A stretch of 63,295 nucleotides of DNA, counting the filler, from Octopus bimaculoides (taxonomy: Eukaryota), in assembly GCF_001194135.2 (NCBI RefSeq). It is 8 parts of 5 records of this genome, joined end to end, with 100 filler letters (N's around TTAATTAATTAA, not from the genome) between each part and the next. Parts side by side here need not be neighbours in the genome. Positions count along the whole stretch, not along the records: positions 1 to 17,682 come from NC_069002.1; 7 more parts are not named here. One strand, 5' to 3'. The notes under the pieces are model-generated. The model worked only from the letters and a program-made list of their open reading frames with translations. It did no database searches and was not told the origin of the DNA. Both the position numbers and the translations under genes were made by a program. Positions within the stretch are counted from its first letter, which is position 1. Each line of letters starts with the position of its first letter. Positions 1 to 63,295 of this stretch are shown here, piece after piece.

Positions 1-91
1 TATATATATATATATATATATATATATCTGTGTGTGTATGTATGTATATAAGAGAGAGAGAGATGTATGCATATATGTATATTATCGTACT

Positions 92-504
92 TTATCGACC
101 GCACATGCTCAAGGTGTGTGTTTTACTTGTCCGCTGCGGTACAGCACTCTGGGGACGACTCCCTCTTAGCACTAGATGTTAAAACACCTGAAAGTCATAG
201 ACAGGTGAGACAACTTGCCTCCAGTCCCATTCAGAAGCGCTGGGTACCGATATTTTGCCATTTTCGTCGTGTGTTTCAGGTCGTTCTTGGTACGACTCAA
301 TTACATGATGTTGATAAGCTACAAAAGTAGTGAAATATCTGTATCCATCGCTCCTAGGTGGGACTGGAAACGAGCTGCTTCACCTTTTTATCACTTTCAG
401 GTGTTTCAACAACCAAGGCTAAGAGGGAGTCGTCCGTAGAGCGCAATGCGCAGCAAACCGGCGAAGAAGCAAAAATACATACATTGAATATGTGCGGTCG
501 ATAA
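92..504. repeat. ~410-bp imperfect palindrome (fold-back / rod-like hairpin)
   Basis: Perfect inverted pairs at 92-106/490-504 (15 bp) and 153-170/418-435 (18 bp). Further paired blocks at 177-199/389-411 and 203-239/349-385, continuing inward to an apical stem 280-284/292-296 with a 7-nt loop. Confidence 0.92.
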
Positions 505-891
505 TATTAACAACACTACCGCTGCGTTTAATTCATAATTGAATGCGTGCGTGCGCGCCTGTGTAACACCAAGTAGCTATTTAACTCGCTTTGAGATCAT
601 GAGTGCACCAAACCACACGTGTGTGTATGCTTGCGCTTTAGCGGATCCTTTTATGAGCAATTGTGCACGCGCTATGCAACTTATGCGAGGACGTTTATAC
701 ATCTATGTCTGTTAACGGTTATTTTTTAATACTTATCTCGCTGTATTGCATGTTCGTTTCTTTTTTGCATCTGTAATTTTATTTTTGAGCTTCTATATAA
801 ATGAAGATATTTCCTTCGTGTTGCTGCTTTTCTTTCTACGAAATGTGTAAATACATTGCAGAACTGTTATTTTAACGAGTTGTATCTATTT

Positions 892-988
892 ATCACCCGA
901 TGAGACACATCAGTACCACCGTATGCTCCTGATAAATTTCCCACTCGTGAGAGATCGATGCTAGGTGTATCGAAACAATTGTCGTGAT
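892..988 (+). ncRNA. Type I hammerhead ribozyme motif (PLE pseudo-LTR type), U4C variant with long stem II
   Basis: Stem I ATCAC(892-896)/GTGAT(984-988); core CCGATGA (897-903); stem II 904-971 closed by G-C; GAAA (972-975); palindromic stem III ACAATTGT (975-982); GTC cleavage triplet ending at 983; AATAATAAAA follows. Confidence 0.7.
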
Positions 989-1852
989 TAATAATAAAAT
1001 TTCTCATATATTCCATCTTTCGTCTTTCATTTACCATATAAAGACATAATTTCAATACGGAGCAAATAATTCAGGAGAAAAATAGTTGCGAAAATATTAT
1101 TGACTGTGTTATTATCTAGTGGAACAATTTAAAAATGACAATAACGGAATCAATAATGTAGGCAATTGCAGACCCCAAAAAAGTATTAAATAGCTGAAGG
1201 ATTAAAATTTATATTAATCAAAGGACATACTAAGTATTTCTACCTGCTGGAAATAACAATCAAAATTCTTATTTAAATCGCAAAAAAAATAAATAAATAA
1301 ATAAAAACTAAAGAAATCAACCGTCTGCGACCAAACGGGTCGAGACAAACTTTCAATATATATTCAAGTATTTGGACATGAATGTATGTTGAAAGTTTGT
1401 CTCGNNNNNNNNNNNNNNNNNNNNNNNNNNNNNNNNNNNNNNNNNNNNNNNNNNNNNNNNNNNNNNNNNNNNNNNNNNNNNNNNNNNCATATAAAATAAC
1501 AAAGGCGGTAATAATATAAATATAAAACCAAAAAGGAAGAATTCAATTGTCTCTAATTAAACTCTGTGTGTGTATTATGTGTGGGTGTGCGTGCGTATGT
1601 GTGAGTGTGTGTGTGTGTGTTTGTGTGTGTGCGCGTAAGGAGATGATAGTCAGGATTTTGATAAATGTCATTTATTGAACGCTTTCATTTCATTAAAGGA
1701 TTCAATCATTATGAATATTCAAAGGGGGCGAAAGCGCTCAATAATACCAATCTAAATCTTGACTACCTCCTTTTAATAATATATGAAATCTGTACACTAC
1801 TACAAAAAGTCTATACATGCACACATACACACGTACACATGCACACATACAT

Positions 1853-1910
<58 letters not shown>

Positions 1911-2849
1911 GTATATACCTACTTAAATATATATATATGGCCTCATTTATATATATTCTTATATATTCTTATATATACGTATAAATATATATGTAGGTGT
2001 GTGTCTATACTTGTCTATCGATATACACATAAAGAGATACAAATATTTGTTTATTTGGTTATTTAATTTTAGTGACCAACATTTGATAAATCAACCATTT
2101 TACAATTTATATCACATAAGGTGAATACGCAGGGCGAAATTTTTTCTATTCAATTGCTCAAATGTTTTCGTCACGTCACCTGAAAAATGTTGACAAACCC
2201 ATTTCTTCAATACCTCTCTATAATATAAAATAATTTTTATAGAAATCATTGTGTTAATATGTTATGGAGTTAGTGAGGCATGTATTATATAAGACGCAGC
2301 TTACAAAGAAGCTATTTAAAAAAATTAATCATAGCATAACAATGTTATGGATTTGTGTTTAAAATTTGTTGACAAGTGGTATTGTGAAGTGTAAATGTAC
2401 ATAAAAGCAATTTTACTAAGTTGTATAGGAACATTCTGGAAAATGAAATATAAACGAAGGGCAAGAAACACAGCAAAGAACATTTCAAGGACAAATGATG
2501 AATTTGACTTGGAGACTTTTTGACTGAAAACGTTTCATATCTGTGGAATAATGTTGATTGATTGCTTTTAAAAACTTTATTCAGTCATTTGTAGAGTTAC
2601 TCAAAAGAGGAAAAGACACTTTTCTGTTTTAAAAATGTTTAATGGTAGTCAGAGGAAGAATGAAAAGCAGTGATCTTGAAGCTTTTCCGGACCTCTGACA
2701 CCAGTGAACAGCGGATTGTTCACTTCACACATCAGACCTGGCCCATAGACTCTTGCAAGAGACTTCGCTAAAGGCACCAAATGGTAGTGTTAAATTGAAC
2801 GTGTACGGTGCATCCGAGACGTTTCCACAAAGTTTCCTTTTACTAAATT

Positions 2850-2896
2850 TCATTCGCAAGGTTTTGGTCATTCGCAAGGTTTTGGTCATTCGCAAG
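2850..2896. repeat. 18-bp tandem repeat (TCATTCGCAAGGTTTTGG x2.6)
   Basis: Direct reading of identical units. Confidence 0.9.
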
Positions 2897-3245
2897 CTTA
2901 AAGGAGTCAGGCAATGGGACCGAACCGAAAACCATAGAGTTGTGACGCGAACATGTTAACCACCATCTAGTTATTTTCAGACCACAAAATGATGACTGCT
3001 CCTTTGTGTTCCCGCAACAACTAACTATATTTAGATTAAGGTGAAATTGGGGATTGAACATGGAGACAACACATACGAACTAGTAACCGTTTGACCGGAT
3101 GTCTGTTGGCTAATCAGCTTGGTTACTTTTAACTAGTAATGTGGTTATTTGAGTTGTTAGAAATAACAGGCAAATCTTTAACTCACACTATACTGTGTTA
3201 AAAAGAAGGACACATTGAACAGCGTAATTTTAGAAACACGAAATG

Positions 3246-3298
3246 ATGGAATGGTCACAAATGGAATGGTCACAAATGGAATGGTCACAAATGGAATG
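3246..3298. repeat. 15-bp tandem repeat (ATGGAATGGTCACAA x3.5)
   Basis: Units start at 3246, 3261, 3276 and 3291. Confidence 0.9.
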
Positions 3299-4222
3299 CC
3301 TGGGATCATATGTGTGCTCTACCTAGAGCTAAATACTAACGGCAATTCGACCATCACGTCTGGGGAAATTTTTATCAATATGTGGCGAATATTGTAAAAT
3401 ATGAAGCAAGGTTAAACGATACGGTTTCAGTCCCTAGATTTCACGTCATTTACTTTATTGTAGGAATACCAATATAAAGTATAATATAAAACAATAAGAA
3501 TACAGCCTCACAGTCCTAAGGCTTTTGTCACGAAGTAAAATTAGTCACATAAGGACTTTTCTAGGAGCTTGGGTTAAAGATCACAACAAACGTCTTTTTT
3601 TTTTGTCGGCTCTCAATCTTGTACTGTTACTGTGACTGTCACTGCTCAATTATAAAATTTTTAGAATATTTTTTTGAGATGGGAGAAGGGCAGAGTCCAT
3701 GGTCCTTTCCGAGGGGTCAGGAGGTAAATTATTATTAAACCATTAATCTGGCCCATTGCTGGCAGTTGAGCGAGCTCTGCTAGCTTCCTTGAAGGGCTAG
3801 GCGTCATTGGTTTATCAAGACAGTCTACCGACAAACTAACCTTAATCCTCTGATGGGCTGCCACAATTTCCGCCAACTAAATCACACTCTTAAAGCATTT
3901 GTAGACCAAAATATTAGTTGATAGAATATATACTTAACGAAGGTACAATCCAATGGAATTGAGCCTTAAAGCATGTTGCTGCAAAGCGATTTTCTTAACT
4001 ATACAGACTTGTCTGCCGTTACTTAACTACGTGTCCATGTCAACAGTCAAATCGTTCAAGTACAATGCTGACGGCCCTAAAGTTTTAACCAGTGAAATAA
4101 TACGGAATAGGCTAGGAATTAATATATATGTGGTGCGATATTCGTACATATTTAGTCTTACTCTAAAATTCAGTCCGGGATTCCTTTGGACAGCCTGCGG
4201 GTGAGATCAGCTAGATTCAACT

Positions 4223-4350
4223 CAGGCCATCAACCTTTTATAGGTTCAAACCAGGCCATCAACCTTTTACAGGTTCAAACCAGGCCATCAACCTTTTACA
4301 GGTTCAAACCAGGCCATCAACCTTTTACAGGTTCAAACCAGGCCATCAAC
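4223..4350. repeat. 29-bp minisatellite x4.4
   Basis: Units CAGGCCATCAACCTTTTACAGGTTCAAAC start at 4223, 4252, 4281, 4310 and 4339; no spacers. Confidence 0.92.
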
Positions 4351-5673
4351 ATCTTACAATAAACGAGCTGCTATATCAGATACAAGTTATTCTTACATTT
4401 AAATAAGTAACCTCCTGTTACTATCGTCTGCGCTTTGGATGAGGTAACTTGAATTGACTGGAGCGAATCTCAGTGATGTGTTCTTTCATAAGTGTTTACA
4501 ATGCTGGTTCGATTCTAGGTTGGGAGAGATCATGAACTTTTCCTTCGTTTAACCCTTCTATTCAAATCACAGATGTTGTTGTTGTAGTTATTCAGCTCCA
4601 TGTCTACCTTGATTGCATTGGTTTATAAAACATTCAACTATGAACCCTCCATCTTATTTTCAAACAAAACATCTGCTATACAAATGCTATTATCCAAATT
4701 GCGCTCTTTATTTTTAAGATTGTAGGATGTGATTGGTTTGAAGAGAATATAGCTTCTTCTTTTTGTATTTTGTATTATAGCAGCTTGCACGATCACTTAC
4801 TGAGCGTCTCATTAGCTAGTAATACAGAAAGTGAGTACATTTTACGTTAGTCCGGATCTTCATAAAACCCGAATTTCTGTAAAACCTTTATGCTTCAAGA
4901 AAACGTTGGCATCCTTTCTCTGTAAAATACCTTCAGTATAACTTAAGGGACCTGAATTATTCAGCATCTCTTGTTATTAATGAAATTCAATGATCTTAGT
5001 TATCTAGATCGATAACAAGTATCGTGTTACTCAATTAAGAGTTTGCCAATATTTTCTGTCAGTGTAACAGTGCTCAGGACATTTAACTACCATTAGATCA
5101 GCGTACCAGTATAGGAATGTAGCTGAGTAAAAATACTCAGAGACATCTGTGGCATTGAAAACTTCATAGTAAAGTGATGATAATGAGTATGATGTGGTAA
5201 ACTGAGAAATTTAATCGAAACTACATCTTTATTGATGAGACTAAATCAATAACTAAACGAGTAATTGTGACGAAAAGGTTGAGTCAACGCAGACTCAGAC
5301 TCACTGCTCCGCTGTATTCCAATTAATTAATTTTAATCAAAATTTCACGGGTTGTTTCCTCTACCCATTTGGATTAGAATCTGTCGTTTAGATAATAACT
5401 TATTAGGGGTGTAATTTTGCTTTCTTCATGAGTATTCTATTGCCTATTTATATGTGTGTATGTGTGTGTGTGTGTTTGTTTGTTTTAATATTTCACTTAG
5501 GCATTGTAAGACTAATAACCTGGTGTAGGACTCAATATACGTATGTTTCGGAACAAAGTATAGAGTATAGAATAAGAAAAAGAGATGACAGGAAAAACAA
5601 TGGTTATCTAATAATCTTCATTGGCTTACAGCTGTAAGCTGATGAAGTTCATAACATAACCATCTCTTTTTCG

Positions 5674-5737
<64 letters not shown>

Positions 5738-5888
5738 TACATATATATATATATAATTTTTTAATCGCATCGAGTTACAAAAGTGATTCCAGACCCGAGG
5801 GTATCGTGCACGAAACTCGGCAATGCAATTTTTGCTAATTAAAAAAAAATTTAATGTAACCAAATTTAGTTTTTTTAAATTCTATTTC

Positions 5889-5926
<38 letters not shown>

Positions 5927-6258
5927 ATGGGAGAGTGAAACACCTAACAACTTACCCGACTAATTGACAGGGTGTCGCTCACCAATGCACTCCAATTTCC
6001 AGGTCGCAAATGAACTGTGCCATTTTTTCTACTTCTTTTGTAGTGGTTCCACGAAACTAGTTCATCTCGCATCACCACCACTCCATTGCATTCATCTATG
6101 AATATTTGACACCGACTAAACGAATCAAACACCAACAAGCCATTGAACCGATTAGTTATCTGTTTAACTTGAATTACCTTTTATCGTCTTGTCAGATTCA
6201 TTGTAAGATAAATCATATTACAAGAAAAGTAAAATAGTTATTTAATATTCGTTGGTGA

Positions 6259-6628
6259 GGGGAGGCGCAATGGCCCAGTGGTTAGGGCAGCGGACTCGCG
6301 GTTTCGATTCCCAGACCAGGCGTTGTGAGTGTTTATTGAGCGAAAATGCCTAAAGCTCCACGAGGCTCCGGCAGGGGTTGGTGGCGAACCCTACTGTACT
6401 CTTTCACCACAACTTTCTCTCACTCTTACTTCCTGTTTCTGTTGTGCCTGTAATTCAAAGGGTCAGCCTTGTCACACTGTATCACGCTGAATATTCCCGA
6501 GAACTACGTTAAGGGTACACATGTCTGTGGAGTGCTCAGCCACTTGCACGTTAATTTCACGAGCAGGCTGTTCCGTTGATCGGATCAACTGGAACCCTCG
6601 ACATCATAAGCGACGGAGTGCCAACAAC
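6259..6628 (+). mobile_element. tRNA-derived SINE, family A, full length with 12-bp TSD
   Basis: tRNA-like head (GGCCCAGTGGTTAGG A-box-like, GGTTTCGATTCCC B-box-like), CAACAACA tail, TSD ATTCGTTGGTGA at 6247-6258 and 6629-6640. Near-identical to copies at 7363 and 42131. Confidence 0.9.
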
Positions 6629-7362
6629 ATTCGTTGGTGAAACAAATCTTTGTATATTCGTATGAAAGACGAAAGAAATAACCCTCTACCTCGGCCTCTC
6701 TTTAACTATGTTGTCTTTGAACACAATAAAACCTTTTAAATCGCAACAATTTCTGTTGATTTCTTTTGGCAATGTTACCATCATAACATTATGTAAATCT
6801 ATGTTTCTAGATTTAAGCCGTCCACGTCAGGACTAGAAATTACTATATCAATAATTGGTTGATGACTTTCTGCAAAGTCCAATTAAGACCCACAGTTGAC
6901 CTGTAGTGCAGCCCTCAGATAATCACAAGTCGTTCTCAAGCTAACAAATACCAGCGAACTCCCTACCCCAAATCTTCCTCTCTTCTTTGTTAATGAGAAG
7001 GCAAATTAAGGTTTACATCCATAGAATTCCTCTTTCTTTGTCATGGAGTTGGGAAAGTTTAAAAATTTGAAAGCTATTTTAGTTTGATAATACATAGCGA
7101 TTTGTCTTTTTACCCCTTACAATTTCCGCCAATGAAATAGTCTGCCCTAGACAGAATAAAAAAAAAACCATTCGTTTAAAACACTACAATCACTAGATGA
7201 CATAGGACTGCTCCCCGCTCAACCTCTTCTGCCGCTACTATAACGGCCTCTGCTCCTCGAAACCAGTTGGCTACGATGGTGGTGGTGGTGGAGATGATGG
7301 CAGTGAGGCTATGATAATAATGGTGATAGTGATCAAAGTAGTAATGTCAGTAGTTATGATAG

Positions 7363-7726
7363 TGGAGGCGCAATGGCCCAGTGATTGGGGCAGCGGTCAT
7401 AGGTTCGCGGTTTCGATTCCCAGACCGGGCGTTGTGAGTGTTTATTGAGCGAAAATACCTAAAGCTCCACGAGGCTCCAGTAGGGGATGGTGGCGAACCC
7501 TGCTGTACTCTTTCACCACAACTTTCTCTCACTCTTACTTCCTGTTTCTGTTGTGCTTGTAATTCAAAGGTTCAGCCTTGTCACGCTGAATATCCCCGAG
7601 AACTACGTTAAGGGTACACGTGTCTGTGGAGTGCTCAGCCACTTGCACGTTAATTTCACGAACAGGCTGTTCCGTTGATCGGATCAACTGGAACCCTCGA
7701 CGTCGTAAGCGACGGAGTGCCAACAC
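7363..7726 (+). mobile_element. tRNA-derived SINE, family A, 11-bp TSD
   Basis: Same sequence as 6259-6628; TSD AGTTATGATAG at 7352-7362 and 7727-7737; inserted in a GAT/GGT-rich tract. Confidence 0.9.
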
Positions 7727-8089
7727 AGTTATGATAGCAGTTGTGATGGTGATGAAGGTGGTGGCAATAATGATGGTGACGATGATGTTGTGGTTTTTAT
7801 TGGTGACGGTGGTGGTGGTGATGAATGATCGCGGTGATCGTTGTATCATCTGCGGTAATGATTGTCATAGTATGACAGTAGGAGGTGCGATCTAATGGAG
7901 TTTAGCTGCTATTTCCAACGAGTCAACAGACAGCTAAGCGGCTTGCCCGTTGGGTTCTGTCTATCACAGAACACAGACATACATTGTCGTCTAGTTAATG
8001 GTATTGGCCATGAACAAAGTCCTTTTCTAAAAGCTAATAAAGGGTAAATGGTAAAGACTGCCTTCGGTTGTAAATGACCATGGGATTGC

Positions 8090-8320
8090 AGCCAGAAAGT
8101 TCCCCTCCACGACACAAGACCGGGCAAGGTTGTTTATGGAAAACCAGTAGGCCTCCCCTCTCCACGCCACTAATGTTATCCAAGGGAAAGGCAAAGGTCA
8201 ATACAGCTTGGCACCAGTGACGTCACAGCTCATTTCTACAGCTTAGTGAACTGGAGCAACGTGAAATAAAGGGTCTTGCTGAAGAACTCAGCACACAGCC
8301 TGGTCCGTGAGGTAGCAGGT
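8090..8320 (-). mobile_element. SINE family B fragment
   Basis: Shares the block AGCTGAGTGAACTGGAGCAACGTGAAATAAAG...TTGCT with 32100-32352 and, in reverse, 34258-34470. Confidence 0.6.
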
Positions 8321-8339
8321 GATGAGGTGGGGGGGGGGA

Positions 8340-9110
8340 ATTCCGCATACTCCTGCACAAATGACTTGCTGGGGCACTCCCTGCGATAATGACCGCGATG
8401 GCGTTGACGCGGAGAATGGCGGGGCTCATTTCTCCGACGGGTCGTTGTTGTCCCTATTTTGCGGAGGAAATTGGTAGCACGGAGTACGAAAACACCTGAC
8501 GCCTTGACNNNNNNNNNNNNNNNNNNNNNNNNNNNNNNNNNNNNNNNNNNNNNNNNNNNNNNNNNNNNNNNNNNNNNNNNNNNNNNNNNNNNNNNNNNNN
8601 NNNNNNNNNNNNNNNNNNNNNNNNNNNNNNNNNNNNNNNNNNNNNNNNNNNNNNNNNNNNNNNNNNNNNNNNNNNNNNNNNNNNNNNNNNNNNNNNNNNN
8701 NNNNNNNNNNNNNNNNNNNNNNNNNNNNNNNNNNNNNNNNNNNNNNNNNNNCCATCGAATAGAAAGAGGGCTATTCCGTCAGGCTGCTTATTGTACCCGA
8801 GGTCAAGACCTACTTGTTCAAGTTGAGACGGGAAGCCAACCGCATCAAGGCCCCTTCTGATCATGTCGTTCAGAGCGGCATGTCGGAGGAATCAGCCCGC
8901 GCTAAGGCTGCAAGATAATGGGTGCCTGCCAGCCGAATTCGTCTACTACCGCTCCACAGCGGCATTTGTGCGGCCCACACCCAAGGAGAGCGAGGCGTTG
9001 GGCCACTCCGATACGGGTGCACTCATCATCTAGAAGGGTACTGGTAGATGAAGAGGGTACCGCTATTTAGCTGCGAGGCAGAACGAAGGTAGGCTAGACT
9101 GCGCTGGTCT
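8340..9110 (-). mobile_element. CRE-clade non-LTR retrotransposon, decayed 3' part (zinc knuckle + restriction-like endonuclease)
   Basis: Minus-strand peptides across frameshifts: DQRSLAYLRSASQLNSG, LLDDECTRIGVAQRL, PHKCRCGAVVDEFG, RHAALNDMIRRGLDAVGFPSQLEQVGLDLGYNKQPDGIALF, SGVFVLRATNFLRKIG, AILRVNAIAV. These match the CRE-type CCHC + PD-(D/E)xK C-terminus. An assembly gap lies inside. Confidence 0.8.
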
Positions 9111-9326
9111 AATAAATATATTGTATTGAAATCTAATTTATTTTGTGATGCTTGCGTTATTATATGATCGTATTCACACACGCAAGCGTGCACCCGTATC
9201 GGAGTGGCCCAACGCCTCGCTCTCCTTGGGTGTGGGCCGCACAAATGCCGCTGTGGAGCGGTAGTAGACGAATTCGGCTGGCAGGCACCCATTATCTTGC
9301 AGCCTTAGCGCGGGCTGATTCCTCCG
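8884..9326. repeat. Perfect 139-bp inverted duplication with 165-bp spacer
   Basis: 8884-9022 is the exact reverse complement of 9188-9326 (checked base by base). Confidence 0.95.
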
Positions 9327-9635
9327 TACGTACATTCAAACACATCTACATGCGCATACCCGCCCACATATACATAATCACATACTTATATGCCCACATA
9401 TGCAAATATGAACACGTACACATACAGATACGTACGTACACAGATATACAATCACACATATGAATGCACCCATCTAGATGTCACCACAAGCGCACACGCA
9501 CATTCACACTCACACACAGTACATACCAGACATACCAGCACTGACGCATACATGCACGTACATCCAGATATATCCAAATATATCTCGCTGCGACGGTAAA
9601 TAGCCGTAAACGCCCAAATATAAAGAGATACACAC

Positions 9636-9668
<33 letters not shown>

Positions 9669-9932
9669 GGTACACGCTAAATGAAGTAATTTAACCTATT
9701 ATCTTATGCAGTCACGATTTTATCTCCCAATCCCATATTAGAATATAAGGGCAGGCTGGAAACGCAGTCAACCTCACATAAACAATCATTTAGTAGTGCA
9801 AATGATCATAACACGGCGAGCATCAAAATTCTAATTAGAAGTAAAAGTAATGGTTTGAAGAGAAGGACAAAATCTTAATCATTTATAGTTTTTCAATTAT
9901 TTCAGGTTAGCTGCTTGACAGAATTGTTAGAG

Positions 9933-10610
9933 AAGGGGTTCTCAATCTTTGTTTGCTATCTTAGTTTGGTGGGCCTCCATAGCCATTCAATGTTTAAAAA
10001 CTAGTATTAGAGAAACTTCCTCCAAAATTTCTATTTTGTTTGTCACTCATTAACTTGTGTAGGTTAAACTATGTAAAACATTAGAGAAAGAAACCTAGCT
10101 GTTTCTCGCAATACATACCAATAGATACATCAAAAGCAGGGGTTCTCAACCATTTTTTATCTATGGACCCCTTTGATTACTAATTTATTCTGGTGAACCC
10201 CATAACCATTTGATGTTTAATAACTAGTTTTGTAGAAACTTCTTCGAAAATTCCTATTTTGCTTGCCGCACATTAACTTATGTAGGTTGCTCCTTCGGCG
10301 TGTGATCTACAAGGGAGATTATTTTAGATTACTTTTAAAATTATTTTCTACATACTTAGCATTATAAATGTATTTTTCCAAAATTATTACAATTTTATTA
10401 AGAAAACCCATATAATAATTAAAATAAGCGGGTAGATTATCCACCAAAGTAAATTTACTCACGTAGATCACACGGAAAGTAGCACTAATACAAAGTAAAC
10501 AAAAAAATAACCTAAAGTAATCTCTCTTGTAGATCACACGACAAAGGAGCATCGGTTGAACTACGTAAAACGTTCGAGAAAGAAACCGCTGTCTATGCTC
10601 TTTTGTCGTA
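9933..10610 (+). mobile_element. Two tandem partial copies of a hAT-like MITE
   Basis: Both start with (C/A)AGGGGTTCTCAA (9933, 10136) and share the CTAG...AGAAACTTC...CTATTTTG...TAACTT.TGTAGGTT body. The second copy is split by a nested TIR element. Confidence 0.55.
10289..10550. mobile_element. ~260-bp MITE with 33-bp terminal inverted repeats, nested in the hAT-like MITE
   Basis: GCTCCTTCGGCGTGTGATCTACAAGGGAGATTA (10289-10321) versus the reverse complement of 10518-10550, 3 mismatches. The host MITE sequence resumes after it. Confidence 0.8.
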
Positions 10611-10964
10611 ATGACGGTCAATCACACAGTAATTTCCCTTTGTTTAACGGTCATTTTTCACAGGAACTTTCAATGGCCGGATAACTGAAAAAATGTTGGC
10701 GTGGGTTCCCATCCCGGCATCCGAAACTCGGAGTTTTATCATGGCTACCAAATAAGTGTCACATATTTTTACAGATAAATTCCTCTATTTATGTAATATC
10801 GAGGTCTCTTTCTTTCTTTTGTTGTCCTTCCTGTCAAATATATATATATATATANNNNNNNNNNNNNNNNNNNNNNNNNNNNNNNNNNNNNNNNNNNNNN
10901 NNNNNNNNNNNNNNNNNNNNNNNNNNNNNNNNNNNNNNNNNNNNNNNNNNNNNNNNNNNNNNNN

Positions 10965-10996
<32 letters not shown>

Positions 10997-11029
10997 ATGT
11001 GCGTGCGTGTACTATTACCTGCAGGTTAG

Positions 11030-11470
11030 GATTTTCGGAACGGACCTATCGATAACTTCCAGAAATCCCTGGCCTGGCAATGCTACCGGGGAGCTTTGCT
11101 GGGTTGAGACAAACTCTACAGACGCGTAAGTGCTGTGAGAAGGATCTGTCCGAGGTGTGCGCAAGGCGACGAAACCGTCCTGCAAGTACGCGTCCAGTGT
11201 CGGTGCATTACTGACTTGTGGAGCGTTGTCGAACAGCTGTTGTCGTCTGTAGGATGGATCCGGTTATCAGCCGAGTCCATCGTGAAGTCGGTTGTTCCTA
11301 TGAGGAACTCCCTACTTTGGGGGAATTTTTTAATGTTTAATTGTTTTGTTAATTGTCATGGTTATTTTATTGTTTACTCGATGTTTTATGCTAAAACCCC
11401 ACGTAACCCTAGCTCTTGTTTGTGTCTATTTGTTTTTTGTGTTAGGTCCCTGTAGCTAATAAAGAAACGA
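11030..11470 (+). mobile_element. Tx1/L1-clade LINE 3' fragment (C-terminal zinc knuckle + 3' UTR)
   Basis: IDNFQKSLAWQCYRGA...CPRCAQGDETVLQ...QC...LW resembles the L1/Tx1 C-terminal motif; T-rich UTR and AATAAA near 11458. Confidence 0.6.
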
Positions 11471-11516
11471 TTGTTCCTATAGTAGAAAGAACTATTAATA
11501 TTATTAAGATCAGTAA

Positions 11517-11553
<37 letters not shown>

Positions 11554-11557
<4 letters not shown>

Positions 11558-11957
11558 AGTTTTATTTTTATAACGTGCTTTCACTTCACTACCAAGGGCA
11601 GCTCTGTGTGCCTTGGGTATATGCTATGGTTTGCTGTGATGCTCTTATGGTTACCGTATTGAAAGTGTTTGGCGTAGGATGTGTGCAGTACAATTTTCTG
11701 TATGTTGTATATATTTGTAAGTCCTGGTGTTTTTGTTATGTATTTGTCTGAATAGTTTTTTATCATATCTAATGCGCCCACTATGATAGGAATCGTTATT
11801 ATTTTTAGATTCCACATTCGAGTTACTTCTATTTCCAGGTCTTTGTATTTCGAAAGTTTCTCCATTTCTTTTCGAGAAACATTGTCATCTGTTGGTATTG
11901 ATACATCAATTAGAAAGCAATTTTTTTTCTTCATGATCTCTGACAACTATATCTGGC
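11554..11957 (-). mobile_element. 5'-truncated R4/Dong-like LINE (RLE endonuclease end) embedded in (TAA)n
   Basis: RPDIVVRDHEE...CFLIDVSIPTDDNVSRKEMEKLSKYKDLEIEVTRMW...IPIIVGALDMI is a PD-(D/E)xK RLE domain; (TTA)n arrays on both sides. Confidence 0.85.
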
Positions 11958-11989
11958 CTCATTATTATTATCATTATTATTATTATTAT

Positions 11990-12272
11990 TAAGTGAAAGA
12001 GCAGCGCATACCATCAAAGTGACACTGGGGTACAAATATACGAAGCCCAATATACCCATCATGACTACACATGTGATAAAGGTACACCACGCACAGACAT
12101 CACAACCATATGTGGGCAACATGGTAGCCTCGTGACAAGATAAACAATGCAATTAGAATTTTCTTCCGGTCGAATAGCCCATCCCATTCAAAAGGTTCCT
12201 GAATAAGGGTTGTTTAAGAATGATCTCAACGCATGGCTATGATGCCCCACCCCCACTACTTGAACTCGTGAT
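11990..12272 (-). mobile_element. Dispersed repeat X with (AAT)n tail (SINE or LINE 3' end)
   Basis: Second copy at 55910-56167; both abut a (TTA)n array on the + strand. Confidence 0.7.
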
Positions 12273-12810
12273 CAGAGATGCATTTGACTGTAAGTGTAAA
12301 AAAACCCACTGCGATGAATTTTTTACACGAGCTGTTTGCGAGATATGGTGTCTCAGACGCGACAGTGTGTGACAATGGAACGCAATTTGTGTCTTTTGAA
12401 TTTAAAAAGTTCTGCAAAACGTTCGCTACAGAACATGTAACTACGGCACCATACCATCCCAGATCTTACGGACAAGCAGAACGCTTTGTTGATACGATCA
12501 AGAGAGCCCTAAGAAAGTCTAATAAGATAGTTACTGATGAGGTAGCACTACAACAATTCTTAAGAATATACCGTGTGACACCAAATCCAAATACGCCAGC
12601 AGGTATGTCACCAGCAGAGCTGATGTTTGCGAGGAAAGTAAAATCAGTCTTCGACAAATTGGTTCGTGGCAAGAAAAAAAGAAAAATTGCAATGGCAAAT
12701 ACAACAAAACTTTTCAAAAATGGTGAAAAGGTATTTGTGAGGGCATATATGAACGGAAAATAGAGTTGGGAAGATGGCGCGATTATCAAACGCGTAGGAA
12801 AAAGGTTGTT
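12273..12810 (+). mobile_element. Ty3/Gypsy integrase (rve) fragment
   Basis: LFARYGVSDATVCDNGTQFVSFEF...TAPYHPRSYGQAERFVDTIKRAL...YRVTPNP...SPAELMFAR: integrase D,D35E core region. Confidence 0.9.
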
Positions 12811-13197
12811 GCCTGCTCTACGTACATCTAACCGGATTCCTTCCCTATGTGCGCATGTGTGCGTGTGTGAGTTTGTGTATGTGTGTGTGTGTGCGAGCGC
12901 ATGCGTGTGCGTGAGTGTGTGTGTTTTTGTGCGTGCGTGTATGCGTGCGTGTATGCGTGTGTGAAAAGCCTTAAGAGGTAAGATAATTTCTATGTAGACA
13001 AGAGAGATTTATAACACATAATATCTATTCAACTAAACTAGAGATAAAAAAAAATGCAAAATTCCAGAAGCGAACTATTTAAATATAGTTAACAAAAGAG
13101 GCTAAGAGACAAGATCATATTCACTCTAATACTTATCAGTGTGTGCGTGGTTGGAAACGCGTGCATGAACAAACATGTATAATCATACATGTATGTG

Positions 13198-13248
<51 letters not shown>

Positions 13249-13671
13249 NNNNNNNNNNNNNNNNNNNNNNNNNNNNNNNNNNNNNNNNNNNNNNNNNNNN
13301 NNNNNNNNNNNNNNNNNNNNNNNNNNNNNNNNNNNNNNNNNNNNNNNNNNNNNNNNNNNNNNNNNNNNNNNNNNNNNNNNNNNNNNNNNNNNNNNNNNNN
13401 NNNNNNNNNNNNNNNNNNNNNNNNNNNNNNNNNNNNNNNNNNNNNNNNNNNNNNNNNNNNNNNNNNNNNNNNNNNNNCAATATATATATATATATATATA
13501 TATATAAGAGGATAATTTTATAACTTCGTTAAAGCAAAAATAAAATTAGGACTGCAGCTGGAAGTGGTCAGGTGACACCGAGGCGGAAGGAGAAATAAAT
13601 TGAAAGGTATAATGAACAAATGCTCCAATCAGTCAAAACAACAATATCATTTATATTATTTATTTAAATTT

Positions 13672-13798
13672 ACGGATATTTGTCCTCATCTGGTCTGTTG
13701 TTAACACAACGTATCGGCTGATATACCCGCTAGGCTTCATCAGGTGTGTTGGGGAAATTTCGAACCTGGGTTCTCATTCCTAAGGTATTTTTCGATGT
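13672..13798 (-). mobile_element. PLE pseudo-LTR fragment with degenerate hammerhead (same family as 43427-43669)
   Basis: Reverse complement of 13704-13747 reads ACAC-CTGATGA-AGCCTAGCGGGTATATCAGCC-GATA-CGTT-GTGT; GAAA is mutated to GATA and stem II is disrupted. Confidence 0.75.
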
Positions 13799-13819
13799 TG
13801 TTGTTATTATTATTTAGTA

Positions 13820-14035
13820 GTCTTATTTTTATCACGTGCTTTCACTGCACTACCGAGCACAGCTCTTTGTGCCCTGGGTATGAGCTGTGGTTTGTTGTGA
13901 TGCTCTTATTTTACTATATTTAAAGTGTTTTACGTAGGGTGTGCGCAGTACTTAGTAGTGCTATTTTCTGTATGTTATATATATATATATTCCTTGATAA
14001 GTTGCTCTTATTATAGATATATACTTGTCTGGTAT
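13820..14035 (-). mobile_element. Second 3' end of the R4/Dong-like LINE
   Basis: Clear similarity to 11570-11760; adjacent to a TTA-rich tract. Confidence 0.7.
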
Positions 14036-14044
14036 GCCGTAGTG

Positions 14045-14500
14045 CTGCATAATTCTCCATAAGCGGTGTTATTGTATGGGGCTGAGACATGGCGAACAAC
14101 AGTTAAGTCAAATAAGCAAATACAATCATTCATCAACAGGTGCTTGCGCAGTATACTTAAAATCAGATGGCCCGAACACATAAGCAATATGGAGCTATGG
14201 CAAAGAACGAATCAAGTTTCGAGTAGGGAGCAAATATTTAAGAAAAAGTGGAAGTGGATTGGTAGCATAATTGGAAAGGACACACCAAATGTAGTGAAAA
14301 GTGCTTTACAGTGGAATCCGGATGGCTATAGAAAGAGGGGTAGGCCTAAGAACTTGTGGCGTAGATCAACACAAAAGGAACTAGAGAAAGGGGGACATTC
14401 ATGGCAGAGTATAAGTACAGAAGCGAGAAATTATGCGACATGGAATTCAATTATAAGTGGCCTATACTCCGCGTTGGAGGGTTAAAGGTAAGAAAGAATA
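14045..14500 (+). mobile_element. RTE-clade LINE C-terminal fragment
   Basis: LLYGAETW...FINRCLRSILKIRWPEHISNMELW...KWKWIG...ALQWNPDGYRKRGRPKNLWRR: RTE post-RT motifs. Confidence 0.88.
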
Positions 14501-14824
14501 TATATATATAATAAATCTCTGAGCGAGGTATAAACAGTAGTTGCACGACATCGTGAGGTATATTTGCCACCTAAATGTGGCCGACCCTTAAGGGTCGATG
14601 CTACTGTAGCTTGTAGCCCCAGGAAGACATCTCCTCCAGCTGGCTATTGACACATTTTCTCTGCCCTGTCAGTATTTGCAGAGGAAAGTAATCTTTCCCA
14701 TCTCCAGCCTGACGTGATACACACGGACCCGAGTTACTGGGTATTGACCCGTCATCAGCGAGTGACAACCATCGGTTGGCGATGGGAAGTGGTTCCCAAT
14801 GCAAATATATATATAGTGTTTCCA

Positions 14825-15260
14825 GTTACGAAAACTCACTGATCTCGAAAAAGTGGAAACAAGCAATAATACATCTCTGAGCGAGGTATAAACAGTGGTT
14901 TATACCTTTGTTTCACATTGCTTCTCCTGTGTTCGTTGATTTTTGCGACGACTGAAATGAAGGAACAGCGTGCTTCCGTGAAATTCTGTTTTCTGCTACT
15001 AAAACACTTGTCACACTTCAAACAGATTACAAGGACGCTGCCATGAGCAAAACACAGGTTTGCGAGTGGTTTCCACGCTTTAGGAATGGTCACTTGTCGC
15101 TTGAAGACCAACCTCGTTCAGAATGACCTCCCGGACGAATGAAAACATCAAGAAAATTCAGAACTGATCTTGGAGGACCGTCACCGAACAACTGATAAAC
15201 TTGTTGATATCAATGGTGTGTCCTGGAACTCCTGCAAACGAATTTTGAACGAGGAATTTT
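14825..15260 (+). mobile_element. Mariner transposase N-terminal (HTH) pseudogene fragment
   Basis: MKEQRASVKFCFLL and, across frameshifts, KTQVCEWFPRFRNGHLSLEDQPRS and ILEDRHRTTDKLVDINGVSWNSCKRILNEE. Confidence 0.8.
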
Positions 15261-16650
15261 ATAAATGTAAATAAGTAAACGTACACAAATGATGTAAATA
15301 AATCTAAATAGATTTAAATAAATAAGGAACGTGGATTAGTTATCTCGCGGGTGATGTAGAAAAACTATATATTACCATAATGTNNNNNNNNNNNNNNNNN
15401 NNNNNNNNNNNNNNNNNNNNNNNNNNNNNNNNNNNNNNNNNNNNNNNNNNNNNNNNNNNNNNNNNNNNNNNNNNNNNNNNNNNNNNNNNNNNNNNNNNNN
15501 NNNNNNNNNNNNNNNNNNNNNNNNNNNNNNNNNNNNNNNNNNNNNNNNNNNNNNNNNNNNNNNNNNNNNNNNNNNNNNNNNNNNNNNNNNNNNNNNNNNN
15601 NNNNNNNNNNNNNNNNNNNNNNNNNNNNNNNNNNNNNNNNNNNNNNNNNNNNNNNNNNNNNNNNNNNNNNNNNNNNNNNNNNNNNNNNNNNNNNNNNNNN
15701 NNNNNNNNNNNNNNNNNNNNNNNNNNNNNNNNNNNNNNNNNNNNNNNNNNNNNNNNNNNNNNNNNNNNNNNNNNNNNNNNNNNNNNNNNNNNNNNNNNNN
15801 NNNNNNNNNNNNNNNNNNNNNNNNNNNNNNNNNNNNNNNNNNNNNNNNNNNNNNNNNNNNNNNNNNNNNNNNNNNNNNNNNNNNNNNNNNNNNNNNNNNN
15901 NNNNNNNNNNNNNNNNNNNNNNNNNNNNNNNNNNNNNNNNNNNNNNNNNNNNNNNNNNNNNNNNNNNNNNNNNNNNNNNNNNNNNNNNNNNNNNNNNNNN
16001 NNNNNNNNNNNNNNNNNNNNNNNNNNNNNNNNNNNNNNNNNNNNNNNNNNNNNNNNNNNNNNNNNNNNNNNNNNNNNNNNNNNNNNNNNNNNNNNNNNNN
16101 NNNNNNNNNNNNNNNNNNNNNNNNNNNNNNNNNNNNNNNNNNNNNNNNNNNNNNNNNNNNNNNNNNNNNNNNNNNNNNNNNNNNNNNNNNNNNNNNNNNN
16201 NNNNNNNNNNNTATACAAACACGCGCGCGCACACACACGCATGCACACACATGCATTCACACACACACACTCACACACACATTTTAGGGTGACCCCAAAA
16301 AACAAATTTGGGAAACCCTGAACCGTCACTCCATCGATCTGTGAGGCTTGACAGATAGACACTCCACCTGAAACTTGAAGAAAATTCCATTATATTGTGT
16401 GTTGTCAATAAGCGATTCAGCATTTTACTTTCAGCATAAATGAAAATTTTACCGTAATAGATAGCTATTAATTCAGATACAGTAAAAGTATTGCATTGCC
16501 AATATATGAAACAGTTAGTGCAGTGAGCAAATCATCTGAACAATGCAGTAAGCACACACACACAAACACACACACTATAGCCTCTGGTCGATCACAAGCC
16601 TTGGGAGTGGACTTGCTAGACGAAAAGTGAAAGTTAAAAGATGCCAGTCG

Positions 16651-16783
<133 letters not shown>

Positions 16784-16961
16784 TTGATTCCTGATGTGAA
16801 ACCGTGTGTTGAAACAGATATTGCTATATTTTGGAATGGTAATTTTTTAATTTTTTTGTTTCTACCGAATAAACACACACACACTATATATTTGTTCTTC
16901 ACTCGTTTATTACTGTTCTTATTTTATTTTATGTCCATTGTCTAGAAACCTTATATATAGC

Positions 16962-17370
16962 TACAGGTGCAGGAGTGGCTGTGTGGTAAGTATCTTGCTT
17001 ACCAACCACATGGTTCTGGGTTGAGTCCCACTGCGTGGCACCTTGGGCGAGTGTCTTTTACTATAGCCTCGGACCGACCAAAGCCTTGTGAGTGGATTTG
17101 GTAGACGGAAACTGAAAGAAGCCCGTCGTATGTATGTATATATATATACGTGTGCGTGTGTGTGTCTGTCCCCCTTCCACAACATCGCTTGACAACCGAT
17201 GCTGGTGTGTTTACGTCCCCGTAACTTAGCAGTTCGGCAAAAGAGACCCGACAGAATAAGTAACGAGGCTTACAAAGAATAAATCCTAGAGTTGATTTGC
17301 TCGACTAAAGGCGCTGCTCCAGCATTGCCGCAGTCAATGACTGAAACAAGTAAAAGAATAAAAGAATAGA
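16962..17370 (+). mobile_element. tRNA-derived SINE family C with internal microsatellite
   Basis: Head GGAGTGGCTGTGTGGTAAG...GGTTGAGTCCC, core GGCACCTTGGGCGAGTGTC, tail GACTGAAACAAGTAAAAGAATAAAAGAATA. Partial relatives near 16575, 17430, 25318-25685 (-), 27720 and 61540-61760 (-). Confidence 0.8.
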
Positions 17371-17682
17371 AAAATAGTGCGTGTTTATTTGGGAAAAAAA
17401 ATGACCATTCCGAAATATAACATTTTGTGTGTGTGTGTGTGTATGTATGTCTTTTGTTTCTGTTTGTACCCCTCCATCGCTGGACAACAGATGTAGTTGT
17501 GTTTACGTCCCCATAACACAGCGTTTCGGCAAAACGTGATGCTAGAATAACAGCCAGGCATTAAAAAAAAGTTAGTCCTGAGGTCGATTTGATTGTCTAA
17601 AACTCTTCAAGTCGATGCTCGTTCATGACCGTTCATGACCGCAGTCAAATGACGGAAAGGAGTAATAGATAAAAGATATATA

Positions 17683-17782
17683 NNNNNNNNNNNNNNNNNN
17701 NNNNNNNNNNNNNNNNNNNNNNNNNNTTAATTAATTAANNNNNNNNNNNNNNNNNNNNNNNNNNNNNNNNNNNNNNNNNNNN
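17683..17782. other. Assembly spacer: 44 N + TTAATTAATTAA + 44 N (also 22818-22917, 28456-28555, 34083-34182, 39101-39200, 52903-53002, 61878-61977)
   Basis: Seven identical 100-bp spacers; the 12-mer puts a stop in all six frames. Confidence 0.97.
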
Positions 17783-18124
17783 CTCTTTGTGAAAGTATCT
17801 GTCACTACAGTATCGAAATGTGATTGTTTCAGTTAGTGGAATAGTTTCATTTTTAAAGTGAAAGTATTTGACATGAGTGTTTTTGTTTCACTTTTGACAC
17901 GTAATACTTAAATAGTGGAGGAGATATTATGTTGCTGTGTGCTCGAACTCTGCAAGAAGTTAATAATTTTTTTTGACTAAAACACAACTGGAACCCTAAG
18001 TAAGGCATGTGTAAACTTTGAATGAAATTGGTTGCGTAGTTCTCGAGTTTTAGGGATTCACACAGACAGACAGACAGACAGACAGACACACACACACACA
18101 TTCTCATTTTTATATATATAGATA

Positions 18125-20600
18125 CTAGCAGTAATACCCGTCGTTGATCGGGTAATTACTATTACTCTTTCTCGGGAGCCACATTCAAAGTATTATTGCA
18201 TATATAACTTACTCCTCTTGTATGTGTATGTTTTATAAGAGAAAAAATGTAATAATTGAAGCAGGAAGAACATAAATTTCATACACGAACTTCTATTTGT
18301 TGATTATATGACAATAATAAGTGAATTGTATGTGTTATTTATCAATACACTAATGCCTATCATATAATACGCTTCATTTAAATAGTAATTTACTCATTCT
18401 TGAATGTAATCATAATAATGGCAAATTAAGTAATTGAAGTATTCATGTTGCATTAAAAGTGAATATTCTTTATAAACAATGTTTTTGTTTGTTTTATTTC
18501 GGTGTGCATAAGCAAAAATATTTGCCTTTGCTCGCACACGTGATGCTGCTACATAAAGTTGGCTATATGAAAAGCATGGTTCTGAAAGTTGCAACCGAGC
18601 AACTTTTAGTGTTTGGCCCTGACTTTTATTAATGCTCATGGTAAAAGAAACTCGGATAGGAAACTAACCGCTTAAATTGGAATGGTACACTAGATAGTAT
18701 AACTGGTATGCAAGGAATAAAGACGGTCTTATCTTTACTGCAACCAGTGAGAACATTTGCCTCAATGCAGTTCCTTACAAGTTTGTGCACAATTAGTCTT
18801 GAACCACTTCGCAGTTGCATATGTCAATTGAGTTATAAGTGAATATTTCTCCCGGAAGTTTATTCAATAGTATATTATTAATGCTATTTACAGCAACATT
18901 TTTTGGAGCCAGGATAGTTCGCTCACAGATACAATCTGTATTGTAATTATGAAAAAGATTTGGAAAGATTTCAGCCACCAAATCATCGACGGAATCAGCT
19001 GAATTACATATTGGACTGTTCTTTATCAATTACATATTGGACTGTTGTTTATCAATTGCAACTCTCCCTTCACCGAGTTTCAAAAGATGCTTTGCAAATA
19101 GTTCAGCTGACTGATCTCTTCAAAGTCTCGATCTCATATTTGACAACAGTTGAAGCGTTTTCATATGGTACCATGTACATGATCAGTTCATATAATGTTG
19201 ACATGTATGTCCAATTTATTGAAATAAATCCCTACTTCGATACAATAAATTAAAACTAAAGGGTCTATGCATAAGATGAAATGCATAAAAATTCACACAC
19301 GATACAGCTTTTCTAGAATATTCTCCTGCCTAAGGAATACCAAAGTCATATCCATCTGTTCCATATAGAAAAAGCAACAGGTACTGTAGAGTATCATAGG
19401 AGAGATGTGTATCACTTACCCGTTAAATGGAACAATCTCTACACTTTAAAATGATATCCCGTTTTCCAGATTGTTCACCTGCTAAAATTATAGCAACCTC
19501 ATTAGTCTCTGGTGCATTGAGATGCTGTGAATGCTCAGTTGGGGGCCTTCCATCAGAATTGATCACCAATTGAAAATTTCTGCTTTGTGTTGGGTACATT
19601 TGAAACTCCTGATATAATAATTATTGTTATGAAGCATTTATTGAAGTTGTTGTATTATGTCAAAGTGAAGCCCTTCATTAAGATTATACCTTATTTCAGT
19701 CTGTATTTGCATATTTTTAATGAAATATACTTGAAAAAATTATGGTTTTCATTTTCTAGTAGTAAAATGCTACGAATTCGATGATATACTTGTCCTTGGA
19801 TTCTTAATGTGGGCAGGAATCGTCCCTCATTCACAATATTTGCTCCAAACGATGTCATTTAGAAAGCATTGTTACAGTGTTATATTTCTTGGAGAAAATA
19901 CTTTGAATGGGGGTGGGGAAGTTCCATGAAGACATTTTTCAGTTCTTCAGGAGGGTCAGAAAGAAAGGTTGCATAATTTCCGCCCTCCTGCAGCATAACC
20001 CAAGTGGTTCATTTAATCATTTTTTATCACCACAGCAATAGCTGTGGTGATAACATTTTTTTGGCAAAGTTGGTGAGACATTGAACCAATTTCAGATTCA
20101 TAGCAATGATTGGAATTGTAGTTGAAAGCAACAAAGACACCATTGCTGACATGACCTGCCTTCGTTGTGCCTGATTCGGTCATTTTCACGTCTATTTGCA
20201 GTTTCTTGTAGTGTTTCTTGCATACGATGTGATGCTCTTCGAAGACTATCAACTGCAAGCCGTGCATTTCTTTCGTCTTCGTTTTCTGCTGCTCATCGAG
20301 CAGAATTCTTTGTTTTCTATCTGCACGCTGTGTATTTCTTTGATCTTTGTTTTCTGCTGCACGTCGAACTTCATTCATCGTTAGTCATATGCAAGTCGTG
20401 CATTTCTTTGATTTTCGTTTACTGCTGCACGTCGAGCTTTCTTTCTTTGTCGATCATCTGCAAGCCATGCGCGTCTCTCATCTTTGTTTTCTACTGCACT
20501 TCGAACTGCCATTCTTTGTTGGTTATCTGCAATTCGTGCATTTCTTTGATGTTCGGTTTCAGATGATGATAAAATCAAATCGATTAATAAATCGATCGAA
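18125..20600 (-). mobile_element. Internally deleted, decayed Helitron (Rep-helicase)
   Basis: 3' end: hairpin TACCCG/CGGGTA (18135-18154) then CTAG followed by T. PIF1 helicase motifs SINKSQGQTL, QLYVAASRV, ERTILAPKNVAVNSIN, VFIPCIP. N-terminal Rep-side motifs NAPETNEVAII and YDTLQYLLLFLYG. Coiled-coil repeats ETEHQRNARIAD at the N-terminus. The 5' boundary is approximate. Confidence 0.88.
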
Positions 20601-20845
20601 AATCAATTTTATTCAAAATTATAGCTAATCTTCGGGTCAAAATACAACAATAATATTAATAAAATGAATGTATATATATCAACCAACAATAAATAAGAAA
20701 TGAATTTATATAAAAATACTTATTTTATCAAGAAGTAAAAGTATTTATTTTACAAATAAATAAAAGAAAATAGTTCAATCAGATAAAACTAGGAACCTGT
20801 ATAAACTAGATGTCAAATTATATGATTACCTATTAGAGAAAGAAA

Positions 20846-22817
20846 TTGATAAAAAATATAAAATTGTTCCAGAAAAAAATTCTATATTCTATAAATAAGG
20901 CTTCTAAATTAATAATGATGAAATATGAGTTGGATGATAAAACTGAACCTTATGTACCTATGCACCCTAGAAATACTTTGGAAGACCATAAGGATAATTT
21001 TTATTCTGACCCTAAAGTTAGGCTTATTTGTCCTTGTAAGTCTGATCTAGGTAAATTAAGTAAGATCATTTTAGCTAAATATATCAATAGATTAAATTAT
21101 ATTAATTACCTTAAATTATGGAATAGTACTATAAATACTTTAAAATGGTTTAATAATATTAAAAATAGTTATAAATTTATTCAAATAGATATTGATAATT
21201 ATTATTCTTCTATTAATGAGATTGTACTTAATAAGGCCCTAATTTATGCAATGAAGAAGGTAGGTATGACTTATGATGAAGTTAATGTAGTTAAAATGGC
21301 TCGGAAATCGATAATTAAATACAATAATAAGTTGTGGGCTAGGAAAGATACTAGGGACTATTTTGATATACCAATGGAGGCATCCGATTCAGCACAAGTA
21401 ACTGATTTATTAGGTATATATTTATTATCGGAACTTCAACTTGAAAACTTAAAATTTGAGAGTGGTTTATATAGGGATGACCTCTTATTACTAACTAAGA
21501 ATTGCACCAATAGAACACTAGAATTATATAAGAAGAGACTATATAGTTTTTTCAAAAGAAATAGATTAAAGATTACTATATATAAGGAGAACTATAATAT
21601 AAATTATTTAGATGCAAATTTTAACTTATCAACAGGTAAAACCCAACCTTACCATAAGATTAATGAAAATATTAAATATATTCATGCGAAAAGTAATCAC
21701 CCACTAACAATTAAGAAATCGTTAACATATACTATGGGTAAGAGAATATCATTACTTTCATCCAATTTAGAGATCTTCGAAAAACATGCACCTTATTACA
21801 ATAAAGCCCTTCGTGAGGCGGGATATACTAATGATATTCAATTTTTTAATAATCCGAAATATAATTATAATTATGATATTAATGATTATAATATTAATGA
21901 TCCATTTAATAAAAATAACTTTGAGAATTATGATAAGGTCTAAGGTAATTATGGTAAGAATAGTAATTATTATGATAATAAAAAAACATAAACATAAACA
22001 TAATTGTAATGGACACACTAATAGGATTAAATTTAATTCATTTAATGATAATAATAAATTTAATAATATAAATAATGAATATAATAATATCTATAATCAG
22101 AACAAACTTTGGCTAATCATTCCTTACGGCGTTCAAGTTAAAACTAACATTATGAAAAATATTTTAAATGTAATTGATATATTCCTTAGAGATAATAAAA
22201 AATATTATATCTTTTCTAATAATAATTTGGGTGTAGGTTATCCTACTACTAATAATGTTGGTAACATTATTTTTTCTTTTAATAAATTTAATAGATCTAA
22301 TAGATTTAATAGATTTGCATATATGCATAAGTATTACAAATATGAATTAAATACTTATTCTAATAATAATAATGAGGACCAGGATATAATTAATTGTACA
22401 TGAAGAGATAAGACTAACTGTAAATTTAATAATAAATGTAATTTGTCGTGTATAAATGTATAGTGACTTTAATGGACGGGAATAAATTTAATGGTTATAA
22501 CTTAAATAAGTTTTACATAGGATCGACTTCGAATAAAATTAAATTACGGGTGGCTCAACACATGAATTCCTTTAAGAATAGAAATTTGATTAATTCTATT
22601 GCCCTTAGTAAATATATCTAAGAATATTAAGTACATTTTACATTGGGAGATAGTTTGTAAGGCGAAATCTTATCGTATAGGTAATAACTTTTGTAAGTTG
22701 TGTACTAATGAATTTAAGGAGATATTATTAAATAATCATAATACTTTGTTTAACTCTCTTGTTGAACGTAAAATTAAATGTAAACATAAATTACATTATT
22801 TATATAATAAATTTAGC
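20846..22817 (+). mobile_element. Penelope-like element: RT + CxC-X5-C linker + C-terminal GIY-YIG endonuclease (probably Hydra-clade type), frameshifted
   Basis: RT: PKVRLICPCKSDLG, IDIDNYYSSI, GLYRDD, NYLDANFNL, KSNHP. Linker C-T-*-R-D-K-T-N-C-K-F-N-N-K-C. Endonuclease: VVYKCIV...FYIGSTS...R...H, CKLC...KCKH. Truncated by a spacer at 22818. Confidence 0.88.
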
Positions 22818-22917
22818 NNNNNNNNNNNNNNNNNNNNNNNNNNNNNNNNNNNNNNNNNNNNTTAATTAATTAANNNNNNNNNNNNNNNNNNNNNNNNNNN
22901 NNNNNNNNNNNNNNNNN

Positions 22918-23360
22918 GGAATGTACCCACACTGCTATAGAGAAGCATCTTCACTCGATGGGGAAGGTTCAGAAGTATGGAGCATGGGCTACGCATGCTT
23001 TAGGTGACAACAACAAAAATCACCGAGCCACAATATCCGCTGGTTTGCTTGCTCGTCACCGCTCAACTCATGGACACAAGCAACGATTTCTTTCCACCTC
23101 TTTCGATCTCTTTCAAATGCTATCACAGAGTTTTGTTCAATACTGATGCAGAATTGAGAGCTTGGTTGGATCAATTTTTCGAGTCGAAATCGGGTGATTT
23201 CTACCAACGAGGTATTGAAAATCTTGTTGAACGTTGGGAAGAAGTTGTAAACAACAAGGGTGAATACATTATTGATTAATTAGTTGTTATTTTTTATTAA
23301 ATCTTTTAAAAAATATAAATTTTTAAAAAAACGGCGGGAACTTAATTGCCAACCCAATAT
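22918..23360 (+). mobile_element. Internally deleted mariner (3' half with TIR)
   Basis: KYGAWATHAL, HLFRSLSNA, FNTDAELRAWLDQFFESKSGDFYQRGIENLVERWEEVVNNKGEYIID*; end ...AACTTAATTGCCAACCCAA-TA. Confidence 0.85.
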
Positions 23361-23369
23361 ATAAACTCG

Positions 23370-23770
23370 TTCAATACAAACGTATTCCTCGAAACAATCG
23401 TAAGGTCTTTTAATACTGCTTTTCTTGGATTGTAATTTTGGAGCGCTTGAAACCTAACAGCTCGATGAATTTTTTAATGTATTTTGTATTCCCACGATGA
23501 AGGAATTTCGTCATCCAACAAAGTGGATGACGAAAATCTGTCAACCACTTTGATTTTGTCATTTCCTGTCTTGGTTTGTGTTTGCCACCTTGGAATCCTC
23601 TGTGTAGTGGGTTGATCCACTACTCAGGAAGAGACTATTCTAGAGTACGTTCTGTCTTGTCTTCGAAACGTCTAGATAGAATAGAGACAGCTGATGAAGG
23701 GATATTCCAAGTGGCTTTCCGTTTTCCTATGTGTTCGTTCCGTTGTCTGTAGTTTATTGTTCTAACGTCC
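23370..23770 (+). mobile_element. PLE 3' end / pseudo-LTR fragment
   Basis: Contains CGAAACGTC...CAGCTGATGAAGG block shared (reverse strand) with 26975-27100, and a 12-bp hairpin at 23506-23535. Confidence 0.5.
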
Positions 23771-24640
23771 TGTACCCTGATATGCATGTATATACACTTG
23801 TAGATGTAAGTATGTACATATGTGTGTATACATGTATATATATTCTTTGTATTATATATATATGTATATATATTTCTTGTTGAAAATGCAGTAGTCTGAT
23901 ATGTCTGGTAAAGATATTGAAAATTTTCAAGTGGTTGGGAGAAATTTAACAGGATCCTGCGTGTCTGCCCAAATAAAACAAACCCAAGATCATCCGATTT
24001 TTTCATTCAGGTAGTGGACTACTTTTGACTTAGTGTCTTTAAGAAGCAGGTTGTTTTCTCAAATTTAATCGTGACGTCATCAAACAAGGGTGCGGGAGAG
24101 GAGTATGGTGTGAGCAACTTGACTAATGGCGGCATTTGTAGTTTCTAGGCGTGTCGTGTGTCAATTAAAAGTGGTCATGAGTATGCGTGTCGCTTCTCTG
24201 GTCACTTAGAAAGGTGTGTCAATGTCAGGAAGTGCGCGCGTGTGCATGTGTGAGTGCGTAAGCACGCGTTTGTATGTGCTCGCGCGCGCACATGTGTGGG
24301 CATGTTTGTATAAGATGTGTGCGTTACCGAATAGGTGTTTCCGTGTAGTCTCTGTGTGCGCGCGAATAAGAGTGTGAATTTGACATGTGCGTGTGGGTGA
24401 TTGTGAATGTATGTGTATGTATGTTTGTATTCGTGTGCGCGTAAGTATATTTGCATTGTGCGCATATGTGGGAGGAGGTCTATGTGTTTCTGTGTGTGTG
24501 GATGTGTGTGTGTGTGTGCGTGTGTGCGTGTGTGTGTGTGTGTGTATGAGAGAGAGAGAAAGAGAAAGAGAGAGAGATGTGTGTGTGTTTGTGTGTGTGC
24601 GTGAGTGTGTGTGTGTGTGCGTGCGTGCGTGTGTGTGTGC

Positions 24641-24720
<80 letters not shown>

Positions 24721-24907
24721 ACAGCCATTAATACTACGAAATAGAACAAACACAGATGGTGTCAAGATTGAAATCAATATGATGATTGACAGCAATAAAC
24801 AACCATACAAAACAAAAACAGAAACAAAAATAAAAAACAAGGATCAGCTGAGTGTCCCCACGCAAACCTGACCCACTTACACAATCGTCTCTGGATCTTA
24901 ATTAGTT

Positions 24908-25180
24908 AGAACACTCGTCACTTCAGCTCGCAACACCTGAAAACCTGCTTCAGCTTGCTCCCCCATGAACACTCGTCAGTTGAGCCTGTTCCACCTGAGC
25001 ACTCATTAGTCTAGCCTGTTCCACCTGAACACTCGTCAATCCAGCTTGTTCCACCTGAACACACGTCAGTCCATCCTGTTCCACTTGAACACACATCACT
25101 CCAGCTTGCTCCACCTGAACACTCGGCAGTCCACCCAGTTCCACCTGAAAACACGTCACTCTCGTTTGTCCCACCAGAAA
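24908..25180. repeat. Degenerate 30-bp tandem repeat (~8-9 units)
   Basis: Units CCACCTGAACACTCGTCAGTCCAGCTTGTT-like start every 30 bp from 24961 to 25171. Confidence 0.9.
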
Positions 25181-25317
25181 ATTCATCCTCCCATTTTCTC
25201 CCATCCGATGTATTGTCACGCTCAGCTCCACAATAATTGAAGTTTGTATAATTAAGACCGAATAAAATAATTGTGCTAAGATTAAGAAAACAAAAACTTA
25301 GCTGAATCTACAATAAA

Positions 25318-25685
25318 TTATATCTTTTACTTGTTTCGGTCATTGGACTACAGCTGTGCTGGATTTAGAGGAACAAATCAAGCCCAGTACTTTTCTTTTT
25401 ATTGTCTTGCATTTGTAAATCTTATTCTATGGTCTCATTTGTTGAATCGCTAAGTTATGGGGATGTAAACAAACCAACACCGGTTGTCAAACGGCACTGG
25501 AGGACAAATACAACATAAACAGACACATTCAAACACACACACACTCACTTATGATGCCTCTCAGTTTCCATCTAAAAGATCTACTCACAAGGCTTTGGTC
25601 GACCCCCAGTCTATTCTAGAAAACTCTTGGAACTGAACCAAAGACCATGTGGTTGGGAAGCAACCTTCTTCCCCACACAGCCACG
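25318..25685 (-). mobile_element. SINE family C copy (decayed)
   Basis: Reverse-complement similarity to 16962-17370. Confidence 0.7.
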
Positions 25686-25913
25686 TCTATATTTATTTTT
25701 ATATTGTCATATGTTTTTTAGATATGATGGCGTTGTTGTGATGGTATTTAGCCCCAAGACAGCCTTGATCGAATGATCATATCAGCTGTGACCATCTCAT
25801 TTTACTCTGTGTCAGGGACTTTCATTCCAATATATTTAAGACGGTAGCGTTTAATTTGAGGCAGATTTGTCTGCTATTGCTAGTTTTCTTTGATGTTGGG
25901 GACAATAACTGTT

Positions 25914-25915
25914 TC

Positions 25916-25967
<52 letters not shown>

Positions 25968-26002
25968 ATAGTGTTTTTATTGTTACTGCTGACATTGCTG
26001 TT

Positions 26003-26087
<85 letters not shown>

Positions 26088-26110
26088 CCGTTGTCGTCGT
26101 CGTCGTCGTC

Positions 26111-26160
<50 letters not shown>

Positions 26161-26181
26161 TATTGTTGTTGTTGTTGTTGT
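25914..26181. repeat. Compound trinucleotide microsatellite (GTA/GCA/GTC/GTT)n
   Basis: Direct reading; runs into a gap. Confidence 0.95.
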
Positions 26182-27421
26182 NNNNNNNNNNNNNNNNNNN
26201 NNNNNNNNNNNNNNNNNNNNNNNNNNNNNNNNNNNNNNNNNNNNNNNNNNNNNNNNNNNNNNNNNNNNNNNNNNNNNNNNNNNNNNNNNNNNNNNNNNNN
26301 NNNNNNNNNNNNNNNNNNNNNNNNNNNNNNNNNNNNNNNNNNNNNNNNNNNNNNNNNNNNNNNNNNNNNNNNNNNNNNNNNNNNNNNNNNNNNNNNNNNN
26401 NNNNNNNNNNNNNNNNNNNNNNNNNNNNNNNNNNNNNNNNNNNNNNNNNNNNNNNNNNNNNNNNNNNNNNNNNNNNNNNNNNNNNNNNNNNNNNNNNNNN
26501 NNNNNNNNNNNNNNNNNNNNNNNNNNNNNNNNNNNNNNNNNNNNNNNNNNNNNNNNNNNNNNNNNNNNNNNNNNNNNNNNNNNNNNNNNNNNNNNNNNNN
26601 NNNNNNNNNNNNNNNNNNNNNNNNNNNNNNNNNNNNNNNNNNNNNNNNNNNNNNNNNNNNNNNNNNNNNNNNNNNNNNNNNNNNNNNNNNNNNNNNNNNN
26701 NNNNNNNNNNNNNNNNNNNNNNNNNNNNNNNNNNNNNNNNNNNNNNNNNNNNNNNNNNNNNNNNNNNNNNNNNNNNNNNNNNNNNNNNNNNNNNNNNNNN
26801 NNNNNNNNNNNNNNNNNNNNNNNNNNNNNNNNNNNNNNNNNNNNNNNNNNNNNNNNNNNNNNNNNNNNNNNNATATATATATATATATATATAATAAATG
26901 TGTATATGCATATATACGTACATGTATGTACATACCTACATCTACCTGTATATATAGATGCATATCTGGGTACAGGACGTTGCAAACAAAACAGACAAAA
27001 TGAGGAACAGAGTACAGAAAACACAGGCCACATAGAGAGCATTTCCTTCATCAGCTGCCACCATTCTAGCACTGGCGTTTCGAAGAGTTATTCTGTTTTT
27101 GTTTTTGTTCCGTGCTTGTATACATTCGTTTGCTTTTCTCTGGGGCTTAATGCTTTCAGCTTAAGTCTCTGGCACTTGCCGGATTCGAGCAATTTCAGTC
27201 ATTAAAAAGCGCGTAATTGCAAGGACTTTCCGGACATTGAGTGAAGAGGAAATCGGCTGCAGATGATCTATGTATCTTGTTTTTTTCCTGCTTACCGTTG
27301 GTTATGTTATCGTCTATTTTTACGCATGCTGTGCTTTGTTGAATTCCCGCTTGTTGTGTTCTTTCTGTCCTACCTTTGATTTATCAATGCGGCGCACCGT
27401 ACAACCTGTTATTTACTTTGT

Positions 27422-27457
<36 letters not shown>

Positions 27458-27564
27458 NNNNNNNNNNNNNNNNNNNNNNTATATATACATATACGACGCA
27501 CATGCACACACTCACGTACATACATATAGACATATATAAATACACATATATGTATATATGTCAA

Positions 27565-27600
<36 letters not shown>

Positions 27601-27851
27601 TGTATGTATGTATGTACGTACGTATGTATGTATGCATGCATGCATGCATGTATGTATGTATGTATGATTTTTTTGTTGAATAAATCGCCCCCAGTACTGT
27701 TTTTTTTAAACCTGGCACCTATTCTATCGACGTCTTTTGCCGAACCGCAAATGTTACGATAATGTAAACACACCAACACTGGTTGTTAAGCGGTGGTGGG
27801 GGACCAACACAGACACAAACACACACACACACACACACACGCACACACAGG

Positions 27852-27884
<33 letters not shown>

Positions 27885-27909
27885 GACAGGTTTCTTTCAG
27901 TTTCAGTCG

Positions 27910-27954
<45 letters not shown>

Positions 27955-28389
27955 TTATGGCCGCAGTCCAATGACTGAAAAAAGTAAAAGTTAGAAAATA
28001 AAAGAAGTAATAATAGACAACTGCACAGGGTATATTCAGGGCACCCTTAATAACCTAGTTGCCCTTCACACAAACGCATATATGTCTTTCTTTCTCCCTG
28101 ATATGTTTAGTCAACAGGATATCGTATCCAGCTCCGCTATCCGATATCCGATATCACTCGATCAACCACTTTACCACAATAGTAACAATTTCTAGGATTG
28201 ACCCCAAGGTCAGTATATATACAATAGCGTAGCTAAAGGGGGGAGATGGGGTGGTGTATCCCGGGCAGTACTTTTTATGAGACACCACCACTTTTGGGCC
28301 TGTTGTAGGTAATATGTATTTTCGTGGAGGCCTGGGGGTGGAAAACTGAAAGCGGCACACATTGTTACGGGGATATAAACACACACACA

Positions 28390-28455
<66 letters not shown>

Positions 28456-28713
28456 NNNNNNNNNNNNNNNNNNNNNNNNNNNNNNNNNNNNNNNNNNNNT
28501 TAATTAATTAANNNNNNNNNNNNNNNNNNNNNNNNNNNNNNNNNNNNNNNNNNNNTCTTGTCTTTCAACAAAAGAGTTAGAAACACTGAGATTGTTTGAC
28601 ACGTGTAAACAAAGAATGAACTATTCGCAAATGAAAAATGTCACAAGAGGAAGGAAAGTAAACAATTGAGGTTAAAGGACTACACCATCCATAACACCAT
28701 CCCCAACAACAAC

Positions 28714-28799
<86 letters not shown>

Positions 28800-30169
28800 C
28801 AACAATAATAATAATGATAAAAATAATAGCGTAAATATTGATGCCTATATATTTTTTCTGTTACCTTGCCAATTTAATTCAAATATATGCATTATGTTAG
28901 ACGATAATTAATGATTTCTTTTTAGTAGGCACCCAGCCAAATTTTCACAAGAGATATGTTTTGATATACACCGTTGATTTTTTACTTCGTTCCGTGATAC
29001 AACGTGTTTCATAGTCAGTCATTTGATTCAAGCACCGTAACCTATTTCCAATCTCTTTCTCTTTCCCTCCCTCACTTTTGACTTAAAGAGTCTTAATTGA
29101 CAGATTTTCACTGCATGTTACTGTAATATATAAACAAGTCTCACACATAAATTTGTAATTGCTTTCTAATGTTCCTGTATTGAGTTCCCGGACTAATAAA
29201 AATACACTTAAAGCATATCTTTTGGCTGATAGTGCTTTTATCTCAGACTTTCTATGACATGATGGTAATCGATTCTGATTAAACGCATTTCTTTCAGGAA
29301 ATATGTTGGAATAGAAAGACTGCAAATGTTGGAACATAATCATGAATTTTCTACATTAGTTTTTTTGTTATGTATTTGAGTCTGGAGGCAATGAGTGCCT
29401 GTAACCTGTTAGTGGCAAAAGTTATCCTTAAACTAAAGACAACAGAATGCCTTGAAGAGAGAGGGCCCCACTAACGTACTTAAGATTTCAGGTGATGATG
29501 TTAATCTTGGCAATAGATTAAGTCTATCACGTAACTAGACCGTGGAAGGATTCTAACTTAGAATGTAAGGAACCGAAGCAAATAATATAAGGCATCTGAC
29601 ATGACATTCGGACAGATCCTTGGCGTTATGTGATACTCCATTATCGACACCGAATAATTAAATGGCAAATTTGCTCCGAACGTGATATGAACTCATAGGG
29701 CACACAGAAGAAAGAAATAGCGTATTGACAGGGCTGTTTGGTTCTTTGACAGAGAAACTGATGGCTGATTCGGTTAAGCTTGTGCGTTTGCTGCAACATG
29801 TTTGTGTAAAAGGAAATAATGATACTGGTAACTGAGAAGTTTGTGATCGTCTTTTTGCGTATAATTTTGGCACTTGCCTCAGTAATTTATAATCATCATT
29901 TTTAACTTGTCAGTTACCTCGTAGAAATACATGAGTTTATCAACGTAAACAAAATTTTAACAACTACCTAAATATTGTGTAGAGGTGGTAGTCACAGATA
30001 TCGAGCCACAGTACATCACAATATCTCTGACGTACAGTGGGTTGATGTCTATTATATCCTCTCTGTTGATAAAGTCAACCGCGTCGGAATTTTAAACGCC
30101 ATAAAGAGACATAATTTAATGTCCCAATATGTTTTGTCCCACTCTCCATTGATCCGCCCTGCTGAATAA

Positions 30170-31170
30170 ATGTGAAAGTTATATTTTTTTTTTTAATTTT
30201 TATAGAAAAAAAAGCAAGAATGTGAAGGAGACATGTTGGAAGATATATGCTGTATACACAAGGGAAGTTGTTATGGAATATATGTGCCAGAAGAGGTTTG
30301 CAAGATTTCGATCGGGAAATATTTTCGTTTCTAAATCCGCCTCATCTAGCCCTGTGAACTGATATTAACAGCGACACCAACCCCGTTATACGAACACGAT
30401 GTTCTCAGATATTCCCTAAAAATCTAAAAGGAGCGTTGAAAACCATCTGCATGTATTCGTTTACATAATCAGACTCAATGTTTGTATCCCTCATCAATGG
30501 AAAAAGGCTAATCTCGCCCAACCGATATCTACTTGCGATTCGTTGCAATGATGCGAAAGCAACAAGCCTTTCTTAAAGATAATGGTGGAAGTTGCCGAAA
30601 ATTAGGTCATATATAACAATGTGAAATGCAGAAAATCATGGAGGAAGAGCGGCAAACTACGACAAACAGCCTCCAAAGCAGGATTTCACTCGAAGAAAGT
30701 TACGCATTCAATTTTGTAGGTTTGGAATTGTGTTTCTTTTATGAGATTCTTCCTACGGACAGGACAACCGATTTGAATGCGCACTGTGCCCAGGCAGGAC
30801 AAATTGAATGCAGCGATGCTCCTGATCCACCAGATTGTAAGCTCCACCATATTGTTTTCATCATGAAAACGCCATACCTCACACTTCTTTACAGATATGG
30901 CAAAAGTTACTGGGGCTTTGCTGCAAAGTTTTGCCGCACTCTCCATATTTGCCCCAACTTGCGCCTTCAGATTTCTATTTGTTTCCTTCTCTCCAAACTT
31001 CATTTATGGAACAGATTCTGAGAAGGATGAAAACATTCAACTGGAAGATATTTTCAACAATAAAGACAGGTTATTCTTTGAGCAGGGGATAATGGATCTG
31101 CCTACGAGAATGCAGAAGATACTGAAACAAAACTGTAATTATATCATTGCTTGAATAAAGCGTTTTATGT
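30170..31170 (+). mobile_element. Decayed mariner transposase
   Basis: Fragments ...ELCFFYEILPTDRTTDLNAHCAQ... and EDIFNNKDRLFFEQGIMDLPTRMQKILKQNCNYII* match the mariner catalytic region and C-terminus. Confidence 0.75.
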
Positions 31171-31989
31171 TTATACCTGAATGGACATCTTCGCAAACCT
31201 AGCATATGTGCAGCCAGAAAATTACGTCAGCCACACTGTTTTGAGTTTTTATTGAAAATATTTCTTATCTTTTGATTTGTACGCTAGTGGAAAATTATAT
31301 ATAAATAAAATATATATAAAATTATATATAAATAAAATATATATAAAATTATATATATATAAAATATATATAAAATTATATATATATAAAATATATATAT
31401 ATAAAATTATATATATATAAGCACGTTTTAGTGTCTTATGAGGATACTTCAGAGTTACGCGAATGCACAAGGAAACGTCTGGCATCAGACTGAAGATATA
31501 TATATTATGTATATTCCACCATAAAACAATGAATGCCAAATAATAATTTGTCAGAAATTCTCTGCTATCCTTTCGTTCAGAATTTTGCTAATATTCTCTT
31601 TTGGATTGATAATCATATAAATCTTTAATGCGATGAACTTTATTCCATGCATTAATCCATAAAATGATATATAGCATCAACCAATATTCTAAAACCAGGA
31701 AGTCGTTGTGAATATATATTAATGGGAATGCAATTATTTTCTCAGAAACCGTTCCAGTGTAAAGATGGGAGCAATCGGTGTACGTACCTAAATGTGCTAT
31801 GGTGGTCGAACTTAGCTACCATTCTCAGTCCATCTAGGAACTTCCGTTAGATTGAAACGAGGTCCCAAAAAGGACCGAATATGATAGAAAAGTATGGTAA
31901 CAGAATATTTCGATTAAAAATCGATAGATCTTTCAAAGATGAAAATATAATATGTACATCAATAAACATTTTATTTGAACAGGAATACA

Positions 31990-32054
<65 letters not shown>

Positions 32055-32099
32055 CATTATACAGTGGGGGGAATAAATATTCGTACATGTCAAAACAAG

Positions 32100-32352
32100 T
32101 CCAGGCAACGTTTGTGGTACATCAGCAATCGTCCACGCATACCACTCTCCCCTCGTCACATCACCAATGGTAGGGAAAGGAAAAGGCCGAAACAGCTTGT
32201 TACCAGGGCGCCGCAACTCATACAGATCATACAGCTGAGTGAACTAAGCCGCCTGAAATAGTGTTGCATGAGAACACAACTCACAGCCCGTCCGGGAATC
32301 GAACACACTTCCTCATGATTGTGAGTCCGAGGCATTGAGGCATGCGCCTTCA
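32100..32352 (-). mobile_element. tRNA-derived SINE family B
   Basis: Reverse tRNA-like head (CCGGGAATCGAAC) plus the AGCTGAGTGAAC block; shorter + strand relative at 34258-34470. Confidence 0.65.
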
Positions 32353-32353
32353 C

Positions 32354-32413
<60 letters not shown>

Positions 32414-33049
32414 GGAAACATGCATGCAGGAATACGTTCATACATACATACATACATACATACATACATACATACATACATTCAGATATACATACATACA
32501 TACATTAGTGTGTTTTTCTCGTAACATCTCGTGTTGTTACTTCATATCTTCGTGGTTTCCTCTTCACAAAATAAACAATAGATCGATGCAATTTTCTTCT
32601 TTTGTAGTTTTGTTTTGTAGTTTTGTTTTGATATTTCATTTTTGTTGTTTCTTGCGCTATGAAGATCAATACAATTGCTTGGACTAAACAAATTTCACGT
32701 TGTGACGCAACAGCGAGGCTTTCTACAATTAATAAAATCAGGTATTTGGTTTCGGTTACAGTTTCTTTGAGATTGTTATATGTTGACGTGTTAGAAATCC
32801 TTTCCTTTGTTTGGATTTCATTTCATTTGATATGCGTTGCAAAGTTTCCTTATTTATTCATTTATTTGGTTCGTTGTATTTTTCTTTTTCATTTCACTAA
32901 TCTCATTGTGTTATGACGTTGTTTCCTTTCAAGAACTACATTCAACATTTGAGTTGTTTTTGAAAAAGAATCAAATTTGTTTGAATCTTTTGAAAGTGGT
33001 CATAGTAGTCAATGAAAATATATTAAGGATTTTCACTAAGACACTTCTC

Positions 33050-33098
<49 letters not shown>

Positions 33099-34182
33099 NN
33101 NNNNNNNNACACACACATATATATATATGTATGTGTGTAATTATGTTCATAAATATATATACGTACTATTTGCACACGAATGCACATATATACATATACA
33201 TACATATATGTATGTATATATACACATGCATATATGTATGTATATAAATACATATACATACTATTTATACACAAATGTATATTACATACATATCCATATA
33301 TATACATAAACGTACACATACATGGAAAATACATATAGATACATAATATATATANNNNNNNNNNNNNNNNNNNNNNNNNNNNNNNNNNNNNNNNNNNNNN
33401 NNNNNNNNNNNNNNNNNNNNNNNNNNNNNNNNNNNNNNNNNNNNNNNNNNNNNNNNNNNNNNNNNNNNNNNNNNNNNNNNNNNNNNNNNNNNNNNNNNNN
33501 NNNNNNNNNNNNNNNNNNNNNNNNNNNNNNNNNNNNNNNNNNNNNNNNNNNNNNNNNNNNNNNNNNNNNNNNNNNNNNNNNNNNNNNNNNNNNNNNNNNN
33601 NNNNNNNNNNNNNNTATATATATGAGTGCATATATGTGTGTGCGTGTGTCTGTGCGCGCGCGTCTGTGCGCGCGCGTATGTGTGTATATGTGTAAGGATT
33701 ATCAAGAAAATCATTTTTATTAGTCATATAATCATATTTATATTCATTTAGTCATGTTTAAATATTCGTCACACCTAATAATAATTAAAGCACTGTCTAT
33801 TCTGGTTCTTATTCATTTGCAACAAACCAATCAAATTATAAAATTGCTTCGCAGGAATGTTTTCAAATATTCTTAGAATCAAACTCCTGGGATTATTCGC
33901 AATTGTTAATACTTTCGAATAATGTTAATGCGAAACTTCAAGGATGAAATGTAAAGTTTAGAAATATTAAAAACAGAAACACGCAGAGAAATTACAAACA
34001 AACGTGTGCATATGTACACCCCCCACGCACGCACACGCACACACACACACACACGCACACACACACACTCACACACACACACNNNNNNNNNNNNNNNNNN
34101 NNNNNNNNNNNNNNNNNNNNNNNNNNTTAATTAATTAANNNNNNNNNNNNNNNNNNNNNNNNNNNNNNNNNNNNNNNNNNNN

Positions 34183-34218
<36 letters not shown>

Positions 34219-34490
34219 CACACACATAGTCACACCTTAATTATTTTGGGTAATGTGAGGCGCATAGATTAGTGTTAGGGTATTGCACTCATAATCGTAC
34301 GAATGTGGTTTCGTAGACCGGGTGATGCGTTGTGTTCTTGAGCAAAACACTTCATTTCACGTTGTTCCAGTTCACTCAGCTGGTAAAAATGAGTAACCCT
34401 GTGTGGAAGTGGTATCCCGTATCCGAGAAACTAGCCTTATGAGATTATGGCTCAGGAAGGACCTTTGATCCTTTTTTTATTTTTAGTTAC

Positions 34491-34545
<55 letters not shown>

Positions 34546-35177
34546 GTACTAATTTGGATGTGTTGTTTATAACGCCTGAGACTGCGGTAAACGTCGTGTA
34601 AACGAAAATCACGTCGTGTAAACGACAAATATCAAAAAGCTAAAAAAATCTGTTTAACTGATTTTCGGTTTTGTATTCGGTGTCTGTCTGTTGCTGATGA
34701 TCCGAAATACGGTAATATCACGTGATACAACAGTGCCATCCGCCGGTGCTGACAAATTATCGTCAACCTATGCTATCTGTGCTTTTTAACATTTGTCATC
34801 TACACTGAATGAGTTCTTGGGACGTTTACTGCAGTCATAGACGTTGAAAACAACACAACTAAGCCAATTAATATTCGTTACAGCGTCTGCTTCTGTCGCT
34901 AGTAGCTAATATATATATGCATTCTTGTACACACACACACACACGCACGCATAAATGTATAGAGACTGTAGGGAGAGAGGGGTGAAATGAGAGAGAATAT
35001 ATATATATATATATATATATATATCTGTATAAAAATGTTTGCTTACGAACGCACATGCATACATAACACACACTCACTCCATTACATACACACATGCACA
35101 CACGCACATCACGCTCATACTCACACAAAAATATAAGTGGAAAATGTGGTCAATTTAAATCTTCTTTAATATTTCAG

Positions 35178-35619
35178 ATAAGAGTTGGTGTTTTGTCTTT
35201 TAGTAGCTGGCCTAGTATCAATGTCTACCTAAAGGAATCGACTGATCGTGAAAGCATCCAGAGAAAAATTGAAGCTATAAAACATCAGCGAGGAGATATG
35301 ACCAACACAGATGCTGCTTTGAATATGCTCGCAGACACTATGTTTAAACCCGAATATGGTGGTAGAAAGAATGCTGAGCATTTAGCAATCCTGCTAACCG
35401 ACGGAGTGTCTTACAATCCCAAAGCAACACAAGCCGCTGCAAAAAGATGTCATGATGCCAATATCAAGATAATTGCTATCGGAATTGGTGACAAAATTAA
35501 CAGTGAAGAACTGAGAGGTATTGCTAGTGAACCAAAGAGCCGGAATTTTCTCTTTTCAGCAGATTTCACTGTCCTGGATCATATAGAATCTGATGTTATT
35601 CAAAGAACATGTCAAGAAG
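35178..35619 (+). CDS. Internal coding exon of a von Willebrand factor A domain protein (collagen VI / matrilin / cartilage-matrix-like)
   Basis: TTTCAG acceptor ending 35177, GTACTG donor at 35620, 442 nt, phase 0-1, stop-free. IRVGVLSFSS...GDMTNTDAAL...LAILLTDGVS...IKIIAIGIG...EELRGIASEP...RTC contains the MIDAS T and D positions. The DxSxS part must be in an upstream exon not visible here. Confidence 0.93.
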
Positions 35620-36169
35620 GTACTGTATGTTATAATTCAAACGATATGGAAGTATTAACTATATTTTGAGGGAATATATATATANNNNNNNNNNNNNNNN
35701 NNNNNNNNNNNNNNNNNNNNNNNNNNNNNNNNNNNNNNNNNNNNNNNNNNNNNNNNNNNNNNNNNNNNNNNNNNNNNNNNNNNNNNNNNNNNNNNNNNNN
35801 NNNNNNNNNNNNNNNNNNNNNNNNNNNNNNNNNNNNNNNNNNNNNNNNNNNNNNNNNNNNNNNNNNNNNNNNNNNNNNNNNNNNNNNNNNNNNNNNNNNN
35901 NNNNNNNNNNNNNNNNNNNNNNNNNNNNNNNNNNNNNNNNNNNNNNNNNNNNNNNNNNNNNNNNNNNNNNNNNNNNNNNNNNNNNNNNNNNNNNNNNNNN
36001 NNNNNNNNNNNNNNNNNNNNNNNNNNNNNNNNNNNNNNNNNNNNNNNNNNNNNNNNNNNNNNNNNNNNNNNNNNNNNNNNNNNNNNNNNNNNNNNNNNNN
36101 NNNNNNNNNNNNNNNNNNNNNNNNNNNNNNNNNNNNNNNNNNNNNNNNNNNNNNNNNNNNNNNNNNNNN

Positions 36170-36700
36170 GGCAGAGCTCGTCCTCACCCTCAACTGCTTT
36201 ACCTTCGCCGGGGAAACCTACCAACCAGCCTGGGATCGCTATGGGGACGAGAATGGACCCCAATTTCGCCAACCTATTTGTTGGTCACACTGAGGCCCAA
36301 GTGGTACAGGGGTCACATTGAGGCCCAAGTGGTACAGGGATCACATTGATGCCCAAGTATTCTCCCAATTCTCCGGACCGACCCCAGAGCTATACGGTCG
36401 CTACATAGACGACTGTATAGGCGCCACCTCCCTCTCCCGCGAACAACTCTGCCACTTCATCTCTTTCCGCTCTTACGTTCATCTTTCGCTTCAATTTACC
36501 TCTACCGTCTCTAACATATCGGTTAACTTCCTAGATATCTCTCTTACCATTGACTTTCCTTCCCACTCTCTCACCACCTGCGCCTCTTCAAACCCACAGA
36601 TTCCCACCTCTACCTCAACTTCTCCTCCTCCCATCCCTCCCACACCAAACGGGCCATCCCCTACTCCCAGTTCCTCTGCCTCCGACGCTTGTGCAACCGG
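36170..36700 (+). mobile_element. GC-rich Penelope-like element, RT core pseudogene
   Basis: ELVLTLNCFTFAGETY, GIAMGTRM.PNFANLFVG, YGRYIDDC, VNFLDISL, FFKPTDSHLYLNFSSSHPSHTKRAIPYSQF across frameshifts; 28-bp tandem duplication at ~36290-36355; flanked by gaps. Confidence 0.88.
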
Positions 36701-38719
36701 NNNNNNNNNNNNNNNNNNNNNNNNNNNNNNNNNNNNNNNNNNNNNNNNNNNNNNNNNNNNNNNNNNNNNNNNNNNNNNNNNNNNNNNNNNNNNNNNNNNN
36801 NNNNNNNNNNNNNNNNNNNNNNNNNNNNNNNNNNNNNNNNNNNNNNNNNNNNNNNNNNNNNNNNNNNNNNNNNNNNNNNNNNNNNNNNNNNNNNNNNNNN
36901 NNNNNNNNNNNNNNNNNNNNNNNNNNNNNNNNNNNNNNNNNNNNNNNNNNNNNNNNNNNNNNNNNNNNNNNNNNNNNNNNNNNNNNNNNNNNNNNNNNNN
37001 NNNNNNNNNNNNNNNNNNNNNNNNNNNNNNNNNNNNNNNNNNNNNNNNNNNNNNNNNNNNNNNNNNNNNNNNNNNNNNNNNNNNNNNNNNNNNNNNNNNN
37101 NNNNNNNNNNNNNNNNNNNNNNNNNNNNNNNNNNNNNNNNNNNNNNNNNNNNNNNNNNNNNNNNNNNNNNNNNNNNNNNNNNNNNNNNNNNNNNNNNNNN
37201 NNNNNNNNNNNNNNNNNNNNNNNNNNNNNNNNNNNNNNNNNNNNNNNNNNNNNNNNNNNNNNNNNNNNNNNNNNNNNNNNNNNNNNNNNNNNNNNNNNNN
37301 NNNNNNNNNNNNNNNNNNNNNNNNNNNNNNNNNNNNNNNNNNNNNNNNNNNNNNNNNNNNNNNNNNNNNNNNNNNNNNNNNNNNNNNNNNNNNNNNNNNN
37401 NNNNNNNNNNNNNNNNNNNNNNNNNNNNNNNNNNNNNNNNNNNNNNNNNNNNNNNNNNNNNNNNNNNNNNNNNNNNNNNNNNNNNNNNNNNNNNNNNNNN
37501 NNNNNNNCCTCTAAACGATTGTCTCTACAAACTCCTTAAAAAAAGCAACTTTTTATTTTTTAAACTTTTTTCAATTTTATTTTATTTCATCTTATTTTAT
37601 CCTCTCTTTTACCCATTTACTTTTTTACATTGTTCCTCTTTTCTCGATTTTGTATCGTTTTCTTTCTGTTGAATTGTTTAACTTTTTCATTGAATTATTT
37701 TTTATAATTGTATTAATATCTATTTTATCCCTCTCATGTTTCTTATTTTATTTTTTCCTTTTTATCTTGTATCAGTTATTTTTTGCAATTTCTTTAAATC
37801 TTGTACCCATTCCCCTTCCCCCATTATTTATCGATCTTATTTTAGTATATTTTATTTTATTTCTGTATACACGCACACATAAATACACACACGTACATAT
37901 ACACACACACACGCAAGCACACAGGAACGCATATATTCCTCCACATAACACACCCCCACGCACACACTCACGCACACGCTCATACACACACACATGCATA
38001 CATACACACACACGCACACATACACACACACGAACACATATACGCTCACGCACACACGTCAATGCACATATCACACATATACCTCCACACACACACAAAT
38101 TCACGTTCACACACGCATACACACACGCACACACCCATGCACACACACGCCCATGCACACATACCTCCCACTCACACAACACACATTCATACATACAGAC
38201 ACACAATTACACATACATGGGCATATACATACACGCACACACATATACTCCACTTACACAACCCCACACACAACACCCAACAGAACACCAGAAACACACA
38301 CATACACACACGCACATACACACACGCACATACACACATACTCACACATACACACACAAGCACACACAGACGCATGCACACACTACACACACACACGCAA
38401 CATATACATACACGCACACACATACATACACACGCACACACATACTTCAAACTGCCAGTCAACACCTTTCTACTGAACATTCTTCTACGTACATGTGAAG
38501 AGAACACAAGCAAAGCACCGCCACTCCTGTTACCATGGTGCTAAATTCTTCCTGTAACACTAAGAGACACAAAGTTCACTAACACATACACATATAAACA
38601 GCCAAAACCACACAAACACCACACACACAACATATACACACATATGCATACATTCGTGCTATTACACACACGCACACACACACTTGCGCGCACGCACATA
38701 CCCACACATAGCCACGCAT

Positions 38720-39100
38720 AATGCACTTCTCTTACACTTTCCCATCTTAGAAAGAACCTTTTCTTCACCTATTCCCTTCTGGTCATTTCAAAATGTAACC
38801 ATATGTGAATCGTTGACGATTTTCTTCCCCCGTCTTCCTTTCTATTGGATTTTCCTCTGTTTTTGAAGAAGAGCATTGCTCGAAACATTAAACCCTCTTT
38901 CTTTCCTTCCTTGAGCGTCTGCTAATACTTTACATGTACCACGTCCTCGCGTTGTTGAGTTTTTGTGTTTTTCTGGGGGGGGGGATTTACTATATATATA
39001 TATACACTCTCTCTTTCCTTTCCTGAGCGTCCAATAATACTATCCATATCACGTCCTCACTTTGTTGTTTTTTTGTTTTTTTGTTATTGTTTTTTTGAAC
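38720..39100 (+). mobile_element. PLE pseudo-LTR with degenerate minimal hammerhead and duplicated 3' tail
   Basis: GTTTT-TGAAGA-A-GAGC-ATT-GCTC-GAAAC-ATT-AAAC at ~38859-38897; two diverged copies of the ...GAGCGTC...TAATACT...CACGTCCTC tail. Confidence 0.6.
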
Positions 39101-39234
39101 NNNNNNNNNNNNNNNNNNNNNNNNNNNNNNNNNNNNNNNNNNNNTTAATTAATTAANNNNNNNNNNNNNNNNNNNNNNNNNNNNNNNNNNNNNNNNNNNN
39201 GAGCACTCAACACATTTATTGTGAGTTACCTGTA

Positions 39235-39271
39235 TGGATCAAAACAGTTTGAACCGAACTGTTTTGATCCA
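39235..39271. other. Perfect 15-bp hairpin
   Basis: TGGATCAAAACAGTT / AACTGTTTTGATCCA with 7-nt loop TGAACCG. Confidence 0.9.
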
Positions 39272-40132
39272 CATATATATTAATGTTTGTCCGTTTTTTT
39301 TCTTTTTTCTTTTTGTTCACTTATAATTTTACATTAATCTGGAGGGTCACTCCATACTTTTGTAGAGTACAGATGTATCATGCTTTCACAAGAATATGAA
39401 CCTCTTAGTCACGTAGGTGTTCCTGCACGTATCATTGCTTCGTGTTTCCTAGTTAAGCTGTAAAACACTTTTGGGATTGGGTTATTTATGTTAGTAGAAA
39501 TTTTGCTATTCTAAAAATATCATAAAAGTTTTTCAAAGGAATATATCCTGGTTGCTTTACATCATGTTAGGGTGGGCAGAGATGAAGAAGTTTTAGGCGG
39601 AAAATAAATAAGAAACGTTTTGATAACGTAAGTGATGACTGCAAAGGAAGTTTGTTTCCCTTGAAATCGTGAAGACAAACGAGATTCTCTTGTAATTTCG
39701 TTTATTCAACAAATGAAATAGACACGATCATAAACCTTTTGAATTATCTTACCAATATCAACCGAATTATCACCCCCCAATTCCTGATGTATTAAACCTT
39801 TATCACTCAAAGTTTCCCATACAAGATATTTTTCTCGTCAGTGAAGTCACCCGTTAATTGGCGAATCATAAATCTCAAAACGTTGTCTGTAACAAACAAC
39901 ACCGAGAAAAATGTACTACGTGTCGTTAAGTCACGTGCACATACGTAAATGCTTGTGGGGTTTTTTTTACTCCGTCATCTCGAGAATGTGTCATTTAATA
40001 AAATAGCACATCTCATACGTAATCAGGCGGCATGCTAGAAAGGGCAGCCAAAATCTCAAACAACATCTTAGTGTTTGAACAAAAATAGCGGGGTGCATTG
40101 GGTAATGTAGTTTGGAATACACTACGTGTGAA

Positions 40133-40201
40133 AAGTCCATTCCTTGAAGTCCATTCCTTGAAGTCCATTCCTTGAAGTCCATTCCTTGAAGTCCATTCCT
40201 T
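40133..40201. repeat. 14-bp tandem repeat (AAGTCCATTCCTTG x4.9)
   Basis: Units start at 40133, 40147, 40161, 40175 and 40189. Confidence 0.95.
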
Positions 40202-40759
40202 ATAGCTCTACTGAATCTTTCGTTCTCCATGGATAAAGTTATAGTTATTCGGTAAACTGGACCAGCAATTACTAATGTGTATCAACGAACCAGCGAGGGA
40301 GTCTCTACATGGTCGCTCGGTTTTCTGAAAGTAGCAACTTAATTTCCCTCAGATCACATTATATCCTTTTCTACATGATATAGTGTGAGGAAAATATGCA
40401 TTGTATGGGGATGGTCACAACTGAATGTCTTTGATCATAGGAGGTAGCCAATAGAGACTAATCAAAACCATGCAACAGCAATAACAGTAACGTTCCTTAT
40501 AATCAGAAATGGTGTTAGGAATGAATGTGCGAACGACAGAGATATTTCTCTACTCGCTATGTTTTGGAAAAGTGTATTGTCGAACGGAACGAATGGGAAA
40601 AAACTCAAAATGAGTTGAGAATAGAAAGAAGCGCCAAACATAGAGTTGTACTTTGTCTCCGACAGACCCACGTGAACTGTGTGTGGAACAAAAAAAGCTA
40701 TTGTATAGTCTTCATTAATTTCTCGTATTTCACCCAATTTATTAGTTGGGCCTGAGACA

Positions 40760-41860
40760 GGCTTAAGTGTCTGTTACGGTTCATTCGTAGAGCAGATTCC
40801 TTTACACACTGGCAGATGTCTCGGTTCATCTCGATGAATTCCAATTCTAAATTCATTAATGTTATAGAAGGTGTCAAACAGAGCTGTCTGCGAGTGCTAA
40901 CTTTATTCACCCTGCATGTCTGCGATGCTCGAAAACGTACTTCCCGACTCAACTGAAGCTGTATACATAGAGACAAAACTTGATGCTCATCTGTTTAAGG
41001 GTTGCAACCAAAACCTAAAAGCCAGTCCATACTTATGACAATGAGAGATTGTGGTTTTCTGATGGTTGTGTCCTTGTCTCAAAGGCAGAGGAGTACCCGG
41101 AGCTTGGTAAATGCCTTTTGTAAATGCCTTGGTAAAGGCCTTTTGACTTGAAAACTTAACATCTAGAAAAACTACGATTCTTTGCCAAGCAAGTGTTAAA
41201 CCTGTCCCAGTGGCACAACCTGTGCCCACTTTTATCGAAAGGGATAAGGTGTAAAGGGAAACCTCTTAACCAATCTGGGTAGTACAATCAGTGATAAGGG
41301 TAAGTTTGGTAACGGACAAAACTAAAAGATGAGCAATGCCATCTGCGCGGTTGGAAGGTTGAGAGCTACAGTTCAACAGCAAGAGCTTTATGGTTCCATT
41401 CAAGTGCTTAGCATACAGCAATAATAATGTTATCAACTATATTGAATGGATCGGTGATATGGACCTTATACCGCAAACGGGTAAATAAGAACTGCAGTGA
41501 TGAAGAGGCATCACAGAGATAGATTCAAGGGCACCATCATTCTAGAAACAGCCAAACTCCCTACCATGGAAGAGTTACAAGGACAGAGAAACTTCCGTTG
41601 TCTTGGGCATGTCTAAAGTTTGGAGAAAACTCGGTTGTCAGTATTTTACTTCCTGTTGTCTGGTGGCAAAGATGTGTTTAAACTAATGTGAAGAGAACGG
41701 ATATTGAATATTGGGAATCGAAGGTGGGTCACAGTAGCTAAGAGTAGGTACCAGTGGGTGGGGGTTGATTCTCTTCTGATATTAGCGACTTGCAGCATTT
41801 CATACGGACAGTCATCGTCGATAAATGACCAATCACTAACGATGATGATGATGATGATGA
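40760..41860 (+). mobile_element. Heavily decayed RTE/BovB-like LINE with (GAT)n tail
   Basis: EGVKQSCL..TLF, ILETAKLPTMEEL..RNFRCLGHV and a terminal GATGATGAT array. Confidence 0.55.
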
Positions 41861-42130
41861 GATGAGGATAAATACACACACACATACACACACATACCCA
41901 TACATAACCAGATTTCTTACCAAACGACCCTCCAGGAATGTGCATACATTAGTACAGTTACACACAACATTAAACCCTAAAGCACATTAACCACTGAATA
42001 CACACACAAACGCACACACACACATACACAGGCGCGCGCGCGCACACACAATCACTCACATACATACTCATTCACATACTCCCAAATACATTGATACAGA
42101 ACACGCAGACCATACATACACATGGAAACT

Positions 42131-42514
42131 GTTGTTGGCACTCCGTCGCTTACGACGACGAGGGTTCCAGCTGATCCGATCAGCGGAACAGCCTGCTCGT
42201 GAAATTAGCGTGCAAGTGGCTGAGCACTCCACAGACACGTGTACCCTTAACATAGTTCTCGGGGATATTCAGCGTGACACAGTGTGACAAGGCTGGCCCT
42301 TTGAATAACAGGTACAACAGAAACAGGAAGAAAGAGTGAGAGAAAGTTGTGGTGAAAGAGTACAGCAGGGTTCGCCACCATCCCCTGCCGGAGCCTCGTG
42401 GAGCTTTTAAGGTGTTTTCGCTCAATAAACACTCACAACGCCCGGTCTAGGAATCGAAACCGCGATCCTATGACCGCGAGTCCGCTGCCCTAACCACTGG
42501 ACCATTGCGCCTCC
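42131..42514 (-). mobile_element. tRNA-derived SINE, family A, 13-bp TSD
   Basis: Reverse complement of the 6259 copy; TSD ACACATGGAAACT at 42118-42130 and 42515-42527. Confidence 0.92.
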
Positions 42515-43426
42515 ACACATGGAAACTAATAAAAGCGTATATAGACAAAGGAACATACCTATAGCCTCGCAAAAGGACAGAGAGTGATGGTGAAATGTAT
42601 GCTGGGAAATTTTGGTCAGCTGAGCACCATTTATCTGACATTAGTGTAACACGCAGGCTTGTCGTGTCTTCTCAATGATCTCTAAAGATGATAGAAGCTG
42701 ACAGAAATATGTCAGACACTCTCTGGAGATATTCATTAAGATAATTCTGAAGATAAGAATCTCATTCTTCACGGAGACACAAATATCTCCCTTACTTACC
42801 AATACATATTGATATAAACCAATACAAATACATTTTCAATCTGTAAAGACTGTATTCGCCAAGTCGTAGGTTTTGTGTTGTTGTGGTTGTTTCGGCGCGA
42901 GTTTTTATCGAATCAATATGGGTGAACGACCTCCAATAATGTCAATGCCCTCTATTTCTGTCTTTTTCAAGCAGATTAGATCCATTTTTTAGATAGAAAT
43001 TCACCAAGGACAGCATTGTTCAATGTCTTTTATAAAACAGGATCAGGTAGGGAGTAATTTCAAGGTGTTTTGGCTGCTATTTCTAGTATTTCAAATCAGC
43101 ATGTAGAAGTTCCTTTATGGCTACAGTTAATCACGTAGACAATTTATTTCGGGTCAATCGGTTGAGTCCATTCCTAAGGGTTGTCCATTCTCTCAAGTGG
43201 GGTCTACTCCCCACGGATGTCCATCATGTCTTCTCGAGTCCATCCCTTCCCAACTTGGGTTTCAGAGAGAATAGTGAATGAGTTTAATTTATTGATCAAG
43301 TGCAGTTGGAAGGGCGGTGTTAAACTTGCAGATTTCATTGAATTGAGATTGTTTTTAGGGTGTCTTTCGTTGTAATGTCGTCAGAACAGGACCGGAGTGA
43401 ATAGGAGAAATATAATTTGGTCTGTT

Positions 43427-43669
43427 ATTTACATTATTTACATTTGACGGCTATTTGTCTTCATCTTGTTCGTTGTTAACACAACGTTTCGGTTTATATA
43501 CCCTCCAACCTTCCTCGGGTTCGAAATTTCCCCAAGACACCTGATGAAGGCTGAAGGGTATATCAGCCGAAACGTTGTGTTAACAACAAACAAGATGAAG
43601 ACAAATAGCCGTCAAATGTAAATAATGTAAATAATGTAAATAATTCCTCATCTCTTAAATATAGGACTG
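43427..43669 (+). mobile_element. 243-bp non-coding PLE-type insertion: inverted pseudo-LTR arms, 16-bp TSD
   Basis: 87-bp inverted arms at 43427-43513 / 43546-43632; TSD TATAATTTGGTCTGTT at 43411-43426 and 43670-43685. Confidence 0.9.
43537..43580 (+). ncRNA. Minimal type I hammerhead ribozyme
   Basis: ACAC-CTGATGA-A-GGCTGA-AGGGTATA-TCAGCC-GAA-ACGT-T-GTGT: intact core, 6-bp stem II, palindromic 4-nt stem III typical of PLE hammerheads. Confidence 0.85.
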
Positions 43670-44041
43670 TATAATTTGGTCTGTTTTGTTTGAAAGAAAG
43701 AAACAAACAAACAGAGGGAGGAAGAGAGAGAGAAGGGGGATGAGAGGGAGGGAGGAAGAAAGAGGGTGGAAGAGAGGGATAGAAAGAGAGAGAGGGAGAT
43801 GTAAAAGTGAAAGCTCGTGGCAAAATCATAATGAAATTAGGAGACATTAGTTTGTCACGTGGCAGCAGCGGAACCGTGGCAAATTGCAGAGGATTCTCTG
43901 TTGGACACCAAACAGGGGCACAATGTTTTGATTCTAAGAATATCTCAGCAGAATAGAAGATTTCATTCATCAGTTTCTGGTGGGGGGGGGCATTTAATTA
44001 ATCACGCGGCTCTACATTTATTCACCAACGCAGAGGAGAGA

Positions 44042-44076
<35 letters not shown>

Positions 44077-45589
44077 NNNNNNNNNNNNNNNNNNNNNNNN
44101 NNNNNNNNNNNNNNNNNNNNNNNNNNNNNNNNNNNNNNNNNNNNNNNNNNNNNNNNNNNNNNNNNNNNNNNNNNNNNNNNNNNNNNNNNNNNNNNNNNNN
44201 NNNNNNNNNNNNNNNNNNNNNNNNNNNNNNNNNNNNNNNNNNNNNNNNNNNNNNNNNNNNNNNNNNNNNNNNNNNNNNNNNNNNNNNNNNNNNTGTTTCT
44301 CACATTGTTACATGGAGAGATGTGACTAGACGTTTTAGTAGTTTTCTTCAAATTGATACAGTAAAATGGTGGTGGTGGTGGTGGTGGTGGTGGTGGTGGT
44401 GATGGTGGTGGTGGTGGTAGTAGTAGTAGTGAGGGTGGCGGCGGCGGTAGAGTAAAGATGGTAGAAACGGTGGAAGTAAATTTCTTCTGCTTTGGGGAAA
44501 TCACTGGGCAAAAACTAAACGGAACGATTTATTTCTCAGGAAAAGAAAATGGTAAAAAAATTGTTGTAATTTGATAATAAATAAAGTTAACAATGCATGG
44601 ATAAGGGAACAAGCCAGCAGACGTCCTTTGATATGGTGCCAACTTTTGAAATAGGCCAACATTTCTGCTGTTTAAATGAAGGAAAATGAGAAACAATTAT
44701 GTCTTATTATTTTCTCCGACGTTAAATTCTAATTTGAACATTGTTACATAACGGTAAGAATAAGTAATTAGTGAAGCATTAAATTTGAAAAGTTTACGGA
44801 AAGGAAAAACGCAAAAGTTTCATGTTCCTTCCTTTCACCCAAAAAACATTAATGGTTGGAATGAAGCACAATGTTTCCCAGCGGGAATCAAAGCCGATTT
44901 GGGAATTTGGCTCATTTTGATATATGTTGTTGTTGTCGTCGGTGGTGGTGGTGGTGGTGGTTTATGTGTTGTTTTCTTGTGGGAAGGGTGGGGAGAGCAA
45001 CCAGACTTTTATCCGCCTCCTTTCTTACAAAAACGGTGAAATCACANNNNNNNNNNNNNNNNNNNNNNNNNNNNNNNNNNNNNNNNNNNNNNNNNNNNNN
45101 NNNNNNNNNNNNNNNNNNNNNNNNNNNNNNNNNNNNNNNNNNNNNNNNNNNNNNNNNNNNNNNNNNNNNNNNNNNNNNNNNNNNNNNNNNNNNNNNNNNN
45201 NNNNNNNNNNNNNNNNNNNNNNNNNNNNNNNNNNNNNNNNNNNNNNNNNNNNNNNNNNNNNNNNNNNNNNNNNNNNNNNNNNNNNNNNNNNNNNNNNNNN
45301 NNNNNNNNNNNNNNNNNNNNNNNNNNNNNNNNNNNNNNNNNNNNNNNNNNNNNNNNNNNNNNNNNNNNNNNNNNNNNNNNNNNNNNNNNNNNNNNNNNNN
45401 NNNNNNNNNNNNNNNNNNNNNNNNNNNNNNNNNNNNNNNNNNNNNNNNNNNNNNNNNNTATATATATATACATATACATACATATATATGCATACATACA
45501 TACACACATACATACATACATACATACACACATACATACATACATACACACATACACACATACACACATACATACATACATACATACAC

Positions 45590-47135
45590 ACATGGTGGTT
45601 GTCTACTCCTTATGCAGAGTCTGACCACCTCCTGCACCTACACTTTAGAACCATAATGGCGTCTGATGTGGCTTTTTAAACCAGACAATGTTCTAAAAAG
45701 ACACCCACATAGATTGCACATCCAATTTAGACCACCAAGAGCTGCAGATAAGTTCTGATCTTTGTGGATCTTAAAAATATCTTTTGAGGCCTCCACTGGG
45801 TTTGCAAACCTGGCATACATTGCATTCAAAGGTGTGCACAGACATAGAGGCAGAATAGTTGGTGGAGGTTTCTTTTCCATACGTTCGCAAATGAGATTTG
45901 AGGCCAGCAAAAGACAGGCATGGTCTGTCACAGATTGTGCACACAAAAAGGTCCTTGTCATTCACCTTCTCGATCTTTACATTCTTCCTTAGATCTCTTT
46001 TGAGTCTTGCGTTATCCTGACCTCTTCAAATGCTTTTACTCCACTCCACACATTTGTTCGCCATTCAACTCGATCCGAAGCAAGGGTTTCTATATCTTCT
46101 GGAATCATTCCATGTGACTTCATGATAGCCTTTATGCCGTCCTTAACCCTTTTTTTATGTCTACACCGATAGCGTCTCCCCCTTGCAAGCTCACCATAAA
46201 ACAAGCTGTTTTGGTATGCGTTCCTCTGCCATTCGAACAATATGGCCACACCATCTCAATTGGTTCCTCAAAATCATGGCTTTAATTGAGGTGAGGCCTG
46301 CAGATGCAAGGACAACTGTGTTTGGAATAAAAAAAAACTCTATTTAATTTCTAAAATGCGATGAAGGCATTTTTGGTGGGATTGTTCTAACAATTTAAAA
46401 CGGTTTTCATAACAAATCCAAGTTTCACAGGAATACAACAGGGATGGTGAGACAAATGATTTGTAAAGTGCCAGCTTTGTATTCTTATTTATATGTCGCT
46501 GGCACCAAACGCGTGACTCCAAGACACCAAATGCTTTTGCTGCCCTTTGAATTCGTAGCTGTATTTCTGTATCAAGATTTCCATCATTTTGAATCGACAA
46601 CCTCAAGTAACATTCCCTTAACAAAAATTTTAGCGGGGTTACAAACAGCACCACGCACAGGTTGATGCATTACAACTGCTTCTTCCAAGTTGATGGTCAA
46701 ACCAAAATCATCACAAGCCGAGTCAAATGCAGACACAAGAGATTGCAGACCTGTTTCAGAATGACTGACAAGACCGCAATCGTCAGCGTACAAAAGTTCC
46801 CTAATGAGTGAAGTAAAAACCTTCATTTGGAATTTCAGTCTGGTCAGATTGAAAACATTCCTTGTTGTTCGATATTTTATGTAAATACCCTCCCCAGAGT
46901 TTTGAAAAGTGTGTGACAACACAACCGCAAAGTATATTGCAAAGACGGTGGGTGCATCAAGATCTCCTTGCTTTACTCCATTTTCCACAGCAAAAGATTC
47001 AGAGAGCCTACCACCAAAATTAACTCTAGCTTTCATATCTTGATGCAAAGCCCTGATCATGTTTACAAATTTTTGTGAGAAACCTATTTTCCTTAGAATT
47101 AACCACAGAGCATTTCGATTAACTGTATCGAATCA
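45590..47135 (-). mobile_element. RTE/BovB-clade LINE, 5'-truncated, with C-terminal zinc-finger-like motifs and (ATGT)n tail
   Basis: MIRALHQDMKARV...ENGVKQGDLDAPTVF...IRELLYADDCGL...FGLTIN; SLLYSCETW; LFYGELARGRR; terminal CxxC...H motifs. Second 3' end at 60265-60470. Confidence 0.92.
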
Positions 47136-48574
47136 ACAAAGCAATGGTATAGAGCAATATTCTGTTCAATGCATGAGTTTTGGCTAAATTATTATTATTA
47201 GCATTATTATTATTTTCACTATTATTACCATCATTATTATTATTCCCATTTATTATGTTGTTTAGTTCAACTTTTGTCTTATACTTGAGATAATCATAAA
47301 CATGTGAGGGTTTAAGGGAATAGGAGGAGCAAGAGAAACAGTTTGGTGAACAGAGATTCAATTCCACGGGTCTGTAAATAGATTCGGCAGATGCTGAAGA
47401 GGTCAGCAATGGGCATTCCTGTGCGATAAGGAGACAAAAGAGGCTTCATACCCTTGGGGTCAGCAGAGGTCAAATATGTTTACTACTACTAGCGATCAAT
47501 GAGAACGCTGACCTTGACCTTGAAAAGAGCCAATTCACCTTGTTCTATTTTTAATTACTGATAAAAAAAATGATTATATATATACATATATATGCACACA
47601 CACACACACACACACATATATATACTGATGTTCACCTCGTTGAATTTTTGAATTTCTGAATTTTTTCTTTGAAATTTTTCTTTTCTTTTTATAAGTTTTG
47701 CTGTGGCTTACACTTTTTGTAATTGTGCAGTTTGTATATATTGGCCAATGCTTACCTCCTTAATTTATTTTATCATACATTTAATTGTGTTGTTGCAATA
47801 AAAGGCATGTTTACGTATACGTGTAGTCAGGGACAAAAGATAAAATTTTCACACAAAATTATAGATAATAAATTTTTTTTTTAAATTTTAATATCTACAA
47901 TTTTGTGTGAAATAAATTATTATTGTTGTTGTTATTTTCATTTCGGCCGAGTAATGTGGTTAGTTTGGGTTTCCCCTGCAGATGCAGAAGATCTTTAGGC
48001 TATTTATGACTGAAATTTGACGGGGATTGCACATCTATATATATATAGCTTTCTTGTCATAGGGTGTGAAGGCGGAAAGAAAGTAGAACGAGGTTGGGAG
48101 GGGGAACAAAGAAGAGAAAAGGAATGTGGAAAAGAGAGGAATAGAGAGAAAATGATTTCTTTTCCTTCAATTTTAATTACAATGATTATTTTTTTTTGTT
48201 TTCGTAATTTTCAATATTTTATTAACGACTCTCTCAATCTTCATTTATTCCTTAAATAATTATTAATTGCTGGGACACGTATTTCGTTTTGCAGCCATGA
48301 TATGCTATCAAGAATATTCAATGTTCACAAACCAATGCCGTGCCATGCTTTTCTGTTAACAGTATGGCGTTGTTTTCATTTCTTCAAGTGCTTCTCCTCA
48401 TATTTTCTACAGAGTTCAGAGTCAGCATCGAAAGTTATGGAATTCCGTCTATGAATACGCCTATGTAAACAATGCGATCAAAGAGAGAAAACATAGGAAA
48501 CGACTCTGAACTCAATGGAAAATCTGCAGAGATAAACTTGGCAGTAAATAATTATTGTACTATTCTATATATTT

Positions 48575-49010
48575 AATTTCTTTATTGCCCACATAGAGGG
48601 GACAAACAAGGACAGACAAAGGGATTAAGTCGATTACATCGATCCCCAGTGCGTAACTGGTACTTATTTAATCGATCCCGAAAGGATGGAAGGCAAAGAC
48701 GATCTCGGAGGAGTTTGAACTCAGAATGTAACGGCAGACGAAGTACCGCTAAGCATTTCGCCCGGCGTGTTAACGTTCCTTATTTCTTTATTGCCCACAA
48801 GGGGCTAAACATAGAGTGGACAAACAAGTACAGACAAAGGGATTAAGTCGATTACTGCGACCCCAGTACATAACTGGTACTGAATTTATGAACCCCGAAA
48901 AGATGAAAGGTAAAGTCGACCTCGACGGAATTTGAACTCAGAACGTAACGGCAGACGAAATACCGCTAAGCATTTCGCCCGGCGTGCTACCGCTTCTGCC
49001 AGCTCACCGC
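48575..49010 (-). mobile_element. Two tandem copies of a SINE with Nin/Deu-like central domain
   Basis: Copies at ~48575-48780 and ~48781-49010; reverse strand reads GAGTTCAAATTCC...GTCGACTTTACCTTTCATC...AGTACCAGTTA. Confidence 0.7.
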
Positions 49011-49162
49011 CCTTTTTCTATATATTCTTTACCACATTGCTTCTTCGTTTTTATCAATTTCGTTAAATCAATAACACCGTTGTTAGTAAAGGTGCCTGAC
49101 TTAATGGTTAGGGTGTTCGGCTCACCATCATAGAGTCATAAGTTCGATACTCGCTGCTGCTG

Positions 49163-49198
<36 letters not shown>

Positions 49199-49199
49199 C

Positions 49200-49500
49200 C
49201 TGCAAGCACATGACAACATTCAGAATTTGTCTCAGAGATCTTGAGGACAGCTAACGCCCGGAACATTAGACTAAACACCTTGTTCGGACGAACGAGTAGA
49301 AGTTCCCTAAGTTGATGCTATATGGCGAACTTGTCAGTGGAAACCAAGACTGTAATTTAAGGATTGTGTAAAATCACCGTTGAAAGCGAGCGAAATATGA
49401 GAGACCAATTAGAAAGGCAATGCTTCTGGTCGTTAGCAATGAAGGAAACAAGTAAAAGAAGCAGTTGGTTGTTCGAAAAACATGCATTGATCTCATCGAA
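49200..49500 (+). mobile_element. RTE LINE C-terminal fragment
   Basis: SEILRTANA...HLVR...FPKLMLYGELVSG motif. Confidence 0.5.
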
Positions 49501-49959
49501 ATATAGACTGAAGTCAGTGGCCATGCCTCAATCTTGTAATCATTCGGTGATAGACGGAAACTGAAAGAAACACGTTTTGTGTGTGTGTGTGTACATACAT
49601 ATACGTACGTACATATATGTGTCTACATATATATATGTAGACACATATATGTAGACACATATATGTAGACACATATATGTACGTATGTATATGTATGTAC
49701 ACATATATATATATAAATGTATATATAACTAAGAGCACATGTGTTTGAAAACGTTTGAAAAGGTTAATCGAAAGCGCTCACACACTAAGAAAAAACTTCT
49801 TCCAAAAAAAGTTATTAACATCCATCCTGATAAAAGACTTTATAACTTTTTTTAAAAAGATTATTTTTTTAAAAAATCCCCTTAAAAACTGGTAACGGGG
49901 TCAGGGTACGTGACTTCCAGGCTGTTTCAGGAATTGGAAACCCCCTACATACATACATC

Positions 49960-50092
49960 CGCCTTGCTTGACAAGTTTTTTTTTTTTCATTCTCTCTCTC
50001 TGTTTATTTTCTCTTATTCCTTTCTGTCGAAGAGCGTAGGCTCGAAACTTAAAAGACTTTTCCATTTTCCCCGAGCGTCAAACTAATATATT
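49960..50092 (+). mobile_element. PLE pseudo-LTR fragment with hammerhead-like motif (core CTGTCGA)
   Basis: CTTT-CTGTCGA-A-GAGC-GTAG-GCTC-GAAAC-TT-AAAAG at 50020-50055; same family as 60570-60720. Confidence 0.6.
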
Positions 50093-50363
50093 ATCTGGCT
50101 ACGACAGTTCCCAGATCTCAATGTTATTGAACATTTATAGAAAAACAAGGAGTCGATGTCCTCCATCATCATCACTACAAGAACCGGGGACTGTTTTAGC
50201 TGAAGAATTGACAAAAATTCCTTTGGAAAAAGATTCAAACTTTTTATAAGTCCATACCTCGTAGAATTCAAGCGGTAATTACTGCCAAAGACGGTCCTAC
50301 TCCATATTAAAATATATTTGTTTGAAATTTTAGGGTGCTTCCATTATTTTGTCCAACCTATAT
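50093..50363 (+). mobile_element. Tc1 transposase 3' end with TIR
   Basis: QFPDLNVIEHL and IPLEKIQTFYKSIPRRIQAVITAKDGPTPY*; end TCCATTATTTTGTCCAACC-TA. Confidence 0.8.
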
Positions 50364-50562
50364 ATATATATAGTATGTATATTATATATAATGCTACACT
50401 TGGATCCATTCCCTGGTTGGATCTACAGTTTATACTTGGTACCTATATATATACATACCTGTCTGCGTGTATTTATAGATAAACAGACAGACAGATAGAG
50501 TAGATAGATAGATGTGTATGTGTGTGTATGTATGTATGTAAGTAAGTATGTATGTATATATG

Positions 50563-50853
50563 TAGGAGCACTCCGTCGGTTACGACAACGAGGTGTCCCA
50601 GCTGATACGATCAACGGAAGAGCTTGCTCGCGCAGTTAACGTGCAAGTGGCTGAGCACTTCACAGACACGTGTACCCTTAACGAAGTTCTCAGGGAGATT
50701 CAATTTGACAAGGTTGGCCCTTTTGCCAGCTGAGTGGATTGGAACAATGAAAAATAAAGTATCTTGCTCAAGGACACAACGCGTCGCCGGGAATTGAACT
50801 CACGACCTTACAATCGTGAGTCGAATGCCTTAACCACTAAGCCACGCGCCCTC
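50563..50853 (-). mobile_element. Chimeric SINE: family B head/body with family A 3' tail
   Basis: 50563-50720 matches the family A tail; 50725-50853 matches the family B block and a tRNA-like head. Confidence 0.65.
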
Positions 50854-50855
50854 AT

Positions 50856-50928
<73 letters not shown>

Positions 50929-50935
50929 AAACATA

Positions 50936-51146
50936 CGAGGGGGTGGTGAAAAGTTCCTGGCTTTGAGAGTCCCGACCTTTTCTTAAGAGTACCAGCTTTC
51001 GAGCTCTTTTACGGGCTTAGAAAACGGAAGGACCGCTGCGATAAATGTGTGGATTTGAGAGCGGAATATATTGACTAAACTTATAATTAACTGATTCTCC
51101 TGTATTTTCTTTTACCCAAAGCCAGGAACTTTTTACCACTCCCTCG
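50936..51146 (+). mobile_element. Mariner-derived MITE with ~29-bp TIRs
   Basis: CGAGGGGGTGGTGAAAAGTTCCTGGCTTT versus the reverse complement of 51118-51146; internal remnant RCDKCVDLRAEYID* of the transposase C-terminus. Partial reverse relative at ~59085-59240. Confidence 0.8.
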
Positions 51147-52367
51147 ATGTATACATATACTTATTTGTATACACACATACATTCGTGTATATATATATGT
51201 ATGTATATATATATACACATACATATAATCATATATATACGCACGTAGACACAATATACAAAGGACCACTCTCACATACTCACGCAAACGCTACATACAA
51301 CAATAACAAGAACCTACCTGATTGTGCTGGTTTAGCATCAAGGTGTGTATAACATAAAAAGGTAAGAAAGACCAGGTAACAGAAAAGGTTGTTCATCTCG
51401 GCTTCGCCTTGTTTTCTACACAATATACACCCTCACTTAATATACACAATATACACCCTCACTTAATATCCGGTTGGAGTTTAACATGTGTCTTATTCTG
51501 TTATGGGTTTTTGTGTAGTCAACTCCAATCCCTCAACTCACGCCCCTCAACCCGTCTCTCTCTTTCTCTCGTACATACATACATACATATGTACGCGTGT
51601 ATGCCTTCCTGTCTACTTTTGTTTTTATGTTGTTTTTTTTTTAAATGCTTTTTTTTTTTTAATTTTTGTACTTCGTGTTTGTCAATAGACAATCGATATT
51701 TTCGCAGGCCAGATCAATTGCGACACCCAACTGCCACATAAGATATTCTGACGTCGTCGAAATCATGAGTAACAGCTGGTCGCTTCTTACAGGGTGCCAC
51801 GCTATTCGACTACGTTTTACTGCAACCCAACCAGTGTCTGCCGAAGAGGGAAGATGTCTAGACAGGATCGCTCGATCTGCTAGAATCTGTAGCTAAAACT
51901 TCCCTCAAGCTATACCTTACCTTCATAAAAAAGTGTGGAACATGTTGGACGCTGTACTCCTAGATACACTATGCAAATAAAAAAGTAGAATAATCACGAC
52001 TGAAACTCCTTCGGCTTTGTCCAGAGGTTAGACAACAACAACAACAACAACAACAACACCGACAACAACAACGACAGGAAGTAGGTTAGAGTCAGAGAAG
52101 AGTCATCCTTCTGATTTCGGTGACTCGCACACACGCTCTCCCCTCCCTAACCCCCCTCCCCACAGAAGCGCTGTCTCCTCCCTCTGCATTTTCCACTTCT
52201 ACTATAATGGCCTCTGCTTCTTGCAACCAGTTAGCCTCATGCCAGCTCTGCTGGTGAATTCCTGACCCAACACCCCTCTCTTCGGCTCAGCATTCGTATC
52301 ATGTCCAACCTCGCCAGGCCCACCACTAATCACTAAACCAGACCTTCTTCTTCTTCTTCTTCTTCTT

Positions 52368-52530
52368 CGGTGTTTGGAATCTCACTGGGGCTTCCTCGTT
52401 GCTCATATCGTTCCTTCGAGGGTTGACGTATCGAAGTTCAAGAGGAGCATTAAAGGTATCGATCTCGGAGGGCCTCTGAGGGTGAAGGGCGCTGCCCCGC
52501 CAACAAGTTTAGATCCACGAAATCCTAACA
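52368..52530 (+). mobile_element. Possible CR1/L2-type LINE 3' fragment
   Basis: AHIVPSRVDVSKFKRSIKGIDLG resembles the CR1/L2 C-terminal W..LP..VV...F K..L motif. Confidence 0.35.
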
Positions 52531-53149
52531 GGAGAGGGGAGAGAGAGGAGAGACTGATCGAGATGTGAGAGAGAGGAGGAAGGACTGATAAGAGAAGCAG
52601 AAAGAAGAGGGGGAAGAGAAGAGAGAGAGAGAGAGAGAGAGAAGTGAAAGAGCAGGAGGGAGAGAAAAGGAGAGAGAGAGAGAGAGAAAAGCGAGAGAGC
52701 GGAAGGGAGAGAGAAAGAGAGAGAAAGGTAGGAAAAAAAGAGGACGGAATGATTAGTGAAACGGAAAGAAGAAGAAGAAGAAAGAGAGGGATGGGGAGAT
52801 TAGTAAAGAACGAGAGAGAGAAAAGAGAGAACAGGAGGGAGGGAGAAAGAGAGAGAGAAAAAAGCGAGAGAGAGCGGAATGGAGAGAGAAAGCGGGTGGG
52901 AGNNNNNNNNNNNNNNNNNNNNNNNNNNNNNNNNNNNNNNNNNNNNTTAATTAATTAANNNNNNNNNNNNNNNNNNNNNNNNNNNNNNNNNNNNNNNNNN
53001 NNTAAATGAATCTTTACAACTAACACCAGGATTTATTGTTGTTGCTAGCATTTTTAGCTGTTGTATTGCAACTTACGGGATTATAAATGATTTACTGACA
53101 AATAACATCTACACATACCTATATATTTTAATGTTGGCATCTGGTTGTT

Positions 53150-55620
53150 TCTTTTATTTAATATTATTAATTTTGTGTGGAATTTATTTAAATAAATCGG
53201 TGAGTGTTTTTACAATATCTTCATAATACCCAATCGTAATTGCATTTTTTATCTTTTACTTGCGCCAAATCGTAAAATATGTCAATGCTGTGGCACCGAC
53301 ATATGTGTTGCCACACTTTTACTGATCCTTCTTCTTTAGTAGACATTTGGTGAATGATGGAATTCTAAGCTGCTGCCCTCAGTTGCGTTCCTTGCCGCAA
53401 AGTAGGCTCTTCCAGAATTGTAGATAGCAGACGGTCCGTTTTCTTTATGATGACATCTTCATCCACAACAATTAGGTCTAATATGCATTTTGGAAAGAAA
53501 AATGGAAAACTGTTGTCCTTTGAACGCAAAACTATTTCAGTATCTGGTTTTAAATCTGATCTTTCAAACAATACACTGGACCTTAAAGTGCTACAATAAT
53601 GCTCTTTATTTCTTTTTTCAATAACCCTGTTTTTCAAGGATCCCAAGATTTTGCATAGTGGCTTTCCAAACCTGACCATGCAAAGGTTTTTCTTAAGTGT
53701 GTTTAACATGCTCTCTTTCAATTTCGTTTTCGTTCCTTTTCTCAAGTCTTCATCACCTGTACTTTATTCACTACCTTTAATCATTTATTTATGCTAGTCT
53801 GAAAATGATACACTTAACTGTCTCATTCCATCCGCGTACATTATTCCACAACAATTAAACATCATTTACTCTGGTTTCTTTTTAAGTAACTTCAGTTAAT
53901 TTCAGCTTTCTGATTGTGGACACTGTATATTGTCAACTAATTTCTATTTTTCTGCCCAGTTTCTGTATCTTACCTTTTGTCCAATCCACAATTCCAACCC
54001 TAAACCTGACACCTGGCACTGCTATAGAATAATTTTTTCGATGACATTTCTTTAATTCATTATCAAAATATCGCATTTTTTAAGCGTAAATTCCATTTCT
54101 ACATCATTCGGAAACAAAAGGATAGTATGTACAAGTCTTTTCAGTTGCTTTTCATTTTTTGCACAAAATTTGATATTATCAATGATTTGGAGATGATTTA
54201 CCTGACCATACCGTTTCCCCAAATCATAAAATATTTTCACTTTCTGTAATATGAAAGAGTTACGTCTCAACGCTACTGCTATCTAGCACCTTCGGATGAT
54301 CTCTACTCAATCTTTCCTCAAATTTCGATCTCCGCAATCATAGCACCGTTTTGAATTAAAATTTTTCCTTCTTTCTGTATTTTCTTTGCACATTTGTACA
54401 TTATTATTCTTGTCTTCTATCCTTCTTTTATCATCTCGAAGGTTTATTATTTGTTGGCATTCTTCAGCCACTTTCTGAAAGTGAGTTTCACATCTTGGTT
54501 CAACTTTGATAATATTCTTTTTCTAATTTCCGCGTCTTCCATTGCCACTAGCCCTTTAACGAATATTAAACACTTGAACATATCTGGTGTTAATTCTTCC
54601 AACTTGAACCTTTCGCAAGCCTTGTTAATCATACCAGCATATGTCACAAAATCATCGGACTCGTGTTTCTTTAAGTTTAAACATTCCCATCGAATGTTAA
54701 ACTGTGAACTTTTCTCGCTAAAAATATTGGTCAAAATATTTATCGTTTCCTCAAAACACAATTCTGCGGGCTTTCTCGGCAAAATAAAGTTACAACAACT
54801 TTCGTGTTCCGGAGTAGCAAGCTTTCGCAAAAGGAGTTTTACCTTCCTTTCACTAGACCATGCCTTGCATTCCTCACGGAATATATCTTTGTATCGTCTG
54901 TAATATGCAGCAAAAGTACTTCCTTCATCTGGATTGTACTGAAATTCTCCGATGGAATTTGCAGCACCATCTGCTGTAAATGATTCTGTACTATTTCTCG
55001 CCTGCAGCAACAAGTCTGTTAACTTCTTTAGTTGCTGCTGCTCTTGTTGATTCACTCGATGTTCTTGTTGTTTCACTACTGCTTTCAGTAACTCTTCCGT
55101 TTTTGGTGCTATTAGAAACCTCGTCGCCACTGTTATATTGCAATACTACACAGTGGCTGTGTGAGCTGCGAATCCTCGTCGCCACTGTTATGTCGCAACA
55201 CTACTGCTATCTAGCACCTTCGGATGATCTCTACTCAACCGCTACACAACTGCTACTCGACTGCTACTCACCAGAAACTGAGCAGTATCATGGCCACTAC
55301 AAATAGTAATGAAGATAAAATTTCACCATGGCATATAAACGTCTGATTTTCACCTTCGGAATTTTCCTTTTGTTCCTATCAAAACACTCTGGCGTTTCAT
55401 ACTTCCATTGACCATTTTCTCCAGATTTTCTGCCATTCCAAACCTACCCGTTGTTTGACTCATCCAACTCTGCGGTGTCATGTAATATGCTTTCTTATAA
55501 TCCGATCATACTAAATTCAGTCTTATCAACCAGCATCTGCAATACCGAAAGATATTTTATCAACTAACAGCTGGTCTTTTGTTGCCCTACTCTGCCTTCC
55601 AGTTTTTTTCCTCCTGTTTG
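53150..55620 (-). mobile_element. Decayed R4/Dong-like LINE (RT + zinc knuckle) interrupted by a Gypsy element
   Basis: TKDQLLVDK, DYKKAYYMTPQSW, GEILSSLLF on the 55302-55620 side; QVNHLQIIDNIKFCAKNEKQL...MEFTLKKC, RSDLKPDTE, LAQVKDKK on the 53150-54257 side. Confidence 0.75.
54258..55301 (-). mobile_element. Ty3/Gypsy element: 116-bp 5' LTR, doubled PBS, gag, pol deleted, partial 3' LTR
   Basis: LTR 55186-55301 (TG...CA), 3' LTR remnant 54258-54310. PBS TGGCGACGAGG twice. Gag: ANSIGEFQYNPDEGSTFAAYYRRYKDIF...KVKLLLRKL...FNIRWECLNLKK...FKCLIFVKGL (54447-55130). Confidence 0.88.
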
Positions 55621-55853
55621 GTCCTTTCTTTTCTTTCTCATTCTTCTATTCAGCTTTCATCAGCTTCTATCCTTTTCCGACAGCCGCAAAATTAGCACCG
55701 GCTAAGATTAACTAGGTTGTTTCATTGATGTTCTCTCTCTCTCAATCAGGCTAAGAACACCGTTTTGTTTGCCTCTGGCTCTCCTTACTTTTTCTCTCTC
55801 AATATATCTTACATTTGGCGCTTTTATTCTTTGCCCCCAAATTTGCATTATTA

Positions 55854-55888
<35 letters not shown>

Positions 55889-55909
55889 ATTATTATTATT
55901 ATTATTATT

Positions 55910-56167
55910 GAGTGAGAGAGCAGTGCATGCCATCAAAGTGACACTGGGGTAAAATATACGAAGCCCAATATACCCATCATGACTACCCGTCTGATAAGGG
56001 TACACCGGGCACATGCATCACAACCATATGTGCGCGACATAGTGGTCTCATATCAAGATAAACAGCGCATGACCTTGCAGGTGGGGCCCAGTTAGAATTT
56101 TCTTCAGGTCGAGTAGCCCATCCCGCTCAAACGGTCCCTGAATATGGGTTATTTAAGGATGTTGAGC
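55910..56167 (-). mobile_element. Dispersed repeat X, second copy, (AAT)n tail
   Basis: Similar to 11990-12272. Confidence 0.7.
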
Positions 56168-56999
56168 NNNNNNNNNNNNNNNNNNNNNNNNNNNNNNNNN
56201 NNNNNNNNNNNNNNNNNNNNNNNNNNNNNNNNNNNNNNNNNNNNNNNNNNNNNNNNNNNNNNNNNNNNNNNNNNNNNNNNNNNNNNNNNNNNNNNNNNNN
56301 NNNNNNNNNNNNNNNNNNNNNNNNNNNNNNNNNNNNNNNNNNNNNNNNNNNNNNNNNNNNNNNNNNNNNNNNNNNNNNNNNNNNNNNNNNNNNNNNNNNN
56401 NNNNNNNNNNNNNNNNNNNNNNNNNNNNNNNNNNNNNNNNNNNNNNNNNNNNNNNNNNNNNNNNNNNNNNNNNNNNNNNNNNNNNNNNNNNNNNNNNNNN
56501 NNNNNNNNNNNNNNNNNNNNNNNNNNNNNNNNNNNNNNNNNNNNNNNNNNNNNNNNNNNNNNNNNNNNNNNNNNNNNNNNNNNNNNNNNNNNNNNNNNNN
56601 NNNNNNNNNNNNNNNNNNNNNNNNNNNNNNNNNNNNNNNNNNNNNNNNNNNNNNNNNNNNNNNNNNNNNNNNNNNNNNNNNNNNNNNNNNNNNNNNNNNN
56701 NNNNNNNNNNNNNNNNNNNNNNNNNNNNNNNNNNNNNNNNNNNNNNNNNNNNNNNNNNNNNNNNNNNNNNNNNNNNNNNNNNNNNNNNNNNNNNNNNNNN
56801 NNNNNNNNNNNNNNNNNNNNNNNNNNNNNNNNNNNNNNNNNNNNNNNNNNNNNNNNNNNNNNNNNNNNNNNNNNNNNNNNNNNNNNNNNNNNNNNNNNNN
56901 NNNNNNNNNNNNNNNNNNNNNNNNNNNNNNNNNNNNNNNNNNNNNNNNNNNNNNNNNNNNNNNNNNNNNNNNNNNNNNNNNNNNNNNNNNNNNNNNNNN

Positions 57000-57079
<80 letters not shown>

Positions 57080-58520
57080 TTATGTGTATATACATGTATT
57101 TATATACATACATACACTTGCAGCATGTAAAAATTAGAAATTTTTTTTTTTGAAAGTGAAATTAACATTAAATGATAGCATTAACTTGACTACTTGTTGT
57201 CATGGAAATATCTTCCCTGAGTAAATTCTGAGCATCTGGAAGTGTGCTGAAATAACAGTTCCAACATGGTCTGCTCTCTTTAATGTAAACCAGTGGCATT
57301 GGCAGTTCAGTCCCTTTTCCACACCCAGGATAGCTGTGTACTACAGAGGCCTGCCGATGCATAATATTTACTACGTTGGTAAATGAGATTACTTCGAGGA
57401 AGTTATTTATGAATCAGGAAATGTGAGCTATTAATAAATTAGTGCTCACTGACTAAAATCTGGCGCTTTGTCACCACCCACAGGTGTGTGTGGGTTAGAG
57501 TGTCAATCCGCAGAAATTTGCTAATTATGCGCGCATCCATGCAACTAATCATCGCTTAAATTTTCTCCGTAAAAATGAAATCTTATCTTGAAATTTATGC
57601 TTGTACGTATTTTTAAGCTTTCTCATTTGTAAACAGATCTGCGTTGGTGCAAACACATAGCAAAGAGGGAACAGTAAACCCAAGATAACATCACTGATGA
57701 TTTGCCCACAGACATCACAATTTGAGGTATGAGAAAATTATTAAACGTCTCTTGCTGCACAATCTCCACTCATGTTCTCGCTCTTCTTATGTATTACAGA
57801 TATTAGTTTTCCTAAATCGACTAACGACTGAATCTCATGGAATTGATGTTGGTGGCTGTTTCGTAATAACTCCCTCGTCCGTACTTACGGTAATTTATCA
57901 CAACATTTAATATTTACTGCATTTGACGCTATATAAGGCACATTTATATTCATAATAATATTTCAAAACATCACCTTTGCTCACATATGCGAGTTTAAAG
58001 GAATTCATGGTACAACTTTTTCTAGTTTCGAAAGTGATGAAAATATTTGTTTAATCATTCCGTTATTCTTATTAAAAAAGCCGTTCTTCAGTTTTACGAA
58101 GCCCAGTAAAATAACTCAAAAATTTGTGTCTCCAACTAGGCTTTACGCGATGTCCTTAAAGAATTTCTTCGTATGATAAAAAGATGTTGAAATCTTTTAT
58201 GAAAACAATACAAATAAATTATAAATTGCAATGCTCTGAAAGAAATAGCAGATGCCAAAAACCTACATGTATGTTTCGATTCATGTCCCTTGTTCATACG
58301 TAACTCTAATCATTTTCTAAGATTTAGTACCTTTTTCGACTGTACGGTGCAAATATCTTCAGAGCTTTATGAGCTTATAGAACAAAGGTTAATATATTTC
58401 TTGAAAGGATGCAGACAAATTGCTAATTGGTAGTAATTAAATGTAATTAAATAATTAGTGATAAACCAGAGGAACTTTGGGATTATTTAGTCCCTAATGA
58501 GGACCTGACATTCTCGAATT

Positions 58521-58576
<56 letters not shown>

Positions 58577-60193
58577 CTACATATATATATATATAATGTG
58601 CATTTATATTTCAACTCTTGTATTAGCATGATGTTTATAGTTCTTAACTGAATAAATATTTTGCACGAATTAGTTGTAACTAATTTTTTTAGTGCAGAAG
58701 CTTCTCCCAGGTTTAGGATATGGCTGGTCAAAATGCATGCAGGTATATTTACTTGGTAAAATATTTCGATTGGAAACGAAGAAATTCCAGGTTCCCTCTC
58801 ACATCTAATACAGATGCTGGTTACATGATTAAATCGATCCTAGGACGTCAGTCATGTATGTTTTATAGAAACCTAAAAAGAATTGGTGATGGTTATATCG
58901 GTAGCTTTTGAAATTAAGACCTGAACAACGGATAATTAAATGCTGGGAGATGCTATAATGATACTGCAAACTTATCTTTGTTCGATTATCTTTATCCCTT
59001 ATTAAACCACATACATACATGCAAGCACGTATGTATGTTGTTTCCTTCCACCAAATCCACGTACAAAGCAATGATATATACATTCGCGAGGAGGGGCTGA
59101 AAATTTCCTAGTATTGGGTAAAATGAAATACAACACGTTCAGTTAATTACCATATGATTTTATTCAAATTATTCCCCTCCCACATTCACACACTTATTGC
59201 AACAATTCTTCAGCTTTACTAAGCCTAGAAAAAGAACTGGGGCTAAAGTAGAAGACACCTAAGTTACTAAGAAGTGCCAGTGAACCTGGGACCATGTGGT
59301 TGGGAAATAAGCAGACATATTTGCACCTATTATTAAATTCGAATAACCTTCTATATATACCATCCTGTTAATTCATTAAAAATAACAGTTAATTACTTTT
59401 CTCTTCTACTTTTCAGATGATGGGGAGTTTTATTACTTACATACTAGTGGTTATTCAGACAAAACCATCATAGAAGCGCTCCACCTTCTATATTATAATG
59501 TTTCGATGGTAAACTCAGTATGAAGTTCGAATTAATAATATTATTTCACCAATGAATTCATTCGGATTACCTCCCTACAGCACTTTCTCAAGCAAGATTC
59601 TAAAAAAAAAACCCAACAAAGACTGGTATGACAATGTAGAGAGTTCTAACTCCTTCAACCAGTGAAACACAAAGACGATTCTATAATATTCATCAGACGC
59701 ATATATGGTCATTGATTTTCAGCTTGTTTATTTACAAATTTCCGTCATCTTTTCAATAAAACGGTATCAAGAAGAATATTTTCACAATAATTTTTCTCTC
59801 CCTGTTTTTTTTTCTTGCCTACTCATCTGCACTTGCTCTACGGCGCATTTTCTTTCAATTGCACGACGTAATAACGCCGATACATTACTGAAAGTGTATT
59901 ACAAAATATATCATAAATCGACCGTACATTTCTTTATTTGTTCATCACTCTGATATATTTTTGAGAAATAAAATATCGTAATGATTCCATTTACTGAATC
60001 CAGTTTCTGTTTTACTGAAATCAATGCATGTCCACCACAGGGGATAAAATTACCTCAAAGGAAAAATGTTTTACTTCAAAAATCGTGCAGATGTCTTCTA
60101 TTGCAGCATGGACGACATCGGGGGAGATGGACAATCGCAATACGTATAGTCAATGAAATTTAATGGACAAGCAGATACCATTGTAGAGATGGC

Positions 60194-60224
<31 letters not shown>

Positions 60225-60264
60225 CATACATGCATATGTATGAATGTATATGTGTGTGTGTGTG

Positions 60265-60470
60265 TAGGGTTGTTGTCTGCTCCTTATGCAGGGTTTGACC
60301 CCTTCCTGTACCTACACCTTATGACCATCACGGCACCTGATGTGGCTTTTTAAACCAGACAATGTTCTGAAAAGACACTCGCATAGAGTTGATATATCCG
60401 ATTTGGACCACCAAGTGCTGCAGTTAAGTTCTGATCTTTGCGGATCTTAAAATGTCTTTTGAGGCCTCTG
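60265..60470 (-). mobile_element. 3' end of the RTE/BovB LINE family seen at 45590
   Basis: Clear similarity to 45595-45800. Confidence 0.8.
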
Positions 60471-60569
60471 TTAAATTTGCTCCAGTCCACTCAGTTGGCA
60501 AAAATATGTAATACTGCGACGGATCGGCGTCCCATCCAGATGGAGAATATATATATACTTGCAATTTCT

Positions 60570-60720
60570 ATAACAACAAAAGACGAAGACAGGCGTATGA
60601 ACAACAAGTAAATGTATTAGTTTCACGCTTCGGAAAAATGAAAGAATGTCTTTAACGTTTCGAGCCTATGTTCTTCAGCAGAAAAAAATCAGAGAAAATA
60701 AATAGAGAGAAGGAATGAAA
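60570..60720 (-). mobile_element. PLE pseudo-LTR fragment with hammerhead-like motif (core CTGCTGA)
   Basis: Reverse complement of 60650-60685: TTTT-CTGCTGA-A-GAAC-ATAG-GCTC-GAA-ACGT-T-AAAG. Confidence 0.65.
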
Positions 60721-61539
60721 AAAACCTCGTAGATTTTAGTGGTCCAACATGACCGATGTGGTCGGGAAGCAAGCTTCTCACCTCACAGCCACGACTGCGC
60801 ATATACATACATATATACATACATTTATATGTATGTATGTATATATGTGCGCAGGCGTGACTTTGTGGTGAAAAGCTTGCTTCCCATTACAGTTCCTCAT
60901 TAATCATCGTATTCACTTTTTAAATGTATGTAGCTGGGTACATTTAGCCTTCAAATGTCACCAGATGAAGCTACTTTTAAAGTGAAAGGTTTTTCGCAGC
61001 TGCAATTTATTCAAACAAAAGGTGTATCGTTAGGAAATATAGGATTAATATAGATTTGGTGAGTGATTGAAAGAAAAGTCAAGTATCTCAAATACGTGCG
61101 TGTGCGTATGGGAGAGAGAGAGAGAGAGAGAGAGAGCAGATAAGAAATGTGATGGAAGAACTGGAGTCTATTACAGGATTGAATTGAGATAAAATGGAAA
61201 TATTTCGATAAATGAAATCCGAAAATATATTCAAATATTTGGCTGAACGAGGATACGTCTTTAAGCGCAGGTGTAAGTTAAATCAAATATTAAGGCAAAT
61301 ATTTCTATGAAACTCCAATTGTATTTTTTATTTTTCCATTTCTTTTTTTTCTTTTTTCTCTTTTCTTTCTGCCGGTTTATGCATAAAATCACTTTTGAAT
61401 TTGTGATAGAAAACAAAACTTCTACGCAAACGACTTGGTAGATTTGGAAGGAAGCTATTTATCTCATACTCATTCTTGTTCTTCAGTTGTAACTATGTTT
61501 AATACAAGAGAAAATCCGACCGGTGTAAACTTAAGAATG

Positions 61540-61760
61540 TGAACGAAAAGTGTGAGCGTTCAAGGGGGAGAACTCTTCGAAACTTAATTATCTCTCTTTT
61601 ACTCTTTTACTTGATTCAGTCATTTGATTGCGGCCATGCTGGAGCACCGCCTTTTAGTCGAGCAAATCGACCCCAGGACTTATTCTTTGGTAGCCTAGTA
61701 CTTATTCTATCGGTCTCTTTTGCCGAACCGTTAAGTTACGGGGACGTAAACACACTACCA
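61540..61760 (-). mobile_element. SINE family C 3' part
   Basis: Reverse complement of the 17200-17370 tail. Confidence 0.7.
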
Positions 61761-61846
61761 TCTTTTAATTACAATTATGAACTTTTTATAAATTATAAAT
61801 TAAAATTTATTTTATATAGTGGCGTTTTCAAACTTCTTTTTTATAA

Positions 61847-61877
<31 letters not shown>

Positions 61878-62034
61878 NNNNNNNNNNNNNNNNNNNNNNN
61901 NNNNNNNNNNNNNNNNNNNNNTTAATTAATTAANNNNNNNNNNNNNNNNNNNNNNNNNNNNNNNNNNNNNNNNNNNNATATACATACATATATATATATA
62001 TATTTATATATATACATATATATATTCTTATTAT

Positions 62035-62078
<44 letters not shown>

Positions 62079-62363
62079 AGAGAGTGAGAGCAGGAGGGAG
62101 AGAGAGAGAGAGAGAGAGGAGAGAGTAAAGGATGGAACGGTATAAACACAGTGTGCATGCCCGCATTAAGGTGAGTGATGATGGGAAAAATACGATGGAA
62201 GCAAGACAAGAAAGACAAAAGAAGATAAAGGTTAAGAGAGTAAAAGGGTGTTGGATTTCACTCATGAGGGTTGGAATTATGTCAGGACCTGGGACAGCCT
62301 TGAAATATACACACACGCGCGCGTACGTGCACACACACACACATGCATATATACAAATACATA

Positions 62364-63150
62364 CAGGGTGCGATAGGTAAATTGACGCCATTTTATATTT
62401 TTATTTCGCACATGTGCATTGTTTGCTTTGGATTTTATCGACTACATGGTATAGTGGAGTCAGTTGGACACCGTCTGTGAGAAAAACAGCACCATGACGT
62501 AATTCACTCTGCCAGAAATTTGGAAACCACATGCTGTACTGCTTGACATTCGTGCCGGAAGCTCCAGTACAAACAGTGTTTCAGTGTCAATCTGAGGACA
62601 TGTACCGAGAATGATAAAAATCAAATAGCCAGTCAACATCATGGTGTATGGAGTGATCACTAGTCATGGCAACGTTATGCCTTCATTCATCTTCCCACAC
62701 AGCCTCAAACTCAACATGGAGGCCTACATCAAGTGCTTGGAGGAGGTAGTGCTGCTCTAGGTCAAGGCGGTGGCTGCTGGAAGATCTTATGTCTGGCAAC
62801 AGGACACTGCACCATGCCACACAAGCAATAGAACCTAGTCATAGCTGTCAGATAATTTCTGCGACCACCCCACCCCTAACATCTGGCCACTTAAGTCTCC
62901 AGACTGTAACCTCTTTGATTATTATGCGTGGGGCGCAGTTGAGTGAGTGACCAACAAAACTCCTTATAACACCTAAGATGAACTGAAGGCTAGGATTACG
63001 GCAGCATTCACAACTTAAACAAGGGTATCGTCCAGAAGAGTTGCAAGAGATTCTGAAGTCGTCTGGAGGCTGTGGTTGAAGCCAATGGCGATTTTATTGA
63101 ATAAATTTAGTCTTTAGTATTTCACGATATTTTTATGTAATTTTGGTAAA
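62364..63150 (+). mobile_element. Internally deleted maT (DD37D) Tc1/mariner transposon
   Basis: TA-CAGGGTG start. IMVYGVITSHG...YIKCLEEVVL...VWQQDTAPCH...IWPLKSPDCNLFDYYAWG...RLEAVVEANGDFIE*. 37 codons between the QQD aspartate and the final D. 3' boundary approximate. Confidence 0.85.
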
Positions 63151-63176
63151 TATATCTGTTAAAAAAACTAATATAG

Positions 63177-63214
<38 letters not shown>

Positions 63215-63295
63215 GAGACAGAGAGACAGAGAGACAGAGTGACAGATATACAAACAGACAGGCAGACAGATAGGCAGAAAGATAGGCAGAAAGAT

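What the first reader, a model, noticed from the sequence alone, without database searches (positions are those of the whole stretch)
92..504. ~410-nt rod-like fold-back whose arm mismatches are mostly transitions
Seen: nearly the whole segment pairs with itself from the ends to a 7-nt apical loop, with two one-sided bulges on the right arm (about 308-319 and 454-461). In the 37-bp block 203-239/349-385 all 10 mismatches are transitions: 4 would be G-U pairs on the + transcript and 6 on the - transcript. Many CpGs survive, so this is not simple CpG decay. Inference: it could be (a) a structured element kept pairable on both polarities, in the viroid/retrozyme size range, (b) a hairpin-RNA/siRNA precursor or ADAR substrate, which would matter in a coleoid with extensive A-to-I editing, or (c) an old fold-back MITE or two head-to-head copies of one repeat. 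No ORF or known repeat here explains it.
Basis: partly seen in the sequence, partly recalled or inferred. Interest (0 to 1): 0.75.

Follow-up and report, generated by a model that had tools for sequence, protein, structure and literature searches.

The report
Decayed inverted repeat with hammerhead relic
The 413-base hairpin in this octopus genome is real but looks like two old, head-to-head copies of a short mobile element decaying neutrally, one arm of which still carries a recognisable, probably dead, hammerhead ribozyme motif.

Summary
The fold-back at 92-504 is real. Both strands fold at about -215 kcal/mol (z about -18). The arms are 75% alike over 187 aligned bases.

The "mostly transitions" pattern is ordinary. 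There are 31 transitions and 15 transversions (2.07), against 1.63 among old retroelement relics of the same genome (P=0.28). The run of 10 transitions has P=0.17. Transitions that leave a G-U pair split 15 on the + RNA and 16 on the - RNA, so nothing shows selection for pairing.

New here: a type I hammerhead-like motif at 295-359 on the + strand. Rfam HH9 gives 22 bits (gathering score 52), E=0.005 for the region. It has helices I, II and III, GAAA and C17, and a U3-A8 core pair in place of C3-G8, a natural variant known from Penelope-like elements. A structural descriptor matches once per roughly 33 Mb of random sequence, and not at all in about 144 kb of other octopus DNA. This copy folds poorly as a ribozyme.

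Best reading (about 0.5): an old head-to-head pair of roughly 200-bp tails of a hammerhead-bearing retroelement (Penelope-like or retrozyme lineage). Main rival: a Tc1/mariner-type fold-back MITE. No family copies, orthologues or RNA reads could be obtained.

The parts
1..83 (.). Flanking microsatellite block: (TA)13, then TG, TATG and GA runs. A possible insertion target.
   Evidence: Penelope-like elements show insertion bias for microsatellites, including (TA)n (PMC8557442). Only the left flank is microsatellite.
92..290 (-). Left arm. Read on the - strand, it is the second, more decayed copy of the unit. Relative to the right arm it lacks about 13 nt covering the helix I 5' strand and UUAC bulge, and it has A where the right arm has G12.
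   Evidence: Arm alignments. No hammerhead hit on the - strand even at E<=10.
285..291 (.). 7-nt apical loop (TCTTGGT), closed by the 6-bp stem 279-284/292-297. This is the junction of the two inverted copies.
   Evidence: Minimum-free-energy structure; sequence.
296..504 (+). Right arm: the copy of the unit in + orientation, starting with the hammerhead-like motif and ending at the precise outer end ...GTGCGGTCGATAA.
   Evidence: On its own the arm folds no better than shuffles (z = -0.72).
295..359 (+). Type I hammerhead-like motif. UUAC bulge 301-304. Helix I 306-310/346-350 (5 bp, then an A305-C351 mismatch). Core TTGATAA 311-317 (U3...A8). Helix II 318-322/327-331. GAA 332-334. Helix III 335-337/342-344 with loop TCTG. 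C17 at 345. Predicted cleavage between 345 and 346.
   Evidence: Rfam Hammerhead_HH9 scores 22.0 bits (gathering 52), with E=0.0051 on 481 nt, 0.015 on 1.4 kb and 0.19 on the whole window. My descriptor finds it as the only hit in the window. The chance rate is 15 hits per 490 Mb of random sequence and 3 hits in 363,285 random fold-backs. There are none in 177 kb (about 144 kb excluding N) of other O. bimaculoides loci. The hammerhead fold of this copy scores +2.9 kcal/mol against a local minimum free energy of -17.8.
93..94 (.). TA dinucleotide just outside TCGACCGCACAT..., paired with TA at 502-503. A possible Tc1/mariner-type target-site duplication (rival reading).
   Evidence: Sequence. 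TA is its own complement and the context is AT-rich, so this is weak.
502..503 (.). Right-hand TA of the possible TA target-site duplication.
   Evidence: Sequence.

Best explanation
The fold-back is a dead, solitary, head-to-head inverted pair of roughly 200-bp copies of the 3' part of a short hammerhead-bearing retroelement, of the lineage of Penelope-like element (PLE) terminal repeats and animal non-LTR retrozymes. It lies in non-coding DNA of Octopus bimaculoides chromosome CM046622.1.

Inferred mechanism: reverse transcription at the target started at the element's 3' end, which gives the two precise, identical outer ends at 92 and 504. A second, inverted, 5'-truncated copy was made at the same event, as PLE insertions often show. 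The junction is now the 7-nt loop at 285-291, and the inner ends differ by about 13 nt. The right arm therefore keeps a complete type I hammerhead at 295-359 on +, while the left arm keeps only its 3' part.

Since then both arms have drifted neutrally, about 0.15 substitutions per site each. The rod-like RNA fold is a by-product of the DNA inverted repeat and is not a selected structure. The hammerhead of this copy is most likely inactive or very weak.

Shown: the inverted repeat, the neutral mismatch statistics, the hammerhead-like motif and its rarity by chance. Inferred: the retroelement origin, the one-event formation and the inactivity.
For: Fold-back and arm identity.

Neutral decay:
- Transitions to transversions are 31:15, against 1.63 in old LTR relics of the same genome (P=0.28).
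- G-U-preserving transitions split 15 on + and 16 on - (P=1.0).
- The transition run has P=0.17 and the longest identical block P=0.21.
- Single arms are not structured (z = -0.7 and -0.4).

Hammerhead:
- Rfam HH9 hit at 292-368 on +, E=0.0051 for the region over all 4227 families.
- It matches HH9-specific features: the UUAC bulge exactly 6 nt before the core, a 4-5 bp helix II with a CAAAAG loop, GAAA, a short helix III and C17.
- The only two deviations in the conserved core positions, C3 to U and G8 to A, form the U3-A8 covariation reported as a natural variant of PLE hammerheads, about 1,300 mostly single motifs in Schistosoma (PMC4209133).
- The architecture (helix I 6 bp, helix II 4 bp, short helix III with a small loop) is the one that paper calls canonical for metazoan type I motifs (its helix III is 1-2 bp; here 3 bp).
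- The descriptor chance rate is about 2.5e-5 per element and 8e-6 per random fold-back.
- There was no hammerhead hit at E<=5 in 61 kb, and no descriptor hit in 177 kb, of other O. bimaculoides DNA.

PLE habits:
- An inverted 5'-truncated copy next to the main copy, the hammerhead in terminal repeats near the 3' end, and a microsatellite target bias (PMC8557442).
- Paired hammerheads 100-700 bp apart on opposite strands (PMC4209133).
- PLEs are an annotated repeat order in Octopus, with an expansion at Jukes-Cantor distance about 0.2 (PMC13282606). The arms are about 0.15 each from their common ancestor.

The left arm keeps C at 11.1 where the right arm has U, which hints at a more canonical ancestor.
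Against: - The hammerhead hit is far below Rfam's gathering score (22 against 52 bits), and E is only 0.19 when the whole window is the search space.
- My descriptor thresholds were set after seeing the candidate.
- The hammerhead secondary structure of this copy is unfavourable (+2.9 against -17.8 kcal/mol for an alternative fold). Helix II closes with a G-U pair where G10.1-C11.1 is usual.
- The left arm shows no hammerhead.
- There is no RT or GIY-YIG coding remnant in the three + frames of 505-5300, nor in the ten longest ORFs of the window, which all lie at 7.5-15 kb.
- No other copy of the arms was seen in the window or in 177 kb of the same genome, so the family, its consensus and its ends are unknown.
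- Only the left flank is microsatellite.
- The TA...TA flanks fit a Tc1/mariner MITE equally well.
Confidence: 0.5

Rival explanations
1. It is a fold-back MITE: a non-autonomous DNA transposon whose terminal inverted repeats take up almost the whole element. It would have been moved by a Tc1/mariner-type transposase that duplicates TA. The hammerhead-like motif would then be a coincidence.
For: The ends are precise and symmetrical, and the pairing runs from the very ends. TA flanks TCGACC...GGTCGA on both sides. The size of 413 bp is in the MITE range. Tc1/mariner is the largest TIR superfamily, by families and insertions, among recently active elements in Octopus vulgaris (73 families; PMC13282606). 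There is no coding capacity.
Against: A hammerhead-like match of this quality is expected about once per 33 Mb of random sequence, and in about 1 of 100,000 random fold-backs. Rfam gives E=0.005 for the region. TA is palindromic and sits in AT-rich DNA, so it is weak evidence for a duplication. The termini do not start with the usual CAGT or YAGGT motifs (from my own knowledge). GC is 46% against about 36% in the surroundings. No second copy was found in about 160 kb of non-N sequence from the same genome.
Confidence: 0.25
2. The whole 413-nt unit is one monomer of an animal non-LTR retrozyme, a rod-shaped RNA that is cut by its hammerhead and circularised. This locus would be a dead single-copy cDNA of it. 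The arm similarity would then come from rod pairing, not from duplication.
For: The size fits the 170-400 nt range, and mussel units are 350-390 bp with highly self-paired circRNAs (PMC7229834). A type I hammerhead-like motif is present. Dispersed monomers are reported in vertebrate genomes (bioRxiv 10.64898/2026.07.22.740005). GC is below 50%.
Against: There is no tandem or direct repeat. The linear copy would have to be opened exactly in the terminal loop opposite the apex, roughly a 2% coincidence (inference). There is no excess of G-U over A-C on the ribozyme strand (15 against 16). The predicted cleavage site at 345/346 is not at the ends of the copy. Transcription could not be tested.
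Confidence: 0.1
3. It is a local inverted duplication of ordinary non-mobile DNA, formed for example by fold-back repair at the short palindrome GTCGT...ACGAC and now decaying. The hammerhead likeness would be chance.
For: No other copy was found anywhere we could look. The mismatch pattern is neutral. Both arms begin at the apex with the same ACGAC pentamer.
Against: The same chance argument against the hammerhead match applies. The GC content is distinctly higher than in the flanks. The sharp outer ends have no residual homology beyond them.
Confidence: 0.1
4. It is a working hairpin-RNA gene: it is transcribed, folds into a roughly 190-bp imperfect duplex and is processed into small RNAs or heavily A-to-I edited.
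For: The duplex is very stable on either strand. Coleoids have high ADAR activity (from my own knowledge).
Against: There is no sign of selection for pairing on either strand. No Rfam small-RNA family matches beyond noise. There are no expression data. At 75% arm identity the duplex is decaying, not maintained.
Confidence: 0.05

Closest known systems
Hammerhead ribozymes in the terminal repeats of Penelope-like elements, including the U3-A8 core variant of Schistosoma Cercyon elements (Cervera & de la Pena 2014, PMC4209133)
   Same: Type I topology, a short helix III and the U3-A8 covariation in the core. These motifs occur mostly as single, dispersed, truncated copies. Pairs 100-700 bp apart on opposite strands are described. 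The host order of elements is present in Octopus.
   Different: No PLE coding sequence is nearby. Helices I and II here look like the 'canonical' animal type (6 bp and 4 bp with UUAC and CAAAAG), not the minimal PLE type. Homology to an octopus PLE repeat is not shown.
Animal non-LTR retrozymes (Cervera & de la Pena 2020, PMC7229834; Li et al. 2026 preprint)
   Same: Unit size, low GC, a type I hammerhead, a highly self-paired predicted RNA, and the existence of dispersed monomers.
   Different: The defining tandem arrangement is absent. Self-pairing here comes from two inverted copies, and each copy alone is unstructured. No circular RNA is shown.
Rfam Hammerhead_HH9 (RF02275), the intronic type I hammerhead of amniotes
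   Same: Best-matching model. The UUAC bulge, the 6-position helix I, a helix II with an A-rich loop, GAAA and C17 are all aligned in register.
   Different: It scores 22 bits against a gathering score of 52. U3/A8 replace C3/G8, a G-U pair closes helix II, and the outer helix I is mostly unpaired. It comes from a different phylum and genomic setting.
Stowaway-like / Tc1-mariner fold-back MITEs
   Same: A length of about 400 bp, pairing from the very ends, TA on both sides and no coding capacity.
   Different: It carries a hammerhead-like motif, is richer in GC than its surroundings, and no family copies were seen.
Avsunviroidae-type rods with hammerheads of both polarities
   Same: A rod of about 400 nt, with the ribozyme-bearing segment facing its near-complement.
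   Different: It is encoded in nuclear DNA, only one polarity has a recognisable motif, and there is no evidence of RNA replication.

Membership tests
Hammerhead ribozyme, type I | Three helices around a junction, with helix I open and helices II and III closed | tested here: met
   The covariance-model alignment and the descriptor agree: helix I 306-310/346-350, helix II 318-322/327-331, helix III 335-337/342-344.
Hammerhead ribozyme, type I | Conserved core CUGANGA ... GAAA ... U-H | tested here: inconclusive
   The core reads UUGAUAA ... GAAA ... U-C. C3 to U and G8 to A are the only core changes, and together they form the U3-A8 covariant reported in natural PLE hammerheads (PMC4209133). 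The 10.1-11.1 pair is G-U.
Hammerhead ribozyme, type I | Score at or above the Rfam gathering threshold | tested here: not met
   22.0 bits against 52.
Hammerhead ribozyme, type I | Self-cleavage | not testable with these tools
   Thermodynamics argue against an efficient monomeric fold: +2.9 against -17.8 kcal/mol.
Animal non-LTR retrozyme | Head-to-tail tandem repeats of a 170-400 bp unit, each with a hammerhead | tested here: not met
   There is no direct repeat of the unit in the window, and only one hammerhead-like hit.
Animal non-LTR retrozyme | Monomer RNA that is highly self-paired | tested here: inconclusive
   The 413-nt unit is (z = -18). Each roughly 200-nt arm is not (z = -0.7 and -0.4).
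Animal non-LTR retrozyme | Expressed as linear and circular RNA | not testable with these tools
Penelope-like element insertion | RT plus GIY-YIG ORF between terminal repeats | tested here: not met
   No Pfam domain in the + frames of 505-5300. The ten longest ORFs give only an rve fragment 12 kb away. The - frames were not scanned. A solitary truncated copy would lack the ORF.
Penelope-like element insertion | Inverted 5'-truncated copy abutting another copy, with precise 3' ends | tested here: inconclusive
   The geometry fits: identical outer ends at 92 and 504, and inner ends about 13 nt apart. The same geometry fits a MITE.
Penelope-like element insertion | Sequence homology to a PLE terminal repeat of the same genome | not testable with these tools
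   No cephalopod genome or repeat library was searchable. 177 kb of sampled O. bimaculoides DNA held no copy.
MITE (Tc1/mariner-type) | Terminal inverted repeats | tested here: met
   Arms 92-124/472-504 are 85% complementary, and pairing continues to the apex.
MITE (Tc1/mariner-type) | TA target-site duplication | tested here: inconclusive
   TA is present at 93-94 and 502-503, but it is palindromic and sits in AT-rich DNA. No longer direct repeat lies at the ends. ATATTA at 79-84 and 504-509 is offset by 7 nt.
MITE (Tc1/mariner-type) | Many dispersed copies with the same ends | tested here: inconclusive
   There are none in the window or in 177 kb of other loci, which is far too little sequence to decide.
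hpRNA / ADAR substrate | Transcription, small RNAs or A-to-G differences in reads | not testable with these tools

The most novel reading that the evidence does not exclude
Octopus carries a living or recently living family of retrozyme-like elements whose roughly 410-nt rod-shaped RNA is released by a U3-A8 hammerhead and circularised. This locus would be one dead copy. Its long duplex, if transcribed, would also be a natural ADAR or Dicer substrate in a heavily editing animal.
Probability: 0.07. Interest if true: 0.6.

Novelty: new member of a known kind. Interest (0 to 1): 0.3.

Why it matters
As it stands this is an ordinary decaying repeat, and the transition-rich mismatches need no special explanation. 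The modest point of interest is the hammerhead relic. My literature search found no paper that describes hammerhead-bearing elements in cephalopods. A U3-A8 type I motif in Octopus would extend the known range of that natural core variant. It would also give a handle, in the form of a search model, for finding Penelope-like or retrozyme families in cephalopod genomes. If such a family is expressed, its hairpin or circular RNAs would be relevant to the dsRNA and editing biology of coleoids.

Tried and rejected
- **Selection on structure.** G-U-preserving transitions split 15 against 16, and the run of 10 transitions and the 18-nt perfect block are within chance. I rejected selection.
- **CpG decay.** Rejected, because CpG observed/expected is 0.95.
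- **Other copies in the window.** blastn and nhmmer found none.
- **Copies through the protein databases.** Exact look-up of the 87-aa ORF found nothing. A homology search with it found 4 word-sharing candidates, none significant.
- **Conserved 18-mer in metagenome and viral contigs.** There were 5 microbial chance hits with no extended homology.
- **tRNA or SINE head.** No tRNA and no A/B boxes by eye.
- **Protein domains.** The local ORFs have none. The + frames of 505-5300 have none. The longer window ORFs give only an rve fragment.
- **Sampling the same genome through integrase paralogues.** Eight loci totalling 177 kb held no copy of the arms and no hammerhead.
- **Hammerhead on the - strand or left arm.** Not found at E<=10.

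Full report
**Where it is.** The window is Octopus bimaculoides, assembly GCA_001194135.2, chromosome record CM046622.1, near 15.43 Mb. A window ORF (12314-12763) is on record there. The piece is non-coding draft sequence with five N gaps and many microsatellites. No tRNA was found. The only protein signal is an rve integrase fragment of an LTR retroelement at 12278-12760.

**Observation.** The fold-back is real and far beyond chance. Positions 92-504 fold at -215.0 kcal/mol on + and -215.4 on -, against -112 and -109 for shuffles, giving z about -18 on both strands.
- The arms align from the very ends (92/504) to a 6-bp stem, 279-284/292-297, with a 7-nt loop.
- The right arm has extra bases near 301-319 and at 445-446 and 456-460.
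- Over 187 aligned positions there are 141 matches, 31 transitions and 15 transversions.
- CpG is not depleted: 0.95 observed/expected.

**Is the mismatch pattern special? No.**
- A run of at least 10 transitions among 46 mismatches has permutation P=0.17.
- The ratio of 2.07 is not above that between old LTR-element relics of the same genome (2719:1664 = 1.63; binomial P=0.28).
- Every transition keeps a G-U pair in exactly one polarity, and the split is 15 on + against 16 on - (P=1.0). Neither strand has been favoured, and 'pairable on both polarities' is not what the data show.
- The longest perfect block (18 nt, 153-170) has P=0.21.
- Each arm alone is no more structured than shuffles (z = -0.72 and -0.42).

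So the rod is the by-product of a DNA-level inverted repeat whose two copies have drifted apart. The K2P distance is 0.31, about 0.15 per arm. With the octopus calibration of PMC13282606 (Jukes-Cantor 0.2 at about 56 My), this is some tens of millions of years. That estimate is an inference.

**New finding: a hammerhead-like motif.** A permissive Rfam scan gives one non-trivial hit in the element, Hammerhead_HH9 (type I) at 292-368 on +. It scores 22.0 bits against a gathering score of 52. E is 0.0051 for the 481 nt searched, 0.015 for 1.4 kb and 0.19 for the whole window, over all 4227 families. The alignment is in register throughout:
- UUAC bulge at 301-304.
- Helix I at 306-310/346-350.
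- Core UUGAUAA at 311-317.
- Helix II GCUAC/GUAGU, with an A-rich loop.
- GAA at 332-334.
- Helix III AUA/UAU, with a 4-nt loop.
- C17 at 345.

The only core deviations, C3 to U and G8 to A, together make the U3-A8 pair. Cervera & de la Pena (PMC4209133) describe this pair as a natural covariant of hammerheads in Penelope-like elements, with about 1,300 mostly single motifs in Schistosoma. The same paper defines the canonical animal type I motif as helix I of 6 bp, helix II of 4 bp and a very short helix III (1-2 bp). That is close to the architecture here, where helix III has 3 bp.

**Controls for the hammerhead.** I wrote a structural descriptor: helix I at least 5 bp, CUGANGA or UUGANAA, helix II at least 4 bp, GAAA, helix III at least 3 bp, and H17.
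- It hits the window once, at this site.
- It hits 15 times in 490 Mb of Markov-random sequence, about 2.5e-5 per element.
- It hits 3 of 363,285 simulated fold-backs.
- It gives no hit in 177 kb (about 144 kb excluding N) of other O. bimaculoides loci.
- Rfam gives no hammerhead hit at E<=5 in 61 kb of those loci. Everything it reports there is a microsatellite artefact.

Caveats: the descriptor thresholds were chosen after seeing the candidate. The score is well under Rfam's threshold. The hammerhead fold of this copy is thermodynamically poor, +2.9 kcal/mol against -17.8 for an alternative local fold. Helix II closes with a G-U pair. I take the motif to be a genuine hammerhead relic (about 0.7-0.8) that is probably inactive now.

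**The left arm.** Read on the - strand, it aligns to the 3' two-thirds of the motif. It lacks about 13 nt (the helix I 5' strand and bulge) and has A for G12. No hammerhead is detected there. It keeps C at 11.1 where the right arm has U, a weak hint of a more canonical ancestor.

**What it most likely is.** PLE insertions are typically 5'-truncated. They often carry an inverted 5'-truncated copy that abuts another copy and forms inverted repeats. They have the hammerhead in the terminal repeats near the 3' end, and they prefer microsatellite targets (PMC8557442). Opposite-strand hammerhead pairs 100-700 bp apart are reported. Animal retrozymes of 170-400 nt are now regarded as non-autonomous PLE derivatives, and they also occur as dispersed monomers. 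PLEs are an annotated order in Octopus, with an old expansion.

The geometry here is two precise outer ends, unequal inner ends, the ribozyme at the inner (5') end of the + copy, and a (TA)n/(TG)n block on the left. This fits a single insertion that produced a head-to-head pair of roughly 200-bp element tails. I give this 0.5.

**Rivals.**
- **Tc1/mariner-type fold-back MITE (0.25).** The TA...TA flanks and perfect terminal symmetry favour it. The hammerhead match would then be a 1-in-10^4 to 10^5 coincidence.
- **The whole rod as one retrozyme monomer (0.1).** Size and self-pairing fit. There is no tandem repeat, no G-U excess on the ribozyme strand, and the copy would have to be opened exactly at the far loop.
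- **A local inverted duplication of non-mobile DNA (0.1).**
- **A functional hairpin-RNA gene (0.05).**

None can be excluded without family copies.

**What could not be done.** No cephalopod genome, repeat library or read set was searchable. The routes tried are listed in the field for tried and rejected steps. The copy number, the true ends, any target duplication, the orthologous site and transcription all remain open.

**Verdict.** The special meaning attached to the transitions is not supported. The element is best filed as an old inverted pair of a hammerhead-bearing retroelement tail, a new member of a known kind. Interest is low to moderate.

Noticed in passing
window 12278-12760 (+): A fragment of a retroelement integrase. 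Pfam rve gives E=4e-7, just under the cut-off. There are 177 homologues, with the named ones all Octopus 'K02A2.6-like' proteins at up to 75% identity. The annotated 149-aa product (12314-12763) identified the window as O. bimaculoides CM046622.1.
   Followed up: yes
window 4216-4358; 3246-3298; 2850-2896: Three short minisatellites: a 29-nt unit x4.9 (95% match), a 15-nt unit x3.5 (100%) and an 18-nt unit x2.6 (100%). Origin unknown.
   Followed up: no
window 1341-1404: A second, small hairpin with 29-nt arms (90% complementary) and a 6-nt loop, directly abutting the N gap at 1405. Only sub-threshold miRNA-family hits were found. A palindrome at a gap edge may be an assembly effect.
   Followed up: partly
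window 1-83, 1565-1990, 5677-5734, 12856-12963, 16661-16780; L008 19080-19240; L009 about 1040-18660 (many sites): The TA/TG microsatellites produce many Rfam 'evalue' hits to mir-297, mir-3149, mir-466 and similar families, with E down to 1e-9. These are low-complexity artefacts, and they warn that Infernal E-values are unreliable on such sequence.
   Followed up: partly
window 82-100: The first 9 nt of the element (TTATCGACC, 92-100) have a near-copy 10 nt upstream (TTATCGTAC, 82-90). ATATTA occurs at 79-84 and again at 504-509. This may be a trace of the insertion event or chance in AT-rich DNA.
   Followed up: partly
L011 8982-9452 (-): An annotated MULE-domain (Mutator-like transposase) gene next to an integrase gene in another O. 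bimaculoides locus, fetched only for sampling.
   Followed up: no
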